NCBI GenBank assembly: GCA_963795645.1
Contig: CAWCIK010000008.1
Location: 157-64,156 of the forward strand
Length of the DNA stretch: 64,000 nt
Source of the DNA: an uncultured Chloroflexia bacterium
Lineage (GTDB): Bacteria > Chloroflexota > Limnocylindria > Limnocylindrales > CSP1-4
Direction: 5' to 3'
Part shown: positions 1-64,000 of the stretch, in pieces
Layout: every line of letters begins with the position of its first letter
How positions within the stretch are numbered: position 1 is the first letter of the stretch
Made by a program: the position numbers and the translations under genes
Notes under the pieces: model-generated
What the model saw: only the letters and a program-made list of their open reading frames with translations
The model's database searches: none
Told to the model about the DNA's origin: nothing

Positions 1-1062
1 CCCGATCGTCCGGCCGCGGATCTCGTCGGACACGATGCGCTGGAGCAGCGTGGTGGACACGATTTCCAGCAGCAGTGCTCCACCAGCCGCCATCGCCATA
101 CCGAGCAACGCGACGGTGAATATCTCGACCTGCGCCAGAACGACCAAGCCGACGGCGACCAAAGCCGCTCCAGCGAGTAGGGGCGGCCCAAGCCGGCGCC
201 GGAGCACAAGGGCGCCCGCGACGAGTGCACCGACTAATCCACCCACACCGATCGCGGAGTTCAGCAGCCCCGTGCCAGCTTCGCCGACGTCGTACACGTC
301 GACTGCCAGGACGACGGTGATAACGCCCAGGCCGCCGAACACAAAGCCGGTGGCAATGTTGATCAGGGCCAGCCCTGCCAATGGGCGGGCTATCGCCCGG
401 TAGACCGCGCGCAAGCCCGTCTTCGCGGATCCTCCCGTCGCGTCCGCATCCGGATCCGAGCTGGGGGTCGCGTGCCCCGGCGGCAGTCGGACCAGGACGA
501 GAGCGACGAAGCCAAAGGTCAGCGCGTTGAGCAGGAACGCGACGCCGAGCGAACCGATCCCGAGCAGCAGTGCCCCGAAAGCCGGGCCGATGAAGAATGC
601 GAGGTTGTCCAGGCTCGACCAGGCGCTGTTCGCCGGACCGAGCTCCAATTCATCGCGCACCAAGGTGGGCAGATATGCGCCGATTGCCGGTGAAAAGAAG
701 GCCGAGAAACAGGTCGCGATGACGGCCAGGATGATGACGATTGCCACCGGCAGGCCGGCGAACACGACCGCAGCGATGACGATCATGAGCAGGCCGCGGA
801 TGATGTCCGTGGTCAGCAGCACCAGCCGGCGATCGAAGCGGTCGGCGACGATGCCGGCAGGAATGGACAGGATGATGTAGGGCAGGATCCGGGCGGCGCC
901 GACTATGCCCAGAACGAGTGGATCGTTCGACAGGTCCCAGATGAGGACGAGCAGCGCGACCAGGTAGAGCCAGTCCCCGATCGATGAGACGAATTCGCCC
1001 AATAGGAGACGCGATAGCGGCCCGTTGCGGAGCACGCGGCGGTAGGAATCGATCACTCCCAT
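1..1062 (-). CDS. MFS transporter (partial; its 3' end lies beyond the left window edge)
   Basis: Own minus-strand translation from the ATG at 1062-1060: MGVIDSYRRVLRNGPLSRLLLGEFVSSIGDWLYLVALLVLIWDL...IPAGIVADRFDRRLVLL... It shows successive hydrophobic helices and the D-R-x-x-R-R loop after TM2 typical of MFS. The frame stays open to base 1, so it is missing from the ORF track. Confidence 0.75.
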   Translation of the reverse strand, partial: MGVIDSYRRVLRNGPLSRLLLGEFVSSIGDWLYLVALLVLIWDLSNDPLVLGIVGAARILPYIILSIPAGIVADRFDRRLVLLTTDIIRGLLMIVIAAVVFAGLPVAIVIILAVIATCFSAFFSPAIGAYLPTLVRDELELGPANSAWSSLDNLAFFIGPAFGALLLGIGSLGVAFLLNALTFGFVALVLVRLPPGHATPSSDPDADATGGSAKTGLRAVYRAIARPLAGLALINIATGFVFGGLGVITVVLAVDVYDVGEAGTGLLNSAIGVGGLVGALVAGALVLRRRLGPPLLAGAALVAVGLVVLAQVEIFTVALLGMAMAAGGALLLEIVSTTLLQRIVSDEIRGRTIG

Positions 1063-1385
1063 CGGCGGCCACCATTTCGCGCGTGGGCATCGGTCACGGT
1101 GTCGGCCACTTTACAGTCGTCGTGTCAGGCCGCGCATTGCCGTTCTACGGGGAAAACGCGATGCTGCGCGTTATGAACCGCAATTCCCCGAGTCAGCCGG
1201 GCAAGACCGACGGTCTCGACACCGAAGGTCACCGCCTGGTCGTGCTCGACCGCCCGAGCGGGCGCAAGCCCGCGCACATGGCAGAGCAGCGCAGCGAGCT
1301 GCGGCTGCGAGGCCGAGCGAAGGAATCGCGGTCGAACAAGCCGGATCGCTATTAACGTAGGGTCACACGGAGAAGGAGCGGAACA

Positions 1386-1580
1386 ATGGCCGAGGAAGAC
1401 ACCAAGCCCCAGGGTGGCGAAGAGCAGGACCAGGACAAGGATGTCGAAGGTCACAACATCTTCGCAACCCAGGACTACTACGTGCAGCGGAACATCGACC
1501 GCCGCAACGATATCGACCGCGACGTTCGCGAGCGCCAGCGCGCGAAGGAAGCGGAGGACAAGAAGAAGAACCGCCGCTAG
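1386..1580 (+). CDS. Small highly charged hypothetical protein (64 aa, E/D/K/R rich)
   Basis: ORF with a GAAGGAG Shine-Dalgarno 7 nt upstream of the ATG, followed by a strong hairpin terminator. No family recognised. Confidence 0.5.
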   Translation: MAEEDTKPQGGEEQDQDKDVEGHNIFATQDYYVQRNIDRRNDIDRDVRERQRAKEAEDKKKNRR

Positions 1581-1597
1581 TCGGCGCGCCTGTTAAG

Positions 1598-1630
1598 AGA
1601 CCGGCGTCCATCGGGGATGGGCGCCGGTCT
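1598..1630. terminator. Bidirectional intrinsic-terminator-like hairpin between convergent genes
   Basis: agaccggcgtccatc-ggg-gatgggcgccggtct gives 14 of 15 bp pairing, followed by tttcc on the plus strand. It sits between the stops at 1580 (+) and 1653 (-). Confidence 0.6.
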
Positions 1631-1652
1631 TTCCTTGTCTGGCCGCAGGCGA

Positions 1653-2060
1653 CTAGGAGTTCTCCTCGGAGCCGCCGTCCTCTGATTCGTCCGCTGAGGA
1701 GTCGGCGAAATCGTTCTTGCGCCGCAGGTCGTCGGCGATCGTCTTGGACCGTGTAGCGACGCGCTGACCGAACTGGTCGGTGGCATCGGCGGCCTTGCGC
1801 GCCAGCGGACCGGCCTTGGCACCGGCGACTGCCGCGAGCTCGGCGGCCTTGGCTGCGACCTCGCGCATCACCGGCCCGGCCTGATAGCTGACGTTGTCGA
1901 TCATCTGCTGAAGCTGAGTCAGCATCTCGCGGCCAGCGGGCGCCTTTGGATGCTCGTCCGGCTCCGGCGCTGCCGAAGAACTCGCGTTTTCGTCTGTTTC
2001 GGGGCCATTCGGCTGTCCGGACTCGTTTGGTTGATTGAAGTCAGTGTTGTGCTCGTCCAT
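1653..2060 (-). CDS. Hypothetical acidic protein (135 aa) with an Ala-rich helical core and acidic tails
   Basis: ORF track; ...VMREVAAKAAELAAVAGAKAGPLARKAADATDQFGQRV... flanked by D/E/S-rich ends. No family recognised and no strong SD. Confidence 0.45.
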   Translation of the reverse strand: MDEHNTDFNQPNESGQPNGPETDENASSSAAPEPDEHPKAPAGREMLTQLQQMIDNVSYQAGPVMREVAAKAAELAAVAGAKAGPLARKAADATDQFGQRVATRSKTIADDLRRKNDFADSSADESEDGGSEENS

Positions 2061-2112
2061 CGGTGAATTCTATGTAGCGAGCCAAGATGACGGCAAAGCC
2101 GCATGGTGACGA

Positions 2113-4335
2113 TCAGTGGCGGAAGTGGCGCGTACCCGTGAGGACCATCGTGCCGCCCGCATTGTCAACCGCTGCGATCGCCTCGACGTCCCGTTGCGAG
2201 CCACCCGGCTGTGCGAACGCGGTAACGCCCGCGACGAGGCATACCTCGACCGCGTCAGGGAACGGGTAGAAGGCGTCCGATGCACAAACCGCTCCCCTGG
2301 CCCGCTCAGCCCCGGCCTTGGCTACGGCCAGCCTGGCGCTGTCCACGCGGCTCGCCTGGCCGGCCCCGACGCCGACGAGAGAGTGGCCACTGGCGAGGAC
2401 GATTGCGTTCGACTTGACGTGGCGGCACACTCGCCAGGCGAACTCGAGTCCCTCGCGCTCTTGGTCCGTGGGCTGTCGCTGACTGGCGACGCGCCAGCGG
2501 GCCGGGTCGTCGCCGGCAACATCAGCGTCGGTTGCCAGGAGCGCGCCACCGGCGCTGCGGAACTCGAGGCCGGGCACTGGCGGTGCGCCGAGCCCTGGGT
2601 CAAGGACGACGCGCATGTTCGGCCGGCGAGCGAGGATCTCGAGCGCTTCCTGCTCAACGGCCGGTGCCACGACGACCTCGAGGAAGATGCGTACGAGGCG
2701 GTCGGCCAGGGCCGCGTCGATGGGCCGGGTAACGGCCACGACGCCGCCGAAGGCGCTGACCGGATCGCCCGCGAGGGCCAGCTCCCACGCCGTGATCGGA
2801 TCGGCCGCCTCCGCGGCGCCGCACGGATTGGCGTGCTTGATCACCGCACAGGCGACGCCGCGCAGGTCACGTGCGAGACCGGCCGCCGCGGCGGCGTCGA
2901 GGATGTTGTTGTAGGAAAGCGGCTTGCCCTGGACGACGAGTGCGCCGTTGCTGAATGTGCCCGGCGCAACGTCCGCGCCCGAGACGCGGTACAGGGCCGC
3001 CGCCTGGTGCGGGTTCTCGCCGTAGCGCAGCGACTGCACGCGTTCCAGCTCGAGCGTGAAGGTAGCCGGCAGCTCCCCGGCCGTACCTGACTCCGCAGCC
3101 TCCTCACTGACCACCGGACGCCGCGACCACCAGCGCCGGCCGAGTTCCTGAGCGATATGCGCGTCGTAGCCGGCCGTCAGCCGGAACGCGGCACCGGCCA
3201 GCTCGCGGCGCATCCCGGTGGTCAGACCCTTGCCGTGACCGAGTTCGAGCAACACGGCGTCGTACTGGGCCGGATCGGTGACGATGCCCACACTGGCATG
3301 GTTCTTGGCTGCCGCGCGTACGAGTGTCGGTCCGCCGATGTCGATCTGCTCGATCAGCTCGTCCTCAGTCGTGTCGGGGCGCGCGGCCGCCTCGGCGAAT
3401 GGATACAGGTTGACCACGACCAGCTCGAATGGCTCGATCAGTTGCGCGGCGAGCTGCTCGCGATGGTCGGGCAGGCGCATGTCGGCCAGCACACCAGCGG
3501 CGATACGCGGATGAAGCGTCTTGACGCGGCCGTCGAGCATCTCCGGGAAGCCGGTCACGTCTGCGACTTCGGTCACGTCGATGCCCGCCTTGCGCAACGC
3601 CTTTGCCGTTCCGCCGGTTGAGACGATCTCGAAGCCGATGCCCGCGAGGCGGGTGGCAAACGAAGCGAGCGCGACCTTGTCGGAGACCGAGATGAGCGCC
3701 CGGCGTGGCCGGGGAGCTTCGTCCGCGCGCTGCCAATCGATTTCGACATTCGTCCCGCGCACGGAGATCGCGCCGGCCGCGGCGAGGGCGACCATCCGCG
3801 GCAGAAGCCTGTGCTCGACCGCATGCAACCGCTCGAGGAGCGTCTGCTCCGTGTCGCTCGCGCCGATCGGGATTGCCTCCTGGGCCACGATCGGCCCGCC
3901 GTCCAGCTTCTCGTCGACGAGATGGACGGTGACGCCGGTGACGCGAGAGCCGGCAGCGAGAGCGTCGCGAACGGGATGCGCGCCCGGGAAAGCCGGCAAC
4001 AGGCTGGGATGTACGTTCAGGATGTGGCCGCGAAACCGTTCGAGAGTGTGCGGGCCGAGCACGCGCATGAACCCGGCCAGGACGACCCAGTCGGCTTTTG
4101 CCTCCTCAAGCGCATCGGCTACCGCATCGTCCCACGCACCGCGGTCGGCGAAGGCGGCTGGATCAAGCACAGTGGTGGCGAGCCGCTCGTCTGCCGCCAG
4201 TCCCATCGCATCGCACGGTCTATCGCCCAGGACCAGCGCGATCTCTGCGCCGAGCAGGCCGCGTCGCTCGTCCCTGCGCAACGCGCGCAGGTTCGTCCCG
4301 ACGCCCGAGACGCAGACCGCGATTCGACCGCTCAC
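2113..4335 (-). CDS. purH: Fused GAR transformylase (PurN) / AICAR transformylase-IMP cyclohydrolase (PurH), 740 aa
   Basis: About the first 200 aa are PurN-like (IAVCVSGVGTNLRAL..., ILNVHPSLLPAFPG, HLVDEKLDGGPIV). The rest is PurH-like (RRALISVSDKVALASFATRLAGIGFEIVSTGGTAKAL..., GRVKTLHP, VVVNLYPF, IDIGGPTLVRAAAKNH, ...TRHFRH end). It is a single uninterrupted ORF, and its GTG start overlaps the purM stop (GTGA). Confidence 0.9.
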   Translation of the reverse strand: MSGRIAVCVSGVGTNLRALRRDERRGLLGAEIALVLGDRPCDAMGLAADERLATTVLDPAAFADRGAWDDAVADALEEAKADWVVLAGFMRVLGPHTLERFRGHILNVHPSLLPAFPGAHPVRDALAAGSRVTGVTVHLVDEKLDGGPIVAQEAIPIGASDTEQTLLERLHAVEHRLLPRMVALAAAGAISVRGTNVEIDWQRADEAPRPRRALISVSDKVALASFATRLAGIGFEIVSTGGTAKALRKAGIDVTEVADVTGFPEMLDGRVKTLHPRIAAGVLADMRLPDHREQLAAQLIEPFELVVVNLYPFAEAAARPDTTEDELIEQIDIGGPTLVRAAAKNHASVGIVTDPAQYDAVLLELGHGKGLTTGMRRELAGAAFRLTAGYDAHIAQELGRRWWSRRPVVSEEAAESGTAGELPATFTLELERVQSLRYGENPHQAAALYRVSGADVAPGTFSNGALVVQGKPLSYNNILDAAAAAGLARDLRGVACAVIKHANPCGAAEAADPITAWELALAGDPVSAFGGVVAVTRPIDAALADRLVRIFLEVVVAPAVEQEALEILARRPNMRVVLDPGLGAPPVPGLEFRSAGGALLATDADVAGDDPARWRVASQRQPTDQEREGLEFAWRVCRHVKSNAIVLASGHSLVGVGAGQASRVDSARLAVAKAGAERARGAVCASDAFYPFPDAVEVCLVAGVTAFAQPGGSQRDVEAIAAVDNAGGTMVLTGTRHFRH

Positions 4336-5333
4336 GCCTCTACGTATCGCTTGCCGTCATGAAGCGTGGCCTGCTCGACGCGGCCGATCTGCCATGCCTC
4401 GATACCGTGGCGCGCCAACGCCGCGACGGCAGCCTCGGCCGCGGCCGGCTCGACGACCGCGGCAAAGCCGATGCCGCAATTGAAGATCGCGCGCATCTCG
4501 GCACCTGAAACGCCTGCTCCCTTCGAGATGGACTCGAAGATGGTCGGCGCTGGCCAGCTGGCGGTGTCGACCACGGCCGCCATGTCGGCGCCGATCGCGC
4601 GTGGCAGGTTGCGCGCCAGGCCGCCACCGGTGATGTGGGCGAGACCGCCGATGCGCTGGCGCCGGTCACGCAGCTCGCCGACGAGCGCGAGCACGGCCGG
4701 CGCATATAGGCGCGTCGGCGTCAGCAACTCGTCGTTCAAGGTCAGCTGTCCACTTCCGATCAGCTTGCGCACGAGTGAGTATCCGTTCGAGTGGAGGCCC
4801 GAGCTGGCCAGGCCGATGATCACGTCGCCCGGCCGAGACAGACGCGCGTCGATCAGCTCGTCACGCTCGGCGAAGCCGACGCAAAAGCCGGCCATGTCGA
4901 ACTCGTCATCGGCCATGACGCCGGGGTGCTCCGCGGTCTCCCCGCCAATGAGCGCACAGCCAATCGTGGCGCACGCATCGCCGATGCTGCCGACGATCTG
5001 GGCGATGCGCTCGGGATGCAGGCGGCCGACCGCGACATAGTCGAGGAAGAAGGCGGGCGACGCGCCGTGGCAGACGACGTCGTCGGCACACATCGCGACC
5101 AGGTCCTGCCCGATCGTGTCAAAGCGTCCCAGGAGGCGCGCGATCTCGGTCTTGGTGCCCACGCCGTCGGTCGAGCTGACCAACACCGGCCGGCGCATGC
5201 CCGCGGGAACCTCGAACATGGCGCCGAACTCACCGGCCAGTCCGGTGCGGGCAAGGTGGTCGCGGAACAGCTCCACGGCGCGTTCTCCGGCCGTGACATC
5301 GACGCCGGCATCCGCATAGGCCGTCTCTGCCAT
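4332..5333 (-). CDS. purM: Phosphoribosylformylglycinamidine cyclo-ligase (AIR synthetase)
   Basis: MAETAYADAGVDVTAGERAV...STDGVGTK...DLVAMCADDV...GGETAEHPG... is typical PurM; position in the pur operon supports it. Confidence 0.95.
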   Translation of the reverse strand: MAETAYADAGVDVTAGERAVELFRDHLARTGLAGEFGAMFEVPAGMRRPVLVSSTDGVGTKTEIARLLGRFDTIGQDLVAMCADDVVCHGASPAFFLDYVAVGRLHPERIAQIVGSIGDACATIGCALIGGETAEHPGVMADDEFDMAGFCVGFAERDELIDARLSRPGDVIIGLASSGLHSNGYSLVRKLIGSGQLTLNDELLTPTRLYAPAVLALVGELRDRRQRIGGLAHITGGGLARNLPRAIGADMAAVVDTASWPAPTIFESISKGAGVSGAEMRAIFNCGIGFAAVVEPAAAEAAVAALARHGIEAWQIGRVEQATLHDGKRYVEA

Positions 5334-6745
5334 CAGCTGGTCGTCACGAGCGGTTCCCGTTCGAGCAGGAACTTGTGGTTCTCAACGTCGTAGGGCACTG
5401 GCACCGGGTAGTTGCCGTCGAAGCAGGCAAAGCAGAAGCGCTCGCGCGGCAGGTCGAGCGCCTGCAGGACGCCCCCGATCGACAGATAGGCCAGCGAGTC
5501 TGCGTCGACGAAGTCGCGGATCTCGTCGAGCGACTTGGACGCCGCGATCAGCTCGGTCTCGATCTGCGTGTCTATGCCGTAGAAGCAAGGATTGAAGATC
5601 GGTGGCGCGCTGATGCGAAGGTGCACCTCGCGTGCACCCGCTCGGCGCAGCAGGCCGACGATCTGGCGCGTCGTGGTTCCGCGCACGATCGAGTCGTCGA
5701 CCACGATTAGGCGGCGCCCGCGCACCTGTTCGCGCAGGGCGCTCAGCTTGACCGTCACGCCGCGCTGGCGAAGCCCGTTCGACGGCTGGATGAAGGTGCG
5801 GCCGGCGTATCTGTTGCGGACCATTCCTTCGCGATACGGGATGCCAATGGCCTCGGCGTAGCCGGCAGCCGCGGGTGCGCCAGTGTCGGGCACCGGCATT
5901 ACCAGGTCAGCCTCTACGGGAGCTTCCAGGGCGAGCTGCTCGCCCATCCGTCGACGCGCCTCGTAGAGATTGCGACCAAGCATGTACGAGTCTGGCCTGG
6001 CGAAGTAGATCAGCTCGAACACGCACAGCTGCTCGCGTCCTTCCGCGAAGCGGACCGAACGCGGCTGATCGCCGTCGCCCAGCACGACCATCTCGCCGGG
6101 CTCCACGTCACGGACGAACTCCGCGCCGAGCACGTCGAGCGCCGCCGTCTCCGACGCGAGGCACCAGGCCGCTCCATCGGGCGTGGGCAGCGTGCCCAGG
6201 ACCAGCGGTCGAAAGCCATATGGGTCGCGCACGCCGATCACATGCGACTCGTCCATGACCACCAGCGAGTACGCGCCGGACACGCGCGGCAGGAGCCGTT
6301 GCAGGGCCGTTACCGTGTCGTCCGCCACCTCCATCGCCAGCAGGGCCGTGAGCAGGTCCGTGTCCGTCGTTCCGACAAGCCGCGCCTTGCCGCCGGGCAG
6401 CTGCTCGAGCAGCTCCGCGGTGTTGACGAGGTTGCCGTTGTGGCCGACGGCGACCGTCCGCTGTGAGCCCATTCGCAGCGTTGGCTGGCTGTTCTCCCAG
6501 ATCGTCGAGCCGGTCGTCGAGTAGCGGCAGTGGGCGATGGCAAGATCGCCGCGCAGTGACTGAAGACGGCGCTCGTCGAGCACCTGATCGACCAGGCCAA
6601 GCTCCTTGTAGACCATCACGCCACGCCCATCGCTGACGCCCAGGCCGGCCGACTCCTGACCGCGATGCTGGAGCGCGAAGAGGGCAAGTGCCGCCAATCC
6701 AGCCGCGTCCTGGCCCGGGGCGTGGATGCCGACTACGCCGCACAT
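5333..6745 (-). CDS. purF: Amidophosphoribosyltransferase
   Basis: MCGVVGIHA...ALQHRGQESAGL (N-terminal Cys glutaminase), PRTase motif LIVVDDSIVRGTT, and C-terminal Cys ligands. Confidence 0.95.
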   Translation of the reverse strand: MCGVVGIHAPGQDAAGLAALALFALQHRGQESAGLGVSDGRGVMVYKELGLVDQVLDERRLQSLRGDLAIAHCRYSTTGSTIWENSQPTLRMGSQRTVAVGHNGNLVNTAELLEQLPGGKARLVGTTDTDLLTALLAMEVADDTVTALQRLLPRVSGAYSLVVMDESHVIGVRDPYGFRPLVLGTLPTPDGAAWCLASETAALDVLGAEFVRDVEPGEMVVLGDGDQPRSVRFAEGREQLCVFELIYFARPDSYMLGRNLYEARRRMGEQLALEAPVEADLVMPVPDTGAPAAAGYAEAIGIPYREGMVRNRYAGRTFIQPSNGLRQRGVTVKLSALREQVRGRRLIVVDDSIVRGTTTRQIVGLLRRAGAREVHLRISAPPIFNPCFYGIDTQIETELIAASKSLDEIRDFVDADSLAYLSIGGVLQALDLPRERFCFACFDGNYPVPVPYDVENHKFLLEREPLVTTS

Positions 6746-6747
6746 CG

Positions 6748-9057
6748 CTAAGCCACCGTCCCCATCACCTGTGGCAGTGCGCCATTCCAGGCACGGCGCA
6801 GCTGATCGAGCGATACATCGAGCTCGTCCGCAACGCCGGCGCCGCGCTCCTCAGCGGCGCCGGTCGCACCGACACCCACCAGCCTGATGAGCAGGCGCTT
6901 TCCGCCCACGACGCCGAGACGCCTGGCCGCGATGCGCCGGCTCGCGGCCAGCCGCGCGAGCGTGTTCCAGCTCGTCTCTTCGATCGTCACGACCGCGCGG
7001 CTCGGGCTCTCGCCAAAGAGCGAAACGGCCGGCGCGAGAGGGACCTGGAGCTGGAGCTCGGCGCCGAGCCCGGACCATATTGCGCACTCAGCGACGGCGA
7101 CGGCCAGACCGCCCGAGCTGATGTCCTGGGCCGACTTGAGCACGTGATCCGCGGATGCGACGCGGAGCAGCTCCTGGAGCGCGGCTTCACGCGCGAAATC
7201 GAGCGACGGCGGACGGTCGTCCGGCGCCGCACCGGCGAGCCGCTCGTATGCGGAGCCGGCCATCCCCGGGCCTGTCTCACCGAGCAGGACGATTACGTCG
7301 CCCTCCTGTCCGAACTGTGGGCGAACGAGATCGTCTATGTCGTCGAGCAAGCCAACGACACCGATCTGTGCGGTAGGTGCGATCCGCCCGAGCGGAGATT
7401 CGTTGTACAGGCTGACGTTGCCTCCGGTTACGGGAATGCCCAGGGCGAGGGCGGCCTCGGCCAGGCCGCGGACCGACTCGGACAGCTGCCAGTAGGCCTC
7501 AGAGTTGTTCGGGTCGCCGAAATTCAGGCAGTTGGTCAGCCCCAGCGGGCGGGCGCCGGCGATGCTCACGTTGCGCGAGCATTCGGCGAGAGCGAGGGCG
7601 GCGCCGAGAGCCGGGTCGTAATGGGCGACTGATGGCTGCGAATCGGTCGCAATCACGAGCGCCCGGCGCGAGCCCTTGATACGCAGCACCGCCGCAACGT
7701 GCTCGCAGCCTTCGATCGTGTCGGCGCCCACGGTCTGGTCGTACTGCGTCGTGACCCAGGCGCGGCTGCCCAGGTTGGGATGGCCGATCAGCGCCTCGAG
7801 GACCGCGCCCGGATCCATGCCCCGTTCCGGCAGCCCGTCGTGGGCAAAGGCAGTTTGGCCCGGCGCCGGCGCGAGCCGGCGCCGGGTCGGCGGGGCCGCG
7901 ATGTGAGCCTGTTCGGGAACGTCCGCGGCCAGCGCCGCCGCGGGCATGCGCGCGATCTCGGCCAGGCCGTCGACGACGACGACGTCGCCATCGTCGGTGA
8001 TCTCGCCAACGACGGCGGCGCTCAGGCCCCAGCGCTTCACGACCTCGACGACGTCGGTCAGCCGATCGGGACGGACGATCGCGAGCATGCGCTCCTGGGA
8101 TTCGCTGATCATGACCTCGAACGGCTGCATGTCCTGTTCGCGCAGCGGCACGGCGCGCAGATCCACGCGGATGCCGGTGCCACCGCGGGCCGCCACCTCC
8201 GACGTGGCGCATGTCAGGCCGCCTGCGCCAAGGTCCTGCATGCCTTCGACGAGGCCACCCTGGATCAGCTCGAGCGTTGCCTCGATCAGCAGCTTGCCGG
8301 CGAACGGGTCGCCGATCTGGACGCTCGGGCGCATCGCGGCCGAGCCCTCGTCGAAGTTCGCGCTGGCAAGCACCGACGCCCCACCGATCCCGTCTCGGCC
8401 GGTATGCGATCCGTACAGCACCGCGAGCGAGCCGGGAGTTGGTGCGATGGCCCGGGCGATGTTGTCCGCGGCCAGTACGCCCACGCACATGACGTTTACG
8501 AGCGGGTTACCCGTGTACGTCGGGTCGAAGGTCAGCTCGCCCCCGACGGTCGGCACTCCGACGCAGTTTCCGTAGCCGCCCACGCCATGGACGACGCCCT
8601 CGACCAGCCGCCGCGTCGCACGGTCGTCGGGCCAGCCGAACTTGAGCGCGTCGAGCAGGGCCACCGGCCGGGCGCCCATGGCGACGATGTCGCGCAGGAT
8701 GCCGCCGACGCCGGTCGCAGCACCCTGGTAAGGCTCGACGGCACTCGGGTGGTTGTGTGATTCGATCTTGAACGCCACGGCGAGACCGTCGCCGATGGCG
8801 ACCACGCCAGCGTTGTCGCCGGGGCCGGCGAGCACGTCGCTGCCGGCGGTGGGCAGCGTGCGCAGCAGCCGCTTCGAGCTCTTGTACGAGCAGTGCTCGC
8901 TCCACATGACGCTGAACATCGCCAGCTCGAGATCGTTTGGCTGCCGATCAAGCAGCTCCACGATCGCCGCGAGCTCTGAGTCGGTCACGCCCAGCCGCCG
9001 GTGCAGAGGCACGCCGACGTTGCGCTCGGGCGCCTGGGGCTGTTCGGCCACCGTCAC
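6748..9057 (-). CDS. purL: Phosphoribosylformylglycinamidine synthase subunit PurL
   Basis: ...MFSVMWSEHCSYKSSK...DNAGVV...FKIESHNHPSAVEPYQGAATGVGGILRD... The track ORF starts at 9108. I prefer the GTG at 9057, which overlaps the purQ stop (GTGA). Confidence 0.93.
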   Translation of the reverse strand: MTVAEQPQAPERNVGVPLHRRLGVTDSELAAIVELLDRQPNDLELAMFSVMWSEHCSYKSSKRLLRTLPTAGSDVLAGPGDNAGVVAIGDGLAVAFKIESHNHPSAVEPYQGAATGVGGILRDIVAMGARPVALLDALKFGWPDDRATRRLVEGVVHGVGGYGNCVGVPTVGGELTFDPTYTGNPLVNVMCVGVLAADNIARAIAPTPGSLAVLYGSHTGRDGIGGASVLASANFDEGSAAMRPSVQIGDPFAGKLLIEATLELIQGGLVEGMQDLGAGGLTCATSEVAARGGTGIRVDLRAVPLREQDMQPFEVMISESQERMLAIVRPDRLTDVVEVVKRWGLSAAVVGEITDDGDVVVVDGLAEIARMPAAALAADVPEQAHIAAPPTRRRLAPAPGQTAFAHDGLPERGMDPGAVLEALIGHPNLGSRAWVTTQYDQTVGADTIEGCEHVAAVLRIKGSRRALVIATDSQPSVAHYDPALGAALALAECSRNVSIAGARPLGLTNCLNFGDPNNSEAYWQLSESVRGLAEAALALGIPVTGGNVSLYNESPLGRIAPTAQIGVVGLLDDIDDLVRPQFGQEGDVIVLLGETGPGMAGSAYERLAGAAPDDRPPSLDFAREAALQELLRVASADHVLKSAQDISSGGLAVAVAECAIWSGLGAELQLQVPLAPAVSLFGESPSRAVVTIEETSWNTLARLAASRRIAARRLGVVGGKRLLIRLVGVGATGAAEERGAGVADELDVSLDQLRRAWNGALPQVMGTVA

Positions 9058-9740
9058 GCCGCGGCCTCGACGCGCGCCATGCTCTCGACCAGCGAGCGCA
9101 TCAGCCACATGCCGTCATCCGAGCCCAGCAGCCGCTCGCTGGCGCGCTCAGGGTGAGGCATCAGGCCGCACACCCGGCCGGCCGCGTCGATCACTCCTGC
9201 GATGTCGCGTGCCGACCCATTGGGGTTGCCCTCGGGCCCTGCGTAGCGAAACACGACGCGGCCCGCCGCCTCCAGGGCATCGAGGTCTTCGTCGGGCAGC
9301 CAGTAGTTGCCCTCGCCGTGGGCGATGGGCATGCGCAACAGCGCACCGTCCGGTACGCGCCACGTGAACGGCGTTGCGCGATTGTCCACGGCCAGCCTCA
9401 CCCAGCGATGCTCGAAGCGAAGCGTGCCGTTACGGCGCAGCACGCCGGGCAGCAGACCAGCCTCGGTCAACACCTGGAAGCCATTGCAGATGCCGAGCAC
9501 TAGACCGCCGCGCGCGGCGTGGTCGCGAACCGCGGCCATGATCGGGCTGAAGCGAGCGATGGCGCCGGCGCGCAGGTAGTCGCCGTGGGCGAAGCCGCCG
9601 GGCAGGATGACCGCATCTGCGCCGCGCAGATCGGGCGTCTCGTGCCATAGCAGCTCAGCCTCGGCACCAGCGAGTCGCGCGGCATGGAGTGCGTCACGAT
9701 CGCAATTTGAGCCGGGGAAAACGACGACGCCGACCCTCAC
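9054..9740 (-). CDS. purQ: Phosphoribosylformylglycinamidine synthase glutaminase subunit PurQ
   Basis: MRVGVVVFPGSNCDRD...LGICNGFQ...PIAHGEGNY... is a class I glutamine amidotransferase triad context. Confidence 0.95.
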   Translation of the reverse strand: MRVGVVVFPGSNCDRDALHAARLAGAEAELLWHETPDLRGADAVILPGGFAHGDYLRAGAIARFSPIMAAVRDHAARGGLVLGICNGFQVLTEAGLLPGVLRRNGTLRFEHRWVRLAVDNRATPFTWRVPDGALLRMPIAHGEGNYWLPDEDLDALEAAGRVVFRYAGPEGNPNGSARDIAGVIDAAGRVCGLMPHPERASERLLGSDDGMWLMRSLVESMARVEAAA

Positions 9741-9985
9741 AGCGCGCTGATCTCCCAGCGCTCGATGAGTGGGTTGGCCAGGAAGTCGGCCGCCAGCGCG
9801 TCAACCGTGGCCTGCGCGCTGGCCTCCGAATCGGCCTCGACGGTCAGCTCGACGCGCCGTCCCACACGTACCTCGTGGACGTTGTCGGCGTGCAGCTGGG
9901 GCAACGCGGCCTCGACCGCCTTGCCGGCAGGATCGAGTATCCCCTCGCGCGGCATGATCGAGACGCTGAACCGAAACGCGGCCAT
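9737..9985 (-). CDS. purS: Phosphoribosylformylglycinamidine synthase subunit PurS
   Basis: An 82-aa ORF between purC and purQ; ...ILDPAGKAVEAAL... and ...ANPLIE... match the PurS pattern. Confidence 0.9.
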   Translation of the reverse strand: MAAFRFSVSIMPREGILDPAGKAVEAALPQLHADNVHEVRVGRRVELTVEADSEASAQATVDALAADFLANPLIERWEISAL

Positions 9986-10899
9986 CAGGCGATGACGTCC
10001 TCCTCGAGATATCGCGCGAACGAGCTGCCGGAGATGCGCTCGAAGGCCTCAACGTAGCGACTGCGCGTGCCGCTGACTACCTCATCCGGCAGGTCCGGCC
10101 CCGGATATGTCTTGCCCCAGTCGAGCGTCTCGAGGTAGTCGCGCACGTATTGCTTGTCGAACGAGTCCTGCGCGCGGCCCGGCTCGTAGGTCGAGGCGTC
10201 CCAGAAACGCGATGAATCGGGCGTCAGCACCTCGTCGATGAGGATCATCTCGCCCGACGGCACGATACCGAACTCGAACTTCGTGTCGGCCAGGATGATG
10301 CCCGCCGGCTCCGCGCGCGACGCGGCGAACTTGTACAGATCGAGCGCCTTGGTCCGGGCCTCCTCGGCGCGCCGGGCGCCCACGAGCCCGACCATCTCGT
10401 CGAACGAGATGTTCTGGTCATGGCCCACGTCGGCCTTGGTCGAGGGCGTGAAGATGGGCTCCGGCAGTCTGTCGCTCTCGCGCAGCCCCGCCGGCAGCGA
10501 GATGCCGCATACAGCGCCGGTGCGGCCGTAATCCTTCCAGCCACTGCCGGCGAGATAGCCGCGCACGATTAGCTCGACCGGCAACACCTCGGCGCGGCGG
10601 CAGATCATCGACCGGCCGCGCAGCTCAGCTGCCGCGGCGCCGTACTCGCCCGGCAGCGCGTCAACGTCTGTCGAGAGCAGGTGATTGGGCATGATCCCGG
10701 CCGCGGCCGTCTCGGCGAACCAGTGCCGCGATATGCCCGTCAGCACGCGGCCCTTGTCCGGGATGGGCGTCGGTAGCACTACATCGAAGGCGCTGATCCT
10801 GTCGCTCGCGACGAGCAGCAGCCGATCGTCGTCGAGCGCGAAGATGTCGCGCACCTTGCCCGAACGAACGAAACCGGGCACCAGTTCAGTGAGCGGCAT
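9985..10899 (-). CDS. purC: SAICAR synthetase
   Basis: ...GKVRDIF...LLLVASDRISAFD...ILADTKFEFG... is the long actinobacterial-type PurC. Confidence 0.95.
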   Translation of the reverse strand: MPLTELVPGFVRSGKVRDIFALDDDRLLLVASDRISAFDVVLPTPIPDKGRVLTGISRHWFAETAAAGIMPNHLLSTDVDALPGEYGAAAAELRGRSMICRRAEVLPVELIVRGYLAGSGWKDYGRTGAVCGISLPAGLRESDRLPEPIFTPSTKADVGHDQNISFDEMVGLVGARRAEEARTKALDLYKFAASRAEPAGIILADTKFEFGIVPSGEMILIDEVLTPDSSRFWDASTYEPGRAQDSFDKQYVRDYLETLDWGKTYPGPDLPDEVVSGTRSRYVEAFERISGSSFARYLEEDVIA

Positions 10900-12208
10900 G
10901 GGCGTGTTCCTCCAGTTGGTCCAAGCGGTCGATCAAAGTCTTGACGTGGGCGAGCAGACGCGTCTCGTCGAAGCAATAGGCGATCTGGTCGGCGCTGAGC
11001 ACGGACGTGACGGAATCATCGGCTTCGACCAGCTCGCGCAGCTGGCGTCGCTCGTCCGCAGCGCGCAGCGCGTCGCGCTGGACGATCGCGTAGGCGTCCT
11101 CGCGAGTCAGGCCGCCCTCTTCGACCAGCATCGTCAGCAGTCGGCTGGAGCCAAACAGGCCCAGGCCACGCTCGACGTTCTCGCGCATGCGTTCGGGCCG
11201 CACGACCAAGCCGTCGACGATGCGCCGGAAGCGCACGAGCATGTAGTGCAGCAGCGTCGTCGCTCCGGGCAGCGCCACGCGCTCCACGGACGAGTGCGAA
11301 ATGTCGCGCTCATGCCACAGCGCCTGATCCTCCATCCCGGCCACGGCAAAGCCGCGCAGCAGCCGCGCAAGGCCCGCGATGCGCTCCGACGTGATCGGGT
11401 TGCGCTTGTGGGGCATCGCGCTCGAACCCTTCTGGCCGGCGCGGAACGGCTCCTGCAGCTCGCCGATCTCGGTGTGCTGCAGGTTGCGGATCTCGGTCGC
11501 GAAGCGTTCCAATGAGCCGCCGGTGACGGCTATGGCGGCCAGGAATGCTGCGTGTCGGTCGCGCTGGACGATCTGGGTGCTGATCGGGTCGACGCCCAGG
11601 CCGAGCTCGGCCATCACCTCGGCCTCGATGTCCGGCGGCAGCTGGCTGTAGGTCCCGACCGCTCCGGACAGCTTCCCGACCGACAGGTCAGAAGCGGCCT
11701 GCCGCAGGCGGTCCTGATCGCGGCGCAGCTCGAACGCCCACGAGGCCAGCTTGAGCCCGAGCGTGATCGGCTCCGCGTGAACCGAGTGCGTCCGGCCCAT
11801 CATCACCGTCTCGGCATGCTCGCGTGCCTTGTCCACGAGCGCGGCCAGCAGCGCTGACATCTCGGCGAGCAGGGCGTCCGCTGCCGCGCGGCACTGGAGC
11901 GCCAGCGCCGTGTCGACCACGTCGCTCGAGGTCAGCCCGAAATGGATGAAGCGTCCCGAAGGCCCGACGGTCTCGGCGACCTGGCTGACGAAGGCGATGA
12001 CGTCGTGATCAGTCGTGGCTTCGAGCTCGGCGATGCGCGCGACGTCGATCCTGGCCCTGGACGCGACCTCGTCCGTGGTCCCGCCGGGGACGAGCCCGCG
12101 CGATTCCACTGCCCGCAGCGCCGCGATCTCCACGCGCAGCATGGACCCGAAGTGAGCCTCGTCGGTCCACAGCGCGCCCATGTCCGGCAGCGTGTAGCGC
12201 GGGATCAC
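10886..12208 (-). CDS. purB: Adenylosuccinate lyase
   Basis: ...IPRYTLPDMGALWTDE...GLTSSDVVDTA...GSSAMPHKRNPI... The track ORF extends to 12253. I prefer the GTG at 12208, which overlaps the purD stop (GTGA). Confidence 0.92.
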   Translation of the reverse strand: MIPRYTLPDMGALWTDEAHFGSMLRVEIAALRAVESRGLVPGGTTDEVASRARIDVARIAELEATTDHDVIAFVSQVAETVGPSGRFIHFGLTSSDVVDTALALQCRAAADALLAEMSALLAALVDKAREHAETVMMGRTHSVHAEPITLGLKLASWAFELRRDQDRLRQAASDLSVGKLSGAVGTYSQLPPDIEAEVMAELGLGVDPISTQIVQRDRHAAFLAAIAVTGGSLERFATEIRNLQHTEIGELQEPFRAGQKGSSAMPHKRNPITSERIAGLARLLRGFAVAGMEDQALWHERDISHSSVERVALPGATTLLHYMLVRFRRIVDGLVVRPERMRENVERGLGLFGSSRLLTMLVEEGGLTREDAYAIVQRDALRAADERRQLRELVEADDSVTSVLSADQIAYCFDETRLLAHVKTLIDRLDQLEEHAHAAH

Positions 12209-13494
12209 GCCACTGCCTCGACCAGCGGTCGGCCGATGTCGCGCCGATACCACTTGCCTTCGTATTCAATCCGCCGCGCTGCCTCGTAGGCCACGTCGGC
12301 GGCGGCAGCCACTGTCACGCCGCGGCCAACCACGGTTAGCACTCGACCGCCCGCGGTAATCAACTCGCCGCCGGCTCCGACCGCCACTCCGGCACCGAAC
12401 ACCAGCGCCCCGTGGCGCGCCGAATCGACGCCGCTGATCCGATCGCCCTTGCGCGATGTCTCCGGATAGCCTTGCGCGACAAGGCAGACCGACACCGTGG
12501 CGTCGCCCGAAGCGGGCAACACTCCGGTGGCTGACAGTCGGCCGCCCGCACACTCGAGCATCAGCTCGGTCAGCGGCACGTCAACGCGCGGCATGATCGC
12601 CTGGGTCTCAGGGTCGCCCAGGCGGACGTTGAACTCGAGCACGCGCGGCCCGTTCGGCGTCAGCATCAGGCCGCAGAACAGCGCTCCTCGGAAAGCAGTG
12701 CCGCGCGTCGCCATCTCCGCGAGGACCGGGGCAACGATCGTGCGCCCGAGCTCCGTCAAGGCCGCCTCATCGAGGTCGTGAATCGGCGAGTAGGCGCCCA
12801 TGCCGCCCGTGTTCGGACCAGTGTCGCCCTCTCCGGCACGCTTGTGGTCGCGTGCCGCCGGCAGAAGCGCGTAATGCTCGCCATCGCACAGTGCGAACAC
12901 GCTTGCCTCGGCCCCGTCCAGCCACTCCTCGATGACCACGGTGCGGCCGGCTTCGCCAAATCGTCCCTCGACGAGCGTCTCGCGAACAGCGCGCTCAATC
13001 GCGGCGCGGTCCTCGCACATCATGACGCCCTTGCCCGCGGCGAGGCCGTCTGCCTTGACCACCGCGCGACCCGGCAGCGTCGCCGCATACTCAAGCGCTG
13101 GGCCGACCTCCGCGAAGGCCCGGCCGCGGGCCATCGCGACACCGGCCGCGTCACACACCTCGCGCGCGAACGATTTGCTCGCTTCGAGTCGCGCGGCCGC
13201 GGCAGTGGGTCCGAAGCACGGGATGCCGGCCTCGCCGAGCCTATCGGCCAGGCCGGCGACGAGCGGATCCTCCGGCCCGACGACCACCAGGTCGATGTGC
13301 GAGCGTTCGGCCAGCTCGACGATGGCGCCTACATCCTCGCCGGACACCTCCGGATGCAGCTCCGCAACATCGGCCATGAGCGGGTTTCCGGACGCGGCGA
13401 GAACCTGAGCTACCCCTGGCTCAGCGGCCAGCTTCCAGGCCAGCGCGTGTTGTCGCGCTCCCGCACCCACGACAAGAACGCGCTGCCCGCTCAA
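12205..13494 (-). CDS. purD: Phosphoribosylamine-glycine ligase (GAR synthetase)
   Basis: RVLVVGAGARQHALAWKL...ATP-grasp...GPNTGGMGAYSP...LEFNVRLGDPETQ. Its TTG start overlaps the purA stop (TTGA). Confidence 0.95.
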   Translation of the reverse strand: MSGQRVLVVGAGARQHALAWKLAAEPGVAQVLAASGNPLMADVAELHPEVSGEDVGAIVELAERSHIDLVVVGPEDPLVAGLADRLGEAGIPCFGPTAAAARLEASKSFAREVCDAAGVAMARGRAFAEVGPALEYAATLPGRAVVKADGLAAGKGVMMCEDRAAIERAVRETLVEGRFGEAGRTVVIEEWLDGAEASVFALCDGEHYALLPAARDHKRAGEGDTGPNTGGMGAYSPIHDLDEAALTELGRTIVAPVLAEMATRGTAFRGALFCGLMLTPNGPRVLEFNVRLGDPETQAIMPRVDVPLTELMLECAGGRLSATGVLPASGDATVSVCLVAQGYPETSRKGDRISGVDSARHGALVFGAGVAVGAGGELITAGGRVLTVVGRGVTVAAAADVAYEAARRIEYEGKWYRRDIGRPLVEAVA

Positions 13495-14813
13495 CGGGCC
13501 CTGCCGACCGACATTGTCCGTGGCCCGTCCGCGACCGCGATCGTCTGCGTCCGTTCCGGGCCGACGCTGACGTGCGAGATGTGCGCTCCAGCGCGCTCCT
13601 CGATGGCCGAGATGTAGCGTCGCGCCGCCATCGGCAGCTCAGCCATGGTCCGGCACTCTCGAATGTCCTCGCTCCAGCCCTCGAATGTCTCGTACACCGG
13701 CGCGGCGCGCTCCAGCAGATTTGCCGGCAGCGGCCAATCGTCGGTCAGCCGATCGACGATGCGGTATCCGACGCAGGCCTTGACCTCGTCCAATCCGGAG
13801 AGGATGTCGAGCTTGTTGAGGACGATGCTGCTGACGCTGTTGACCTGGACCGAGTAGCGCAGCGGGACAAAATCGAGCCAGCCGCACCGCCGCCGGCGGC
13901 CCGTCGTCGTTCCGAATTCGCGGCCGCTCTCCACGAGATGCGCGCCGACCTCGTCGAACAGCTCCGTCGGGAGCGGGCCGGCGCCGACACGCGTCGCGTA
14001 AGCCTTGAGCACGCCCACGACCTGGGTTATCTGAAGCGGGCCTACTCCCCCGCCGGTGCAGGCACCGCCGGCGACGGGGCTGCTCGACGTGACATACGGA
14101 TAGGTGCCATGGTCGAGGTCCAGGAGCGTGCCCTGTGCGCCCTCCAGCAGGACCAGCTCTCCTCGCTCCAGTGCGTCCTGGACGATCTTTGTGGTGTCGG
14201 TGATCAGCGGCGCGAGGCGCTGTCCCCACGAGAGCGCGTCGCTCAAAAGCGAGTCGAGCTCGAACGCCGGCAGGCCGTAGGCACGCTCGAGCAGCGCATT
14301 CTTTTCGGCCAGCGCGATAGTCAGGCGCTCGCGCAGGAGGTCCGGATCGAGCAGGTCGCCCATCCTGAGACCCGTCCGCCAGGCACGATCGCCGTATGCG
14401 GGACCGATGCCGCGCTTGGTCGTGCCGATCATGTCGTCGCCCGCAGCGGCCTCGCGCGCGCCGTCGAGGGCCACGTGGTAGGGCATGATCACATGCGCCG
14501 CGGAGCTGACGCGCAGCTTGTCCATCGCCACGCCACGCTGCTCGAGGGCCGCTATCTCGTCGATCAGGGTGCGCGGGTTGACGACAACTCCAGGCCCGAT
14601 TATCGGCTGGATGTTGGCGTGCAATGCGCCGCTCGGCACGAGATGGAGCTTGAAGGTTTCGTCGCCGATGACCACGGTGTGGCCCGCGTTGTCACCGCCC
14701 TGGTAGCGCACGACGAGCGAGACATCGGCGGCGAGCAGGTCTGTGACCTTGCCCTTGCCTTCATCGCCCCACTGAAGCCCGCAGATGACTGTGGCCGGCA
14801 CGTCAGCGACCAC
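13491..14813 (-). CDS. purA: Adenylosuccinate synthetase
   Basis: ...GLQWGDEGKGKVTDLL...QGGDNAGHTV...GTTKRGIGPAY...TTGRRRRCGWLD... Confidence 0.95.
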   Translation of the reverse strand: MVADVPATVICGLQWGDEGKGKVTDLLAADVSLVVRYQGGDNAGHTVVIGDETFKLHLVPSGALHANIQPIIGPGVVVNPRTLIDEIAALEQRGVAMDKLRVSSAAHVIMPYHVALDGAREAAAGDDMIGTTKRGIGPAYGDRAWRTGLRMGDLLDPDLLRERLTIALAEKNALLERAYGLPAFELDSLLSDALSWGQRLAPLITDTTKIVQDALERGELVLLEGAQGTLLDLDHGTYPYVTSSSPVAGGACTGGGVGPLQITQVVGVLKAYATRVGAGPLPTELFDEVGAHLVESGREFGTTTGRRRRCGWLDFVPLRYSVQVNSVSSIVLNKLDILSGLDEVKACVGYRIVDRLTDDWPLPANLLERAAPVYETFEGWSEDIRECRTMAELPMAARRYISAIEERAGAHISHVSVGPERTQTIAVADGPRTMSVGRAR

Positions 14814-14934
14814 CCTGCGCGTTGGATAGAGTCCGGCCCGAGCCGCTCTCGGCGTCCGAGAGCCCTTGCTGGCTGCGTGCCGGCCTCACTGGACCGCCCG
14901 CTGCCTCCTCGGGCAACAACTCCTCCAAAGAACA

Positions 14935-14965
14935 GACGCGTCCCGATAACGGCTCCTGACGCGTC
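14935..14965 (-). promoter_or_regulatory. Hairpin plus T-tract in the purA 5' leader (possible attenuator or twin palindromic protein site)
   Basis: On the minus strand: gacgcgtc-aggagccgttatcgg-gacgcgtc followed by tgttcttt, about 120 nt upstream of the purA start. Each arm is itself a palindrome. No known riboswitch consensus recognised. Confidence 0.2.
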
Positions 14966-15094
14966 GAAGGCGGAAGTGTAGCAGCGCCGGGACTGCCGAT
15001 TTCGGGCCTCTCCACGCAACCGATCCGGCTACTCGCGCGTCATCTCGCGGCGCGCTAAAGTCCGCGCAATCCCACGCTGCGAGAGGTCAAGGCA

Positions 15095-16993
15095 TTGAGG
15101 GCGCTGCCAGGGAACTCTCGTTCTGAGCGACTCATGCGCGTTGTCGCGCGCTTGACCGTCGTCGCCGTGTTCGCCGGCACCATCTTCGGCGCCGGCGTTC
15201 TCGCAGGAGGACTCGGCGTGACGAGGGTCGATGCCGCCACCTGTACGCCGTTCATGCTCAAAGATCTGGATATCAACAACTCGAACTCGTACACGCGGAC
15301 CGACACCAAGAACGGCTCCGGTTTCACAATCACGATCTCGGTCCAGGAGCTCGACACAGCGTCGGCGAGCTATGTGACGTTCAGCAGCGCTACGTACAAA
15401 GTCAAGCAGCTTGCCGTGCACGATACGTACACAGGCAGCGGAACCCCCGCCTTGTACACGCTCACGCCGGCGAAGAAGAGCGATCCGACGCAACGTTCCG
15501 GACAGTCGGGCGGCAAGTACCGAATCGATTGGGTCGCGGTCTGCTACATCGTCCCACCACCGCCGACCCCAACGCCTACACCGACTCCGACCCCAACGCC
15601 GACGGCTACCCCCACCAAGACACCGACTCCCAGTCCCAGCCCGACTCCGACCCCGGCTCCGACCCCAACGCCGGCACCTTCTTCAAAGGGGGGCCCGACA
15701 CCGACTCCAACGCCTTCGCCCACCAAGTCGCCTACGTCATCGCCAACTGAGTCACTCGCGGCCCGTCCGACAGCCAAGTCCGCGCCGACGCCTTCACCTA
15801 CATTGAGTCCGACGGAAGCGCCGACGACTACCCCTGTCGTCACCCCGTCCTTCACGGCGACGCCGACGGCAAATCCGACGCCTGTCCCAACTCCGTTGCC
15901 TACCGCCGGTTCGCTGCCCAGCGCACAGCCATCGGCCAACCCAACGTCCGCACCAAGTCCGGGTGTCCCGCCTCAAGTCCCACCACTCCTCGGGGGCGGC
16001 CTGCCGCCGGGCTCATTCCCGACGGGCGTCCCGACCGTGGCCGACGTGAGCTTCGACGGCATCGCGGTCGGCCAGAGCGCCTTGCTGGCTCTCCTGTTCC
16101 TGCTCCTGGCGGCCTTCCCGGGGCAGCTCTTCAACAAGACCTATGAGGAGAACGAAGAGGAGATCCACGGCTGGCTCACACGTGGCGGAGCGGCCCTTGC
16201 AGGCGTCAGCTCCCTGTTGTCACGCTTCTGGAACCAGCGCATCGGCATCTTCACCTTCGTCATCCTCAGTGCCATTCTGTACGGCTTCCTGAGCCCATCG
16301 TTCGGCCTTGACGCGAACTCGGTCGCTTCGCTGATGGGCATCATCGGAGGGCTGTACCTGGTCATCCTGGCCTTCGAGCTCCCGATCAATCGCGCCCAGC
16401 GCCGACTGTTCAGAGACCCCGGCAAGGTGCGCGTGATACCGATGACGATCGTCATTGGCCTGCTGTGCGTCGTTGCTTCCCGGCTGACCGAATTCCAACC
16501 GGGCTATCTGTACGGCCTGGTCGCTGGCTACGTCTTCTCCCGCGAGCTGGACCTGCCGAATGAGGCGCGCGCGCACGTGTGGACGGGTGTCTGGATGCTC
16601 GTCCTCTCGCTCGCGGCCTGGCTGGCGATGCCGCTCGTCGACCAGACCTTCAGCGGTCAGACGCTGCTCGACGTGCTGTTCTCCAGCGCTCTCGCGACGA
16701 TAGTGGTTGCAGGACTCGAGGGCCTTCTGTTCGAGCTCCTTCCCCTGCGCTTCCTGCGCGGCGAACGCGTGTTCGCATGGCGCCGCAGCATCTGGGCCGT
16801 CCTGTTCCTCGTCACCGCCTTCCTGTTCGTCTGGATCATGGTTCAGCCAAGGGCGGGCTACCTGGGCTCGACACGCAACTCACCGCTCATCCCAGCAGTG
16901 ATCCTCTTCGTCGCGTTCGGCCTCTTTTCGGTCGGCTTCTGGGCATACTTCCGCTTCCGGCCCGCGGCCGAACGCCCCGTTGAAAACGCCTAG
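15095..16993 (+). CDS. Membrane protein: signal/anchor, small N-terminal domain, about 140-aa Pro/Thr/Ser linker, C-terminal polytopic domain (possibly the FGLLP-motif membrane protein family)
   Basis: 632-aa ORF. N-terminus ...VVARLTVVAVFAGTIFGAGVLAG; the linker is PPPPTPTPTPTPTPTPTATPTKTPTPSP... About 7 predicted helices follow, including ...LEGLLFELLPLRFLRGERVF. The start could instead be the ATG at 15134. Confidence 0.7.
   Translation: MRALPGNSRSERLMRVVARLTVVAVFAGTIFGAGVLAGGLGVTRVDAATCTPFMLKDLDINNSNSYTRTDTKNGSGFTITISVQELDTASASYVTFSSATYKVKQLAVHDTYTGSGTPALYTLTPAKKSDPTQRSGQSGGKYRIDWVAVCYIVPPPPTPTPTPTPTPTPTATPTKTPTPSPSPTPTPAPTPTPAPSSKGGPTPTPTPSPTKSPTSSPTESLAARPTAKSAPTPSPTLSPTEAPTTTPVVTPSFTATPTANPTPVPTPLPTAGSLPSAQPSANPTSAPSPGVPPQVPPLLGGGLPPGSFPTGVPTVADVSFDGIAVGQSALLALLFLLLAAFPGQLFNKTYEENEEEIHGWLTRGGAALAGVSSLLSRFWNQRIGIFTFVILSAILYGFLSPSFGLDANSVASLMGIIGGLYLVILAFELPINRAQRRLFRDPGKVRVIPMTIVIGLLCVVASRLTEFQPGYLYGLVAGYVFSRELDLPNEARAHVWTGVWMLVLSLAAWLAMPLVDQTFSGQTLLDVLFSSALATIVVAGLEGLLFELLPLRFLRGERVFAWRRSIWAVLFLVTAFLFVWIMVQPRAGYLGSTRNSPLIPAVILFVAFGLFSVGFWAYFRFRPAAERPVENA
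15554..15990 (+). repeat. In-frame low-complexity Pro/Thr/Ser/Ala coding repeat (linker of the 15095-16993 protein)
   Basis: Runs of ccNacN codons seen directly. The antisense G/V-rich ORF 15544-15939 is its shadow. Confidence 0.8.
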
Positions 16994-17195
16994 ACGATGG
17001 TCCGGGTTGCATGGAAAACGCGTGACACGCTAACCTGACGCCGGACTGAACCGTTCGGGATCGGTGCCCCAGCACCGGCCCGGCTACTTGACTGCCTGCC
17101 GAGCGCCCCAGCGCAGAGCGAGCATCGAGTCAAGCAAATGGCCGTGGATAGCGCGGCATCGCGCCCCAGCGCGAACCATATTTGGAGGGAAAGCC

Positions 17196-17684
17196 GTGGT
17201 TTTTGCGCGAGCCTTTGCGCGCCTCATGCTGCCGATGGCGGTAGTCGTCGGCCTGTTGCTGGCGAACGTCGCACCTGCAGCAGCAAGCACCCAGCCCAAG
17301 AGTCAATTCGGCGAGATCTTCGATCTCGCAAAGACCAAGCTCGGTGATCCGTGGGTCCATTACGCCAAGGGGCCGAACAAGTTCGATTGCGTTGGCTACG
17401 TCTGGTATGTCTTCCACCAGTACGACCTTCAGTCGCACATCGGCGGCTATCGTGGCGTCAAGGCCTACTACAACTGGTTCCGCGATCGCGGACTGGTCTC
17501 CAAGACCAATCCTCAGCCCGGTGACCTGGTCATCTGGGGCAAGTTCCAGCACGTCGGCATCTATGTCGGCGGGGGCAAGGCGATCAGCGCCCTGGTCAAT
17601 CCATGGGGCGTCAAGATCCACCCGGTCCAGGGCTGGCTGAACACGCCATTCAAGTATTACCTGCACACCCGCCTGAGCAGCTAG
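17196..17684 (+). CDS. Secreted NlpC/P60 (C40) cell-wall peptidase, paralog 1
   Basis: The GTG at 17196 is preceded by GGAGGG; signal peptide ...LLANVAPAAAS. The catalytic context is GPNKFDCVGYVWYVF...HVGIYVGGGKAISAL. The track ORF (from 17064) carries an implausible N-terminal extension. Confidence 0.85.
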   Translation: MVFARAFARLMLPMAVVVGLLLANVAPAAASTQPKSQFGEIFDLAKTKLGDPWVHYAKGPNKFDCVGYVWYVFHQYDLQSHIGGYRGVKAYYNWFRDRGLVSKTNPQPGDLVIWGKFQHVGIYVGGGKAISALVNPWGVKIHPVQGWLNTPFKYYLHTRLSS

Positions 17685-17716
17685 GCACCGGCGTGGCTAC
17701 GCCTCACGGAAGTTCC

Positions 17717-18208
17717 ATGAACCTGCGCAGAGCGCGGCGCCTCCTGCCGTTCGTGGCGCTGCTGATCGTGGCGGCCATCGGCCTGCCCGCACCGGTCGCC
17801 GCTTCGTCTGCCCCACAGACAGAGGCCGACCAGATCATCTCGGTCGCCAGCGCTCAGCTCGGTGACCGGTACTCGTTCGCGGCGACAGGCCCGAATACCT
17901 TCGACTGCTCCGGCTTTGTCTACTTCGTGTACAAGCAGGCCGGCCTGCTGGACAGGATCGGCGGCAAGCGGCGCACGGTCGCCGGGTACCACAAGTGGTT
18001 CACCAACCACGGCACGGTGTCCCACTCGCTCGCGGATGCCCAGCCTGGCGACGTACTCGTGTGGGGCAAGAACAAGCACACGGGCATCTATGTCGGCGGC
18101 GGCTACGCCATCAGCGCCTTGATCAACCCCTGGGGCGTCACGCGTCACAAGGTCAACTGGATCAACCTCAAGCTGACGTCGGTCTTGCACGTGAAGCTGA
18201 CGCGCTAG
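17717..18208 (+). CDS. Secreted NlpC/P60 (C40) cell-wall peptidase, paralog 2
   Basis: MNLRRARRLLPFVALLIVAAIGLPAPVAASS, then GPNTFDCSGFVYFVY...HTGIYVGGGYAISAL. It is collinear with paralog 1. Confidence 0.85.
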   Translation: MNLRRARRLLPFVALLIVAAIGLPAPVAASSAPQTEADQIISVASAQLGDRYSFAATGPNTFDCSGFVYFVYKQAGLLDRIGGKRRTVAGYHKWFTNHGTVSHSLADAQPGDVLVWGKNKHTGIYVGGGYAISALINPWGVTRHKVNWINLKLTSVLHVKLTR

Positions 18209-18421
18209 CGGGTTTCAGCCCCCGCAACTGACGGGGTCCAGGCTGCGACGGTAGTGGTTGGGCCCCGCAGACCGAGCCATTCTGGCGACCGCTTCATTGG
18301 GCAGCTCTTGATCATGCCCTTCGGCACTTGTCGATGCCCCGGGAAATGACTAGCACCGTTTCCGTACCGCGGGCGGTCAGATTGACGGGGCGCGCGAAGC
18401 AGGTTTGAAGGGAGGCGTCGG

Positions 18422-19012
18422 ATGATCGTCTCGCATTTCAAGGAGTCAACGCGACTTCGGGCCGCGACGACAACTGCAACTCTGGTTGCCGCGATACTGG
18501 TTGGCGCGTTGCCGGGTGTCGTCAGCGCGGACCAGGTCGATCACGGCAGCTCCGCCGAATGCCGTTATCAGACAGTCAGTACGGATAGTCACGGGACAAA
18601 TTGGTCCCTGCTGCGGCGCATCGTCGTGGCGCCCCCGACGCTGTACGGCGTCTGGTCGAATGCTTCCCAGCCAGTCGGCTGGCGCTTCGTCGTGTACCGG
18701 AGCTACCGGTATTGGGACGGCCGCCCCTGGAAGGCTTACTACTACAGTCCGCTCCAGCGCGGTACTGCGTCAGAGTCGCAAGCGGCTAACTTCACGCAGA
18801 TGTCGGTACGCATCGCGGCGCCGATCTCGCGCCGCCAGCTCAGCACGGCATATCGCGTCGAGGTGCGGATGCTTTGGTGGTATCCCGAGCAGTCGTTGCT
18901 CCACTCGAAGATCCGCTATCTCATACCGAACATGCGGGAGTTCTTCGATGGAGCGCAGTACAACGCCCTCGTCATGCCTTGCTATTACCGCGAGCCGAAC
19001 CCAATTGCATGA
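18422..19012 (+). CDS. Secreted hypothetical protein (196 aa, W/Y/R rich)
   Basis: GAAGGGAGG SD upstream and signal peptide ...LVAAILVGALPGVVSA. No family recognised. Lower GC than its neighbours. Confidence 0.6.
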   Translation: MIVSHFKESTRLRAATTTATLVAAILVGALPGVVSADQVDHGSSAECRYQTVSTDSHGTNWSLLRRIVVAPPTLYGVWSNASQPVGWRFVVYRSYRYWDGRPWKAYYYSPLQRGTASESQAANFTQMSVRIAAPISRRQLSTAYRVEVRMLWWYPEQSLLHSKIRYLIPNMREFFDGAQYNALVMPCYYREPNPIA

Positions 19013-19202
19013 GTCTCGAGGCCATCAAGAGCCCTCAGTAAGCACTCACCGACAGCGGACGCAGGAGGCTCGCAGGCATATTCATTTGCGGGCGATGCCG
19101 ATTTGGATTCACTGGAAGTTGACAAGGAAGTGCCTTCTCGACACCCAAGTGCGGCCTCGGAGGCCCCGTGCGGCCGCCTACTCGGGTGATATACCACCGG
19201 CG

Positions 19203-19349
19203 ATGCGCCCGTTTCCTACAACGCTGGTCACCGCCCGCCTTGGGGTTCTGGTTCTGCTTGGGGTCTTCGTCGTCTTGCCTTTGTTGCACGGTCCACAGAT
19301 CAACGTCTGCCTGGGGTGTCCGATCGTCGACCTCACCGGCCTCCCATAG
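19203..19349 (+). CDS. Possible 48-aa single-pass membrane peptide with a CLGC motif
   Basis: Own reading: MRPFPTTLVTARLGVLVLLGVFVVLPLLHGPQINVCLGCPIVDLTGLP. There is no clear SD, so this is speculative. Confidence 0.2.
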   Translation: MRPFPTTLVTARLGVLVLLGVFVVLPLLHGPQINVCLGCPIVDLTGLP

Positions 19350-19579
19350 CCTTCCGTGAAGGAGTTCTAACCAACAGTAACCAGTGGCCATCCATACGGC
19401 GGGCGCTCGAGAATCTCGACGGCCTCCCGGATGCCGGTCTTGACACCCACTTGGCGAGGATCATCTACGCGTCGGGTGCGACGATCGTGTCTCTCGGAGA
19501 GAACTACGGATACCTCTTTGACTGTGACCCGAAGGGCGTGGCGGAGGTAGCGCGCGTGCCCGTGGCCGAGGTCAAGTAA
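19316..19579 (+). CDS. Hypothetical protein (87-aa ORF; true start unclear)
   Basis: ORF track only. No recognisable domain and no convincing SD/start pair. Confidence 0.25.
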   Translation: MSDRRPHRPPIAFREGVLTNSNQWPSIRRALENLDGLPDAGLDTHLARIIYASGATIVSLGENYGYLFDCDPKGVAEVARVPVAEVK

Positions 19580-19854
19580 CTCTGTCATGCCTCGCGGCAC
19601 CATGCCGAGGACCTTCTGGCCGCGTTGGACGCGCGCATCTGTGACCAATCGCGATCAGTCAAATGCGGTCAGGCCGGCGCCACGGATCGGCGGCGCAATC
19701 CTCTGGACCCAGCCGAAGGCCGTTCTGTGGAGCGCGTCCTGGGCATTGCGTCTAACGCGGGCATTGAACGTCCATCCGGGGCGCTAGCCAGACCGATCGG
19801 ACGAGCGATCGAGCATCGTCCAGACGTAGCGCGTGAGAACCCAAGCGCGGAGCG

Positions 19855-20889
19855 CTAGTTCGCCTCGTCCGGGACGGTGGACTGGAACTGCGGGAGTGAG
19901 AGGAAGGTCTCGATCTCTCTGGCGGTCTGCGCTGCCTGATCGCGGTCCAGCAGGATGCCCATGTGGTAGCCCGGCTGTTCGACGAATGTCGAGTCGTTCG
20001 ACAGCGACGCGATGTGACGCTGCAGCGCGATGTGCTCGGCCGACTCCGGCACGCACACGACGAGCAACGGCACGCGGCTGAGGTCAAATAGCCGAACCTC
20101 GGCGGCGCTCACATCAGCCGACTGCAGCTCGGCGACCGTGGTCTCGAGCGTCGACGGCCACTTGCTCGCGGCATTCGCAGCCGCCTGCTCTTCGACGGGT
20201 AGTTGCCAGAAGTCGTCGGGCACGCCGGTCAACGCATAGAGGCCGAAGTCAGCGCGCCATGCCGAGAGCTGATAGCCAGCCGTGAAGCCGTTGATACCAC
20301 CGGCGTCGGCGTCAGTGGTGTCGAGCAGGACGAGACCGCTCACCTGATCGGGACGAGCGCCGACAAACGCACGCGCTGACAGCCCGCCGAAGGAGTGAGC
20401 GACAACCACGAAGGGCGGCGCTATGCCAGCCCCGGTCAGTGCCATTTCGAGCGCGTTGGCCGACGCCACGGCGTCGCGCGGAGCAGCGGGGCCGGTGCTC
20501 CAGGCAATACCAGGTCGGTCGTAAGCAACAACGAAGTGGTGCTCCGCGAGCTGCGCCGCGACCCATGCCCACTCCGACGACGGCATACCCGCGCTCGAGT
20601 CAAGGATGACCGCCGCCTCGCCGGGTGTCCGCGTGCCCCATGTCCGCAGGTGGATCACCTGACCGCTGCCGATGTCGACGAGCTGACCGGCGGCCGGATA
20701 CTCGGCACGCTGCGTCTGCTCGTTGTGTGCGGCGATGGTGGCGCCTGACACCGCGACCGCGATGACAAGGATCACCGCCAACAGCGCAACGCGGGCGAAC
20801 GCACGCGCCAATCGACGGATCACCGTTTCGCGGCGGACAAAGTGGATGAGATGAGGACGAAAGTCAACGGTTGAACGATGCGCCCGCAA
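19855..20889 (-). CDS. Alpha/beta-fold hydrolase with N-terminal membrane anchor
   Basis: Anchor ...RVALLAVILVIAVAVSG; nucleophile elbow VVVAHSFGGLSA; ...LLDTTD...; a late His in ...QPGYHMGIL. Confidence 0.8.
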   Translation of the reverse strand: MRAHRSTVDFRPHLIHFVRRETVIRRLARAFARVALLAVILVIAVAVSGATIAAHNEQTQRAEYPAAGQLVDIGSGQVIHLRTWGTRTPGEAAVILDSSAGMPSSEWAWVAAQLAEHHFVVAYDRPGIAWSTGPAAPRDAVASANALEMALTGAGIAPPFVVVAHSFGGLSARAFVGARPDQVSGLVLLDTTDADAGGINGFTAGYQLSAWRADFGLYALTGVPDDFWQLPVEEQAAANAASKWPSTLETTVAELQSADVSAAEVRLFDLSRVPLLVVCVPESAEHIALQRHIASLSNDSTFVEQPGYHMGILLDRDQAAQTAREIETFLSLPQFQSTVPDEAN

Positions 20890-21124
20890 TCATCTGTCAG
20901 CATCCGATGATCTCCATCGCAATGTTGCTCACCGTGCCGATTCAATGACTTTCGGCTGCCAATAAACAACGACGTCTGCCGGACTAACCGCCGGCGAAGC
21001 GGATGCGACATCGTGGCGCCGAGGGTTGGCGCGACGGGTTGCGGCGAGGGATCTGCGGATGGCACGCTAGAGGGCGATAGCGACGCTGTCGGAGATGGGC
21101 CAGAGTCTCTCTCCGTTATTGACA

Positions 21125-21313
21125 TCACCGCGACACGGGTGTGGGGAAGTAAAAGTCAGCGGGGCACGCGTCGCAGCCGCACAAGCCCAGGCAGTAGGCG
21201 GTTTGCTGACTTCCCCACCAACCAATGATGACGATAAGGACGATAAGCAGGATCCCAATCGCCGCCCCGATGAGCAGGAACGTCCATGGCGAGTCGTTGA
21301 GGCGCGCAATCAC
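21125..21313 (-). CDS. Possible 62-aa membrane peptide with a Cys-rich tail (CLGLCGCDAC)
   Basis: GTG-start ORF: ...WTFLLIGAAIGILLIVLIVIIGWWG...YCLGLCGCDACPADFYF. Weak SD and AT-richer codons than the surroundings. Confidence 0.3.
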   Translation of the reverse strand: MIARLNDSPWTFLLIGAAIGILLIVLIVIIGWWGSQQTAYCLGLCGCDACPADFYFPTPVSR

Positions 21314-21857
21314 TCGTACAGGTTGTCCCGCCGCGGGCGCTGCCGATACGGCACGTAAGTCGTAGGACCGTCTTGGCTAGGGGCGCGGGGCCACTAATGA
21401 CTCGCACCCGGGCGTCGGGATTGGCAATGCTCGGTTGGTTACCGACAAGCCGCGGCCGTGGCGCGTCTCCGCCCGACGCAGGCATCCCTGATCGACCACT
21501 GGGCTCCGGTCTTCACACGTGAGATCGTGCGCAAATCCGGAACGTCTCTCTGGTGGGTGAGGTCTGGCGGGTTGGTCCCCACCGCCGGAGTCGGAAGCGG
21601 CCTCCATGTCTTCGAGGACCCGGCGCTCTGGGCTCGTGACCGGCGGCGGTATCTGATGGACTCGCCTGCCGTGCCGAATCCGCCCGGCTTCCTCAGTCCA
21701 AGAAGAGAAGACCCCCGCGTGGAGAAGCTGCGCCAAGGTGGGAGTTACGGCACGGATTCGCCTCCGTGTCCGAAGGACCCGTCGTGGATAGTCACACGGC
21801 GCATCGCGCGGGGAAACGGTGGTCTGCCCTCGAGGCGAAGACCAGACGTCGAAGAGA

Positions 21858-21898
21858 GACGCGGCGAGCGGTTGAGGAGGGAGACCGCTCGCCGCGTC
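21858..21898 (-). terminator. Intrinsic-terminator-like hairpin downstream of ssb
   Basis: gacgcggcgagcgg-(13 nt loop)-ccgctcgccgcgtc is a perfect 14-bp stem, followed on the minus strand by tctcttc. Confidence 0.55.
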
Positions 21899-21963
21899 CA
21901 TCGCTCGGCGGGTGTGCGCGCTGGGGCGCCAGGTGTTAGCGGCGGGTTGGAAGTGATCGGGGT

Positions 21964-22451
21964 TCAGGCGGCGACGAGCTCTTCTTCGGTGGTGACGTCC
22001 GAGTCGTCATCGTCGTCCGCGTCAGCGTCCGACTCGAATGCTGCGGCCGTTGTCGTGAAGGAGCCTTCTTCTGGGCTCATGCCCATCGCCGCGGCCTGCG
22101 CGGCGAGTGCCTCTGCCGCAGATTCGGCGGCGTAGTCCTTCTTCTTCTTGCCCGACAGCATCTCGACCGTGTTGGCCACGATCTCAGTCTTCCAGTGGCG
22201 TTTCTTCTCGTCATCCTCCCACTGGCGCGTCTGGAGGCGGCCGCTGATCGAGACCAGCTGGCCCTTGCCCAGGTACTGGCCGCAGATCTCTGCCAGCCGG
22301 TCCCAGGTGACGACGGTGTGGTACTCGGAATGCCGGCACCGCCGCGGTAGTCGTTCGTGGCGATGCCGAACTGGGTGACGGTCTTCCCCGACGCGAGCTT
22401 GCGCACCTCAGGGTCGCGCGTCAGGCGACCCGTTAGCAGGACCTGGTTCAT
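21964..22451 (-). CDS. ssb: Single-stranded DNA-binding protein, one frameshift as assembled (near 22,325-22,340)
   Basis: The N-terminal frame reads MNQVLLTGRLTRDPEVRKLASGKTVTQFGIATNDYRGG. It continues in another frame as EYHTVVTWDRLAEICGQYLGKGQLVSISGRLQTRQWEDDEKKRHWKTEIVANTVEMLS... with an acidic tail ...DADADDDDDSDVTTEEELVAA. The tail lacks a terminal D-x-P-F tip. Confidence 0.85.
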
Positions 22452-22626
22452 GCCGTGACACCTCCTGGCCGGCCTCATCCTCGGGGCTCGGCCTGCGTAA
22501 TCGGCGGACGGCGGGGACTCAACGCAATCGAATGTAGAGGCGGGTACTTTCCAGCGGCTTATCACACACTCAATAGCCGCTCATCTTGGACAATGTGACT
22601 CCCCGCCCTCACGGAGCGCCAAAGTC

Positions 22627-23521
22627 TTGCGATCAGCGCCCCTCGCTCTCATCGTCGCGCTCGCGGCTGGCGCGTGCGTGACGATCACGCCCGCGACGCG
22701 AGTCGGCTCCGTTCTCACCCCACCGCCGACGAGCACTGTCGACAGCGCCACGTCCGATCCGCCGATGCCGACTCCGCCACCGACCGCGGACGCGACTCCC
22801 CCATCGAAAAGTGCGAGCCCCGCGGACACGCCGGCCCGGACGCCCAAACCGACCAAGAAGCCCAAACCCACTCCGAGCGCTCCGCAGACGACGGCGAACC
22901 CGGACGATCCCGCGTGCTCAGACGACGCCTACACCCTTGAAGGCTTTCACTGGAACACGGCCTATAGCTGGCATTACAACGCGGAATCCACGCCAGCCGG
23001 GTACGACGCCGACGCGGTGCTGGCGATCATCAAGCAGTCGTTCGACAACGTGATCAACGAGCGCAACGACTGCGGACGGCCAGACACGATCAAGATCTTC
23101 ACCCAGTATCAGGGCGACCTGAACGAACGGTCGTGCACCAATCGACCAGATGGCGCCAACACGATCAGCTGGGGCAAGCTGCCGACGGACCTGTCACCCG
23201 ACACGATCGCTTACACGTGCCCGTTCTACGCCGGTCCGGACGTCGATATCGGCTACGAGGCGGACATCGTCATCAACGAGGACGTGGATTGGGCGCTGTC
23301 ACTCGACAAATGCCACTTCCAGGAGCTCCTCGAGCCGACGATCACCCACGAGGTGGGCCACGTTTTCGGTCTCGGGCACGTCAGCGAGCGCCAGCATCCG
23401 GACCTGACGATGAGCACGCAATCCAACGGCTGGTGCGACGACAGCTCGTCAACGCTCGGGCTCGGCGACATGCTTCGGCCTGGAGGCCCTCTACGGACCC
23501 AACGCGGACGCGACTCCCTAG
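22627..23521 (+). CDS. Lipoprotein zinc metalloprotease (matrixin/M10-like), one frameshift near 23,470
   Basis: Lipobox LAAGAC, a P/T-rich linker, and the zinc motif HEVGHVFGLGH with a following Met turn. After ...GLGDM the natural continuation FGLEALYGPNADATP-stop (stop at 23519-23521) lies in another frame. The track ORF runs on to 23640 instead. Confidence 0.8.
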
Positions 23522-23572
23522 CGGTACGTCGCCGCTGCTCTTCTCTCGACCTGCCGCTGAACAGGGCTCGTC

Positions 23573-24845
23573 TCACGCCCCGAATTGGATCGTGTCTACC
23601 AGCCGACGCACCACACCGAAAAAGTCATCGACAACGGTGACTGCAACGTTCGGCCCGGTGTTGCTCGTGGCGACGAACGCGACATTGCTGTCGCCAACCT
23701 CGAGCGCGTGGATCCGGAAGCGTTGCTCGGGTTGAACTTTGAAGTCGGTGCCTCCGATCGGGAAGACGGCGACTCCGCCCACACCGTCGCAGGCCGCGAG
23801 CACGGACGGGTCGACAGACACGTCGATGATCAGGCCCTTAACGTCTCCAACGAAGATCGGCGCCGGGTCGCCCACATGCAAGAAGCTTTGAGCTCGAAGA
23901 GCGTCCAGGAGATCCTGCGCCGTGTTGACCACGGCCAGCGAGTCGCCGCCCGCTACGCACGGGTCCGTATCGACGGTCGATGCGGCCGACATCGATCGTG
24001 CCGGCGGGGTCAGGCTGGTACAGCAATGACGCCTTGCTCGACGTCTCGTTGGTGAACGACCAACCCGGGTCGACAATCGCGAAGTTGATGCGCGGCTGGA
24101 ACTTGCCGAGCACGTATTGGCCGATCTCGAGCGGGCCAATTCTAGGCTGCTGGGCCACCGGGGGCGCGGGGCTTGGCGTGTGCTCTACGGGCGGTACTCC
24201 GGGCGACATCAGGAACGCGAGCCCGAATCCCGCCACCGCGAGCAGCACGAGACCAGCGCCGATGGCTGCAATCAATCGCCGACCGGGGCGCCGTTCCGAT
24301 GCGATCGCCGTTCCGCGCGGCACGGCGCGATACAGCTCGACCGGCTCCGTTATGCCCTTCAGGCGCCGCTTGCCACGCGATACGAACGTGACCGGGATGC
24401 TGGCCTGGACGATGCCCCGGACAGTTCCCGTGACGAGCACCTCCCCCGCCTCGGCCACGGCGCACACGCGCGCTGCCAGGTTGACGGCAGTGCCGATGAA
24501 GCCGCCCTCGGCCACCTCGATTGCCTCGCCCGCATGTACGCCGACGCCGACCTGCATCGGCAGATCGGGCTGTGCCGCGGAGGCTTGTGCGGCTCGTTCG
24601 ACGATGGCGAGGCCACACGTGACGGCCGTGGATGCCGACGGGAACACGACATATATCGCGTCGCCTTCGGACTTGACCGCGGCGCCATCGTGCGCGCCGA
24701 CCACCTCGCGGACCACCTGGCGGAAGCGCTGAACGAGCTCGGCCCCGGCCGCGTTGCCGGCACGCTCGGTGAACGCCGTCGACCCACGAAGGTCGGCGAA
24801 CAGGTGGCCGCGGAAGCGCGATACGGCGTTCACCGGCGCGCTCAT
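23573..24845 (-). CDS. Class III adenylate/guanylate cyclase: N-terminal catalytic domain, one TM, about 190-aa extracytoplasmic domain; one frameshift near 23,985
   Basis: [30 protein letters not shown]...[13 protein letters not shown]...[11 protein letters not shown]...[10 protein letters not shown]...; [25 protein letters not shown]. The C-terminal part continues in the frame of ORF 23573-24139. Its ATG overlaps the upstream oxidase stop (ATGA). Confidence 0.8.
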
Positions 24846-26381
24846 TCGACGGGCAGCTCGTGGATCTGGCGCGCGGCGCGGATGCCGCTCTCGAGCGCTC
24901 CCTGGATCCACGCGTGGTAGAGCGAGCAGTGCTCGCCCGCGAAGTGGATCCGGCCCTCGGGCTTGACGATGTCGGCCTGGAGCTCGGTCTGCTGGCCGGG
25001 CGCGAACATGGCGAACGCGCCCGCGCGCCCAGCGGTCGCTGTACCAGGCGTGCGAGGCGCCGACCTCGTACACGTCGCCGGATCCGCGGATGGATCTGCT
25101 CGACGTCGTCGAGCGCCTCCTCGAGGCGCGTCTCCTCGTCCATCGCCCCCCACTGGAGCGCGTCCTGGCCCCACGTGTAGGACGCGAGCAGGACGCCGCG
25201 CGCTGGTCGTCGGGTCGGGCGGTCGGGTAGTTCATGCGCCGGATCGGCAGCTCCGTGACCGTGGCGCCGCCGAAGATCCCGTCCTCGGTCTCCCAGATCC
25301 GCTCCCGGACCTGGAACAGGATCTTGGTGGACGCGTGGTAGTTGAGCTGGCGGATGGCCCGCTGCTTGCTCGTGCGAGAACGGGGTCAGCGTCTCGATCG
25401 TGCGCAGCACCGGGAACGGGACCGTGCACGATCGCGTAGTCGCCGCGGACCGGTGACGCGGTCCGGCCTCGGTCTTGACAGTGGACCTCACCCCGTCGGC
25501 GTCCTGGTCGATCGCGAACACCTCGGCCCCGAACCGGATCGTCGTCCTGCAGGCGCCGCGTAGAACGCGTTGGGCAGGCCGTCCATGCCGCCGGCGATCT
25601 CCTGCATGTCCTCGTACGCGCCGCCGAGGTCCTCGCGCAGGATCTCGACGAGCGAGTTGTGCATGTCGGCCTCGAGGAAGTTGACGACGGTGAAGTACTC
25701 GATGGCGCCCGCGCGACCAGCCCTTGTGGCGCAGGAACTCGTGGAGCGAGTACTCGTCGTACTCGCGCGACGATCTGGTCCCAGGCCGCGGTCCCTCGCG
25801 CTCGACCATCGTCCGCAGGTCGCGCGATGGCCGCCTCCCACAGCGCGTCGGCGGTGCGGCCGCGCTCGTGGTCGGCGAGGTCGAACGGCAGCCGCTCGGG
25901 ATGCGCGTCCGCCTCCGCCGTGGTCATCCGCTGGCCGCCGAGGTGCACGAGGCCGTCGCGGGTTGCCCATCACGAACGGCCGCATCGGCAGCCCGAACAG
26001 CTCGCAGTACGCGAGCGTGAGGTCGTGGGCCCGCGGGATGCGCATCCCGCCGGCCTCGGCGTACAGGCCGGGCGCGAACGGCGCGCGCAGCGTGTAGATC
26101 CGGCCGCCGACCCGGCTCTGCGCCTCGAGCACCAGTGGCTCGTGGCCCTGCCGCTTGAGCTCATAGGCGGCGACCAGGCCGGCCATTCCGGCGCCGATAA
26201 CGAGCACCTTCTTGCGTTTGCCGGATCGCGGGCTCAGGCCTTCGCGGGCGATCGACAGGACGTCGCGGCCAACGGGCGGCGCCTCGTCCGGCGCGGGTTG
26301 ACCGCTCGGGTCGGCCTTGGACTGCTCGGCGGCGAGAGATTCGATCTTGTCCGTCGATGTCCAGTGCTTCTCGTCGGCCAC
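24842..26381 (-). CDS. Flavin-dependent amine / L-amino-acid oxidase family protein, copy 1; at least 5 frame changes as assembled
   Basis: GGAAGGAG SD plus the GTG at 26381. The dinucleotide fold is [41 protein letters not shown]...[37 protein letters not shown]. Fragments in other frames read ...[11 protein letters not shown]..., ...[17 protein letters not shown]..., ...[15 protein letters not shown]... The C-terminus is [37 protein letters not shown]. Confidence 0.8.
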
Positions 26382-26472
26382 GACTCGCTCCTTCCTATCT
26401 GGGAAACAGCGCACAAAGACTAGCTGCGCAGCGTAGCGCAGGAGACGGCATGCCGATCAAGAAGGCGGAGGC

Positions 26473-26501
26473 TTGACAACGGCCATTTAGTACTAAATAC
26501 T
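26473..26501 (+). promoter_or_regulatory. Sigma-70-like promoter candidate for the fasciclin gene
   Basis: A perfect TTGACA at 26473-26478 with TAAATA (15-nt spacing) or AATACT (17-nt spacing) downstream, in an otherwise GC-rich spacer about 65 nt before the start codon. Confidence 0.35.
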
Positions 26502-26563
26502 CCGGGCATCAACCTCGATAGAGCCGGGCCACCCAAAGGTCCGGCCGAAAAGGAAAAGGCGGA

Positions 26564-27154
26564 ATGAAACTAACTGCGATCCTCGCCATCCCAATCGCTC
26601 TCGTAATCACCGCGTGCACGGCCGCGTCACCGACTCCGAGCCCGGCGACACCCGCCCCCACGGCTGCCACGGCCGCACCGGCCACGCCGGCTGCCACGGC
26701 CGCACCGGCCACGCCGGCTGCCACGGCAAGCCCTGAGCTAGGGGATATCGTCGCCGTCGCACAGGGTGCCGGCACGTTCAACACGCTGCTCCAAGCCGCT
26801 CAGGTGGCCGGGCTCGTCGATACCCTCCGGGGCCCAGGCCCATACACGGTCTTCGCGCCGACAGATGACGCCTTCGCGGCTCTGCCCGAGGGCACTCTCG
26901 ACAGCCTGCTGGCTGATCCCGCGGCGCTCAAGAAGGTCCTTCTCTACCATGTCGTCTCAGGCGACGTGATGGCGGTCGACGTGGTCAACGAGACGTCCGC
27001 CGACACGGTCGAAGGATCGCCCATCGCGATCACGGTCAAGGACGGCAAGGTCTATCTCAACGACAGCACCCAGGTCACCGCGACAGACATCCTGGCCTCA
27101 AATGGCGTCATCCACGTCATCGATCAGGTCCTCCTGCCGCCGGCAACCAACTGA
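26564..27154 (+). CDS. Fasciclin (FAS1) domain lipoprotein
   Basis: Lipobox LVITAC and an A/T/P linker, then ...[19 protein letters not shown]...[15 protein letters not shown]...LLYHVV...[13 protein letters not shown]. The ORF is intact. Confidence 0.9.
26663..26727 (+). repeat. 27-nt in-frame tandem duplication (2.4 copies) in the fasciclin linker
   Basis: gctgccacggccgcaccggccacgccg is repeated back to back, encoding AATAAPATP twice. Confidence 0.85.
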
Positions 27155-27180
27155 TCTAACCCCATAGTCCACGAGCTGTA

Positions 27181-27210
27181 GGGATGGGCCCGGCTTCGCC
27201 GGCCCATCCC
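27181..27210 (+). terminator. Hairpin after the fasciclin gene (weak terminator candidate, no clear U-tract)
   Basis: gggatgggcc-(10 nt)-ggcccatccc forms a 10-bp stem. Confidence 0.35.
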
Positions 27211-27233
27211 TCATTCATGAAAGGCCCCTTCCG

Positions 27234-28027
27234 ATGACGCAGGACAACTCGGCACTTCCCGTTGAGGGCGGTGCGATCTCAACAGCCAAGGCATCGTCTT
27301 TGCGAAGGTGGAACATCGCCCTGGGCTCCGTGCACGCAGTCCAGGCCGTCGCGGTCATAGCCCTGGCCACCGCCTTCACTCTACCCGTCACGGCGAGCTT
27401 CCTGGCCGGCCCTCCGGGTACGCCCGCAGGAACACCCACGACGCTATTCGACGTCTCCGTCGCGTGGGGTGTCGCGCTCTTCCTGTTGCTCTCAGCCGGC
27501 TTCCACTGGCTCGTGTCGTCGCCGGGCATCTTCGGTCGCTATATCTCCGGACTGGGCGCGCAGCACAACTACTACCGATGGGCCGAATACTCCCTGTCCT
27601 CGTCGATCATGATCGTGCTCATTGCGATGCTCACCGGCATCAGTGACATCGCCGCACTGATCGGCATCTTTGCGGCCAACGCGGCGATGATCCTCTTCGG
27701 GGCCGTCCAGGAGCGCTACGAGAAGCCCGGTGGCTCACTCTTGCCGTTCTGGATGGGCAGCCTCATTGGCATCATGCCCTGGCTGGCTGTGGGGCATCTA
27801 CCTGGTTTCACCGGGAAGCGCCGCCGAGCCGCCGGCATTCGTCTATGCGATCTTCATCTCGCTCTTCCTCTTCTTCAACGTCTTCGCCATCAACATGTGG
27901 TCCAGTACCGCCGAGATCGGACGCTGGCGTTCTATATACCTTCGGCGAGTCGACCTACTTCATCCTCAGCCTGGTTGCCAAGTCGGCTCTGGCGTGGCAG
28001 GTCTTCGCGGGCACGTTGGCCGGCTGA
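27234..28027 (+). CDS. Heliorhodopsin (about 263 aa after removing two 1-nt insertions, at the G4 run 27791-27794 and near 27946)
   Basis: It is collinear with my recollection of heliorhodopsin 48C12: ...LRRWNIALGSVHAVQ..., FLAGPPGT, YYRWAEYSLSSSIMIVLIA, AAMILFG, LLPFWMG, FVYAIFISLFLFFN, and the retinal-lysine context YFILSLVAKSALAWQVFAGTLAG-stop. The pieces lie in the frames of ORFs 27234, 27730 and 27845. Confidence 0.85.
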
Positions 28028-28073
28028 AAATGGGCGGCGGGCCGTGGCACGATGCAACACTGGTGCGCAGCTG

Positions 28074-28970
28074 ATGGCCGAGCGATCAAACACCACGGGG
28101 CGACGGCCTGCTTACCCTCCACGAGGCGGCAGACCGTCTCGGGGTGCACTACATGACCATCTACCGCCGGGTCCGGCTGGGGCATGTTGCCGGCTCACAA
28201 GGTGGGCGGCTCTTGGCGCATCGACCCCGCCGATCTCACGGGCACAGCTCGACGACGGCGCGGATGCCCGTCCGCCAATCGACAATCACGAAAGATGGGC
28301 CCCTATCACAAAAACTTGGGCTAGGCGACGACGCCTCCGTGGCCGAGCGCCTCCAGCAGCGCATGGGTGACGGGAGACGGCACCGGTTCGTGGCAGGTGG
28401 CTGCGGCGGCCATGGCCTCGGGTCTGGAGCCGGAGGACGTCTATGTAGACGTTCTCGGACCGGCGCCGCACGCTGATCGGCGTCTGCGTGGGAGAGCGGT
28501 CGGATAGGCATCGCCGATGAGCACCTGGGCCAGCGGTGTTGCGACATCCATCGTCGGCCGCATGGGTCCGCGCTTCCGTCGCCGTGGGCGACATCTGGGA
28601 ACCGTTCTGGATGGCCATGCCCGTGGGCGAGCGCCACGGGCTGGGGGCCTCGATGCTGGCGGACATCCTCTCGCTGGCTGGCTACGACGTGCTCAACCTT
28701 GGAACCGACACACCACCGGCGTCTCTCCAGACAGCACTGGCCGGGCGCGATGACGTCCGGGCCGTCGTGATCAGCGTGGTGAGCACCGCGCACCTGGCCG
28801 GTGCCGAGCGGTTGATCGCTGCCGCGCGCCGGACGTCGCCCGGGGTGCCGATCGTGGCCGGCGGCTATGCCATTCAAGACGAGGCAACAGCCCGTCGCAT
28901 CGGCTCGGACGGTTGGATCTCCGATCCTCGCAGCTTGGCCGAGCTGATCGCGGAGCTGTCCGGCCGTTAG
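28074..28970 (+). CDS. HTH (excisionase/MerR-superfamily type) + cobalamin-binding domain protein, CarH/LitR-like; at least 4 frame changes as assembled
   Basis: The N-terminal part reads LLTLHEAADRLGVHYMTIYRRVRLGMLPAHKVGGSWRIDPADL once single G insertions in G-runs are removed. A helical linker follows (...IGIADEHLASGVATSIVGRM...). The intact C-terminal ORF 28536-28970 carries the B12 loop PVGERHGLGASMLADILSLAGYDVLNLGTDTP and ...VPIVAGGYAI... Confidence 0.75.
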
Positions 28971-29000
28971 TCGTCGCCAGACGGCCATTGGCGCGGATGC

Positions 29001-30541
29001 TCAGCCGCTGGCTGAGGCGGGCTCCGTTTCGGAGGCGAAGACCTCCGGCGCCTCGTGGATCTCCTTGGCGGCCCGAATGCCGACTCGAGCGCCCCCTGGA
29101 TCCACGCGTGGTACAGCGACGTGTGCTCGCCCGCGAAATGGATTCGGCCCTCCGGCTGCGACGATGTCGGGCTGGAGCCGGGTCTGCTGCCGGGCTCGAA
29201 GAGCGCGAACGCGCCACGCGCCCACGGATCGCCGTACCAGTCCTGGGTCGCGCCCACCTCGAACTCGGTCGTGATCGAGGGGTGGATCTGGGCGACGTCC
29301 TCGAGCGCCTGCTCGATCATCGCTCGCGCGTCCGAGGCCGCCCCAGCGCAGCGCGTCCTGGCCCCACGTGTACGAGGCAAGCAGCGTGCCGCGCTCCTCG
29401 TTCGGATCCGAGTACGAGGGGTAGCAGATGCGCCGGATCCCCAGGTCGGTGACGGTCGTGCCGCCGACGATGCCGTCCTCGCTGCTCCCAGAAGCGGTGG
29501 CGCGTCTGCAGCAGGATCTTGGTCGACGCGTTGTAGTTCAGCTCGCGGATGGCCTTCTGCTTGTCGCGCGAGAACGGCGTGTCCAGGACCTCGATCTCGC
29601 GCAGGACGCTGAACGGGATCGCGCAGATCGCGTAGTCGCCGCGTGACGCTGAAGCGGCCCGACCGCCGTCTCGGTAGTGGACCGTCACCGAATTCCGCGA
29701 TCCTGCGCCATCGCGTGACTTCGGCGCCCGAAGCGGACGAACGGCTTGAGCTGCTCGTAGAACGCGTTGGGCAGCTGATCCATGCCGCCCGCGATCTCCT
29801 GCATGTCCTCGAAGGAGCGCCCGACGATCTCGCGCAGCTGCTCGACGACCGCCGCGTTCATGTTCGACTCGCGGAAGCTCATGACGCCGTACAGCTCCAT
29901 GCGCGCCTTCGGAGAAGCCGGCGCATCGCCAGGAACTCGCGGATCGAGTACTGGTCGTATTCGGCTGAGCAGCTCGTCGAGCGAGCCTGGCCGCCCTGCT
30001 CGTACTGGTCCCGGAACTCGGCTGTGGCCTCGTTCCACAGCTGGGTCCAGGTCTTGCCCCTGCTCGTGGTCGGCAAGATCGAAGGGCAGCTGCTCCGGGT
30101 TCGCGGTCGGCTTCGGCGACGGTCATGCGCTGGCCGTCGATGAGCACGAGCGTCCTGGGATTGCCCATCACGAACGGCCGCATCGGCAGGCCGAACAGCT
30201 CGCAGTACGGCCAGCGTCAGATCGTGCACGCGCGGAATGCGCATCGCGCCCGCCTCTGCGTACAGACCGGGCGCGAAGTCGCGGATCGTCTTGACCCGGC
30301 CGCCGACGCGGTGCTGCGCCTCGAGCACGAGCGGCTCGTGACCCTGGCGGCGCAGCTCGAACGCCGCGACGAGGCCGGCGATGCCGCCGCCGATGATCAC
30401 CACGCGCTTGGCCGTCTGCGGCCGTGGCTCGAGGCCCTCTTCGGGCACCGCAGGGTCTCTTCGGAGACAGGCGCGTCGACGATCGGCTGGCAGGCTCGGA
30501 TCAGCCGGCGTGCCCTGCAGTGCGGCGGCGTGTCGTGTCAT
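29001..30541 (-). CDS. Flavin-dependent amine / L-amino-acid oxidase family protein, copy 2; at least 6 frame changes as assembled
   Basis: [41 protein letters not shown]...[19 protein letters not shown]...MRPFVMGNP...; further pieces read ...[11 protein letters not shown]..., ...[22 protein letters not shown]..., ...FSVLREIEV...[17 protein letters not shown]... The C-terminus is [23 protein letters not shown] then (a missing G in tcgggc) [26 protein letters not shown]-stop at 29001. Confidence 0.8.
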
Positions 30542-31461
30542 TCTCGAGGGGTCTCCATCACGTAGCCAGAGTCTAGCTTGACCGCCCGCCCAGCGTCGCG
30601 TCAGCTGGCGGAACAGGTCGCGCCGCGGCAGGCCGGTGCGCTGGGCGACCTCGCGCGCAGCCGACGAGCGGCTCAGGCCCTCGCCCACCAGGCGTCGACC
30701 TCCGCACCGACCTTCGACCAGACCCATGCTCGGCTCGTCGCCACGCGACGCCTGCGCGCCGGCGACGACGATCGTGACCTCGCCCCGCGGCGGCTCGCTG
30801 GATCGCTCGCGCGGCGAGCTCGCCCAGCGAGCCGCGCCACGTCTCCTCGTGCATCTTGGTCAGCTCGCGGCACAGCGCCGCGCTTCGGTCGTGGCCGCAT
30901 GCGGCGGCAAGCTCGGCGAGCGTCGCAGCGGCGCGGCCGGGCGCCTCGAACAGGATCGACGTGCGCTCGTCGCCGCAGATGCGCTCGATCAGCTCGCGCC
31001 GGTCCCGGCCGCGCCGCGGCAGGAATCCCTCGAAGGTGAAGCGCGCGGCGGGAAGCGCCGAAGCGACGAGCGCGGCGAGCACCGCGGAGGGCCGGGGATT
31101 GGCACTACCCTGCCGCCGCGCGCCGCCCAGGCCGCGACGATCCCCTCTCCGGGATCGCTCACGAGAGGCGTGCCCGCGTCGGTGACGATGGCAAGGTCGC
31201 TGCCGGTCGCGAGATGATCGAGCAGCTCCCGCTCGCGCGCCGGCCCGCTCTGGGCGTGGTACGGGACAAGGCGCGTCGGCGATGTCGAAGCGCGCCCACA
31301 GCCGGCGCGTCATGCGCGTGTCCTCGGCGGCCACGAGCGGCACGGCGCGCAGAACCTCGATCGCGCGCGCGGTCATGTCGCCCAGGTTGCCGATCGGCGT
31401 GGCGACGACGTACAGCGTCGCGCCGGGCGCCGACCTCCCCGCCGAGATCCGCGTCAGTCAC
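30538..31461 (-). CDS. rsmI: 16S rRNA (cytidine-2'-O)-methyltransferase RsmI; at least 3 frame changes; both ends approximate
   Basis: ...[35 protein letters not shown]...[15 protein letters not shown]...[32 protein letters not shown]...SILFEAPGR...[10 protein letters not shown]... pieced from three frames. The candidate GTG at 31461 overlaps the nadE end. Confidence 0.75.
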
Positions 31462-32340
31462 CGTCGCGGGCAGCGGCCGGCGCCGCGGATAGAGATAGTC
31501 GACGCCCGGCGTCCGCGTCGTCAGCTTGGCCACCGGCGGCACCTGGCGCTTGAACTCGGATCGTGCGATCAGCCGCTGGATGCGCTCGATCTGAGCGCGT
31601 TCGAAGCCTTTGGCCGAGCAGCTGGTCAGTCGTAAATCGTCGGTCGACCATCCAGTACAGCAGCCGATCCAAATCCTCGTAGCGCAGGCCGATCTCCTGC
31701 TCATCGGTCTGTCCGGGCCACAGGTCGGCGGTGGGCGGCTTGTTCAAAATAGGCGCCGGGCACGCCCATCTCCTCCGAAAGCTGGCGCACCTGGCTCTTG
31801 TACAGGTCGCCTATGGGGTTGAAAGCGGAGGCGTTGTCGCCGAAGTGGGTCGTAGTAGCCGAGCAGAGCCTCGGTCTTGTTGCCCGTGCCGATTACCAAC
31901 CCGTTCCACGGCACCGACTGGTCGTAGAGGACCATCATCCGAGCCCGTGCGGCCAGATTCCCGCGGCGCAGGTTGCCGACATCCTCGCCGGCGATCGATC
32001 CATCGAGGTAGCCGTCGACGATCGGTGTGATGTCGATCAGTCGACTGTGACATCCGAGCTTGCCGATGATCGTCTCGGCGTCCGCTTGCGACTCGGGCGA
32101 CGAGCTGCGATACGGCAGCATCAGGCACAGCAGGTTGTCGGCGGCTATCGCCTCGACCGCGAGATACGCGACCAGCGCCGAGTCGATGCCGCCGGACAGT
32201 GCCAGGACCAGCTTGCTGAAGCCGGTCTGTTGGAGCTGGCCGCGGATGAACTCGCGGATGATGCGGCGCGCCACATCCGTGTCGATGAGCAGCTCCGCGG
32301 GCAGCGTATACGGCCGCTCCGGGCTGCGCTCCTCGCTCAT
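31454..32340 (-). CDS. nadE: NAD+ synthetase (NadE synthetase domain only); at least 2 frame changes
   Basis: [14 protein letters not shown]...[24 protein letters not shown] (SGGxDS PP-loop)...[14 protein letters not shown]...[15 protein letters not shown]... Later pieces are ...[17 protein letters not shown]...YEDLD... and ...[13 protein letters not shown]... Its ATG overlaps the upstream nitrilase-like stop (ATGA). Confidence 0.8.
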
Positions 32341-33219
32341 TGCCCCTCGTCGGTCATGCCCGCCTGCTCGCGCTGGATCCGTTCGAGCTGGCGGGCCACG
32401 AACTCCGGACGCTCGTCGCGCAGCAGCGGCAGGGCCGTGCGCTCCCGTCGAACCTCGTCGAGGTCTATCTCCACGACGTGCAGCCCCTCGTCGAGGAGTG
32501 GCGCCCCGAAGACGACGTCGCCAGCGGGGTCGATGACCTGCGATCCGCCCCAGAAAGTCACGCTCTCGTCGACGCCGACGCGATTGACGAAGACGACGAA
32601 GCACGTCGTCAGCTGCGCGTAAGCGCGCATCAGCGTGCGCCACGACGTCGCCGATCCTAGGCCGCTCTCGTCGGTCGCGGCCACATCACGGCCGGGCGAT
32701 GAAGAGATGTTGATCAGGATCTGGGCGCCGTCTAGCGCCAGGAGATAAGGAACGGGAAGGTGCCAGAAGTCCTCGCAGATGCACAGGCCGAGGCGGACAC
32801 CGAGGCGGGAGTCGACCGCGCGAAGCTGGGATCCCGAGCCAAAGAAGCGGCGCTCGTCAAAGAGGCCGTAGTTGGGCAGGAAGGACTTCCGATAGACGTA
32901 CCTGACTTCGCCCTGTTCGAGCAGGGCCGGCGACGATGAACAGCTGCTCATCGTCCGAGCGCTCCACGAAGCCGACGACGACGGACATTCCGTCGGATTC
33001 CCGGGCCAGGCCCGCAAGGCGCTCGTCATCTCGGCGCATCGCGACCTCGGCATTCAGGTCCTGGAGCAGATAGCCGGTCAGCCCAAGCTCAGGGAAGACG
33101 AGCAGGTCCACGCCGTCGTCACGGGCAGCGGCAATCTTGTCGCGATGAGCGGCCAGATTGGCTTCGAGGGCACCCAGTCGCGGCGCAAGCTGTCCGAGTC
33201 CTACGCGCACCCTGGTCAT
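32337..33219 (-). CDS. Carbon-nitrogen hydrolase (nitrilase-superfamily, NadE glutaminase-type) protein; one frameshift near 32,940
   Basis: MTRVRVGLGQLAPRLGALEANL...VDLLVFPELGLTGY... then ...YRKSFLPNYGLFDERRFF...GLCICEDFWH...INISSSP... This is the E-K-C catalytic triad context. Confidence 0.8.
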
Positions 33220-33253
33220 GGTTCGATGTTAATAGCCCGCAACCGACTAGCAG

Positions 33254-33271
33254 CGTGCTCCTTGGAGCACG
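33254..33271. promoter_or_regulatory. Perfect 8-2-8 palindrome in a divergent intergenic region (possible operator)
   Basis: cgtgctcc-tt-ggagcacg lies between the nit-nadE operon start (33219) and the ABC substrate-binding gene (33455). Confidence 0.25.
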
Positions 33272-33454
33272 ATTAAAAGCCGTAAACCAAAAGGCCTGCG
33301 ACCGACCGCAGGTGGTAGCCTTCCGCGACCTGTCGGAGATGATCGGTCGCTTGTGCTGCAGGCCTGGCGTCCGAAACTGCGGCGCAGGTCCGAACAGTGA
33401 CCTGTGGGGATGGCCGCGCGATGGCAGGCCCAATTGAAGAGGAGGAAGGAACAT

Positions 33455-35389
33455 ATGGCTCATCGACCAAGATGGCTGAGTCTGTCGAGCGCGGCGTTTG
33501 CCACTGTGCTCGTCATCTCGGCCTGTAGCGGCGGCGGCAATGCGACGACGCAGCCGACGACACCCGCTCAGCCGTCAGCGGCACCAAGTGAGGCCGCAAG
33601 CGCGGCACCGAGCACCGCACCAAGCGAGGCCGCCAGCGCGGCGCCGAGCGAGGCCGCGAGCGCAGCTCCAAGCGAGGCCGCGAGCGCGGCGCCAAGCGAG
33701 GCTCCCACCACTCCAGCGCAGGGAACCCCTTATCCAGCGGCGCTGGCTCAACCAGGTGATCCTTCTGCGATCACTGATTCGTACCCGAACTACGGCGATC
33801 CCATTGATTGCGCCGCAGGATCGTGGAACGGCCTGCCGTATACGGGCAACCTGCAGTCCCTGTCGGCACCCGACGATCACACCGTCGTGTTCACCTTCTG
33901 CAACCCGGACGTGGCATTCCTGTCCAAGATCGCGTTCTCCGTGTTCTCGATCAACGACAGCGGGTGGCTCATCGCGCACACCGCCGCAGGCGACCAGATC
34001 AGCCTGATGAACGGCACCGGTCCGTACGCGCTCGATCAGTGGCAGCGTGGTACCGAGATCGACTACACCGCGTTTGACGGCTACTGGGGCACCAAGGCGG
34101 CGACGCCGAAGGCCGTCCTCAAGTGGCAGGGCGAGTCCGCCGCGCGTCTTCAGGAGCTTCAGGCCGGCACAATCGACGGCATGACCCTGGTTGGCCCGAC
34201 CGACTTCGACACGGTCAACAATGACTCGAATCTGAAGCTACAGCCGGCGGCCGGCCTGAACACGCTCTACCTGGGCGTGAACCACGATCTCGATCCGTGG
34301 AGCAACGACCAGGTTCGACAGGCGCTTGCCATCGGCATCGACCGGCAGCGCATCGTCGACAACTTCATGCCGCCCGGCTCGGAAGTGGCAACCCACTTCA
34401 CGCCTTGCGCCATCCCGTTTGCCTGCGCAGGCGACGATTGGCCGGCGACAAACGTCGATGCTGCGAAGCAGATGATCGATGACGCCACGAACGGCGCTGG
34501 TATCACCACCACCCTCTCCTATCGCAACGTCTCGCGCGGCTACCTCCCGTCGCCCGTCGAGACCGCGACGGACCTTCAGGCTCAGCTCGAGAAGATCGAC
34601 ATCCACGTCACTCTTGACGAGCAGGAGTCCTCGACCTTCATCGCCAACGCGAACACCGGCAAGCTGGCCGGCCTGTTCCTGCTGGGTTGGGGTGCGGACT
34701 ACCCGGATGTCACGAACTTCCTCGACTATCACTTTGGCGCCGGCTGCACCCTGGCATTCGGTGCGTGCTATCCGGCCATCGCGGATCCGCTGACGACAGG
34801 CGGCCAGACGGCCGATGACGCAGCCCGCCAGGCCGCTTACGCCGAAGCCAACAACGCGATCATCGCCAATGTTCCGATGGTCCCGATCTCTCACGCGGGC
34901 TTCGCCAATGCCTACCAGGCATCGGTCACCGACCAGCAGATCTCGCCGCTCAGCAACGAGCTGCTGTTCAAGATGACCCCCGGCAACGGGAGCGACACCC
35001 TCGTGTTCATGCAGACCGGCGAGCCGGGCAGCCTGTACTGCGCCGACGAGTCGGACGGCGAGGCGCTGCGCGCTTGCGAGCAGACGATGGAAGGTCTTTA
35101 TGGCTTTGCCGAGAACGGCACCGATCCGGTACCGCTGCTCGCCACCGGCTGCACTTCGAACGACCAGCTGACCGTGTGGACGTGCGCGCTGCGTGACGGC
35201 GTCACTTTCCAGGACGGTTCGACGTTCGAGGCACAGGACGTCATCGTCTCCCTGGCAGCCCAGTGGGATGCACTGTCGGCGCTCCATAAGGGCGCGACAG
35301 GTTCGTTCTCCTACTGGCCGGGCCTGTGGGGTGGCTTCCTCAACCCGCCCGCTCCGTGCGGCATTGAGGGCCAGCCAGCCTGCGAGTAG
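33455..35389 (+). CDS. ABC transporter substrate-binding lipoprotein, family 5 (peptide/nickel type)
   Basis: GAGGAGGAAGGA SD and the ATG at 33455; lipobox VISAC and an APSEAASA repeat linker. The long solute-binding domain reads ...YTAFDGYWG..., ...LYLGVNH..., ...FLLGWGADYPD... The track start at 33404 is probably too early. Confidence 0.9.
   Translation: MAHRPRWLSLSSAAFATVLVISACSGGGNATTQPTTPAQPSAAPSEAASAAPSTAPSEAASAAPSEAASAAPSEAASAAPSEAPTTPAQGTPYPAALAQPGDPSAITDSYPNYGDPIDCAAGSWNGLPYTGNLQSLSAPDDHTVVFTFCNPDVAFLSKIAFSVFSINDSGWLIAHTAAGDQISLMNGTGPYALDQWQRGTEIDYTAFDGYWGTKAATPKAVLKWQGESAARLQELQAGTIDGMTLVGPTDFDTVNNDSNLKLQPAAGLNTLYLGVNHDLDPWSNDQVRQALAIGIDRQRIVDNFMPPGSEVATHFTPCAIPFACAGDDWPATNVDAAKQMIDDATNGAGITTTLSYRNVSRGYLPSPVETATDLQAQLEKIDIHVTLDEQESSTFIANANTGKLAGLFLLGWGADYPDVTNFLDYHFGAGCTLAFGACYPAIADPLTTGGQTADDAARQAAYAEANNAIIANVPMVPISHAGFANAYQASVTDQQISPLSNELLFKMTPGNGSDTLVFMQTGEPGSLYCADESDGEALRACEQTMEGLYGFAENGTDPVPLLATGCTSNDQLTVWTCALRDGVTFQDGSTFEAQDVIVSLAAQWDALSALHKGATGSFSYWPGLWGGFLNPPAPCGIEGQPACE
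33581..33713 (+). repeat. In-frame tandem repeats of about 24 nt encoding (APSEAASA)n in the SBP linker
   Basis: Imperfect copies of gcNccNagcgaggccgcNagcgcg are seen directly. Confidence 0.75.
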
Positions 35390-35491
35390 GCTCGCCCCTT
35401 CAGGCATCTTCCTCGAGGGGCGCCGGCCAACAGGCCGGCGCCCCTCGGGCTATCCCAGTGGGGTTAGATTCGAGCAACCAGTGATCGGACG

Positions 35492-36568
35492 ATGATTCGC
35501 TTCATCATTCGCCGCCTCCTGCTCAGCATTCCGGTGCTGCTCGGCGTGGTCGCGGTCGTCTTTGTCCTGACTCGCGTCATCCCGGGCGACCCATGTGTGG
35601 CCGCGCTCGGCGAGAAGGCCAACCCGACCACGTGCTTCGACTTCCGCCAGCGCTTCGGGCTCAACGAGCCGCTGCCGGTTCAGTTCGTGATCTACGTCGG
35701 CGACCTGGCCACCGGCAACCTGGGCGATTCGATCAAGACCGGCGAACCTGTCACCCAGATCCTGGTCGAGCGCATGCCGACCACGATCGAGCTCACTTTC
35801 TACGCGCTGCTCTTCGCTATCTTCGTCGGCGTGCCGCTCGGAATCGCCTCCGCTTACAGACGCAACTCGGCTGCGGACGTGGGCACCATGGCCGTGGCCA
35901 ATCTGGGTGTGTCCATCCCGGTCTTCGTTCTCGGACTGCTGCTCGCCTACGTCTTCGCGATCATCCTCAAGGACTCGCCGTTCTCTCTGCCGCCATCAGG
36001 CCGGCTGACGGCCGGCTTCGACTTCCAATCGATTCCCGAAGCGTGGGGGATGAGCGACCTCGCGGGGCCGCCGCGCACGATCCTTGACTTCTTCTCGAAC
36101 ATGTACACGGTCAACGGTCTTGTCACGGGTCAGTGGGCCCTGCTCGGCGACGCGTTCAGGCACATGATCCTGCCTGCTATCGCCCTGGGCACCATCCCGA
36201 TGGCAATCATCGCGCGTATGACGCGCTCCTCGCTGCTCGAGGTCCTGGGCACCGACTACGTGCGCACAGCCCGGGCCAAGGGCATGCGCCCGCGCATCGT
36301 CATGTTCCGCCACGCCTTCCGCAACGCGCTGCTGCCCATCGTCACGGTTATCGGACTGTCTGTCGGCGCGCTGCTGTCCGGCGCGGTGCTGACGGAGACC
36401 GTCTTCGGCCTGACCGGCATAGGCAAGACCATCTTCGAATCGATCACCGGACGCGACTACATCGTTATCCAGGGCATGGCCCTCGTCGTCGCGATCATCT
36501 ACGTCCTGGTCAACCTGATTGTCGACATCAGCTACGGCTTCCTCGACCCGCGAGTGCGCTACTCATGA
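35492..36568 (+). CDS. ABC transporter permease (DppB/OppB-like)
   Basis: MIRFIIRRLLLSIPVLLGVVAVVFVLTRVIPGDP...; EAA-loop region ...YVRTARAKGMRPRIVMFRHAFRNALLPIVT... Confidence 0.9.
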   Translation: MIRFIIRRLLLSIPVLLGVVAVVFVLTRVIPGDPCVAALGEKANPTTCFDFRQRFGLNEPLPVQFVIYVGDLATGNLGDSIKTGEPVTQILVERMPTTIELTFYALLFAIFVGVPLGIASAYRRNSAADVGTMAVANLGVSIPVFVLGLLLAYVFAIILKDSPFSLPPSGRLTAGFDFQSIPEAWGMSDLAGPPRTILDFFSNMYTVNGLVTGQWALLGDAFRHMILPAIALGTIPMAIIARMTRSSLLEVLGTDYVRTARAKGMRPRIVMFRHAFRNALLPIVTVIGLSVGALLSGAVLTETVFGLTGIGKTIFESITGRDYIVIQGMALVVAIIYVLVNLIVDISYGFLDPRVRYS

Positions 36569-37557
36569 GCCCGGACCTGCACAACCCGCAGGAGGTCGGG
36601 GCCGCGCTCCCGAAGCAGACCGAGATGGCGGACGTGGCGGCTCCGGCGGACGACGAAGTTACTCACAAGAGCCGCTTCCCGCGGGCCACGCTGGGTCGCC
36701 TCCTACGGCAGCGTTCCGCGATCGTGGGACTCATCCTGCTCGGCTTCCTGTTCACCGTCGCCATCTTCGCCGACGTTCTCAAGACCTTCGATCCGAACCT
36801 ATCGATGCTCGACGTTGGCGAGGTCGGCGCCAAGGCGCGGGCCGCCCCGTGTATCCATATCCTGGGCTGCCCGGCCTCCCTGCCCGAGCACATCTTCGGT
36901 CTCGACGGCAACGTCCGTGATGTCTACAGCCGGATGCTCTTCGGCGCCCGCGTATCGCTCGCGGCGGGCATCATCACCGTTGCCTGGTCGATCCTGGCGG
37001 GATCGACCATCGGCGCCGTGTCGGGCTTCTTTGGTGGATCCACTGACAACGTCCTGATGCGGGGCATGGACATGCTCCTGGCGTTCCCCGCACTGCTCCT
37101 CGCCATCGTCGTCGTGACCATCCTTGGCCGCGGCACCAACAACGCCATGCTCGCTGTGGGCATCGTTGCGATACCCGTCTACGCGCGGATCATGCGGTCG
37201 TCGGTTCTCTCGGTGCGCGAGCAGGACTATGTCACGGCGGCTCGGGCGCTGGGCGACTCGAGCATCAGCATCCTGCGCCGGCGCATCGTGCCCAACGCGA
37301 TCACCCCACTCATCGTCCAGGGCACACTCGGCGTCGGCGCAGCAGTGCTGGAGATCGCGGCGCTGTCCTTCATCGGCCTCGCGGCCCAGGCGCCGCAGGC
37401 CGAATGGGGATCGATGATCGGTCTCGAGCGCAATCAGCTCTTCTCCGCCCCGCACCTGATTTTCATCCCCGGCCTTGCCCTGGTGATCACCGTGCTCGGC
37501 TTCAACCTGCTTGGCGACGGCCTGCGCGACGCGCTTGACCCGCGACTTTCACGATGA
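36565..37557 (+). CDS. ABC transporter permease (DppC/OppC-like)
   Basis: The ATG at 36565 overlaps the previous stop (ATGA). ...DVYSRMLFGARVSL...YVTAARALGDSSISILRRRIVPNAITPLIV... The track ORF from 36133 carries an out-of-context N-terminus overlapping the previous gene. Confidence 0.9.
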   Translation: MSPDLHNPQEVGAALPKQTEMADVAAPADDEVTHKSRFPRATLGRLLRQRSAIVGLILLGFLFTVAIFADVLKTFDPNLSMLDVGEVGAKARAAPCIHILGCPASLPEHIFGLDGNVRDVYSRMLFGARVSLAAGIITVAWSILAGSTIGAVSGFFGGSTDNVLMRGMDMLLAFPALLLAIVVVTILGRGTNNAMLAVGIVAIPVYARIMRSSVLSVREQDYVTAARALGDSSISILRRRIVPNAITPLIVQGTLGVGAAVLEIAALSFIGLAAQAPQAEWGSMIGLERNQLFSAPHLIFIPGLALVITVLGFNLLGDGLRDALDPRLSR

Positions 37558-38662
37558 GCGGTCAAATGGTCGAGGAAGAAAGCGTGGCCACGGCCGCCGT
37601 CGCACGGGACACGGTCACGGACAGCAAACAATCTGAGATGCTGCTCGACGTGCGCGACCTGCGCACGTCGTTCCGATTGCGCGAAGGCAGCGTCAAGGCC
37701 GTCACGGGCGTCAGCTTCAACGTCAGGCGCGGCGAGATCCTGGGCCTCGTCGGCGAATCCGGCTGTGGCAAGAGCGTCACCTCGCTCTCGATCATGGGCC
37801 TGGTCTCAGCGCCCGGCGTCGTCGAAGGTGGGCAGGTCATCTTTGATGGCCAGGATCTGCTGACGCTGACCGACAAGCAGATGCGCGACATCAGGGGCGA
37901 CCGGATCTCGATGATCTTTCAGCAGCCCACCTCGTCGCTCAACCCCGTCCTGCGCGTCGGCTTCCAGATCGGCGAAGTGCTCGAGGCGCACAAGAACATG
38001 AAGCGCAAGGCGGCGCGCGACAGAGCCATGGAGCTGATGACCATGGTCGGCATACCCGACCCCAAGCGTCGGCTCGATTCCTACGCCTTCGAGATGTCCG
38101 GTGGCATGGCCCAGCGAGTGATGATCGCGATGGCCCTGGCCTGCGAGCCGGAGCTGCTGATCGCCGACGAACCCACAACTGCCCTCGATGTCACGATTCA
38201 GGCCCAGATCCTCGACCTCATGCGCCGACTCCAGCGCGAGACGGGAACGGCGATCGTGCTCATCACCCACGACCTGGGAGTGGTCGCCGAGATGTGCGAC
38301 CGAGTCGCGGTCATGTACGCCGGAGAGATCATCGAGGAAAGCGATACCACGCGACTCTTTGACGATCCGCTCCACCCGTACACCAAGGGCCTGATCGGCT
38401 CCGTCCCGGTTCTCGGGCAGCCGGTTGATGCGCTTTCGGTAATTCCGGGCATCGTGCCGAACTTGATCGATCTGCCCGAGGGCTGCCGGTTCGCGCCGCG
38501 CTGCGCGGCGCGAACCGAGTACGACGTCAAACCGGCAACTGAGGTTCATCCCCAGCTGCAGATGGCGGGCGTTGGCCACAGCGTGCGCTGCTGGCTGTAC
38601 CACTCCTCGAGCGAGACGCCGGCCTGGACTCCTCCCCTGGCCAAGGAGGAGGTCAGAGCCCA

Positions 38663-38666
<4 letters not shown>
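37554..38666 (+). CDS. ABC transporter ATP-binding protein (OppD/DppD-like)
   Basis: Walker A GESGCGKS, signature MSGGMAQRV, Walker [13 protein letters not shown], and the C-terminal oligopeptide domain ...[12 protein letters not shown]...CRFAPRC... ATGA overlap with the permease. Confidence 0.92.
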
Positions 38667-39751
<1,085 letters not shown>

Positions 39752-39799
39752 CACTATTCCACCACTCCGGCGAATCAGGTATGGCGTCCTCACCTGTGC

Positions 39800-40969
39800 T
39801 CAGGCGCGCGGCGTATCGATCCCCATCGGACCGCGGTTCCCAGTGCGTGCCGATACAGTCGGCTCGTCATCCCCCAGCTGCGAGTCTTCGGCGGCCCTGG
39901 CGCTCGATTCCTTGAGCGCGTTCGGCAGGTCGTCGACGGTGACCGGGAAATGACAGGCGACGAGATGATCCGGAGCTACCTGGACGAGCGGCGGCACCTC
40001 TTCGGCGCACTTGTCTCGCGCCTGGAAGCAGCGGGTCCTGAAGACGCACCCGCTCGGCGGGTCGATCGGGCTGGGAATGTCGCCGCGCAAGACGATGCGA
40101 GTGCGGCGCTTCTGCTCCTCCGGGTTCGGAACGGGCACTGCCGACAGGAGTGAGTGAGTGTACGGATGGAGAGGCATCTGGTAGATCGTCCTGCGCGGCG
40201 CCGACTCCATGATCTTGCCCAGGTACATGACCGACACGCGGTGCGAGATCTGGCGGACGACCGCGAGGTCGTGGGCCACGAATAGATAGGCGATGTTGTA
40301 ATCCTGCTGCAGGTCGCGCAGAAGGTTAAGGATCTGGGCCTGGATCGACACGTCGAGCGCGCTCACGGGCTCGTCGCACACGACCAGCTTGGGTCGAAGC
40401 GCGATCGCACGCGCTATGCCAATGCGCTGCCTCTGGCCACCCGAGAACTCGTTCGGATAGCGGTTGTAGTGCTCGGGATTCAGCCCCACGCGCTCCATCA
40501 GCTCCTGGACCGACTTCTTGACGCCGCCTTCCGGCGTAATCTTCTGGACGCTGAACGGGGCAGAGATGATCGTGCCCACGGTGTGACGTGGGTTGAGCGC
40601 GTTATACGGGTCCTGGAAGATCATCTGCGCCTTGCGACGGATAGGCACCAGCTGCTTCGTCGAGAGCTTGGTGACGTCATCGCCATCTAGCTCGACCTGC
40701 CCTGCTGTCGGATGAACCAGCATCAGGATCGAGCGTGCCGCAGTCGTCTTGCCGGAGCCCGACTCGCCAACCAGGCCAAGCGTCTCACCGGGATTGATCG
40801 AGAGGTCGATGCCGTCGACGGCCTTGACGTAGCCGATGGTGCGCGGCAGCAGGCCGCGTGACCTGACCGGAAAGTACGTCTTGAGACCTGTGACCTTGAC
40901 GATCTCGCCACCTGACTGCGCCGCCGGCGCTGTCAACGGCTGGACGACGGTGTCGTTGGAGATGGTCAC
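39800..40969 (-). CDS. ABC transporter ATP-binding protein (OppF/DppF-like) of a second, convergent transporter
   Basis: GESGSGKTT, FSGGQRQRIGIARAI, LVVCDEPVSALD, ...HPYTHSLLSAVP...CVFRTRC... Confidence 0.9.
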   Translation of the reverse strand: MTISNDTVVQPLTAPAAQSGGEIVKVTGLKTYFPVRSRGLLPRTIGYVKAVDGIDLSINPGETLGLVGESGSGKTTAARSILMLVHPTAGQVELDGDDVTKLSTKQLVPIRRKAQMIFQDPYNALNPRHTVGTIISAPFSVQKITPEGGVKKSVQELMERVGLNPEHYNRYPNEFSGGQRQRIGIARAIALRPKLVVCDEPVSALDVSIQAQILNLLRDLQQDYNIAYLFVAHDLAVVRQISHRVSVMYLGKIMESAPRRTIYQMPLHPYTHSLLSAVPVPNPEEQKRRTRIVLRGDIPSPIDPPSGCVFRTRCFQARDKCAEEVPPLVQVAPDHLVACHFPVTVDDLPNALKESSARAAEDSQLGDDEPTVSARTGNRGPMGIDTPRA

Positions 40970-41262
40970 TGATTGGCTCCCGACTCAAGCGCGGAGAGGA
41001 CCTCGCTGGCGATGCGCTGCCTGGTCTCAGGCGGTAGGTGACAACGCACGAGATGATCCTCGTCGCCAGAAGGAAGGAGATCGGGGCGGACAGTCTCAGA
41101 GAGGCCGTTGGTCATCGCGGAATATCGGCAGCGCGGCTCAAAGACACAACCGGTGGGCAGGTGGATGGGTGACGGCGGATTGCCCGGGATCGGCAGGAGG
41201 CGACCGCCGACCTCCACGTCCATGCGCGGAATTGACGCCAGGAGGCCAAGCGTATAGGGCAT
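40966..41262 (-). pseudogene. 3' fragment only of an OppD/DppD-like ABC ATPase (about 98 C-terminal codons; the nucleotide-binding domain is missing)
   Basis: ...(M/H)PYTLGLLASIPRMD...LLPIPGNPPSPIHLPTGCVFEPRCRY...VRCHL... ends at 40966, overlapping the next gene. Upstream, where Walker motifs should be, the sequence switches to proA on the other strand. Confidence 0.7.
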
Positions 41263-41292
41263 CTCCGGTTGAAGACGGGTTCTCGCCGGCAC

Positions 41293-42582
41293 ATGACACT
41301 TACCCAGACCATCGCCGATCCTGCTGAAACGCCTGACCTGATGGTGGGCCGGTTGTGCCATGCCGGACGTCTGGCTCAGCGCGTGCTTGCGCATGGACGA
41401 AGCGGGGAAGGCGGGGGCGCTGCGCGCGGCCGCGGCTCGCTGCGCGATGCGGAGGGAGAAATCCTTGCGGCCAATGCCGGGGACGTCGAGGCGGGCACCG
41501 AGCGAGGGCTGACCGGCGCCATGCTCGACCGGCTGCAGGCTCGATTCCGGCGCGCCTTGCCGGCATTGCCGATGCGGTGGAGCAGGTGGCCGCGCTGCCC
41601 GATCCGGTCGGCCAGGTGATCGACGCGGCCGAGCGGCCCAACGGCCTGAAGCTCAGCCGCGTGCGCGTGCCGATCGGGCTCATCGGCATCATCTACGAAA
41701 GCCGCCCCAACGTCACCGCCGATGCCGCCGCGCTGTGCCTGCGCTCGGGCAATGCCGTGCTGCTGCGCGGCGGCAGCGAGGCGGTCCATTCCAACCGGGC
41801 GATCCATGCGGCGCTTGTCCGCGGGCTTGAGAGCGCGGGCGTTCCCGCCGACGCCGTCCAGCTGGTCCCGACGCAGGACCGCGCGGTGGTCGGCGCGATG
41901 CTGACGGCCGCCGGGCCTGATCGACATGATCGTGCCGCGCGGCGGCAAGAGCCTGGTCGCGCGCGTGCAGGCCGATGCGCGGGTGCCGGTGCTCGCCCAC
42001 CTCGACGGCATCTGCCACACCTACATCCATGCCGCCGCCGATCCGGAAATGGCGCGCGCGATCGCGCTCAACGCCAAGATGCGCCGCACCGGCATCTGCG
42101 GGGCGATGGAGACGCTGCTGCTCGACACGCAGCTTTCCCGCATCGCGCGCGCGTGGTGGCCGCGCTGCTCGATGCCGGCTGCGAACTGCGCGGCGATGCG
42201 CGCGCGCCGCGCGCTCGACCCGCGCGTGCTGCCGGCCGAGCGCCGAGGACTGGGACACCGAATATCTCGACGCCGATCCTGTCGGTCGCGGTGGTCGATG
42301 GGCTGGACGCGGCGCTCGGCGCATATCGCCGCGCATTCCTCGCACCATACCGATGCGATCGTCACCGCCGACGATGCCGCGGCCGAGCGCTTCCTGGCCG
42401 AAGTCGACAGCGCCATCGTCATGGTCAACGCCTCCAGCCAGTTCGCCGACGGCGGCGAGTTCGGGCTCGGCGCGGAGATCGGCATCGCCACCGGCCGGCT
42501 CCATGCGCGCGGGCCGGTCGCGCTGGAAGGGCTGACGACCTACAAGTGGCAGGTGCGCGGCACCGGCCAGACGCGGCCCTGA
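41293..42582 (+). CDS. proA: Gamma-glutamyl phosphate reductase; at least 5 frame changes as assembled
   Basis: Pieces: [17 protein letters not shown]..., ...[32 protein letters not shown]..., ...[77 protein letters not shown]..., [15 protein letters not shown]...[10 protein letters not shown]...[12 protein letters not shown]..., ...HTDAIVT...[41 protein letters not shown]... Confidence 0.85.
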
Positions 42583-42585
42583 CAC

Positions 42586-43218
42586 ATGCCGGCGACGGCG
42601 CGGCGGTCCCGCACCGGGCTGCTCGGCGGCAGTTTCAACCCCGCGCATGGCGGCCATCGGCGATCACGCTGTTCGCGATGGAGCGCGCTGGCGCTGGACG
42701 AGGTGTGGTGGCTGGTTTCGCCGGGCAATCCGCTCAAGCCCGGCGCGGGCATGGCGCCGCTTGGCCGCGCGCGTTGCTTCGGCCCGGCGGCAGGCCCGGC
42801 GCGCGCCGATCCGGGTGACCGCGATCGAGCGCGAACTGGGCACGCGCTATACCGTCGATACGCTGCGCGCGTTGCTGCGGCGCTATCCCGAAGCGGCGCT
42901 TCATCTGGCTGATGGGCGCCGACAATCTGGCGCAGTTCCACCAGTGGAAGGACTGGCGCGACATCGCCAGACTTATGCCGATTGCGGTAATCGCGCGTCC
43001 GGGCTATGATGCACGCTGCTTTCGCGAGCCCCGCGATGGCCTGGCTGAGGCGATTCCGGCAGGCCCGCCGCCAGTCTCACGCAACCGGACAAGTGGAGCG
43101 CACCCGCGCTGGTGATATTGCGATTCGATCCCGATGCGCGGTCGGCCACGGCGATCCGCCAGGCCGATCCGGACTGGGCCCGGCAATCGAGCCCGGTCGG
43201 CTTTCGCGCGACGCCGTG
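42586..43218 (+). CDS. nadD: Nicotinate-nucleotide adenylyltransferase; at least 3 frame changes
   Basis: [14 protein letters not shown]..., [70 protein letters not shown], spread over three frames. Confidence 0.8.
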
Positions 43219-43354
43219 ACGCACCGCCTCATCCCCGGCGCAGCGTGAACGGCCCTGCGGCCCTGCCCTGCGCGCCCGGCACCACAGCACACGATTGAAC
43301 GCGGCGCGATGGCCCCATCGTCGTACGATCCCTGAAAGGAGCAGACCCCAACTA

Positions 43355-43746
43355 GATGCCACAGGCACAGTACAGCCGGTCCAGGCCGGCAACCGCCCCC
43401 GGCCATGGTCAGAGCGACGACCCGCTACTGGCCCTGGTCCTGCAGTCGCTCGACGACGATCAGGCCCAGGAAGTCGTGACCATCCCTTGAGGGCAAACCA
43501 GCATTGCCGACCACATGGTCATCGCCTCGGGCCGTTCGACCCGTCAGGTTGCGGCCATGGCGCAGAAACTGGGCGAGCGCCTCAAGCAGGGCGGCTTCGG
43601 CAGCCCGCGATCGAGGCCTGCCCGCGGCCGACTGGGTACTGGTCGATGCCGGCGGCGTGATCGTCCACCTCTTCCGCCCGGAAGTGCGCAGCTTCTACAA
43701 CCTCGAGCGGATGTGGGGCTTTGACGGACCGTCCGGCGCGGCCTGA
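43355..43746 (+). CDS. rsfS: Ribosome silencing factor RsfS; at least 2 frame changes
   Basis: ...LVLQSLDDDQAQEVVTIPL..., ADHMVIASGRSTRQVAAMAQKLGERLKQ, DWVLVDAGGVIVHLFRPEVRSFYNLERMWG. Confidence 0.8.
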
Positions 43747-43829
43747 GCGTCGCTGATAGCCCGGCTACAAGCAGCCGGGCAGGCGAGAGGATCGCGCAGA
43801 CTGCGCCAAGGTGCTCGCGCGCTGAGATC

Positions 43830-44255
43830 ATGCTGCTCCATATCATCGCCCGAGGCAAGATCGCCCGCTCGCCCGAAGCCGAGCTGGTCGATCGCTATGC
43901 CAAGCGCATCACCTGGCCGTTCAGGCACACCGAATTGCCCGACATCGGCGGCAAAGTGCCCGCGCCCTGCAGACGCCTGCCGCGAAGTGCTGCTCGACGA
44001 GCGCGGCAAGCGCTGACATCGGAGGAATTCGCCGCCCTGCTCGGCCGCTGGCGCGACGAAGGCGTGCGCGAAGCCGCTTCCTGATCGGCGCCGCCGACGG
44101 CCATGGCGATGAGGCGCGCGCGGCAGGCGGACCTGCTGCTCGGCTTCGGCGCGATGACCTGGCCGCACCTGCTGGCCCGCGCGATGCTGGCCGAACAACT
44201 GTGGCGCGCGACCGGCATTCTGGCGGGGCATCCCTATCACCGCTCCGGGAGCTGA
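43830..44255 (+). CDS. rlmH: 23S rRNA (pseudouridine1915-N3)-methyltransferase RlmH; at least 2 frame changes
   Basis: [27 protein letters not shown]..., [42 protein letters not shown]-stop. Confidence 0.8.
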
Positions 44256-44261
44256 AGCAAC

Positions 44262-45548
44262 ATGCCGTTTCATGACGGTGCGCGGTCGCTAGAAGCGCGC
44301 CATGCATTCGTCACCCGCGCCTGCCTTGCCCTCGCCATCAGCTGGCTATTGCTGGGCGCGGCGTCGGGCTGGGCGCAAGTCGCCGCCTACGACGACGCCG
44401 GCTCCCGGCGACGGCACCGGCGTCCGCGCGCGGATGGCCGAGGCGCGGAGCAGGCGAACAGCTGCCCGGTCCAGCGTGCCGAAGCGGCTCGAGGCCGAGC
44501 GCCGCCGCGCCACCCAGGCGGTCGAGCGGACCGCGCGCGAGGCCGCCGCGGTCGCCGCGCGCATCCAGCAGGACCGAGGCCGACTATCGCCGCCGCCGAA
44601 CGGGCGCGCCCGGCTGGTGGCGGCAGACAGCGACCAGCTGCGGCGCGACCGACTCGCCGAACGTCAGCGGCCGCTGGTCCGGCTGACCGCGGCGCTGCAG
44701 CGGCTGCCCGGCGGCCGCCGGCGCTGGCGCTGCTGCGTCCCGGCTCGGTGACGCGACACGATGCACATGCGCGCGCATGTCGAGACCATGTTCCCGGAAG
44801 TGCAGCCGGCGCACCGCCGCGCTGCGCGCGGAGATGGCGCGCGGCCGGGCGCTGCAGACGCCGGGCGCTTGCCTCGCGCGCGACCTTGCGGGCACAGCGA
44901 GAGCCAGCTTACCGCCCGGCGCGGACTGCTGGCCGGCGCTCGAGACTGCGGCAGCGCCTGGCCAGCCCGCAGGCGAGCGGCATGCCGACCGCGAGCCGAA
45001 CGGGCGCTGGCGCTGGCCGACAGGCGCGCGACCTTGGCGACCTGGTCGACACGGTCGGGGAGCAAGGCTGCGCTGCGCGAGCGCCTGGCGGCGCTGCCCG
45101 GGCCGGTGCTTCGGCCCGACCTCCCCGGCGGTGACAGGTTATTCGCGGTCGTGCCGCCGTCCAGCGCGCGACCGGCAGCCGGCCCGCCGCTCCCGCATCT
45201 GACTCCGGCCACGGGCGGCTGGTCACCGGCTTCGGCGAGGCAGCGCCGGCAAGGCCGCGTCGCGCGGGCTCGCCTGGCTGTGCGCGCGGCGGGCCCAGGC
45301 GGTTGCGCCGGCGCGGGGCGGGTGGCTTTCGCCGGGTCCTACCGGGGCTATGGCAAATCGTGATCATCGAGCACGAGGGCGGCTGGACACCTGGTCACCG
45401 GCTGGCCCTGGCTCGATGGCGCGTGGGCGACACGCTCGTGGCCGGGATCGCCCCTCGGCATGGCCGGGCCGGTCAACCCGGTGGTCGGGCTCGAACTTCG
45501 GCGCGAGGGCGACCGGTCAATCCGCTGCTCTATATCCGCACCCTTTGA
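44262..45548 (+). CDS. M23-family peptidase / EnvC-like murein hydrolase activator; many frame changes
   Basis: Signal-like ...ACLALAISWLLLGAASGWAQ and an Ala/Arg/Gln-rich coiled-coil region. The C-terminal M23 core is G(R)VAFAGSYRGYGKIVIIEHEGGWT...VGDTLVAG...NPVVGLELRREGRPVNPLLYIRTL-stop, pieced from several frames. Confidence 0.7.
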
Positions 45549-45637
45549 AGGTTGCGGGACAAGTGCCCACGTCAGCCATCTGGTGTTAACCGCCGATGGG
45601 CGATATATGTCACCAAACCGACGAGGGCCCGAAGCCG

Positions 45638-45880
45638 ATGAAATTCGCTCCACTTTTCCGCGCCACTCTGCTGGTCAGTGCCGTGGCCCTGCTCCCGGCC
45701 AGCACCGCGGGGCTTGCCGCCGTCGACGGACGATCGAGCGCGCAGTTCGGAAAGCTCCTGGCGATCTACCAGCTGGTCAAGGAAAATTACGTCGATCAGG
45801 TGGACGATGAAAAGCTGTTCCGCGGCGCGATCAACGGCATGCTGGAAAGCCTGGACCCTCATTCGTCCTATCTTGACGCT
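45638..45880 (+). pseudogene. ctpA: 5' fragment only of a C-terminal processing (S41, CtpA-type) peptidase
   Basis: MKFAPLFRATLLVSAVALLPASTAGLAA...FGKLLAIYQLVKENYVDQVDDEKLFRGAINGMLESLDPHSSYLDA. Similarity then stops, and the PDZ and catalytic domains are absent. Confidence 0.75.
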
Positions 45881-45945
45881 GGTGGGGCGGCACGCGACCT
45901 CGCCGCCAAGGGACTCGGGAGCTGGGGACGCGCCCATCACCAATT

Positions 45946-46309
45946 GTTCGACGAGCCCCGGGACCGTGGCCGCTGGACGAACGGTGGGTGTCGGGTGCGG
46001 TGATCTCCGTCGACACGGCGCGGCTCCGAACCGTCGGCGGCTTCGACGAGGAGTTCTTCCTGTACTACGAGGATGTTGATCTGAGCCGACGCCTCGCCGG
46101 CGTGTTCCCCGGGATGGTGGCACGGGTAGCCGACGTTGAAGCGGGCGTGCACACGGTCGGTGGTTCCGCCGATGGAGGACACTCACGGCGCGGCCGAGCG
46201 GGCACGCCGCCGCGCTGGGCGACGAAGTACGCGAAGGCACAGCACGGGTCCAGCTGGAGCCTCGTGGCCCGGGCGATCAAGCCGCGTGAACCGGGAATCG
46301 GCAACGTGA
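45946..46309 (+). pseudogene. 3' fragment only of a family-2 glycosyltransferase (boundaries approximate)
   Basis: ...WVSGAVISVDTARLRTVGGFDEEFFLYYEDVDLSRRL...HTVGGSA...RWATKYAKAQHGSSWSLVARAIKP. The N-terminal catalytic half is missing. The likely stop is TGA at 46307-46309 after a frame change. Confidence 0.65.
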
Positions 46310-47380
46310 TCCCGGCGACCGTCGCGTCCGTGTCCCTCGGTCGTGACGGAGCGAAAGGCGAGGTCCGCAGGGTTGCCTCGTGGCGCCTCATGTTCGAGGC
46401 CGCCGGCGCCGACGTGCGTCGCACGTCTCGTTGCAGGCGGGACGGCGTCCCCATGGGGACGGTCTGGTCCCGGCGCTCACCGGTCGCGCCGCCTGCCAAC
46501 GCCTCGCCTGGTCGGGAAGTCGCTGCTGGCGCAGCTCGACGAGATCGCTCCGTCGGTGGTGATCGTGGTCTCCGGGCGCGGCCTTTTCGACCCCGCAATC
46601 GTCGACCGACCGTGGACCGTCATCCTTGACCTCGTGGACAGCTTGAGCCGCAGCTACCGCGACCGGGCCGACCTTGTCTCCAGTACCGGCCGTTCGCGCG
46701 CCGCCTACCGCAGCCTGGCCGCCGCGACGGACGGCTCAAACGTCGCCTGACCAGTGACCCGCTGTCCGGACCCCGTCGCCGCCGGGTGGGGTGACGCCCA
46801 CCGACTCGGCGTGGAGTGGGTACCCATCGTCGCGGACCCCGACCTCGAGCCACTCGCCGACCGTGTTCCCGACCGAGACGTCCTGTTCTTCGGCACCCTT
46901 CGCTACCCGCCGAACGTCAACGCACTCGAGCGGTTGGCCTGCCCTCGGCCGGATGTCCAGCGGACGCCGCCCCGGACAACCGCACTGGTCGCGGGCGCTG
47001 CGCCCGTGCCCCGAGTCGTCGAGCTGTGCCGGCGCCACGACTGGGAGTCTCGTAAACTTCGACTCGCTGCCGGAAGTCGCAGCCCGGGCGCGCGTGTCGC
47101 CGTTGCGCCGCTCAGCCGCACCGCGGGCATCCAGATCAAGATCCTCGACGCCGCGATGCTCCACCTTCCCCAGGTTGTGCGCTCGCCGGCCCTCGCCGGC
47201 CTCGACCCTGACTTCCCGCTTCCGTCCTTCGACGACGACCCGAAGTTCGTGGCCGAGATCGTCCGTGTGCTCGATGACCGGAGCCAGGCGACTCGTGAAG
47301 CCGACACGACCCGTCGCCACGTCCTCGGTGCCTACAGCGTCGATCACTGGAGCGACTGGGCCGCCGCACGGACCGACTGA
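46306..47380 (+). CDS. Glycosyltransferase (GT1/GT4-like); several frame changes; start approximate
   Basis: ...VASVSLGRDGAKGEVRRVASW..., ...VVIVVSGRGLFDPA...ILDLVDSLSRSYRDRA..., ...DVLFFGTLRYPPNVNALERLA..., ...APLSRTAGIQIKILDAAMLHLPQVV... pieced from three frames. Confidence 0.5.
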
Positions 47381-48841
47381 TTCAGGCCCGCGCCGGTGAC
47401 ACTCCGGCGGATGGTTGCGATCTCGGATGGTCGAATCGCTCGCAGCACCATGACCAGGACCAGGGACGTCAAAACGGCACCACCCACGGACACCACGATC
47501 CCAAGATCGCTGCTGAGCTCACCAACCCCGGCGGCCAGCAGCGCAGCGACGAGGCGCCGACTGCCGGGCCCGGCGCGTGGATTTGCGTCGTTCGTCGGGT
47601 GCGCACCGCGAACGCGACGAAGGCCAGGACCCGGATGGCGACCATCACCGCCGCCGCGCCATTCGCTTCGAAGACCGGGACGAGCGCAAGGTCCAACGCG
47701 ACGGTCGCGACACCGACGATCGCGCTCACCCAGACCAGGCCTCGCTCGTCGGACCCGGCGGCGAGCACCGTGCCTTGCAAGACCGGTGATGAAGAGCAGC
47801 GGAAGCTGGACGCCAAGAGGGCGAGCGGCACGATCGCGCCGTCGTAGGCGGCGCCGAACAGCGTGTGCACGATCGGCTCCCGAGCCGCCGATGATCACCG
47901 CAGCGATGCCGAGACCGAGGAGCCAGGCGACGCGGCACGCGTCGGAGAACGCCTTCTGGCTTCCCGTCCTGATCGCCGGCCGCCAGGCGCCGGCTCAACA
48001 CCACCATCAGCGGAACGCCGATGACGGCCCCGACGTAGGCCACGCCTTCGATCGATCGCGTCGCGAGGTCATAGATCGCGGTTTCGCTTCGGGTGGTCAG
48101 CAGCGAGACGAGGATGACGTCGAAGCGAAGGATCAAGACGTTGATCACGCCGACGATCGCGAACGGGATTGCCTCGATGAGCAGGCGCCGGCTGCGGGAC
48201 GCATCGACGCGCGGTCGGCTCCGCCACACGTGCCAGCGTCGCGCCAGAGGGATCGTGACCAGCAGCAGATCGGCGGCGCCACTGCGCTCGCCACCATCGG
48301 ACCCCGCACGCCGGTGCCGCAGCAGCGAGCGCGACCGCGCCGCCGATCGCGACGAGGCTGACTCGACCCGCAGAGATCCACGCGCGCTCGACGATCCGGC
48401 CCCGGCCGTCGAGCGCACCGATCACCGAGGTCAGCACTGCGTCGAACGGGAGGCCGAGTCCGGCGATCGCCATGTCGACGAACGTGACGTGCGGGATACC
48501 CGGCGACGACGACGAACCCGAGCGCGACGCGTAGCCCGGCGACCCCAAGCCCGACACTCATGAGCGCGGTGCCCGGAGAGCAGGCTGTCGCTGTCCTCTG
48601 GATGCGTGCTGACGTGCTTCGTGATCGCGACGGTGGTGCCCGCGTCGGCAACGATCGCGACCAGCAGCATCAGCGCCGCGACGATCGAGTACCGACCGAA
48701 CTCGTTCGGCGACAGCTCGTGGGTCGCGACGATGATGAATCCGAAGGCGACTGCGCGTGCCGCGGTCTGACCAACAGCGAGCGCTGCGCTGCCTCGCGCC
48801 ATCAGACGTCCGTCGCTCTCCTCGCGGTGCGGATCAACCAT
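47344..48841 (-). CDS. Polysaccharide/oligosaccharide flippase (MOP/Wzx-like polytopic membrane protein); many frame changes; ends approximate
   Basis: ...GSAALAVGQTAARAVAFGFIIVATHELSPNEFGRYSIVAALMLLVAIVADAGTTVAITKHVS..., ...FAIVGVINVLILRFDVILVSLLTTRSETAIYDLATRSIEGVAYVGAVIGVPLMVVLSRRLA..., ...APFASKTG / ...LVLVMVLRAIRPSEIATIRR... Confidence 0.6.
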
Positions 48842-48893
48842 GCGAGCCGCTCCGCGTCGCGGGCCGAGTCCGGCCGGTAGCCTCGACGCTTCG

Positions 48894-49750
48894 ATGCCCG
48901 AGCCGAGCGAACTCCCGCGCCGGCCATCGTCGCGCGCACGCTGCACCGTCGTGATGCTGGCGCAGAACGAGGAGACTGCGGATCGGCGATGCCGCTGCCG
49001 AGCCTGCGTCGAGCACGGCTTCCCCGTCGTGGTCGTCGACGGTGGCTCGACCGACGCGAACCGTCGCGATAGCCGAGGGCCTGGGCGCGCCAGTCCTGCA
49101 CCGTCCGTTCGACAACATGTCCGCCCAGCTCAACTGGGGCGATCGACCGAGTCGACGAGCGACTACGTCCTCGTGGTCGACGCCGACGAGATCATGTCTC
49201 CCGAGCTCGCCGCCGAGATCGAGACCGCGGTGCGCGCCGGAGTTTCGACGGCGGCGTGGGTGCCCAGCATCGACTACTTCGCCGGCCGTTGGCTGGTCCA
49301 CTACCCACAACGACACCTCCGCCTGTTCCGACGGGGCTCCGGCCGCTTCGAGAACGAGATCCACCAGCGGTTCGCGTTCGACGTCGAGAACCCCACGATC
49401 GTCGAGCTCACCGGGCCCGCTCGACGCACCCCTCGCATCTCGACGTCAGCGGCTTCGTCACCAAGCTCAACCGCTACACGGACGGCGAGCTCGGCGGCGA
49501 CCTGTCCCGCGGCGGTCCGGCGGCGCTGCTGCACGCACGTGCTGCGTGCCGAAGGGCGTCGCCGCGTTCGGTCGCTGGTACTTCGTCCGCGGTGGCTGGC
49601 GCGACGGACGGCAGGATTCATTCACTCCGTCTACCTGGGCGCGTACCGGTTCACGCTCTGGGCCAAGGCCGCGACGGCGCAGGAGATCGAGCCGCCGACG
49701 GCTCGAAGCCGCGACTCGCCGCGTGGCGCCGGAGCCGCAAGTCGCGCTGA
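48894..49750 (+). CDS. Family-2 glycosyltransferase; several frame changes; 3' end uncertain
   Basis: ...[11 protein letters not shown]..., ...[13 protein letters not shown] / [28 protein letters not shown]..., ...[20 protein letters not shown]..., ...[32 protein letters not shown]..., ...[16 protein letters not shown] / [18 protein letters not shown]... Confidence 0.65.
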
Positions 49751-49763
49751 GCCGACGTCGCCG

Positions 49764-51070
49764 TCACCGCCCGCCGCCGCCGACGAACAGCTCGCGCAAG
49801 CGTGCGGGCGCAGATGCGGGCGTCGAGGCCAGGCTCTGGTGGCGCAGGTAGAAGAAGTCGTACTGGAGCTTCTCGAGCGCGTCGCTGCTCGTCGCCGGCG
49901 TAGCCGAACTTCACCTGGGCCCAGCCGGTGAGGCCGGGGCGGACGAGGTGGCGCAGGTCGTAGAACGGGATCTTGTCGGTGAGCTCCTCGACGTAGTGCG
50001 GCTGCTCCGGCCGCGGCCCGACCACCGAGAGATCGCCCCGCAGGATGTTGACCACCTGCGGGAGCTCGTCGAGGTGCAGCGCGCCGCAGGATCCGACCGA
50101 ACGGGGTGATCCGCGGATCGTTCTCGGTCGTCCACTCGTTCGGCGCGCCGTCAGCCGTCGGCGCGCATGGTCCGGAACTTGATGATCGAGAACCGCTGAC
50201 CGTCGCGACCGACCCGCGGCTGGCGGTAGAAGAGCTGGCCGCGGTTCGCGCACAGGTTGCCGAGCAGCACGAACGGCAGGCTGACCGCGAACACGACCGC
50301 GCCGGCGGCGCCGAGCGCGATGTCGAGCAGCCGCTTCACCCGCGCGTACCGCTCCTGGTGCAGCTCCCGGATGTCGAACATCAGCGACACCCGCTCGAGC
50401 TCCGCGACCGGGAGCTTGCCGAGCCACTCCTCGTAGAAGTCGGCGAGGGTCCGGATGCGCAGCCCGGCTTCGTGCAGCGCGGCGACCTGCTCGACGATGT
50501 GCGGTGTCGTCCTGCGCCGCGCGCGCGAAGCACCACGACCGTCGCGTCGTCGGCGATCGCGCGGTCGAAGAGCGGCTCGGCGCCGCGCTCCGACCGCGTC
50601 GCTTCGCGCGACCGCGAGCGCCGCCACGACGATCGCCGGGCGCTCGGCGCCGTCGGCCAGCTCGAGCCGGATCGTCTCCCGGTCGTCGTGCCCGCCGACG
50701 ACGACGACGCGGTCGCGCAGCTCCGCCCGGATCTCGCCGCCGGTCGCGATGATCGTGCACACCACGTACCAGGGCACCAGGATCACCGCGCTGCCGAAGA
50801 CGACGACCCGGGGCAGCAGCGCGCGTCCCGACGACGAGCTGCGCGAGGGAGATCGTCGAGCGCGCCGCTCGCCGCTGGCGGCGACGCGCTCAGCCACAGG
50901 CTGCGCCGCCGGCCGAGGTCCGGGAATCCGAGCGCGTAGGCCGCGACCCAGAGCAGGACGATGTACAGGATCGCCCAGCCGAATCGGAACGAGCCGGTGA
51001 AGTCGTACTCGTGTCGGACCGCGTGGAGCTTGCTCAGCCCGAAGACCGTCCCCACGATGCCCAGAAGCAC
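49764..51070 (-). CDS. Polyprenyl-phosphate sugar phosphotransferase (bacterial sugar transferase, WbaP/EpsB-like); several frame changes
   Basis: N-terminal TM region [11 protein letters not shown]...[18 protein letters not shown], then ...[57 protein letters not shown]... and ...[25 protein letters not shown]...[10 protein letters not shown]...[16 protein letters not shown]... The likely end is ...[11 protein letters not shown]-stop at 49764. Confidence 0.75.
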
Positions 51071-51133
51071 GAACGCGCGCGCGCCAGTCGCCGCATGCGC
51101 GCTGTATCGGCAGAGGACCGGCCTCGCCAGAAG

Positions 51134-51862
51134 CCTACGGAGCGGACTTCACTGTCCGTAGCACCAGCAGACCGCGGGATCGTCGCCGACGCTTCGTACT
51201 CCGGGGCCCGGGCGATGAACCCGGGCGGCGGCGCCGGCTCGTCCATGTGCTCGAGCAGCAGGCCGAGCTCCGCCATGCGGTTCACGTAGCGTGACAACGG
51301 CCGGTGCACGAACGGGCAGCACGACCCCGGGCGCGAGCTCCTCCATCGACACGTCCTCGGTCAGGTACGGCCCGATCCGCCAGTACTGCTCGCCGAGGAT
51401 CTGGTCGTCGATCCAGCCGCTCCCCGGCACCTGCAGCAGCGGATGGTTCAGCAGGAAGAGGAACGTCCCGCCCGGCGCCAGCACCCGGGCGACCTCGGCC
51501 AGCGCGCCGTCGACGTTCGGTGATGTGCTCGAACACCAGGCACGCGACCGCGGCGTCGAAGCTCGCCGTCCGGCACCGGGAGCGCGTCGGCCGCGCCCCG
51601 CAGGTAGCGCGGGCCTCCCCCACGCTCCTCCGCGACCACGAGCTGCGCGACCGACGGATCGACGCCGACGACCGACGCGCGCCGACGGTGCGCGCGATGT
51701 GGCGCGCGACCTGACCCTCACCGCACCCGATGTCGAGCACCCGCGTCGCGCCCTGCAGGTGCTCGGCGATGAGCGGGAGCATCTGCTCCTCGTACTCGGG
51801 GTCCGCGCCGTCGGTGAACTCGTCCTGCCACCAGCCGGCGTGGGTCTCCCACGCTTCGTCGG

Positions 51863-51868
<6 letters not shown>
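51134..51868 (-). CDS. Class I SAM-dependent methyltransferase; at least 3 frame changes
   Basis: ...[45 protein letters not shown]..., ...[13 protein letters not shown]..., ...[21 protein letters not shown]..., ...[29 protein letters not shown]... The TTG start overlaps the uvrA stop. Confidence 0.7.
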
Positions 51869-54709
<2,841 letters not shown>

Positions 54710-54713
<4 letters not shown>

Positions 54714-54961
54714 GTTCGGCTCGCCGACCGGGCACCGCGGGCGGCGCCTTCCGCACCGCCTTCGGCGACGGCCTTCGCGGCCGGCTTCGCCGGCCGTCTT
54801 CGCGACTGCCTTCGCCGCCGACTGCTTCGTCGCGGCCTTCGCCGCGCCCTTGGGCGCCGCCTTCTTGGCACCGACTTCGACGCCGCCTTCGCGCGCGTCG
54901 CGCCGTCGGCGCGCTTCGCTGCGTCGTCGTCTCGCTTCGTCGTGCTCCGCCGCTCCGCCAT
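54710..54961 (-). CDS. Possible small Lys/Ala-rich basic protein or N-terminal extension of UvrA (frame uncertain)
   Basis: ATG at 54961: [30 protein letters not shown]..., and after one frame correction ...[26 protein letters not shown]... That corrected frame runs directly into the uvrA frame. Confidence 0.25.
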
Positions 54962-55014
54962 CGCCTCGGCAGTCTACTTCCGTCGAACAGGTGTTTGGGG
55001 TACCGGACGCGGCG

Positions 55015-57049
55015 TCAGCTCACGGCCTTGAGCTCGCGCTTGACCTCGTTGATCTCGTCGCGCAGCCGGGCGGCCTCCTCGAAGCGCATGTCCTTCGCGG
55101 CTTCGTGCATCTCCTCCTGGAGCGCCTCGATCAGGCGACCCAGCTCCTCGGGCGGCACGCCGCGCAGATCGTCGAACACCGCGCTCTGCTGCCGGCTCCG
55201 CCCCCGACCCGCGCCCGCGCGACGGCTTCGGAGTCGTCCGAGTCCGCGGAGCCGCACCATCTCGAGGATGTCCGTGACCTTCTTGCGGATCGTCTGCGGA
55301 TCGATGCCGTGCTCCGCGTTGTAGTCGAGCTGGCGCTTGCGCCGCCGGTTCGTCTCGCTGATCGCGTGCTTCATCGAGTCGGTCATCTGGTCCGCGTACA
55401 TCACGACCTGACCGTCGACGTTCCGCGCCGGCGCGCCCGATCATCTGGATGAGGCTCGTCGCGGACCGGAGGAACCCTTCCTTGTCCGCGTCGAGGATCG
55501 ACACGAGCGAGACCTCGGGCAGGTCGAGGCCCTCCCGGAGCAGGTTGATGCCGACGAGCACGTCGTACTCGCCGAGCCGCAGCGACCGGAGCAGCTCCAC
55601 CCGCTCGAGCGTGTCCACCTCGCTGTGCAGGTACCGGACCCGGATCCCGAGCTCGAGCAGGTAGTCGGTCAGGTCCTCGGACATCTTCTTCGTGAGCGTG
55701 GTGACCAGCACCCGCTGGTCGTTCTCGGCCCGCAGGTTGATCTCGGCGACGAGATCGTCGATCTGGCCCTTGGTCGGGCGCACCACGACCTCGGGGTCCA
55801 TCAGCCCGGTCGGGCGGACGATCTGCTCGACCACCTGCTTCGACACCTTCAGCTCGTAGGCGCTCGGCGTCGCCGACATGAAGACGACCTGGTTGATCTT
55901 CTCGCCGAACTCCTCGAAGCGCAGCGGCCGGTTGTCCATCGCCGACGGCAGCCGGAACCCGTGCTCGACCAGCGTGTCCTTGCGCGGACCGGTCGCCCTC
56001 GAACTGGCCGTGCAGCTGCGGGATCGTGACGTGGCTCTCGTCGAGCACGCAGAGGAAGTCGTCCGGGAAGTAGTCGAGCAGCGTGTACGGCGCCTGGCCC
56101 GCGGCGCGGCCGTCCAGGAAGCGCGAGTAGTTCTCGATCCCGGAGCAGAACCCGACCTCGCGCATCATCTCGAGGTCGTAGGTGCGTGCGCATCCGCAGC
56201 CGCTGCGCCTCGAGCAGCTTGTTGCGGTCCTCGAGCCACTTGAGCCGCTCGCGCGAGCTCGGCCTCGATGCCCTCGACCGCGATCCGCATCTGCTCCTCC
56301 TGGGTGACGTAGTGCGACGCCGGGAAGAGCACGAGCTTGTCCTGCTCCTCGAAGATCTCGCCCGTGAGCGGATCGACCGACGCGATCCGCTCGACCTCGT
56401 CGCCGAACAGCTGGACCCGGATGCCCCGCTCCTCGTACGCGGGGAAGATCTCGATCGTGTCGCCGCGCACCCGGAACTTGTTGCGGACGAACGACATGTC
56501 GTTGCGCTCGTACTGGAGCTCGACGAGCCGGCGCAGGATGTCGCGCTGGTCCCGCTCCTCGCCGACCTCGAGGGTCAGCAGCTGCTGGGAGTACATCTCC
56601 GGCGAGCCGAGCCCGTAGATCGCCGAGACGCTCGCGACGATCACGACGTCCCGCCGGCTCAGCAGCGCGCTCGTGGCCGAGTGCCGCAGCCGGTCGATCT
56701 CGTCGTTGATCGACGAGTCCTTCTCGATGAACGTGTCCGTCGACGGCAGGTACGCCTCGGGCTGGTAGTAGTCGTAGTACGAGACGAAGTACTCGACCCG
56801 GTTCTTCGGGAAGAACTCCCGGAACTCCGAGGCCAGCTGCGCGGCCAGGCTCTTGTTCGGGGCCAGGATCAGCGTCGGCCGCTGCACCTCGGCGATGAGC
56901 CCGGCGATCGTGAAGGACTTCCCGGAGCCGGTGATGCCGAGGAGGGTCTGGTACTGGTCCCCCCGCTCCACGCCGGCGGCCAGCTCCGCGATTGCGCGCG
57001 GCTGGTCCCCGGCCGGGGCGAAATCGGAGACGAGCTCGAATTCAGGCAC
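55015..57049 (-). CDS. uvrB: Excinuclease ABC subunit B; at least 4 frame changes as assembled
   Basis: [47 protein letters not shown]...[10 protein letters not shown]..., ...[14 protein letters not shown]...[23 protein letters not shown]..., ...NRPLRFEEF...[10 protein letters not shown]...[12 protein letters not shown]...[14 protein letters not shown]...[13 protein letters not shown]...[17 protein letters not shown]..., ...[23 protein letters not shown]-stop. Confidence 0.9.
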
Positions 57050-57059
57050 TGTCCTGACC

Positions 57060-57783
57060 CTAACGGCAGGGTGGGACAGTTACTTCCTGGCGCACTCCGG
57101 CCTGCGCTCCTGCTCGCTCGCGCTTTGGCGTCGGCGTGAGCTGCTCGAGGTCGGCCCAGAGGGCGTCGACCTGGGCGGCGAGGTGCTCGCGGGTCCCGCC
57201 GTTGTCGAGCAGGTGGGTCGCGACGGCCCGGCGCTCCTCGTCGGTCGCCTGCGCCGCCATCCGGGCCTCGGCATCGGCCCGCTCCAGGCCCCGCTGCTCG
57301 AGCCGGTCCAGGCGCAGCTCCCGGGGCGACTCGACGACGATCACCACCTCGTAGCCCCGTTCGGCGGCCTTCTGGGACTCCACGAGCAGCGGGACGTCGT
57401 TCACGACGATCGCGTCCGGCGGGGCCTCGCTCATCTCCCGGAGGAACTCGGCGCCGATCGCCGGATGGGTGATCGCCTCGAGCGCCTTGCGGTCCTCGTC
57501 GGTGGCGAACGCCCGGGCCGCGAGCGCCGGCCGGTCGAGCGTGCCGTCCGCCGCGAGGACCTCCGGACCGAACCGCTCGACGATCGCCGCCAGCGCCGGC
57601 TGACCCGGCTCGACCACCCTGCCGCGCGATCAGGTCGCCGTCGATGATGATCGCGCCACGCTCCGTGAGGAGCTCGGCCACCGTCGACTTCCCCGCCCCG
57701 ATTCCGCCCGTCAAGCCCACCAGCAGCACGGTCGAGGACTCTACGGGACAGCGCCGCCGGTCCGGCACCACGCCCGGCCGCAT
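57060..57783 (-). CDS. coaE: Dephospho-CoA kinase; one frameshift (an extra G in cagggtggtc near 57,620)
   Basis: ...[37 protein letters not shown] then [33 protein letters not shown]...ITHPAIG...[11 protein letters not shown]... The start is uncertain. Confidence 0.8.
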
Positions 57784-57845
57784 CCTGTCCCGAACATCCG
57801 TTATGCACCTTCTATAGGCTTCTGTCGGTTCGAGGAAAGGGACAG

Positions 57846-59626
57846 TTGACCCAGACTCCCACGCACCTCCGGGACACCACGCGCTGGCCCACGCCGCGCC
57901 CCGGTGAACCGCGGCCGTCGCCACGACGACCCGAGCCGGGCGCGGGCCCGCCTCGGACGCCCGCGACTCGGGCCCGCGCCTCGATCGCCCGGTCGGTCAC
58001 CGCCCTCGGCCACCTCGGGCCGCTCGTCACGTTCCTGCGCTGGGCCAGCCTCGCCGTCGGCGTCGCCCTGATCCCCACCACCGGCGACGCCGACCAACCC
58101 GACCCTGATCGTCGCGGTCGCGGTCCTGCTCGCGAACACGATCTTCCGCACGATCCGTCCGCTCCGGCTCCAGCCCGCGACCTGGCGGGCCGAGGCGATG
58201 CTGCTCCTCGACCTCGCGCTCGCGGTCCTGATGATCACGCATCACCGGCAACTGGGCGAGCCCGCTCATCCTCACCCCGCTGCCGACCGTCATCCTCGCC
58301 GCCTACGCGTGGGGCTACCGCGAAGGTCTCGCCGCCGCCGCGCTCACCGGTGCGACGATCGCGTTGGCCGACGCGCTCTCCGGCGTCTCCGAGGACGCGC
58401 TGCGCACCGGGATCCTCGCGTCGGTCGTCGTGCTGCTCGCCGCGCTCGTCGGTGGGTTCACCCGCCAGCTCTGGCTCGAGGCCGAACGGCGGCAGCAGGA
58501 GACGCTCGACCAGGTCACGCGGATGTCGATCGCGAACGACCTGCTGCACGCGCTGCACGACGTCGTGCAGACGCTGCCCGTCGTCGCTCGACCTCAGCGA
58601 CGTCGTCGCGTCCGCGCAGGAGACGTTCCGCGAGCTGGTCGACTCGACCGTCGCCGTGGTCATCGTTCCCGACGACACCTCCGACCTCTGGCACGTCGAG
58701 CTCGCCGAAGGCGTTCGCGCATGCCCGCGACCCTGCTCCCCGACGAGCTGCCCGCTCACGCTTCGACCAGGCGCTCGCGACCAGCGGCGTCGTCCGGGCC
58801 AACGACCTCACGCCCGGCTCCGGCGCGGCGTGCGGCGCCGAGACCCGGAGCGTGCTCGCCACGGCGCTGCGCGCCCACGACCGCGTCGTCGGCCTCGTCT
58901 CGATCGAGCACTCGCGACGCGGACGCGTACACCGAGGAGGACGCGAGCCTCATCGCCGGCCTCGCGTCGTCGCTCGCGCTCGCGGTCGACAACGCCCGCT
59001 GGTTCTCCCGGCTCCGGACGCTCGGCGCCGAGGCGGAGCGCGGCCCGCATCGCCCGGGACCTCCACGACAACGTCGCCCAGTCGCTCGCCTACGTCGGCT
59101 TCGAGCTCGACCGGCTCGCCGCGGTCCACGGCGACGACCGCGAGCTGAAGGATCTGCAGGGCGTCGTCCGCGGCGTGGTGGCCGAACTGCGCGAAACGCT
59201 CTATCAGCTCCGAGCGACCGTCAGCGAGAACCAGGACATCGTCGGACGTCGCCGAGGGACTACATCACCCGCTGGTCGAAGCCGAACCGGCGTGGAGAGC
59301 CGAGTTCTCGCCCCGTACCGGGCGGTCGGCGGGTCCCGGTCCAGGTCGAGCAGGAGCTCTGGCGCATCCTCCAGGAATCACTCACGAACGTCGAACGACA
59401 TGCCGATGCCTCCCACGCATGGATCAGCTGGAGGATTGGTGATGGTCGGGCGCAGCTCGAAGTTCGAGACGACGGACGCGGCATGAACACCGATGCCGTG
59501 TCCCGGGAGCGCTACGGGCTCGTCGGCATCCGCGAGCGTGCGGATGCCGTCGGCGCGCAGGTGACGCTGGTCAGCGAACCGGAAAACGGCACGACCGTGC
59601 TCGTAGAGCTGGAGGTACCGCAATGA
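57846..59626 (+). CDS. Sensor histidine kinase (membrane N-terminus, GAF-like middle, HisKA_3 + HATPase_c); many frame changes
   Basis: H-box region ...[24 protein letters not shown]...; ATPase ...[29 protein letters not shown]...[10 protein letters not shown]...[39 protein letters not shown]-like piece reads ...[30 protein letters not shown]... Confidence 0.75.
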
Positions 59627-60306
59627 CCAGCGTCCTGGTCGCCGACGACCATCAGCTGCTGCGCCAGGCACTGCGGCGCGCGCTCGAGGACTCGGGCTTC
59701 GACGTCGTCGCCGAAGCCGGTGACGGCGAAGAGGCAGTCCGCCTCGTCGCGCTGCTCCGGCCCGACGTCGTGGTGATGGACGTGACGATGCCCGTGCTCG
59801 ACGGCATCGAGGCGACCCGTCGCATCCACGCCGCGACCGGCGACGCCAAGGTGCTCGTCCTGACGATGCACGACGAAGACGCGCTGCGGGTCAAGGCCCT
59901 GCGCGCCGGAGCGGTCGGATTCCTGACGAAGGACTGTGCGATGCAAGAGGTCGTCGAGACGGTACGTCGCGTCGCGGATGGCGACACCGTGTTCTCACCC
60001 GAGATCGCCGCGGCGATGATGGCCGAGTTCCCGCGTGAACGGTGAGACGGCGACGAACGGGAACGCGGAACGGTCACGCGACGGGGTCGAGCTCGAGGCG
60101 ATCACTCGCCGCTCACGAAGCGCGAGCGCGAGATCCTGCAGCTCGTCGCCGACGGGCACTCGACCACCGAGATCGCCCGCAACCTGTTCATCAGCGCGAA
60201 GACGGTGAAGAACCACCTCGCGTCGATCTACGCCAAGCTCGACTCCCGCGACCGGACCCAGGCCGTGCTGAGCGGCATGCGCCTCGGCATCGTCCAGCTC
60301 CAGTAG
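59623..60306 (+). CDS. Response regulator, NarL/LuxR family; frame change(s) near 60,040-60,110
   Basis: [17 protein letters not shown]...DVVVMDVTMPVLDGIEAT...VLVLTMHDE...GAVGFLTKD, then in another frame LTKREREILQLVADGHSTTEIARNLFISAKTVKNHLASIYAKLDSRDRTQAV...VQLQ-stop. Its ATG overlaps the kinase stop (ATGA). Confidence 0.85.
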
Positions 60307-60314
60307 CTGTCCCA

Positions 60315-60374
60315 CCCGTGGGCTCTCATTGGCCCATGCACCGGTCCTCAGCAGTAGTACGGGCCATTGAAGCC
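60315..60374. repeat. Copy R1 of a roughly 58-60-nt direct repeat flanking the DUF559 gene (degenerate hairpin)
   Basis: cccgtgggctctcattggcccatgcaccggtcctcagcagtagtacgggccattgaagcc. It matches R2 at 51 of 58 aligned positions plus a 2-nt indel (my own count) and contains the gene's ATG. Confidence 0.8.
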
Positions 60375-61259
60375 TTGGCCGCTCGGCAGTTCGGCGCGTT
60401 CAGTCGCGACCAGGCCTTCTCCCTCGGCAGCGACGCGTCACACGATCGAGCACCAGGTCGCGAGCTGGCTGCATGGCCGACGGCCTTGCCGCGCGTCCAT
60501 CGCGTCGCCGCGGTTCCGTGGTCGTTCCGCCAGGACGCAATGGTGGCTGCACTCTGGTCGGCGCCGGACGGTCTCGTGTCGAATCGCGATCGGCTGGTCA
60601 GCTCTGCGGGCTTGGAAGGCGTCGCCACCACGGAGGTGCACGTCACGGTGCCTGCGTTCGCGACATCTCCGCTCGGCCCGTGTGGTCGTTCATCGGGTGG
60701 TCGATCTTCTGCCGGCGGACATCGGGCGCCTCGGGCCGATCCCGATCACCTCGCCGTTGCGAACCGTGATCGACCTCGCCGCGGTCCTCGACGTCGACAC
60801 GCTGGAGATCGCGATCGAGTCCGCGTTGCGCCGTAGGCTGTTCTCGGTCGGGCAGCTTCGGTGGCGCGCCGACGCACTCATGGGAACGGGCCGACCCGGC
60901 TCGACCACGTTGCGGTCACTGCTCGACCGTCACCAGCTCGGAGCGACCGACAGCGGGTGGGAGATTCGCACCGCGCAGCTCCTCGAGGCGGCAGGGTTCG
61001 GCACGCCGGTCCGTCAACACCCGATCCACGCGAACGGGGTGCTCGTCGCACGCGCGGACCTCGCCTACCCGGACGTGCATCTGGTCATCGAGTACGACAG
61101 CGACCAGTGGCATGACGGAACTGCTCGCCGTCATCGCGACGCGGCTCGGCGCAACCGGCTCCGGTCGCTCGGGTGGACCGTCATCGAAGTCACGCCCGCG
61201 CAGCTACGCGCATCCGAAGCGGCTTGCTGTGCGACGTCGCGTTGCTGCTCGCGGCCTGA
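60336..61259 (+). CDS. DUF559 / endonuclease-domain protein with an AbiEi-like N-terminal HTH region; several frame changes
   Basis: MHRSSAVVRAIEALAARQFGAFSRDQAFSLG..., ...HRVVDLLPADIGRLGPIPITSPLRTVIDLAAVLD...LEIAIESALRRRLFSVGQL...GRPGSTTLRSLL...SGWEIRTAQLLEAAGFGTPVRQHPI...ARADLAYPDVHLVIEYDSDQWH...RDAARRNRLRSLGWTVIEVT... The end is approximate. Confidence 0.75.
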
Positions 61260-61277
61260 ACCAGGCGCCGTCCCGGA

Positions 61278-61335
61278 CCCGTGGGCTCATTGGCCCGTAC
61301 CCCGGTCCAGAGCAGGAGTACGGGCCAATGAAGCC
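61278..61335. repeat. Copy R2 of the direct repeat; a perfect 13-bp hairpin that can also serve as a bidirectional terminator
   Basis: cccgtgggctcattggcccgtaccccggtccagagcaggagtacgggccaatgaagcc. The arms cattggcccgtac / gtacgggccaatg are exact reverse complements with a 17-nt loop. It lies between the DUF559 stop and the rpsA stop. Confidence 0.8.
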
Positions 61336-61379
61336 GGATCGAGCTACGACGGAGCTGTCGCTCTCGGGTGCTGCCTGAG

Positions 61380-62901
61380 CTAGACCGGCGCTTCGGCGCG
61401 CGCTCTCGGCCGCCGGTGCTTCGGCGCCGGCGCCGCGGCGGCGCGGAGCCTCCGGCGCGACCTCGGCCTCGGCGACCTCGGCTGCCGACCGCCTCTGCGC
61501 GCTGCGGACGCCTCGGCGCCTTCGACGGCAGCCCCTCGGCGCCCTCCGCCGCTTCTTCCTCGGTGTAGTCGGGGCCGATGTAGTTGCCCTCTTCGTCGTA
61601 GGCGTGCTCGCCGAACTGGTCCTGGTACTCGGCGGCGACGATGCCGCCCTCGGCGGCCTGCTTGATCGACAGCGAGATGCGGCGGCGGTCCAGGTCGATG
61701 TCGATGATCTTGACCCAGAGCTCTTCGCCCGGCGTGACGACCTGCTCGGGCGCCTCGACGTGGTGCACCGCCATCTCGGAGATGTGCACCAGGCCTTCGA
61801 TGCCGTCGCCGACCTGCACGAACGCACCGAACGGCACGAGCTTGGTGACCCGGCCGTAGACGAGCTCGCCGACCTGGTGGGTCGTGGCGAACTCCTGCCA
61901 CGGGTCCTGCTGCGTCGCCTTGAGCGACAGCGAGATCCGCTCACGGGAGAGGTCGACGTCGAGCACCTGCACCGTCACCTCGTCGCCGACGGTGACGACC
62001 GAGCTCGGGTGGTCGACGTGCTTCCAGGACAGCTCGGACACGTGGACGAGTCCGTCCATGCCGCCGAGGTCCACGAACGCACCGAAGTTCACGACCGAGC
62101 GACACGACGCCCTGACGCACCTCGCCGGGCTTGAGGTTGGCGAGGAACTCGTCGCGCTGCTCGCGCTGGGTCTCCTCGAGGTACGCACGGCGTGAGAGCA
62201 CGACGTTGTTGCGGTTCTTGTCGAGCTCGATGATCTTGCACTCGATCGTGCGACCGACGTACGGCTGCAGGTCGCGCACCCGGCGCAGGTCCACGAGCGA
62301 CGCGGGCAGGAAGCCACGCAGGCCGATGTCCAGGATGAGCCCACCCTTGACGACCTCGATGACCGGGCCGGAGACGACGCCTTCTTCTTCCTTGATCTTC
62401 TCGATCGTCCCCCACGCGCGCTCGTACTGCGCGCGCTTCTTGGAGAGGATGAGCCGACCGTCCTTGTCCTCCTTCTGGAGGACCAGAGCCTCGAGCACCT
62501 CGTTGAGCTGCACGACCTCGTGCGGGTCAACGTCGTTGCGGATCGACAGCTCCTTGGACGGGATGACGCCCTCGGACTTGAACCCGATGTCGAGCAGCAC
62601 CTCGTCGGAGTCGATCTTCACGACGGTGCCGGTGACCAGCCCGCCTTCTTCGAACTCGACGAGCGTCGCGTCGATCGCGTCGGACAGCGACATGCTGCCG
62701 AGGTCGTCGAAGACGACGTCGTTCGTGCCACCGTCTTCGGCGAGGTCTTCCATCGCCTCGTCGGTGCCGGCGTGATCTCGGTCACGCCGTGCGCCGTACT
62801 CGTGCGTGGTCTCGGGTGCTGCGGGTGGGTGCGGTCTCGGTTGCGACGGCACCGGTCTCGGGGGCGTCGGCCGGGATCTCGGCCTGCTCGTGCTCGGACA
62901 A
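61380..62901 (-). CDS. rpsA: 30S ribosomal protein S1; at least 3 frame changes; start tentative (TTG at 62901 after AGGAGA)
   Basis: ...LVTGTVVKIDSDEVLLDIGFKSEGVIPSKELSIRNDVDPHEVV...VSGPVIEVVKGGLILDIGLRGFLPASLVD...IECKIIELDKNRNNVVLSRRAYLEE..., then ...VVNFGAFVDLGGMDGLVHVSELSWKHVDHPS...GRVTKLVPFGAFVQVGDGIEGLVHISEMA...WVKIIDIDLDRRRISLSIKQA... These are four S1 motifs. Confidence 0.9.
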
Positions 62902-63001
62902 GGGGAAGGTTCTCCTAGGGATTGGGACAGTCGGGCGCCGCGCGATCGAAGGACTGCGGCCGCGTGGATGGTGAGGGCCCGGAAATGAGGGCCAAATGAG
63001 G

Positions 63002-63746
63002 CTACCGGGCTTCGGGCCGCCGTGCGAACAGGAGGAGCTCGGGATGATCGAGCGTCGGGGGCCCGATCGCGTACCCGCCGGGCTTGACCCCGTGGATCGC
63101 CTCGACCTCGAGCCCGGCGCCGCGGGCCATCAGGGCGAGCTCGCGGGCGGTGAAGCACGTGGTCCACAGCTCGAAGACCCGCTCCTCGCCGGCCTCGTTC
63201 CGGACGGTGGCGTGCTCGTGGAGCACCCCGGTGCGGGGATCGAAGTCCTCGCCGTCCTCGAGCCAGCGGATCGCGAAACGCGGCGGAGAAGGCACTGATC
63301 TGCGATCGCGCCGCCGGGGCGGACCGCCCGCGCGATGCGCTCGATGATCCCGTCGTCATCGTCGCCGCCGAGCAGCCCGAACCCGCCCTGGCAGAGGCAG
63401 ATCGCGGCGTCGTACTCCCCTTCGACGTCGAGCTCGCGGACGTCCAGCTCCTCGAACGTCGCCGGCAGGTCCTCGGTCTCGCGGCCGTCGCGCGGCGAGC
63501 GCGATGAAGTCCGGCGAGAGATCGACGCCGTGGGTCGCGATGCCCGCCGGGCGAGCTCGAGCGAGTGCCGACCCGGCCCGCACCCGACGTCGAGCACCCG
63601 CATCCCGGGGTCAGCCCGAGCGGCTCGACGAGGAAGTCGATCTCCTGGCTCGTGCCCTTCGTGAACGAATTCCGGAGATACGCGGGACCGAGGTACTCCG
63701 CGATCTCGTTGAACCACATATCGGGCGCTGCGCCTTCGTTCCCCAC
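63002..63746 (-). CDS. Class I SAM-dependent methyltransferase; at least 3 frame changes
   Basis: ...MWFNEIAEYLGPAYLRNSFTKGTSQEIDFLVEPLGLTPG / MRVLDVGCGPGRHSLELARRG / ...YDAAICLCQGGFGLLGGDDDDGIIERIARAVRPGG... / FAIRWLEDGEDFDPRTGVLHEHATVRNEAGEERVFELWTTCFTARELALMARGAGLEVE... Confidence 0.7.
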
Positions 63747-63854
63747 GCTCGCAGGCTACGGGGCCCAGGTTGTGCGGCTCGCTCATCGACCCGCCTGCCT
63801 TACCGATCACTTTACGCAACGCTTGACAATTCCCCGTGGCCCTAGGGGCAACGG

Positions 63855-64000
63855 ATGGTGAGCACGCCGAACTCTGGGGGGACGGCTCGGCGGATGGTGA
63901 TCCTTGGTCTGCTGGCAGTGATCGCGGCTTCCGGTTACGTCACTGCCTTTCCGCTCGTCCGGCGCGGTCTCGCCGATGTCGGCCGGATCCCGGGCCCGGT
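63855..64000 (+). CDS. 5' end of a membrane protein gene (partial, runs off the window)
   Basis: Own translation: MVSTPNSGGTARRMVILGLLAVIAASGYVTAFPLVRRGLADVGRIPGP... Only 48 codons are visible. Confidence 0.3.
   Translation, partial: MVSTPNSGGTARRMVILGLLAVIAASGYVTAFPLVRRGLADVGRIPGP

Follow-up and report, generated by a model that had tools for sequence, protein, structure and literature searches.

The heliorhodopsin (HeR) gene of the 64-kb window (the whole stretch of DNA that was analysed) is part of a conserved cassette, in which it follows a fasciclin lipoprotein gene and precedes the gene of a B12-binding regulator. We give a probability of about 0.6 to the reading that this cassette is a light-switched operon, governed by a CarH/LitR-like, AdoCbl-dependent dark repressor, with HeR as its light-induced cargo and not as a co-sensor. 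A previous sequence-only reading had proposed a signalling module of two sensors: this was not supported, and the evidence fits better a B12 regulator controlling the transcription of an operon that carries HeR as cargo.

Genes of the cassette

The features of the cassette are listed in Table 1. The product of the frame-repaired HeR gene, 263 aa long, matches over its full length the Pfam family Heliorhodopsin PF18761 (E=2.7e-96, 322.1 bits against a cut-off of 26.7), and it scores 309.8 bits with the NCBIfam HeR equivalog NF038020, whose cut-off is 100. The Schiff-base Lys in TM7 (SLVAKS), the counter-ion Glu in TM3 (RWAEYS), and the His residues in TM1 and TM2 (H34 and H91 in the numbering of L006) do not vary among 17 sequences, one of them from the window, and a basic SLRRW stretch precedes TM1. 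Profile matches and key residues are coherent with the HeR of about 263 aa initially read from the sequence, although four indel repairs are needed to restore the frame, and not the two single-base insertions originally claimed.

Table 1. Positions, in the window, of the cassette features
Feature	Position	Strand	Basis or remark
Sigma-70-type operon promoter	26473-26501	+	-35 TTGACA (26473-26478), 17-nt spacer, -10 AATACT (26496-26501)
Predicted operator, perfect 14-bp palindrome ATTTAGTACTAAAT	26485-26498		In the promoter spacer, overlaps the -10 box
Fasciclin (FAS1) lipoprotein gene, intact	26564-27154	+	Pfam PF02469
G+C-rich hairpin without U-tail, fasciclin-HeR spacer	27180-27211	+	RNA folding
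HeR gene	27234-28027	+	Broken by three single-base insertions (27791, 27914, 27933) and one deletion (after 27900)
Gene of the HTH_17 + B12-binding_2 + B12-binding regulator (CarH-like photoreceptor module)	28074-28970	+	Pfam domains
Single-base insertions in the regulator gene (about eight)	28095, 28183, 28331, 28365, 28473, 28485, 28527, 28611	+	Broken frame

The regulator gene starts 46 nt past the HeR stop codon, on the same strand. Its Pfam domains (HTH_17, E=1.4e-9; B12-binding_2, E=1e-8; B12-binding, E=2.8e-15) bear out the earlier description of a second gene that joins an HTH to a cobalamin-binding domain with a GERHGLG loop. A conserved N-terminal extension of the protein into the 46-nt spacer was considered and ruled out by an in-frame stop codon in the related locus L001. 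The N-terminal domain is of the HTH_17 (PF12728, 38.5 bits, cut-off 27) and excisionase type (TIGR01764, 44.5 bits, cut-off 28.8), and the profile search gave no match to the MerR Pfam domain. The CarH equivalog NF052513 has a cut-off of 400 bits and scored only 67.8, over the B12 module alone, and the weaker NCBIfam matches of the B12 domains include enzyme and corrinoid-protein types.

The motifs GxxW, EH, GxxH, and GxxxP separate light-responsive from other cobalamin-binding domains (PMC11796333). All four of these SignatureFinder motifs are invariant in 14 relatives of the regulator (residues G132, W135, E145, H146, G180, H183, G205, and P209), and the window protein carries IGVCW-x9-EH (Wx9EH), the GERHGLG His loop, and GTDTP. 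The nearest proteins, at 65-69% identity, belong to Candidatus Limnocylindrales, while the PDB sequence matches are CtMerR (8jbs, the best, E=1.9e-18), photocobilins, and CarH. Coherently, the top 50 Foldseek PDB matches of the AF2 model (pLDDT 85) are all photocobilin, CarH, LitR, or CtMerR, and for the fold of the cobalamin-binding domain the target-normalised TM is 0.8-0.87, with an rmsd of 2.3-2.7 Å. Experiments on CtMerR of Chloracidobacterium thermophilum (PDB 8JBS/8JBT) have demonstrated AdoCbl binding and a response to green light (PMC11796333); this protein and the SignatureFinder HTH-CBD clusters share the same four motifs, although CtMerR is only ~27-28% identical to the window regulator and has no reported link to a rhodopsin. 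The CarH/LitR-like design claimed for the protein is thus upheld by the motifs and fold of the B12 module, but not by its DNA-binding domain, which is HTH_17 and not MerR. On these sequence features, the best reading of the regulator is that of a CarH/LitR-like photoreceptor repressor, and we infer that it uses AdoCbl.

The fasciclin gene (PF02469, E=8.9e-40, 136 bits) encodes a signal peptide with the lipobox ITAC, read straight from the ORF translation, and a Pro/Ala/Thr-rich repeat linker; it ends 79 nt before the HeR start. The hairpin in this spacer has a dG of -31.5 kcal/mol (z -3.1), and a stem of 11-16 bp, different in sequence each time, occupies the equal position in 6/6 other loci folded. 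It possibly sets the fasciclin:HeR ratio, as a partial terminator or an RNA-stabilising element, but it could instead act as a full terminator.

The search for riboswitches or other RNA families in 25.5-30 kb gave nothing credible, and the only repeats in 26.3-29.1 kb were that of the Pro/Ala/Thr linker and pairs due to chance. The window had been described as devoid of retinal and carotenoid genes, and this holds for the matches listed, which include 25 of the 57 window Pfam families. The two flanking Amino_oxidase genes were considered as carotenoid desaturases (CrtI) and discarded, as only their FAD-binding N-terminus matches NCBIfam, far below the cut-offs.

Promoter, predicted operator, and conservation of the cassette

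The promoter agrees with the consensus at 10 of 12 positions, has an optimal distance between its boxes, and is the sole promoter-like site in 26.3-29.2 kb. The sequence-only reading had already placed a near-consensus promoter by the fasciclin gene; more precisely, it is the promoter of fasciclin itself, the gene that heads the putative operon. Among the related loci, a near-consensus promoter with the palindrome ATTTAGTRCTAAAT between the -35 and -10 boxes always lies at the operon 5' end, and the block cTTGACA-N7-operator-AcT is the only conserved part of the upstream region in 28 Limnocylindrales loci. The palindrome precedes fasciclin where this gene comes first, and HeR where fasciclin is absent (L016, L023, L037, and L039). 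The 64-kb window holds this single site only, with no further copies at up to 3 mismatches; in L006-L085 (849 kb) we found 43 sites with at most one mismatch, whereas none of 20 Markov shuffles contained any.

In regulator relatives of 45-52% identity, the palindrome is found 30-100 nt upstream of the regulator gene itself. It also lies upstream of ECF sigma genes in L052, L060, L071, L080, and L082, where the B12-type regulator adjoins the sigma gene that bears its predicted operator. This arrangement resembles LitR-LitS of Streptomyces coelicolor, in which the B12-binding LitR controls an ECF sigma factor (in part from PMC8156234), and by analogy the logic in these relatives would be the same, from light to regulator to sigma factor. 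The cassette of the window clade differs in having no sigma gene and a DNA-binding domain of another family. Taken together, the positions of the palindrome suggest that ATTTAGTACTAAAT is the binding site of the regulator.

The fasciclin-HeR-regulator cassette was found in Limnocylindrales (Chloroflexota) and in one Acidimicrobiia clade. No retrieved locus exceeds ~77% nucleotide identity to the window, and the cassette recurs amid unrelated flanks in L001/L002 and L004. The cassette clade was surveyed in 37 GTDB species representatives: HeR is intact in 25, reduced to remnants in 5, and missing in 7, which hold fasciclin and regulator only. The intact HeR lies directly upstream of the regulator, on the same strand and with a gap of 13-79 nt, in 24/37 representatives, and 2 kb upstream of it in one. 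The adjacency seen in the window is thus confirmed in many species of two phyla, which indicates a real, selected linkage.

On metagenome contigs, 8 of the 11 HeRs at ≥66% identity have the regulator as the next gene downstream, while it was never found downstream of HeRs at ≤65% identity: the pairing is a trait of a single HeR subclade, not of HeRs at large. Conversely, nearly all the regulator relatives at 45-52% identity lack HeR. Their neighbours include NifU-like, ImuA/ImuB-like, response regulator, and acyltransferase genes, within a clustering of neighbour ORFs made mostly of spurious high-GC ORFs. These neighbours are for the most part not clearly light-related, a counterpoint to the light-switch reading. 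In two Acidimicrobiia loci (L071 and L080), HeR stands in an operon under the same palindrome, directly after the gene of a short soluble zf-HC2 anti-sigma factor, whose stop codon overlaps the HeR start codon.

Frameshifts in the window copy

The HeR and regulator genes of the window require ~12 single-base repairs in total, 11 of 12 of them insertions, located by comparison (those in HeR against L001 and L004). These twelve indels span 1.2 kb, beside a clean fasciclin gene and a clean first 557 nt of HeR; this concentration, and the genuine HeR decay known in related species, speak for two real pseudogenes in a decaying locus. Nevertheless, HeR decay in related species consists of large deletions and not of single-base insertions, the repaired HeR keeps 93/93 positions invariant in 16 relatives, and all other loci have an intact regulator. 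Furthermore, frame splits also affect the neighbouring amine oxidase, rsmI-like, and NAD-synthetase ORFs (24 to 32.6 kb). Three further loci from genome bins (L009, L014, and L023) likewise have HeR split in two, which indicates that broken frames are common in assemblies of this kind; many of the relatives come from 'MFD' genome bins, which we take to be assembled from long reads. Given the prevalence of insertions and the broken neighbouring genes, the frameshifts are most likely read errors, and we consider the decay of the locus unlikely.

Proposed mechanism, alternative readings, and significance

In the mechanism that we propose, the fasciclin lipoprotein, HeR, and regulator genes would form one operon under the strong promoter, a single transcript being predicted on the basis of the short spacers only. 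In the dark, an oligomer of the AdoCbl-loaded regulator would occupy the palindrome between the -35 and -10 boxes, blocking RNA polymerase. Light from UV to green would break the Co-C bond, the regulator would leave the DNA, and the operon would be transcribed. Being itself encoded in the operon, the regulator would be subject to negative autoregulation, and read-through is probably lowered by the hairpin that follows fasciclin, which would leave HeR and the regulator at lower levels than the lipoprotein.

As in CarH of Thermus thermophilus and Myxococcus xanthus, the regulator combines a four-helix bundle bearing Wx9EH, a Rossmann cobalamin-binding domain with a His lower ligand, and an N-terminal DNA-binding domain on a flexible linker, and its predicted operator overlaps the promoter. 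In contrast, the DNA-binding domain is of the HTH_17/excisionase type instead of the MerR type, the operator is one 14-bp palindrome instead of tandem 11-bp direct repeats, and the cargo is fasciclin and heliorhodopsin instead of carotenoid genes. Given the differences in DNA-binding domain and operator, the oligomer-DNA geometry may depart from that of CarH.

We prefer to see HeR as cargo for three reasons: the conserved operator is found at the operon promoter with or without HeR, HeR has been repeatedly lost or degraded while fasciclin and regulator remain intact, and HeR-less relatives of the regulator have the same operator before ECF sigma genes. If HeR and the regulator were instead two photoreceptors of one module, the membrane HeR (retinal, green-yellow) would bind or sequester the B12 regulator, or alter its oligomeric state, and the two chromophores would jointly set the output. 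Their close adjacency in 24 species of two phyla could be read in this way, and the HeR that follows a zf-HC2 anti-sigma factor in L071/L080 hints at cytoplasmic regulators as partners. In characterised cases, HeR binds a partner encoded beside it, one of these being glutamine synthetase. The adjacently encoded photolyase is another (TfHeR-photolyase, PMC9769723), and such next-door partners leave room for a direct contact of HeR with the regulator or with fasciclin. On the other hand, regulator, operator, and promoter are unchanged in the 7 species without HeR and in the 5 with HeR remnants, the regulator relatives at 45-52% identity almost all do without it, and no co-varying surface or fusion was found. 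Moreover, the absorption ranges of AdoCbl and HeR overlap in the green, so the pairing brings no obvious spectral gain. For these reasons we consider joint sensing improbable. A more general version, in which HeR is a light-gated membrane partner of co-encoded cytoplasmic regulators, tuning the B12 repressor here and serving as membrane domain for the soluble zf-HC2 anti-sigma factor in L071/L080, seems to us quite improbable; if it were true, the function of HeR would be the light control of transcription-factor availability.

The partner of HeR could also be the co-induced fasciclin lipoprotein, in a light-modulated surface or adhesion complex on the outer membrane face of a monoderm cell, with the regulator only timing the synthesis. 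This reading, which adds to the light-switch explanation and is compatible with it, is unlikely in our judgement. Fasciclin is the first cassette gene in most related loci, sometimes as a tandem duplicate, and its lipobox is conserved; HeR exposes its C-terminus and long loops on the outside of the cell (in part from Bulzu et al., PMC8612252). However, neither protein requires the other: fasciclin occurs in the 12 species where HeR is missing (7) or a remnant (5), and HeR occurs without fasciclin in L016, L023, L037, and L039. Finally, B12-binding domains alone do not prove photoreception, many being found in enzymes and corrinoid proteins, and the regulator might sense cobalamin supply, the operon answering B12 availability and not light. 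We hold this to be very improbable, given the invariance of all four light-responsive motifs, the top sequence and fold matches (exclusively photoreceptors), and the nature of the cargo, which includes a retinal photoreceptor here and, as in LitR-LitS, an ECF sigma factor in relatives.

Cobalamin-binding proteins were already listed among the light-using families near HeRs by Chazan et al. 2021 (bioRxiv 10.1101/2021.02.16.431466). The claim that a pairing of HeR with a B12 sensor is uncharacterised must be narrowed to the operon, the operator, and the fasciclin partner, which are undefined in the HeR neighbourhood surveys; a direct search for literature linking heliorhodopsin with B12-binding, CarH, or fasciclin found no paper in the library covered. 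The HeR neighbour survey of Bulzu et al. required a spacer of <10 bp (PMC8612252), and thus excluded the 13-79-nt spacers of the cassette. As in the known HeR partner systems and surveys, the HeR gene stands here beside a presumed working partner, but this neighbour is a transcription factor, and its most likely target is the promoter that drives HeR.

The cell function of heliorhodopsins remains a matter of debate, and inconsistency has been reported for their gene neighbourhoods. The locus defines a soil and freshwater clade of Chloroflexota and Acidimicrobiia with HeR in a fixed operon, which joins it to an identifiable putative light switch, a 14-bp predicted operator, and a co-encoded surface lipoprotein. 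A vague association of HeR hence becomes a concretely testable route to its function. In addition, the locus supplies a B12 photoreceptor-type regulator whose DNA-binding domain is not of the MerR type and whose predicted operator is a compact palindrome; a component of this kind could serve optogenetics.

Gene identities and frame repair

Within 26.4-29.0 kb, the window carries three plus-strand genes (see table). A lipobox (ITAC) closes the signal peptide of the fasciclin protein, and its linker is a Pro/Ala/Thr-rich repeat. The frame-repaired heliorhodopsin (HeR) scored 309.8 bits against the NCBIfam HeR equivalog (cut-off 100), and the regulator, starting 46 nt after the HeR stop codon, also matches at its N-terminus the excisionase-type DNA-binding domain TIGR01764. 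The sequence-only reading, which had described a HeR gene followed by an HTH and B12-binding regulator, was therefore correct in substance on the profile identities of the genes. Both flanking amine-oxidase genes are broken over at least three frames each, and a CrtI-like identity was rejected by NCBIfam. An ORF overlapping the upstream one reads, by eye, like a putative class III adenylate/guanylate cyclase catalytic domain (GDAIYVVF, GVHAGEA). The remaining window (G+C content 68%) holds housekeeping genes: a large set for purine biosynthesis (adenylosuccinate synthetase, AICARFT/IMPCHase, SAICAR synthetase, GARS, PurS, GATase_5, Lyase_1, two AIR synthase-related domains, formyl transferase), an Opp-type ABC transporter, UvrA, an S1 protein and NlpC/P60.

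Features of the cassette and its flanks, in window coordinates
Feature	Position	Strand	Description
ORF	23838-25235	-	overlaps upstream amine-oxidase region
Flavin amine-oxidase genes (two paralogs)	24142-26414, 28967-30727	-	flank the cassette
Promoter	26473-26501		TTGACA-17-AATACT, upstream of fasciclin gene
Predicted operator	26485-26498		perfect 14-bp palindrome ATTTAGTACTAAAT
Fasciclin-domain gene	26564-27154	+	intact; Pfam PF02469, E=8.9e-40
Tandem repeat	26643-26727		27-nt unit, 9-nt sub-period; codes fasciclin linker (ATAAPATPA repeated)
Hairpin	27180-27211		fasciclin-HeR spacer
Heliorhodopsin gene	27234-28027	+	PF18761 over full length, E=2.7e-96; frame-repaired product 263 aa
Regulator gene	28074-28970	+	HTH_17 + B12-binding_2 + B12-binding (Pfam) after frame repair

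Aligning the window DNA with intact relatives mapped single-base insertions at 27791, 27914 and 27933 and one deletion after 27900 in the HeR gene, and about eight single-base insertions in the regulator gene outside the variable linker. Thus the repair takes about 12 edits, and not the two insertions that the sequence-only reading had removed. Such lesions could mean that both genes are real pseudogenes at a dead locus, which we consider improbable, since the evidence points to read error over decay: insertions make up 11/12 of the indels; the repaired HeR retains 93/93 positions invariant in 16 relatives and the repaired regulator 77/81, the misses falling at repair junctions; the two amine-oxidase genes, an rsmI-like gene and NAD synthetase are also broken across frames in the ORF list; true HeR decay in related species takes the form of large internal deletions; and three further genome-bin loci (L009, L014, L023) likewise have HeR in two parts. 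Many relatives belong to one "MFD" set of genome bins, presumably assembled from long reads. In the GC3 frame plot, frame switching is concentrated over about 24-32 kb, with further clusters at about 46-52 kb and 57-61 kb, and a single frame is kept in other stretches, e.g. 33.8-36.6 kb; this unevenness suggests that assembly or consensus quality varies locally.

The regulator's helical bundle carries Wx9EH, and its His loop reads GERHGLG. Zhang et al. (PMC11796333) used the motifs GxxW, EH, GxxH and GxxxP to distinguish cobalamin domains that respond to light from the remaining B12 binders; all four are invariant across 14 relatives. The best PDB sequence match is CtMerR of the same authors (8jbs, E=1.9e-18), followed by photocobilins and T. 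thermophilus CarH/LitR. The top 50 PDB matches of the AlphaFold model (pLDDT 85) are exclusively B12 photoreceptors, and its cobalamin-binding domain aligns with target-normalised TM of 0.8-0.87 and rmsd of 2.3-2.7 Å. The proposed CarH/LitR-like design is thus borne out in signature motifs and fold, but strict membership of the CarH family was rejected: CarH has a MerR DNA-binding domain, whereas the window's regulator has HTH_17, and the CarH equivalog model gave 67.8 bits (cut-off 400).

Conservation of the cassette and loss of heliorhodopsin

The closest regulators (65-69% identity) come from Candidatus Limnocylindrales, Chloroflexota. The contigs of two of them (L001/L002, L004) have the order fasciclin, HeR, regulator among unrelated flanking genes, and a third (L005) has fasciclin and regulator without HeR. 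As the flanks differ in related cassettes, the trio moves together.

Scanning the regulator alignment against one genome per species gave 474 relatives, and the best 80 of these were analysed. Among them, the cassette clade (37 evaluable species) consists of Limnocylindrales and, as their sister group, six Acidimicrobiia genome bins that originate from different studies. The adjacency seen in the window recurs there: an intact HeR gene stands immediately upstream of the regulator, on the same strand and with a spacer of 13-79 nt, in 24/37 species, and 2 kb upstream in one. In five of the 37, remnants of HeR separate a fasciclin gene and a regulator gene that are both intact, and in seven fasciclin is followed by the regulator, HeR being absent. 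Because these HeR-less states are dispersed among HeR-bearing lineages in a neighbour-joining tree of the regulators, they indicate that HeR was lost repeatedly within the clade. The remnants (L025, L027 and L036, each at 5560-6010; L033:5670-6010; L035:5370-6010) arose by large internal deletions and are genuine HeR decay; in that of L035, TM1-4 run in frame into the final 10 residues, and the Schiff-base lysine is gone. The fasciclin gene stands as two tandem copies before HeR or the regulator in L012-L014, L024, L029, L030, L036 and L041.

Metagenome contigs were also scanned with the HeR alignment. The regulator lies downstream of 8/11 HeRs at least 66% identical to the cassette type, on contigs with enough downstream DNA. 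Among about 50 HeRs no more than 65% identical, each with 800 nt or more of sequence after it, none is followed by the regulator. The pairing is real and under selection, yet confined to one HeR subclade.

Promoter, predicted operator and putative wider regulon

The near-consensus promoter that the sequence-only reading had placed near the fasciclin gene was found, and 26.3-29.2 kb holds no other promoter-like site. The predicted operator lies between its hexamers, overlapping them; no second copy occurs in the window, even with three mismatches allowed. Across 28 Limnocylindrales loci, cTTGACA-N7-ATTTAGTRCTAAAT-AcT is the sole conserved block of the upstream region, and the corresponding block of the Acidimicrobiia cassettes is CTTGAC-N9-ATTTAGTACTAAAA. 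With at most one mismatch, 43 sites occur in 849 kb of related loci, against zero in each of 20 Markov shuffles. The site precedes fasciclin wherever this is the first gene, HeR in loci without fasciclin (L016, L023, L037, L039), and, in relatives at 45-52% identity, the regulator gene itself (30-100 nt before it, sometimes in two copies). Its constant place at the operon head is the pattern expected for the cognate operator of an autoregulated repressor. The promoter is optimally spaced and near-consensus, and the palindrome lies over the spacer and the -10 box, an arrangement that favours repression over activation in the MerR manner.

The 79-nt fasciclin-HeR spacer contains a strong, G+C-rich hairpin (-31.5 kcal/mol, z -3.1), and an 11-16 bp stem of different sequence each time occupies the same place in 6/6 other loci folded. 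As the hairpin has no U-tail and about 22 nt remain to the HeR start, HeR and regulator are most likely made by read-through, below the lipoprotein level. It could act as a partial terminator or a stabiliser; an Rfam search of the cassette region matched no family.

Extra operator copies precede ECF sigma-factor genes in distant Acidimicrobiia (L052:11824, L060:4682, L082:7385, and in L071 and L080), and another (L078:10394) has a divergent Amino_oxidase-like flavoprotein on one side and an SRPBCC/Polyketide_cyc2 gene on the other. The operator-bearing genes of L052, L060, L082 and L078 are probable further regulon members. In Streptomyces, the B12-type regulator LitR is paired with the ECF sigma factor LitS. 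The ECF sigma genes with an operator parallel this pair (reviewed in PMC8156234). In two Acidimicrobiia bins (L071:3599-6175, L080:5942-8517) the regulator comes first, followed by two copies of the operator, which have a TTGACG -35 box, then by an ECF sigma factor, a soluble 88-aa zf-HC2 anti-sigma factor, whose stop codon overlaps the HeR start, and last a HeR 51% identical to that of the cassette. HeR is therefore found under the same operator in two gene orders, and in these bins it might provide the anti-sigma factor with its membrane portion.

Regulatory model and alternatives

Gene identities, synteny, promoter-operator footprint, signature motifs and fold are established. We favour, with a probability of roughly 0.6, a CarH/LitR-like, AdoCbl-dependent dark repressor that would autoregulate the fasciclin-HeR-regulator operon, HeR being cargo induced by light; operator binding, AdoCbl use, light release and a single transcript are what we infer.

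A signalling module of two sensors, as the sequence-only reading had proposed, appears quite unlikely. Both gene types and their conserved adjacency stand, but the signalling link is weakened because the loss of HeR left regulator, operator and promoter as they were, most regulator relatives are without HeR, and the retinal of HeR and AdoCbl absorb in overlapping ranges. In favour of such a module, the sigma, anti-sigma and HeR operon hints at regulator partners, and characterised HeRs bind the products of adjacent genes (PMC9769723). A surface complex of HeR and the fasciclin protein is unlikely, and a regulator sensing B12 supply highly improbable.

Chazan et al. (bioRxiv 10.1101/2021.02.16.431466) had listed proteins that bind cobalamin among the light-using families in the neighbourhood of HeRs, and of proton pumps as well. 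Bulzu et al. (PMC8612252) leave B12 unmentioned, and their spacer criterion (<10 bp) excludes the 13-79-nt spacers of the cassette. HTH-CBD clusters were reported in general with SignatureFinder (PMC11796333). In the literature searched, no paper ties heliorhodopsin to CarH, B12-binding domains or fasciclin. What is new here is a defined three-gene operon with its predicted operator, the non-MerR DNA-binding domain of its regulator, the link to ECF sigma factors and the repeated loss of HeR.

Follow-up and report, generated by a model that had tools for sequence, protein, structure and literature searches.

The window analyzed here, a stretch of 64,000 nucleotides that covers bases 157–64156 of contig C8 (which runs to at least base 64214), contains a point at which the gene of an OppD/DppD-type ABC ATPase breaks off and gives way almost directly to proA, which raises the question of whether a biological event or the assembly itself placed these two genes side by side. 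The contig belongs to a long-read metagenome bin (G000) that is composed of nine contigs with 3.05 Mb, is 89% complete, and has a contamination estimate of 2.8%. It is almost certain that C8 is a chimeric, misassembled contig in which the DNA of three unrelated bacteria has been joined, and the switch from oppD to proA can be regarded with very high confidence as a false assembly join and no biological event. In the following, part A denotes the window left of 41271, part B the stretch 41272–45879, and part C the remainder of the window from 45880 on.

The last complete native gene is an intact OppF-type ABC ATPase of 389 amino acids (39800–40969, minus strand, from the ORF list). Next to it lies a 3′ fragment of oppD (40966–41271, minus strand), delimited by the ORF list, the comparison with contig C9, and Pfam, which comprises 101 codons and a stop (QPEMPYTLGLLASIP...). 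The fragment has only the C-terminal oligo_HPY domain (PF08352, E 1.4e-13, Pfam), while the copy of OppD on C9 possesses both ABC_tran (PF00005) and oligo_HPY (PF08352); of the two domains expected in an OppD/DppD-type ATPase, ABC_tran is therefore missing from the window, as the initial annotation had stated for the Walker domain, and both are found on C9. The same annotation had described a remnant of approximately 98 codons reaching 41262; the remnant stands, but its extent does not, since it has 101 codons and the break falls at 41271|41272, 9 nt further right. This position (breakpoint 1, 41271–41272), read as a false join of Chloroflexota and Sphingomonadales DNA, is set by the end of the match between C8 and C9, beyond which the two diverge, and by the point at which an independent metagenome contig comes loose from the window, with contigs of the soil runs X2 and X45 as evidence. 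On the other side, proA starts at 41293, so that the cut-off ATPase does abut proA as described, with 21 nt between them (41272–41292, plus strand). These 21 nt are all that is kept upstream of proA, which has lost its native promoter region, as judged from the sequence and the comparison with Novosphingobium kunmingense, in which proA follows a divergent M23 gene and an intergenic stretch of approximately 230 nt. The claim that proA lacks a promoter is thus correct; the lack of an upstream partner, which had been listed with it, is no anomaly, because the native proA of N. kunmingense heads its operon too. The GC content steps from 0.63–0.65 to 0.70–0.72 at the break, in line with the change in GC3 that had been noted by eye.

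The two sides of the break, taken separately, also differ in taxonomy at the level of the phylum, the left one being assigned to Chloroflexota/Limnocylindria and the right one to Sphingomonadales. For the OppF encoded next to the break on its left side, the closest named relatives (72–81%) belong to Candidatus Limnocylindrales/Limnocylindria and Chloroflexota, and the UvrB that the bin itself encodes on contig C5 has its closest named relatives in these groups too. Judged from these sequence relationships, the binned host is a Candidatus Limnocylindria-like member of Chloroflexota. An actinobacterial host was considered and rejected, as a search of the bin for a WhiB gene gave none and the relatives of OppF and UvrB are Chloroflexota.

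The stretch 37680–41271 is present a second time in the assembly at the start of contig C9, where it takes up 3592 bases (C9:1–3592 against C8:37836–41427), with 99.916% identity, three transitions, and no gaps. Beyond window position 41271, C8 and C9 diverge completely. C9 continues with a full OppD (363 amino acids, Walker A GESGSGKS), two permeases, and a substrate-binding protein; the 5′ part of oppD is found on C9 only and nowhere in C8:41428–64214, and this portion of C8 does not recur on the other contigs of the assembly. C8 and C9 form an assembly fork, one branch of which restores the cut oppD. Positions 1–8700 of C9 (L016) constitute a complete second peptide ABC importer set (OppF, OppD, two permeases, and a substrate-binding protein), of which the substrate-binding protein is 700 amino acids long and has a Thr/Pro-rich linker. 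As this set is complete, the reading of the window in which a second set was visible only as ATPases is an artefact of the false join.

The three transitions in the overlap lie at window positions 39772, 39906, and 41233, of which the one at 39906 changes a single OppF residue (S/L); no exact record encoding the OppF of the window was found, and the C9 allele differs from it by one residue. The soil run X1 has the alleles of C8 at 39772 and 39906, and in run X2, position 41233 agrees with C9. The differences between C8 and C9, together with the C8 alleles in X1, indicate that at least two strains exist and are mixed in the assembly, so that one of them could in principle carry a different right flank. 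This diversity, with two C8 alleles seen in an independent run, favors a real structural variant, in which C9 would represent the majority strain and C8 a minority strain with foreign DNA, an alphaproteobacterial and an actinobacterial piece, integrated inside oppD. Such a variant is nevertheless highly improbable; the 5′ half of oppD is nowhere downstream in C8, which means a replacement and not an insertion, and the soil samples and the foreign DNA itself, described below, speak against it as well.

Runs of one soil study (P1), which contain the organism at a low depth of approximately 3×, served as stand-in data for the join. Over the surveyed interval of 31.3–51.2 kb, runs X1–X4 have many contigs of 150–520 nt with no differences at 33.1–41.27 kb, and at 41.27–51.2 kb they have only scraps of 20–33 nt, which come from other organisms. 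A coverage step at the break, for which a check had been proposed, is thus seen in these other soil samples, with a depth of approximately zero right of 41271. A 384-nt contig of X2 corresponds end to end to C9:3340–3723 with no differences, 131 nt of it past the break, and its match to the window stops at 41271. Similarly, a 153-nt contig of X45, which is a different sample, matches 41206–41271 and then runs into TTCGAAGATGGTTTTCGTTGATCC..., which is C9 sequence; its loose end after 41271, TTCGAAGATGGTTTTCGTTGATCCCGACTC, exactly equals that of C9, and its single mismatch over 41206–41271 is probably position 41233. Contigs identical to the left flank are present in X1–X4 and X45. In the six soil runs (X1–X4, X45, and X46), no contig spans the join of C8 and two (in X2 and X45) span the form of C9, a comparison in which the presence is more telling than the absence, as is usual for Logan contigs of low-depth runs. 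An index search that covered the junction region and parts B and C, together with a 90-nt junction probe, returned no run with more than 13% of the sampled words. Reads spanning the join are presumably lacking in the source sample. For a minority strain with foreign DNA in oppD, these data are unfavorable on two counts: both contigs that cross the site follow C9, and samples that hold the organism are without a trace of the right side.

Part B is collinear with Sphingomonadales loci at 65–82% DNA identity in the order proA, nadD, rsfS, rlmH, M23 peptidase, and ctpA, all on the plus strand. Frameshifts were counted by frameshift-aware protein-to-DNA alignment with the proteins of N. kunmingense as reference for this part. 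The first gene, proA (glutamate-5-semialdehyde dehydrogenase of the Sphingomonadales type, 41293–42582, assigned by alignment and NF001221), has 11 frameshifts and no in-frame stops. The next four genes were assigned by collinearity and alignment: nadD (42586–43245) has five frameshifts and no in-frame stops; rsfS (43347–43746) has one frameshift and two stop codons within a short alignment; rlmH (43830–44252) has four frameshifts and no in-frame stops; and an M23/EnvC-like peptidase gene (44325–45527) has no in-frame stops and approximately 23 frameshifts, a count that is less certain at 58% amino acid identity. The block closes with a 5′ fragment of ctpA (45638–45879, from the alignment and the end of homology) of approximately 81 of approximately 445 codons, free of frameshifts and in-frame stops, and in at least nine Sphingomonadales loci the homology stops at 45876–45879, inside ctpA. 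The total for part B is approximately 44 frameshifts in 4.6 kb, or approximately one per 100 nt.

The protein encoded by proA matches its profiles above the curated cut-offs (NF001221 with 533 bits and a cut-off of 289; TIGR00407 with 416 bits and a cut-off of 317) only after the 11 frameshifts are read through, and the gene is untranslatable as it stands. The read-through ProA has 82% amino acid identity to the ProA of N. kunmingense, with its 11 frameshifts falling within 1.28 kb. In a search of 185,579 species genomes, the best 80 ProA loci are all from Alphaproteobacteria, and the best of these are from Sphingomonadales (75–83%), namely, a Sphingomonadales MAG (83%), N. kunmingense, and an Erythrobacter (both 80%). 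In the search for a near-identical native alphaproteobacterial contig with the upstream flank of proA, the best match reached 83% in genomes and 81% in metagenome contigs.

A bona fide proA (TIGR00407) was found in 0 of 15 related genomes, nine of the same genus and six of the same order; two of these relatives are 90% complete, one of them being a single contig, and nearly all control genomes are proA-positive. The sole proA signal in the bin is the broken copy at 41293. For a lineage without proA, gaining the gene could in principle be of use, a point in favor of the structural variant, but the copy in question carries 11 frameshifts. The many frameshifts, the truncated ctpA, and a proA without promoter could also be attributed to an ancient horizontal transfer followed by pseudogene decay, that is, to an old and fixed insertion of the proA block. 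This explanation is extremely unlikely to be correct. Decay would add nonsense and missense changes, but ProA retains 82% amino acid identity and has no stops against its 11 frameshifts; the composition of the block is without drift towards the host; the same-genus genomes are without a proA remnant; and, at 99.9–100% identity, C9 and two environmental contigs have oppD without interruption. Many frameshifts with few nonsense changes in conserved proteins are the pattern of an unpolished consensus from thin long-read support and not of pseudogene decay.

The foreign DNA does not stay of one kind up to the window end. A second breakpoint at approximately 45880 (±15; 45880–45895), placed by the sequence, the end of homology, and the alignment, is read as another false join, between Sphingomonadales and Acidimicrobiia DNA. 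The Acidimicrobiia block that follows (45896–64000) comprises a C-terminal piece of a GT2 gene, polysaccharide genes, a methyltransferase gene, uvrA, uvrB, coaE, a two-component system, and rpsA. Its stretch of 49.8–63.7 kb is collinear with Acidimicrobiia contigs, including L181 and L182, at 82–89% DNA identity, and the shared Acidimicrobiia order is rpsA, response regulator, kinase, coaE, uvrB, uvrA, methyltransferase, and sugar transferase. The read-through UvrB of part C is 96–97% identical to the UvrB of Acidimicrobiia MAGs, and its identity does not exceed 66% in 300 genomes of the phylum of the host, which indicates that part C comes from another phylum. Intact uvrA, uvrB, and coaE of the bin itself lie on C5, with 52%, 60%, and 36% amino acid identity, respectively, to the copies on C8, and these three genes are thus single-copy markers present as divergent duplicates in one bin. 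The initial annotation had proposed a chimeric join of two organisms; the chimera is borne out by the fork with C9, the taxonomy, and the composition, but the number of organisms rises to three with the Acidimicrobiia DNA from 45880 on. In part C, uvrA has nine frameshifts and no in-frame stops, and uvrB has four to six frameshifts and zero to one stop depending on the reference; altogether, part C has 13–15 frameshifts in 4.9 kb, or approximately three per kb.

Within this block, a region of approximately 1.2 kb between the response regulator gene and rpsA (60317–61517), which contains a DUF559-like gene, is missing from all five related contigs of Acidimicrobiia, which match part C collinearly elsewhere. 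It looks like an insertion in the genome of the Acidimicrobiia donor.

The gene content of the right side bears on the minority strain once more, since the added DNA is made up of single-copy core housekeeping genes from two other phyla in their native order, genes are truncated at both joins, and no repeats, integrase, or transposase accompany them. One form of this explanation, in which a rare strain of the soil-dwelling Limnocylindria-like Chloroflexota bacterium, from a lineage without proA, took up chromosomal DNA of Sphingomonadales and Acidimicrobiia and by illegitimate end-joining exchanged everything past mid-oppD for this mosaic, is given very little credence; if it were true, the frameshifts would be due solely to the few reads available for such a strain.

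The insertion of a mobile element or genomic island was rejected. C8 shares with such insertions an interrupted gene followed by DNA of different GC content; it differs from them in being without target-site duplication, terminal repeats, integrase, transposase, or tRNA, in that the other half of oppD is not downstream, and in a cargo made up of the core housekeeping genes of other phyla. A search for direct or inverted repeats shared by 41272 and 45880 gave only GC-rich matches of the kind expected by chance. No integrase, transposase, or recombinase gene occurs in 41272–45879, the block being filled by six collinear Sphingomonadales housekeeping genes, and the interrupted oppD was not found to resume beyond the block in C8:41428–64214. 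The earlier remark that repeats and recombinase genes are absent is consistent with these results. Both joins cut genes in the middle of their ORFs, and no adapter-like sequence is visible at either of them.

The composition of the contig changes together with its taxonomy. When G000 windows of the same size are ranked by tetranucleotide distance to the genome, part B falls within the top 0.7% and part C within the top 1.3%, and the segments of part A are typical of the bin; the tetranucleotide comparison of the two sides that had been suggested thus gives a step at the break. A misplacement during binning, in which C8 would be a correct contig of another organism, could draw on the atypical composition of its right part and on the bin contamination estimate of 2.8%. 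It is exceedingly improbable all the same, because the left 41 kb are bin-typical in composition, share the 3.6-kb overlap with C9 at 99.92% identity, and carry Limnocylindria-like genes, and because three phylum-level signals with truncations at both joins fit no single organism.

The error density changes at the break as had been described, with no frameshifts in the six intact ABC genes at 33.4–41.27 kb against 11 in proA alone. The count of GC3-phase switches, a measure of frameshifts that needs no reference, was too noisy for a sharp boundary and was replaced by alignment. The difference in error rate between parts B and C hints at unequal read support for the two. The native stretch at approximately 18–34 kb is also frameshift-dense and poorly polished, and contigs of X1–X3 over 31.3–33.3 kb have 98–99% identity to it, with a single-base indel relative to the window at 31853. 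The noise of this stretch looks like poor polishing or a strain mixture in the DNA of the host itself and not like foreign DNA. As native DNA can be as noisy as this, error density alone is no mark of foreign DNA.

Further irregularities were observed elsewhere in the bin. The starts of contigs C2 and C7 overlap in inverted orientation (C2:1–2124 and C7:1–2118) with 97.8% identity and 15 gaps, which is another unresolved junction of the assembly graph. C1 contains a 1.2-kb repeat, 99.75% identical, whose copies are 19.5 kb apart (256310–257521 and 275855–277063), and C6 has a perfect direct repeat of 828 bp with 108 bp between the copies (1360133–1360960 and 1361069–1361896). An insertion sequence may account for the first, and a tandem duplication or an assembly stutter for the second.

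Chimeric contigs that join different genomes within MAGs are the kind of error that is targeted by GUNC, metaMIC, and the contamination estimates of CheckM. C8 resembles them in the abrupt change of taxonomy, composition, and coverage (the last in other soil samples) inside one contig, in its cut genes, in the duplicated single-copy markers, and in the existence of an alternative contig with the true continuation; unlike them, it joins three phyla in series within 5 kb. The course of events can be reconstructed as follows. The real chromosome of the host leads from window positions 1–41271 straight into C9, with the whole oppD, the permeases, and the binding protein. At 41271|41272, the assembler took a false branch and added a 4.6-kb piece of Sphingomonadales DNA, to which it attached, at approximately 45880, Acidimicrobiia DNA of at least 18 kb. 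The foreign pieces were presumably backed by very few reads, so that their consensus was never polished, and an unpolished consensus would leave the frame-breaking indels of 1% and 0.3% in genes that are otherwise conserved. Frequent single-base frameshifts with few stops (approximately 1% in part B and 0.3% in part C, relative to nearest references that are only 80–89% identical) would be comparable to those of a Nanopore-type consensus at low coverage. As the joins of C8 are not located at a shared repeat or conserved gene, they speak for chimeric reads or false overlaps rather than for a collapsed repeat. The direct cause was most likely a single chimeric long read or a handful of them, or else a false overlap where a contig ends.

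The defect concerns the quality of the data and not biology. The 22.8-kb tail of C8, from window position 41272 to the end, is foreign to the genome of the bin and should be removed, and the contig can be repaired by joining C8 up to window position 41271 to C9 from base 3593. Findings made at 41.3–64 kb describe Sphingomonadales and Acidimicrobiia DNA with uncorrected indels and not the binned organism. If left uncut, the tail would falsely credit a Chloroflexota bin with proA, nadD, rsfS, rlmH, ctpA, rpsA, uvrA, uvrB, and coaE. It would also imply a gene transfer between phyla and hide the apparent absence of proA from this Limnocylindria-like lineage, which may use another route to proline or be auxotrophic for it.
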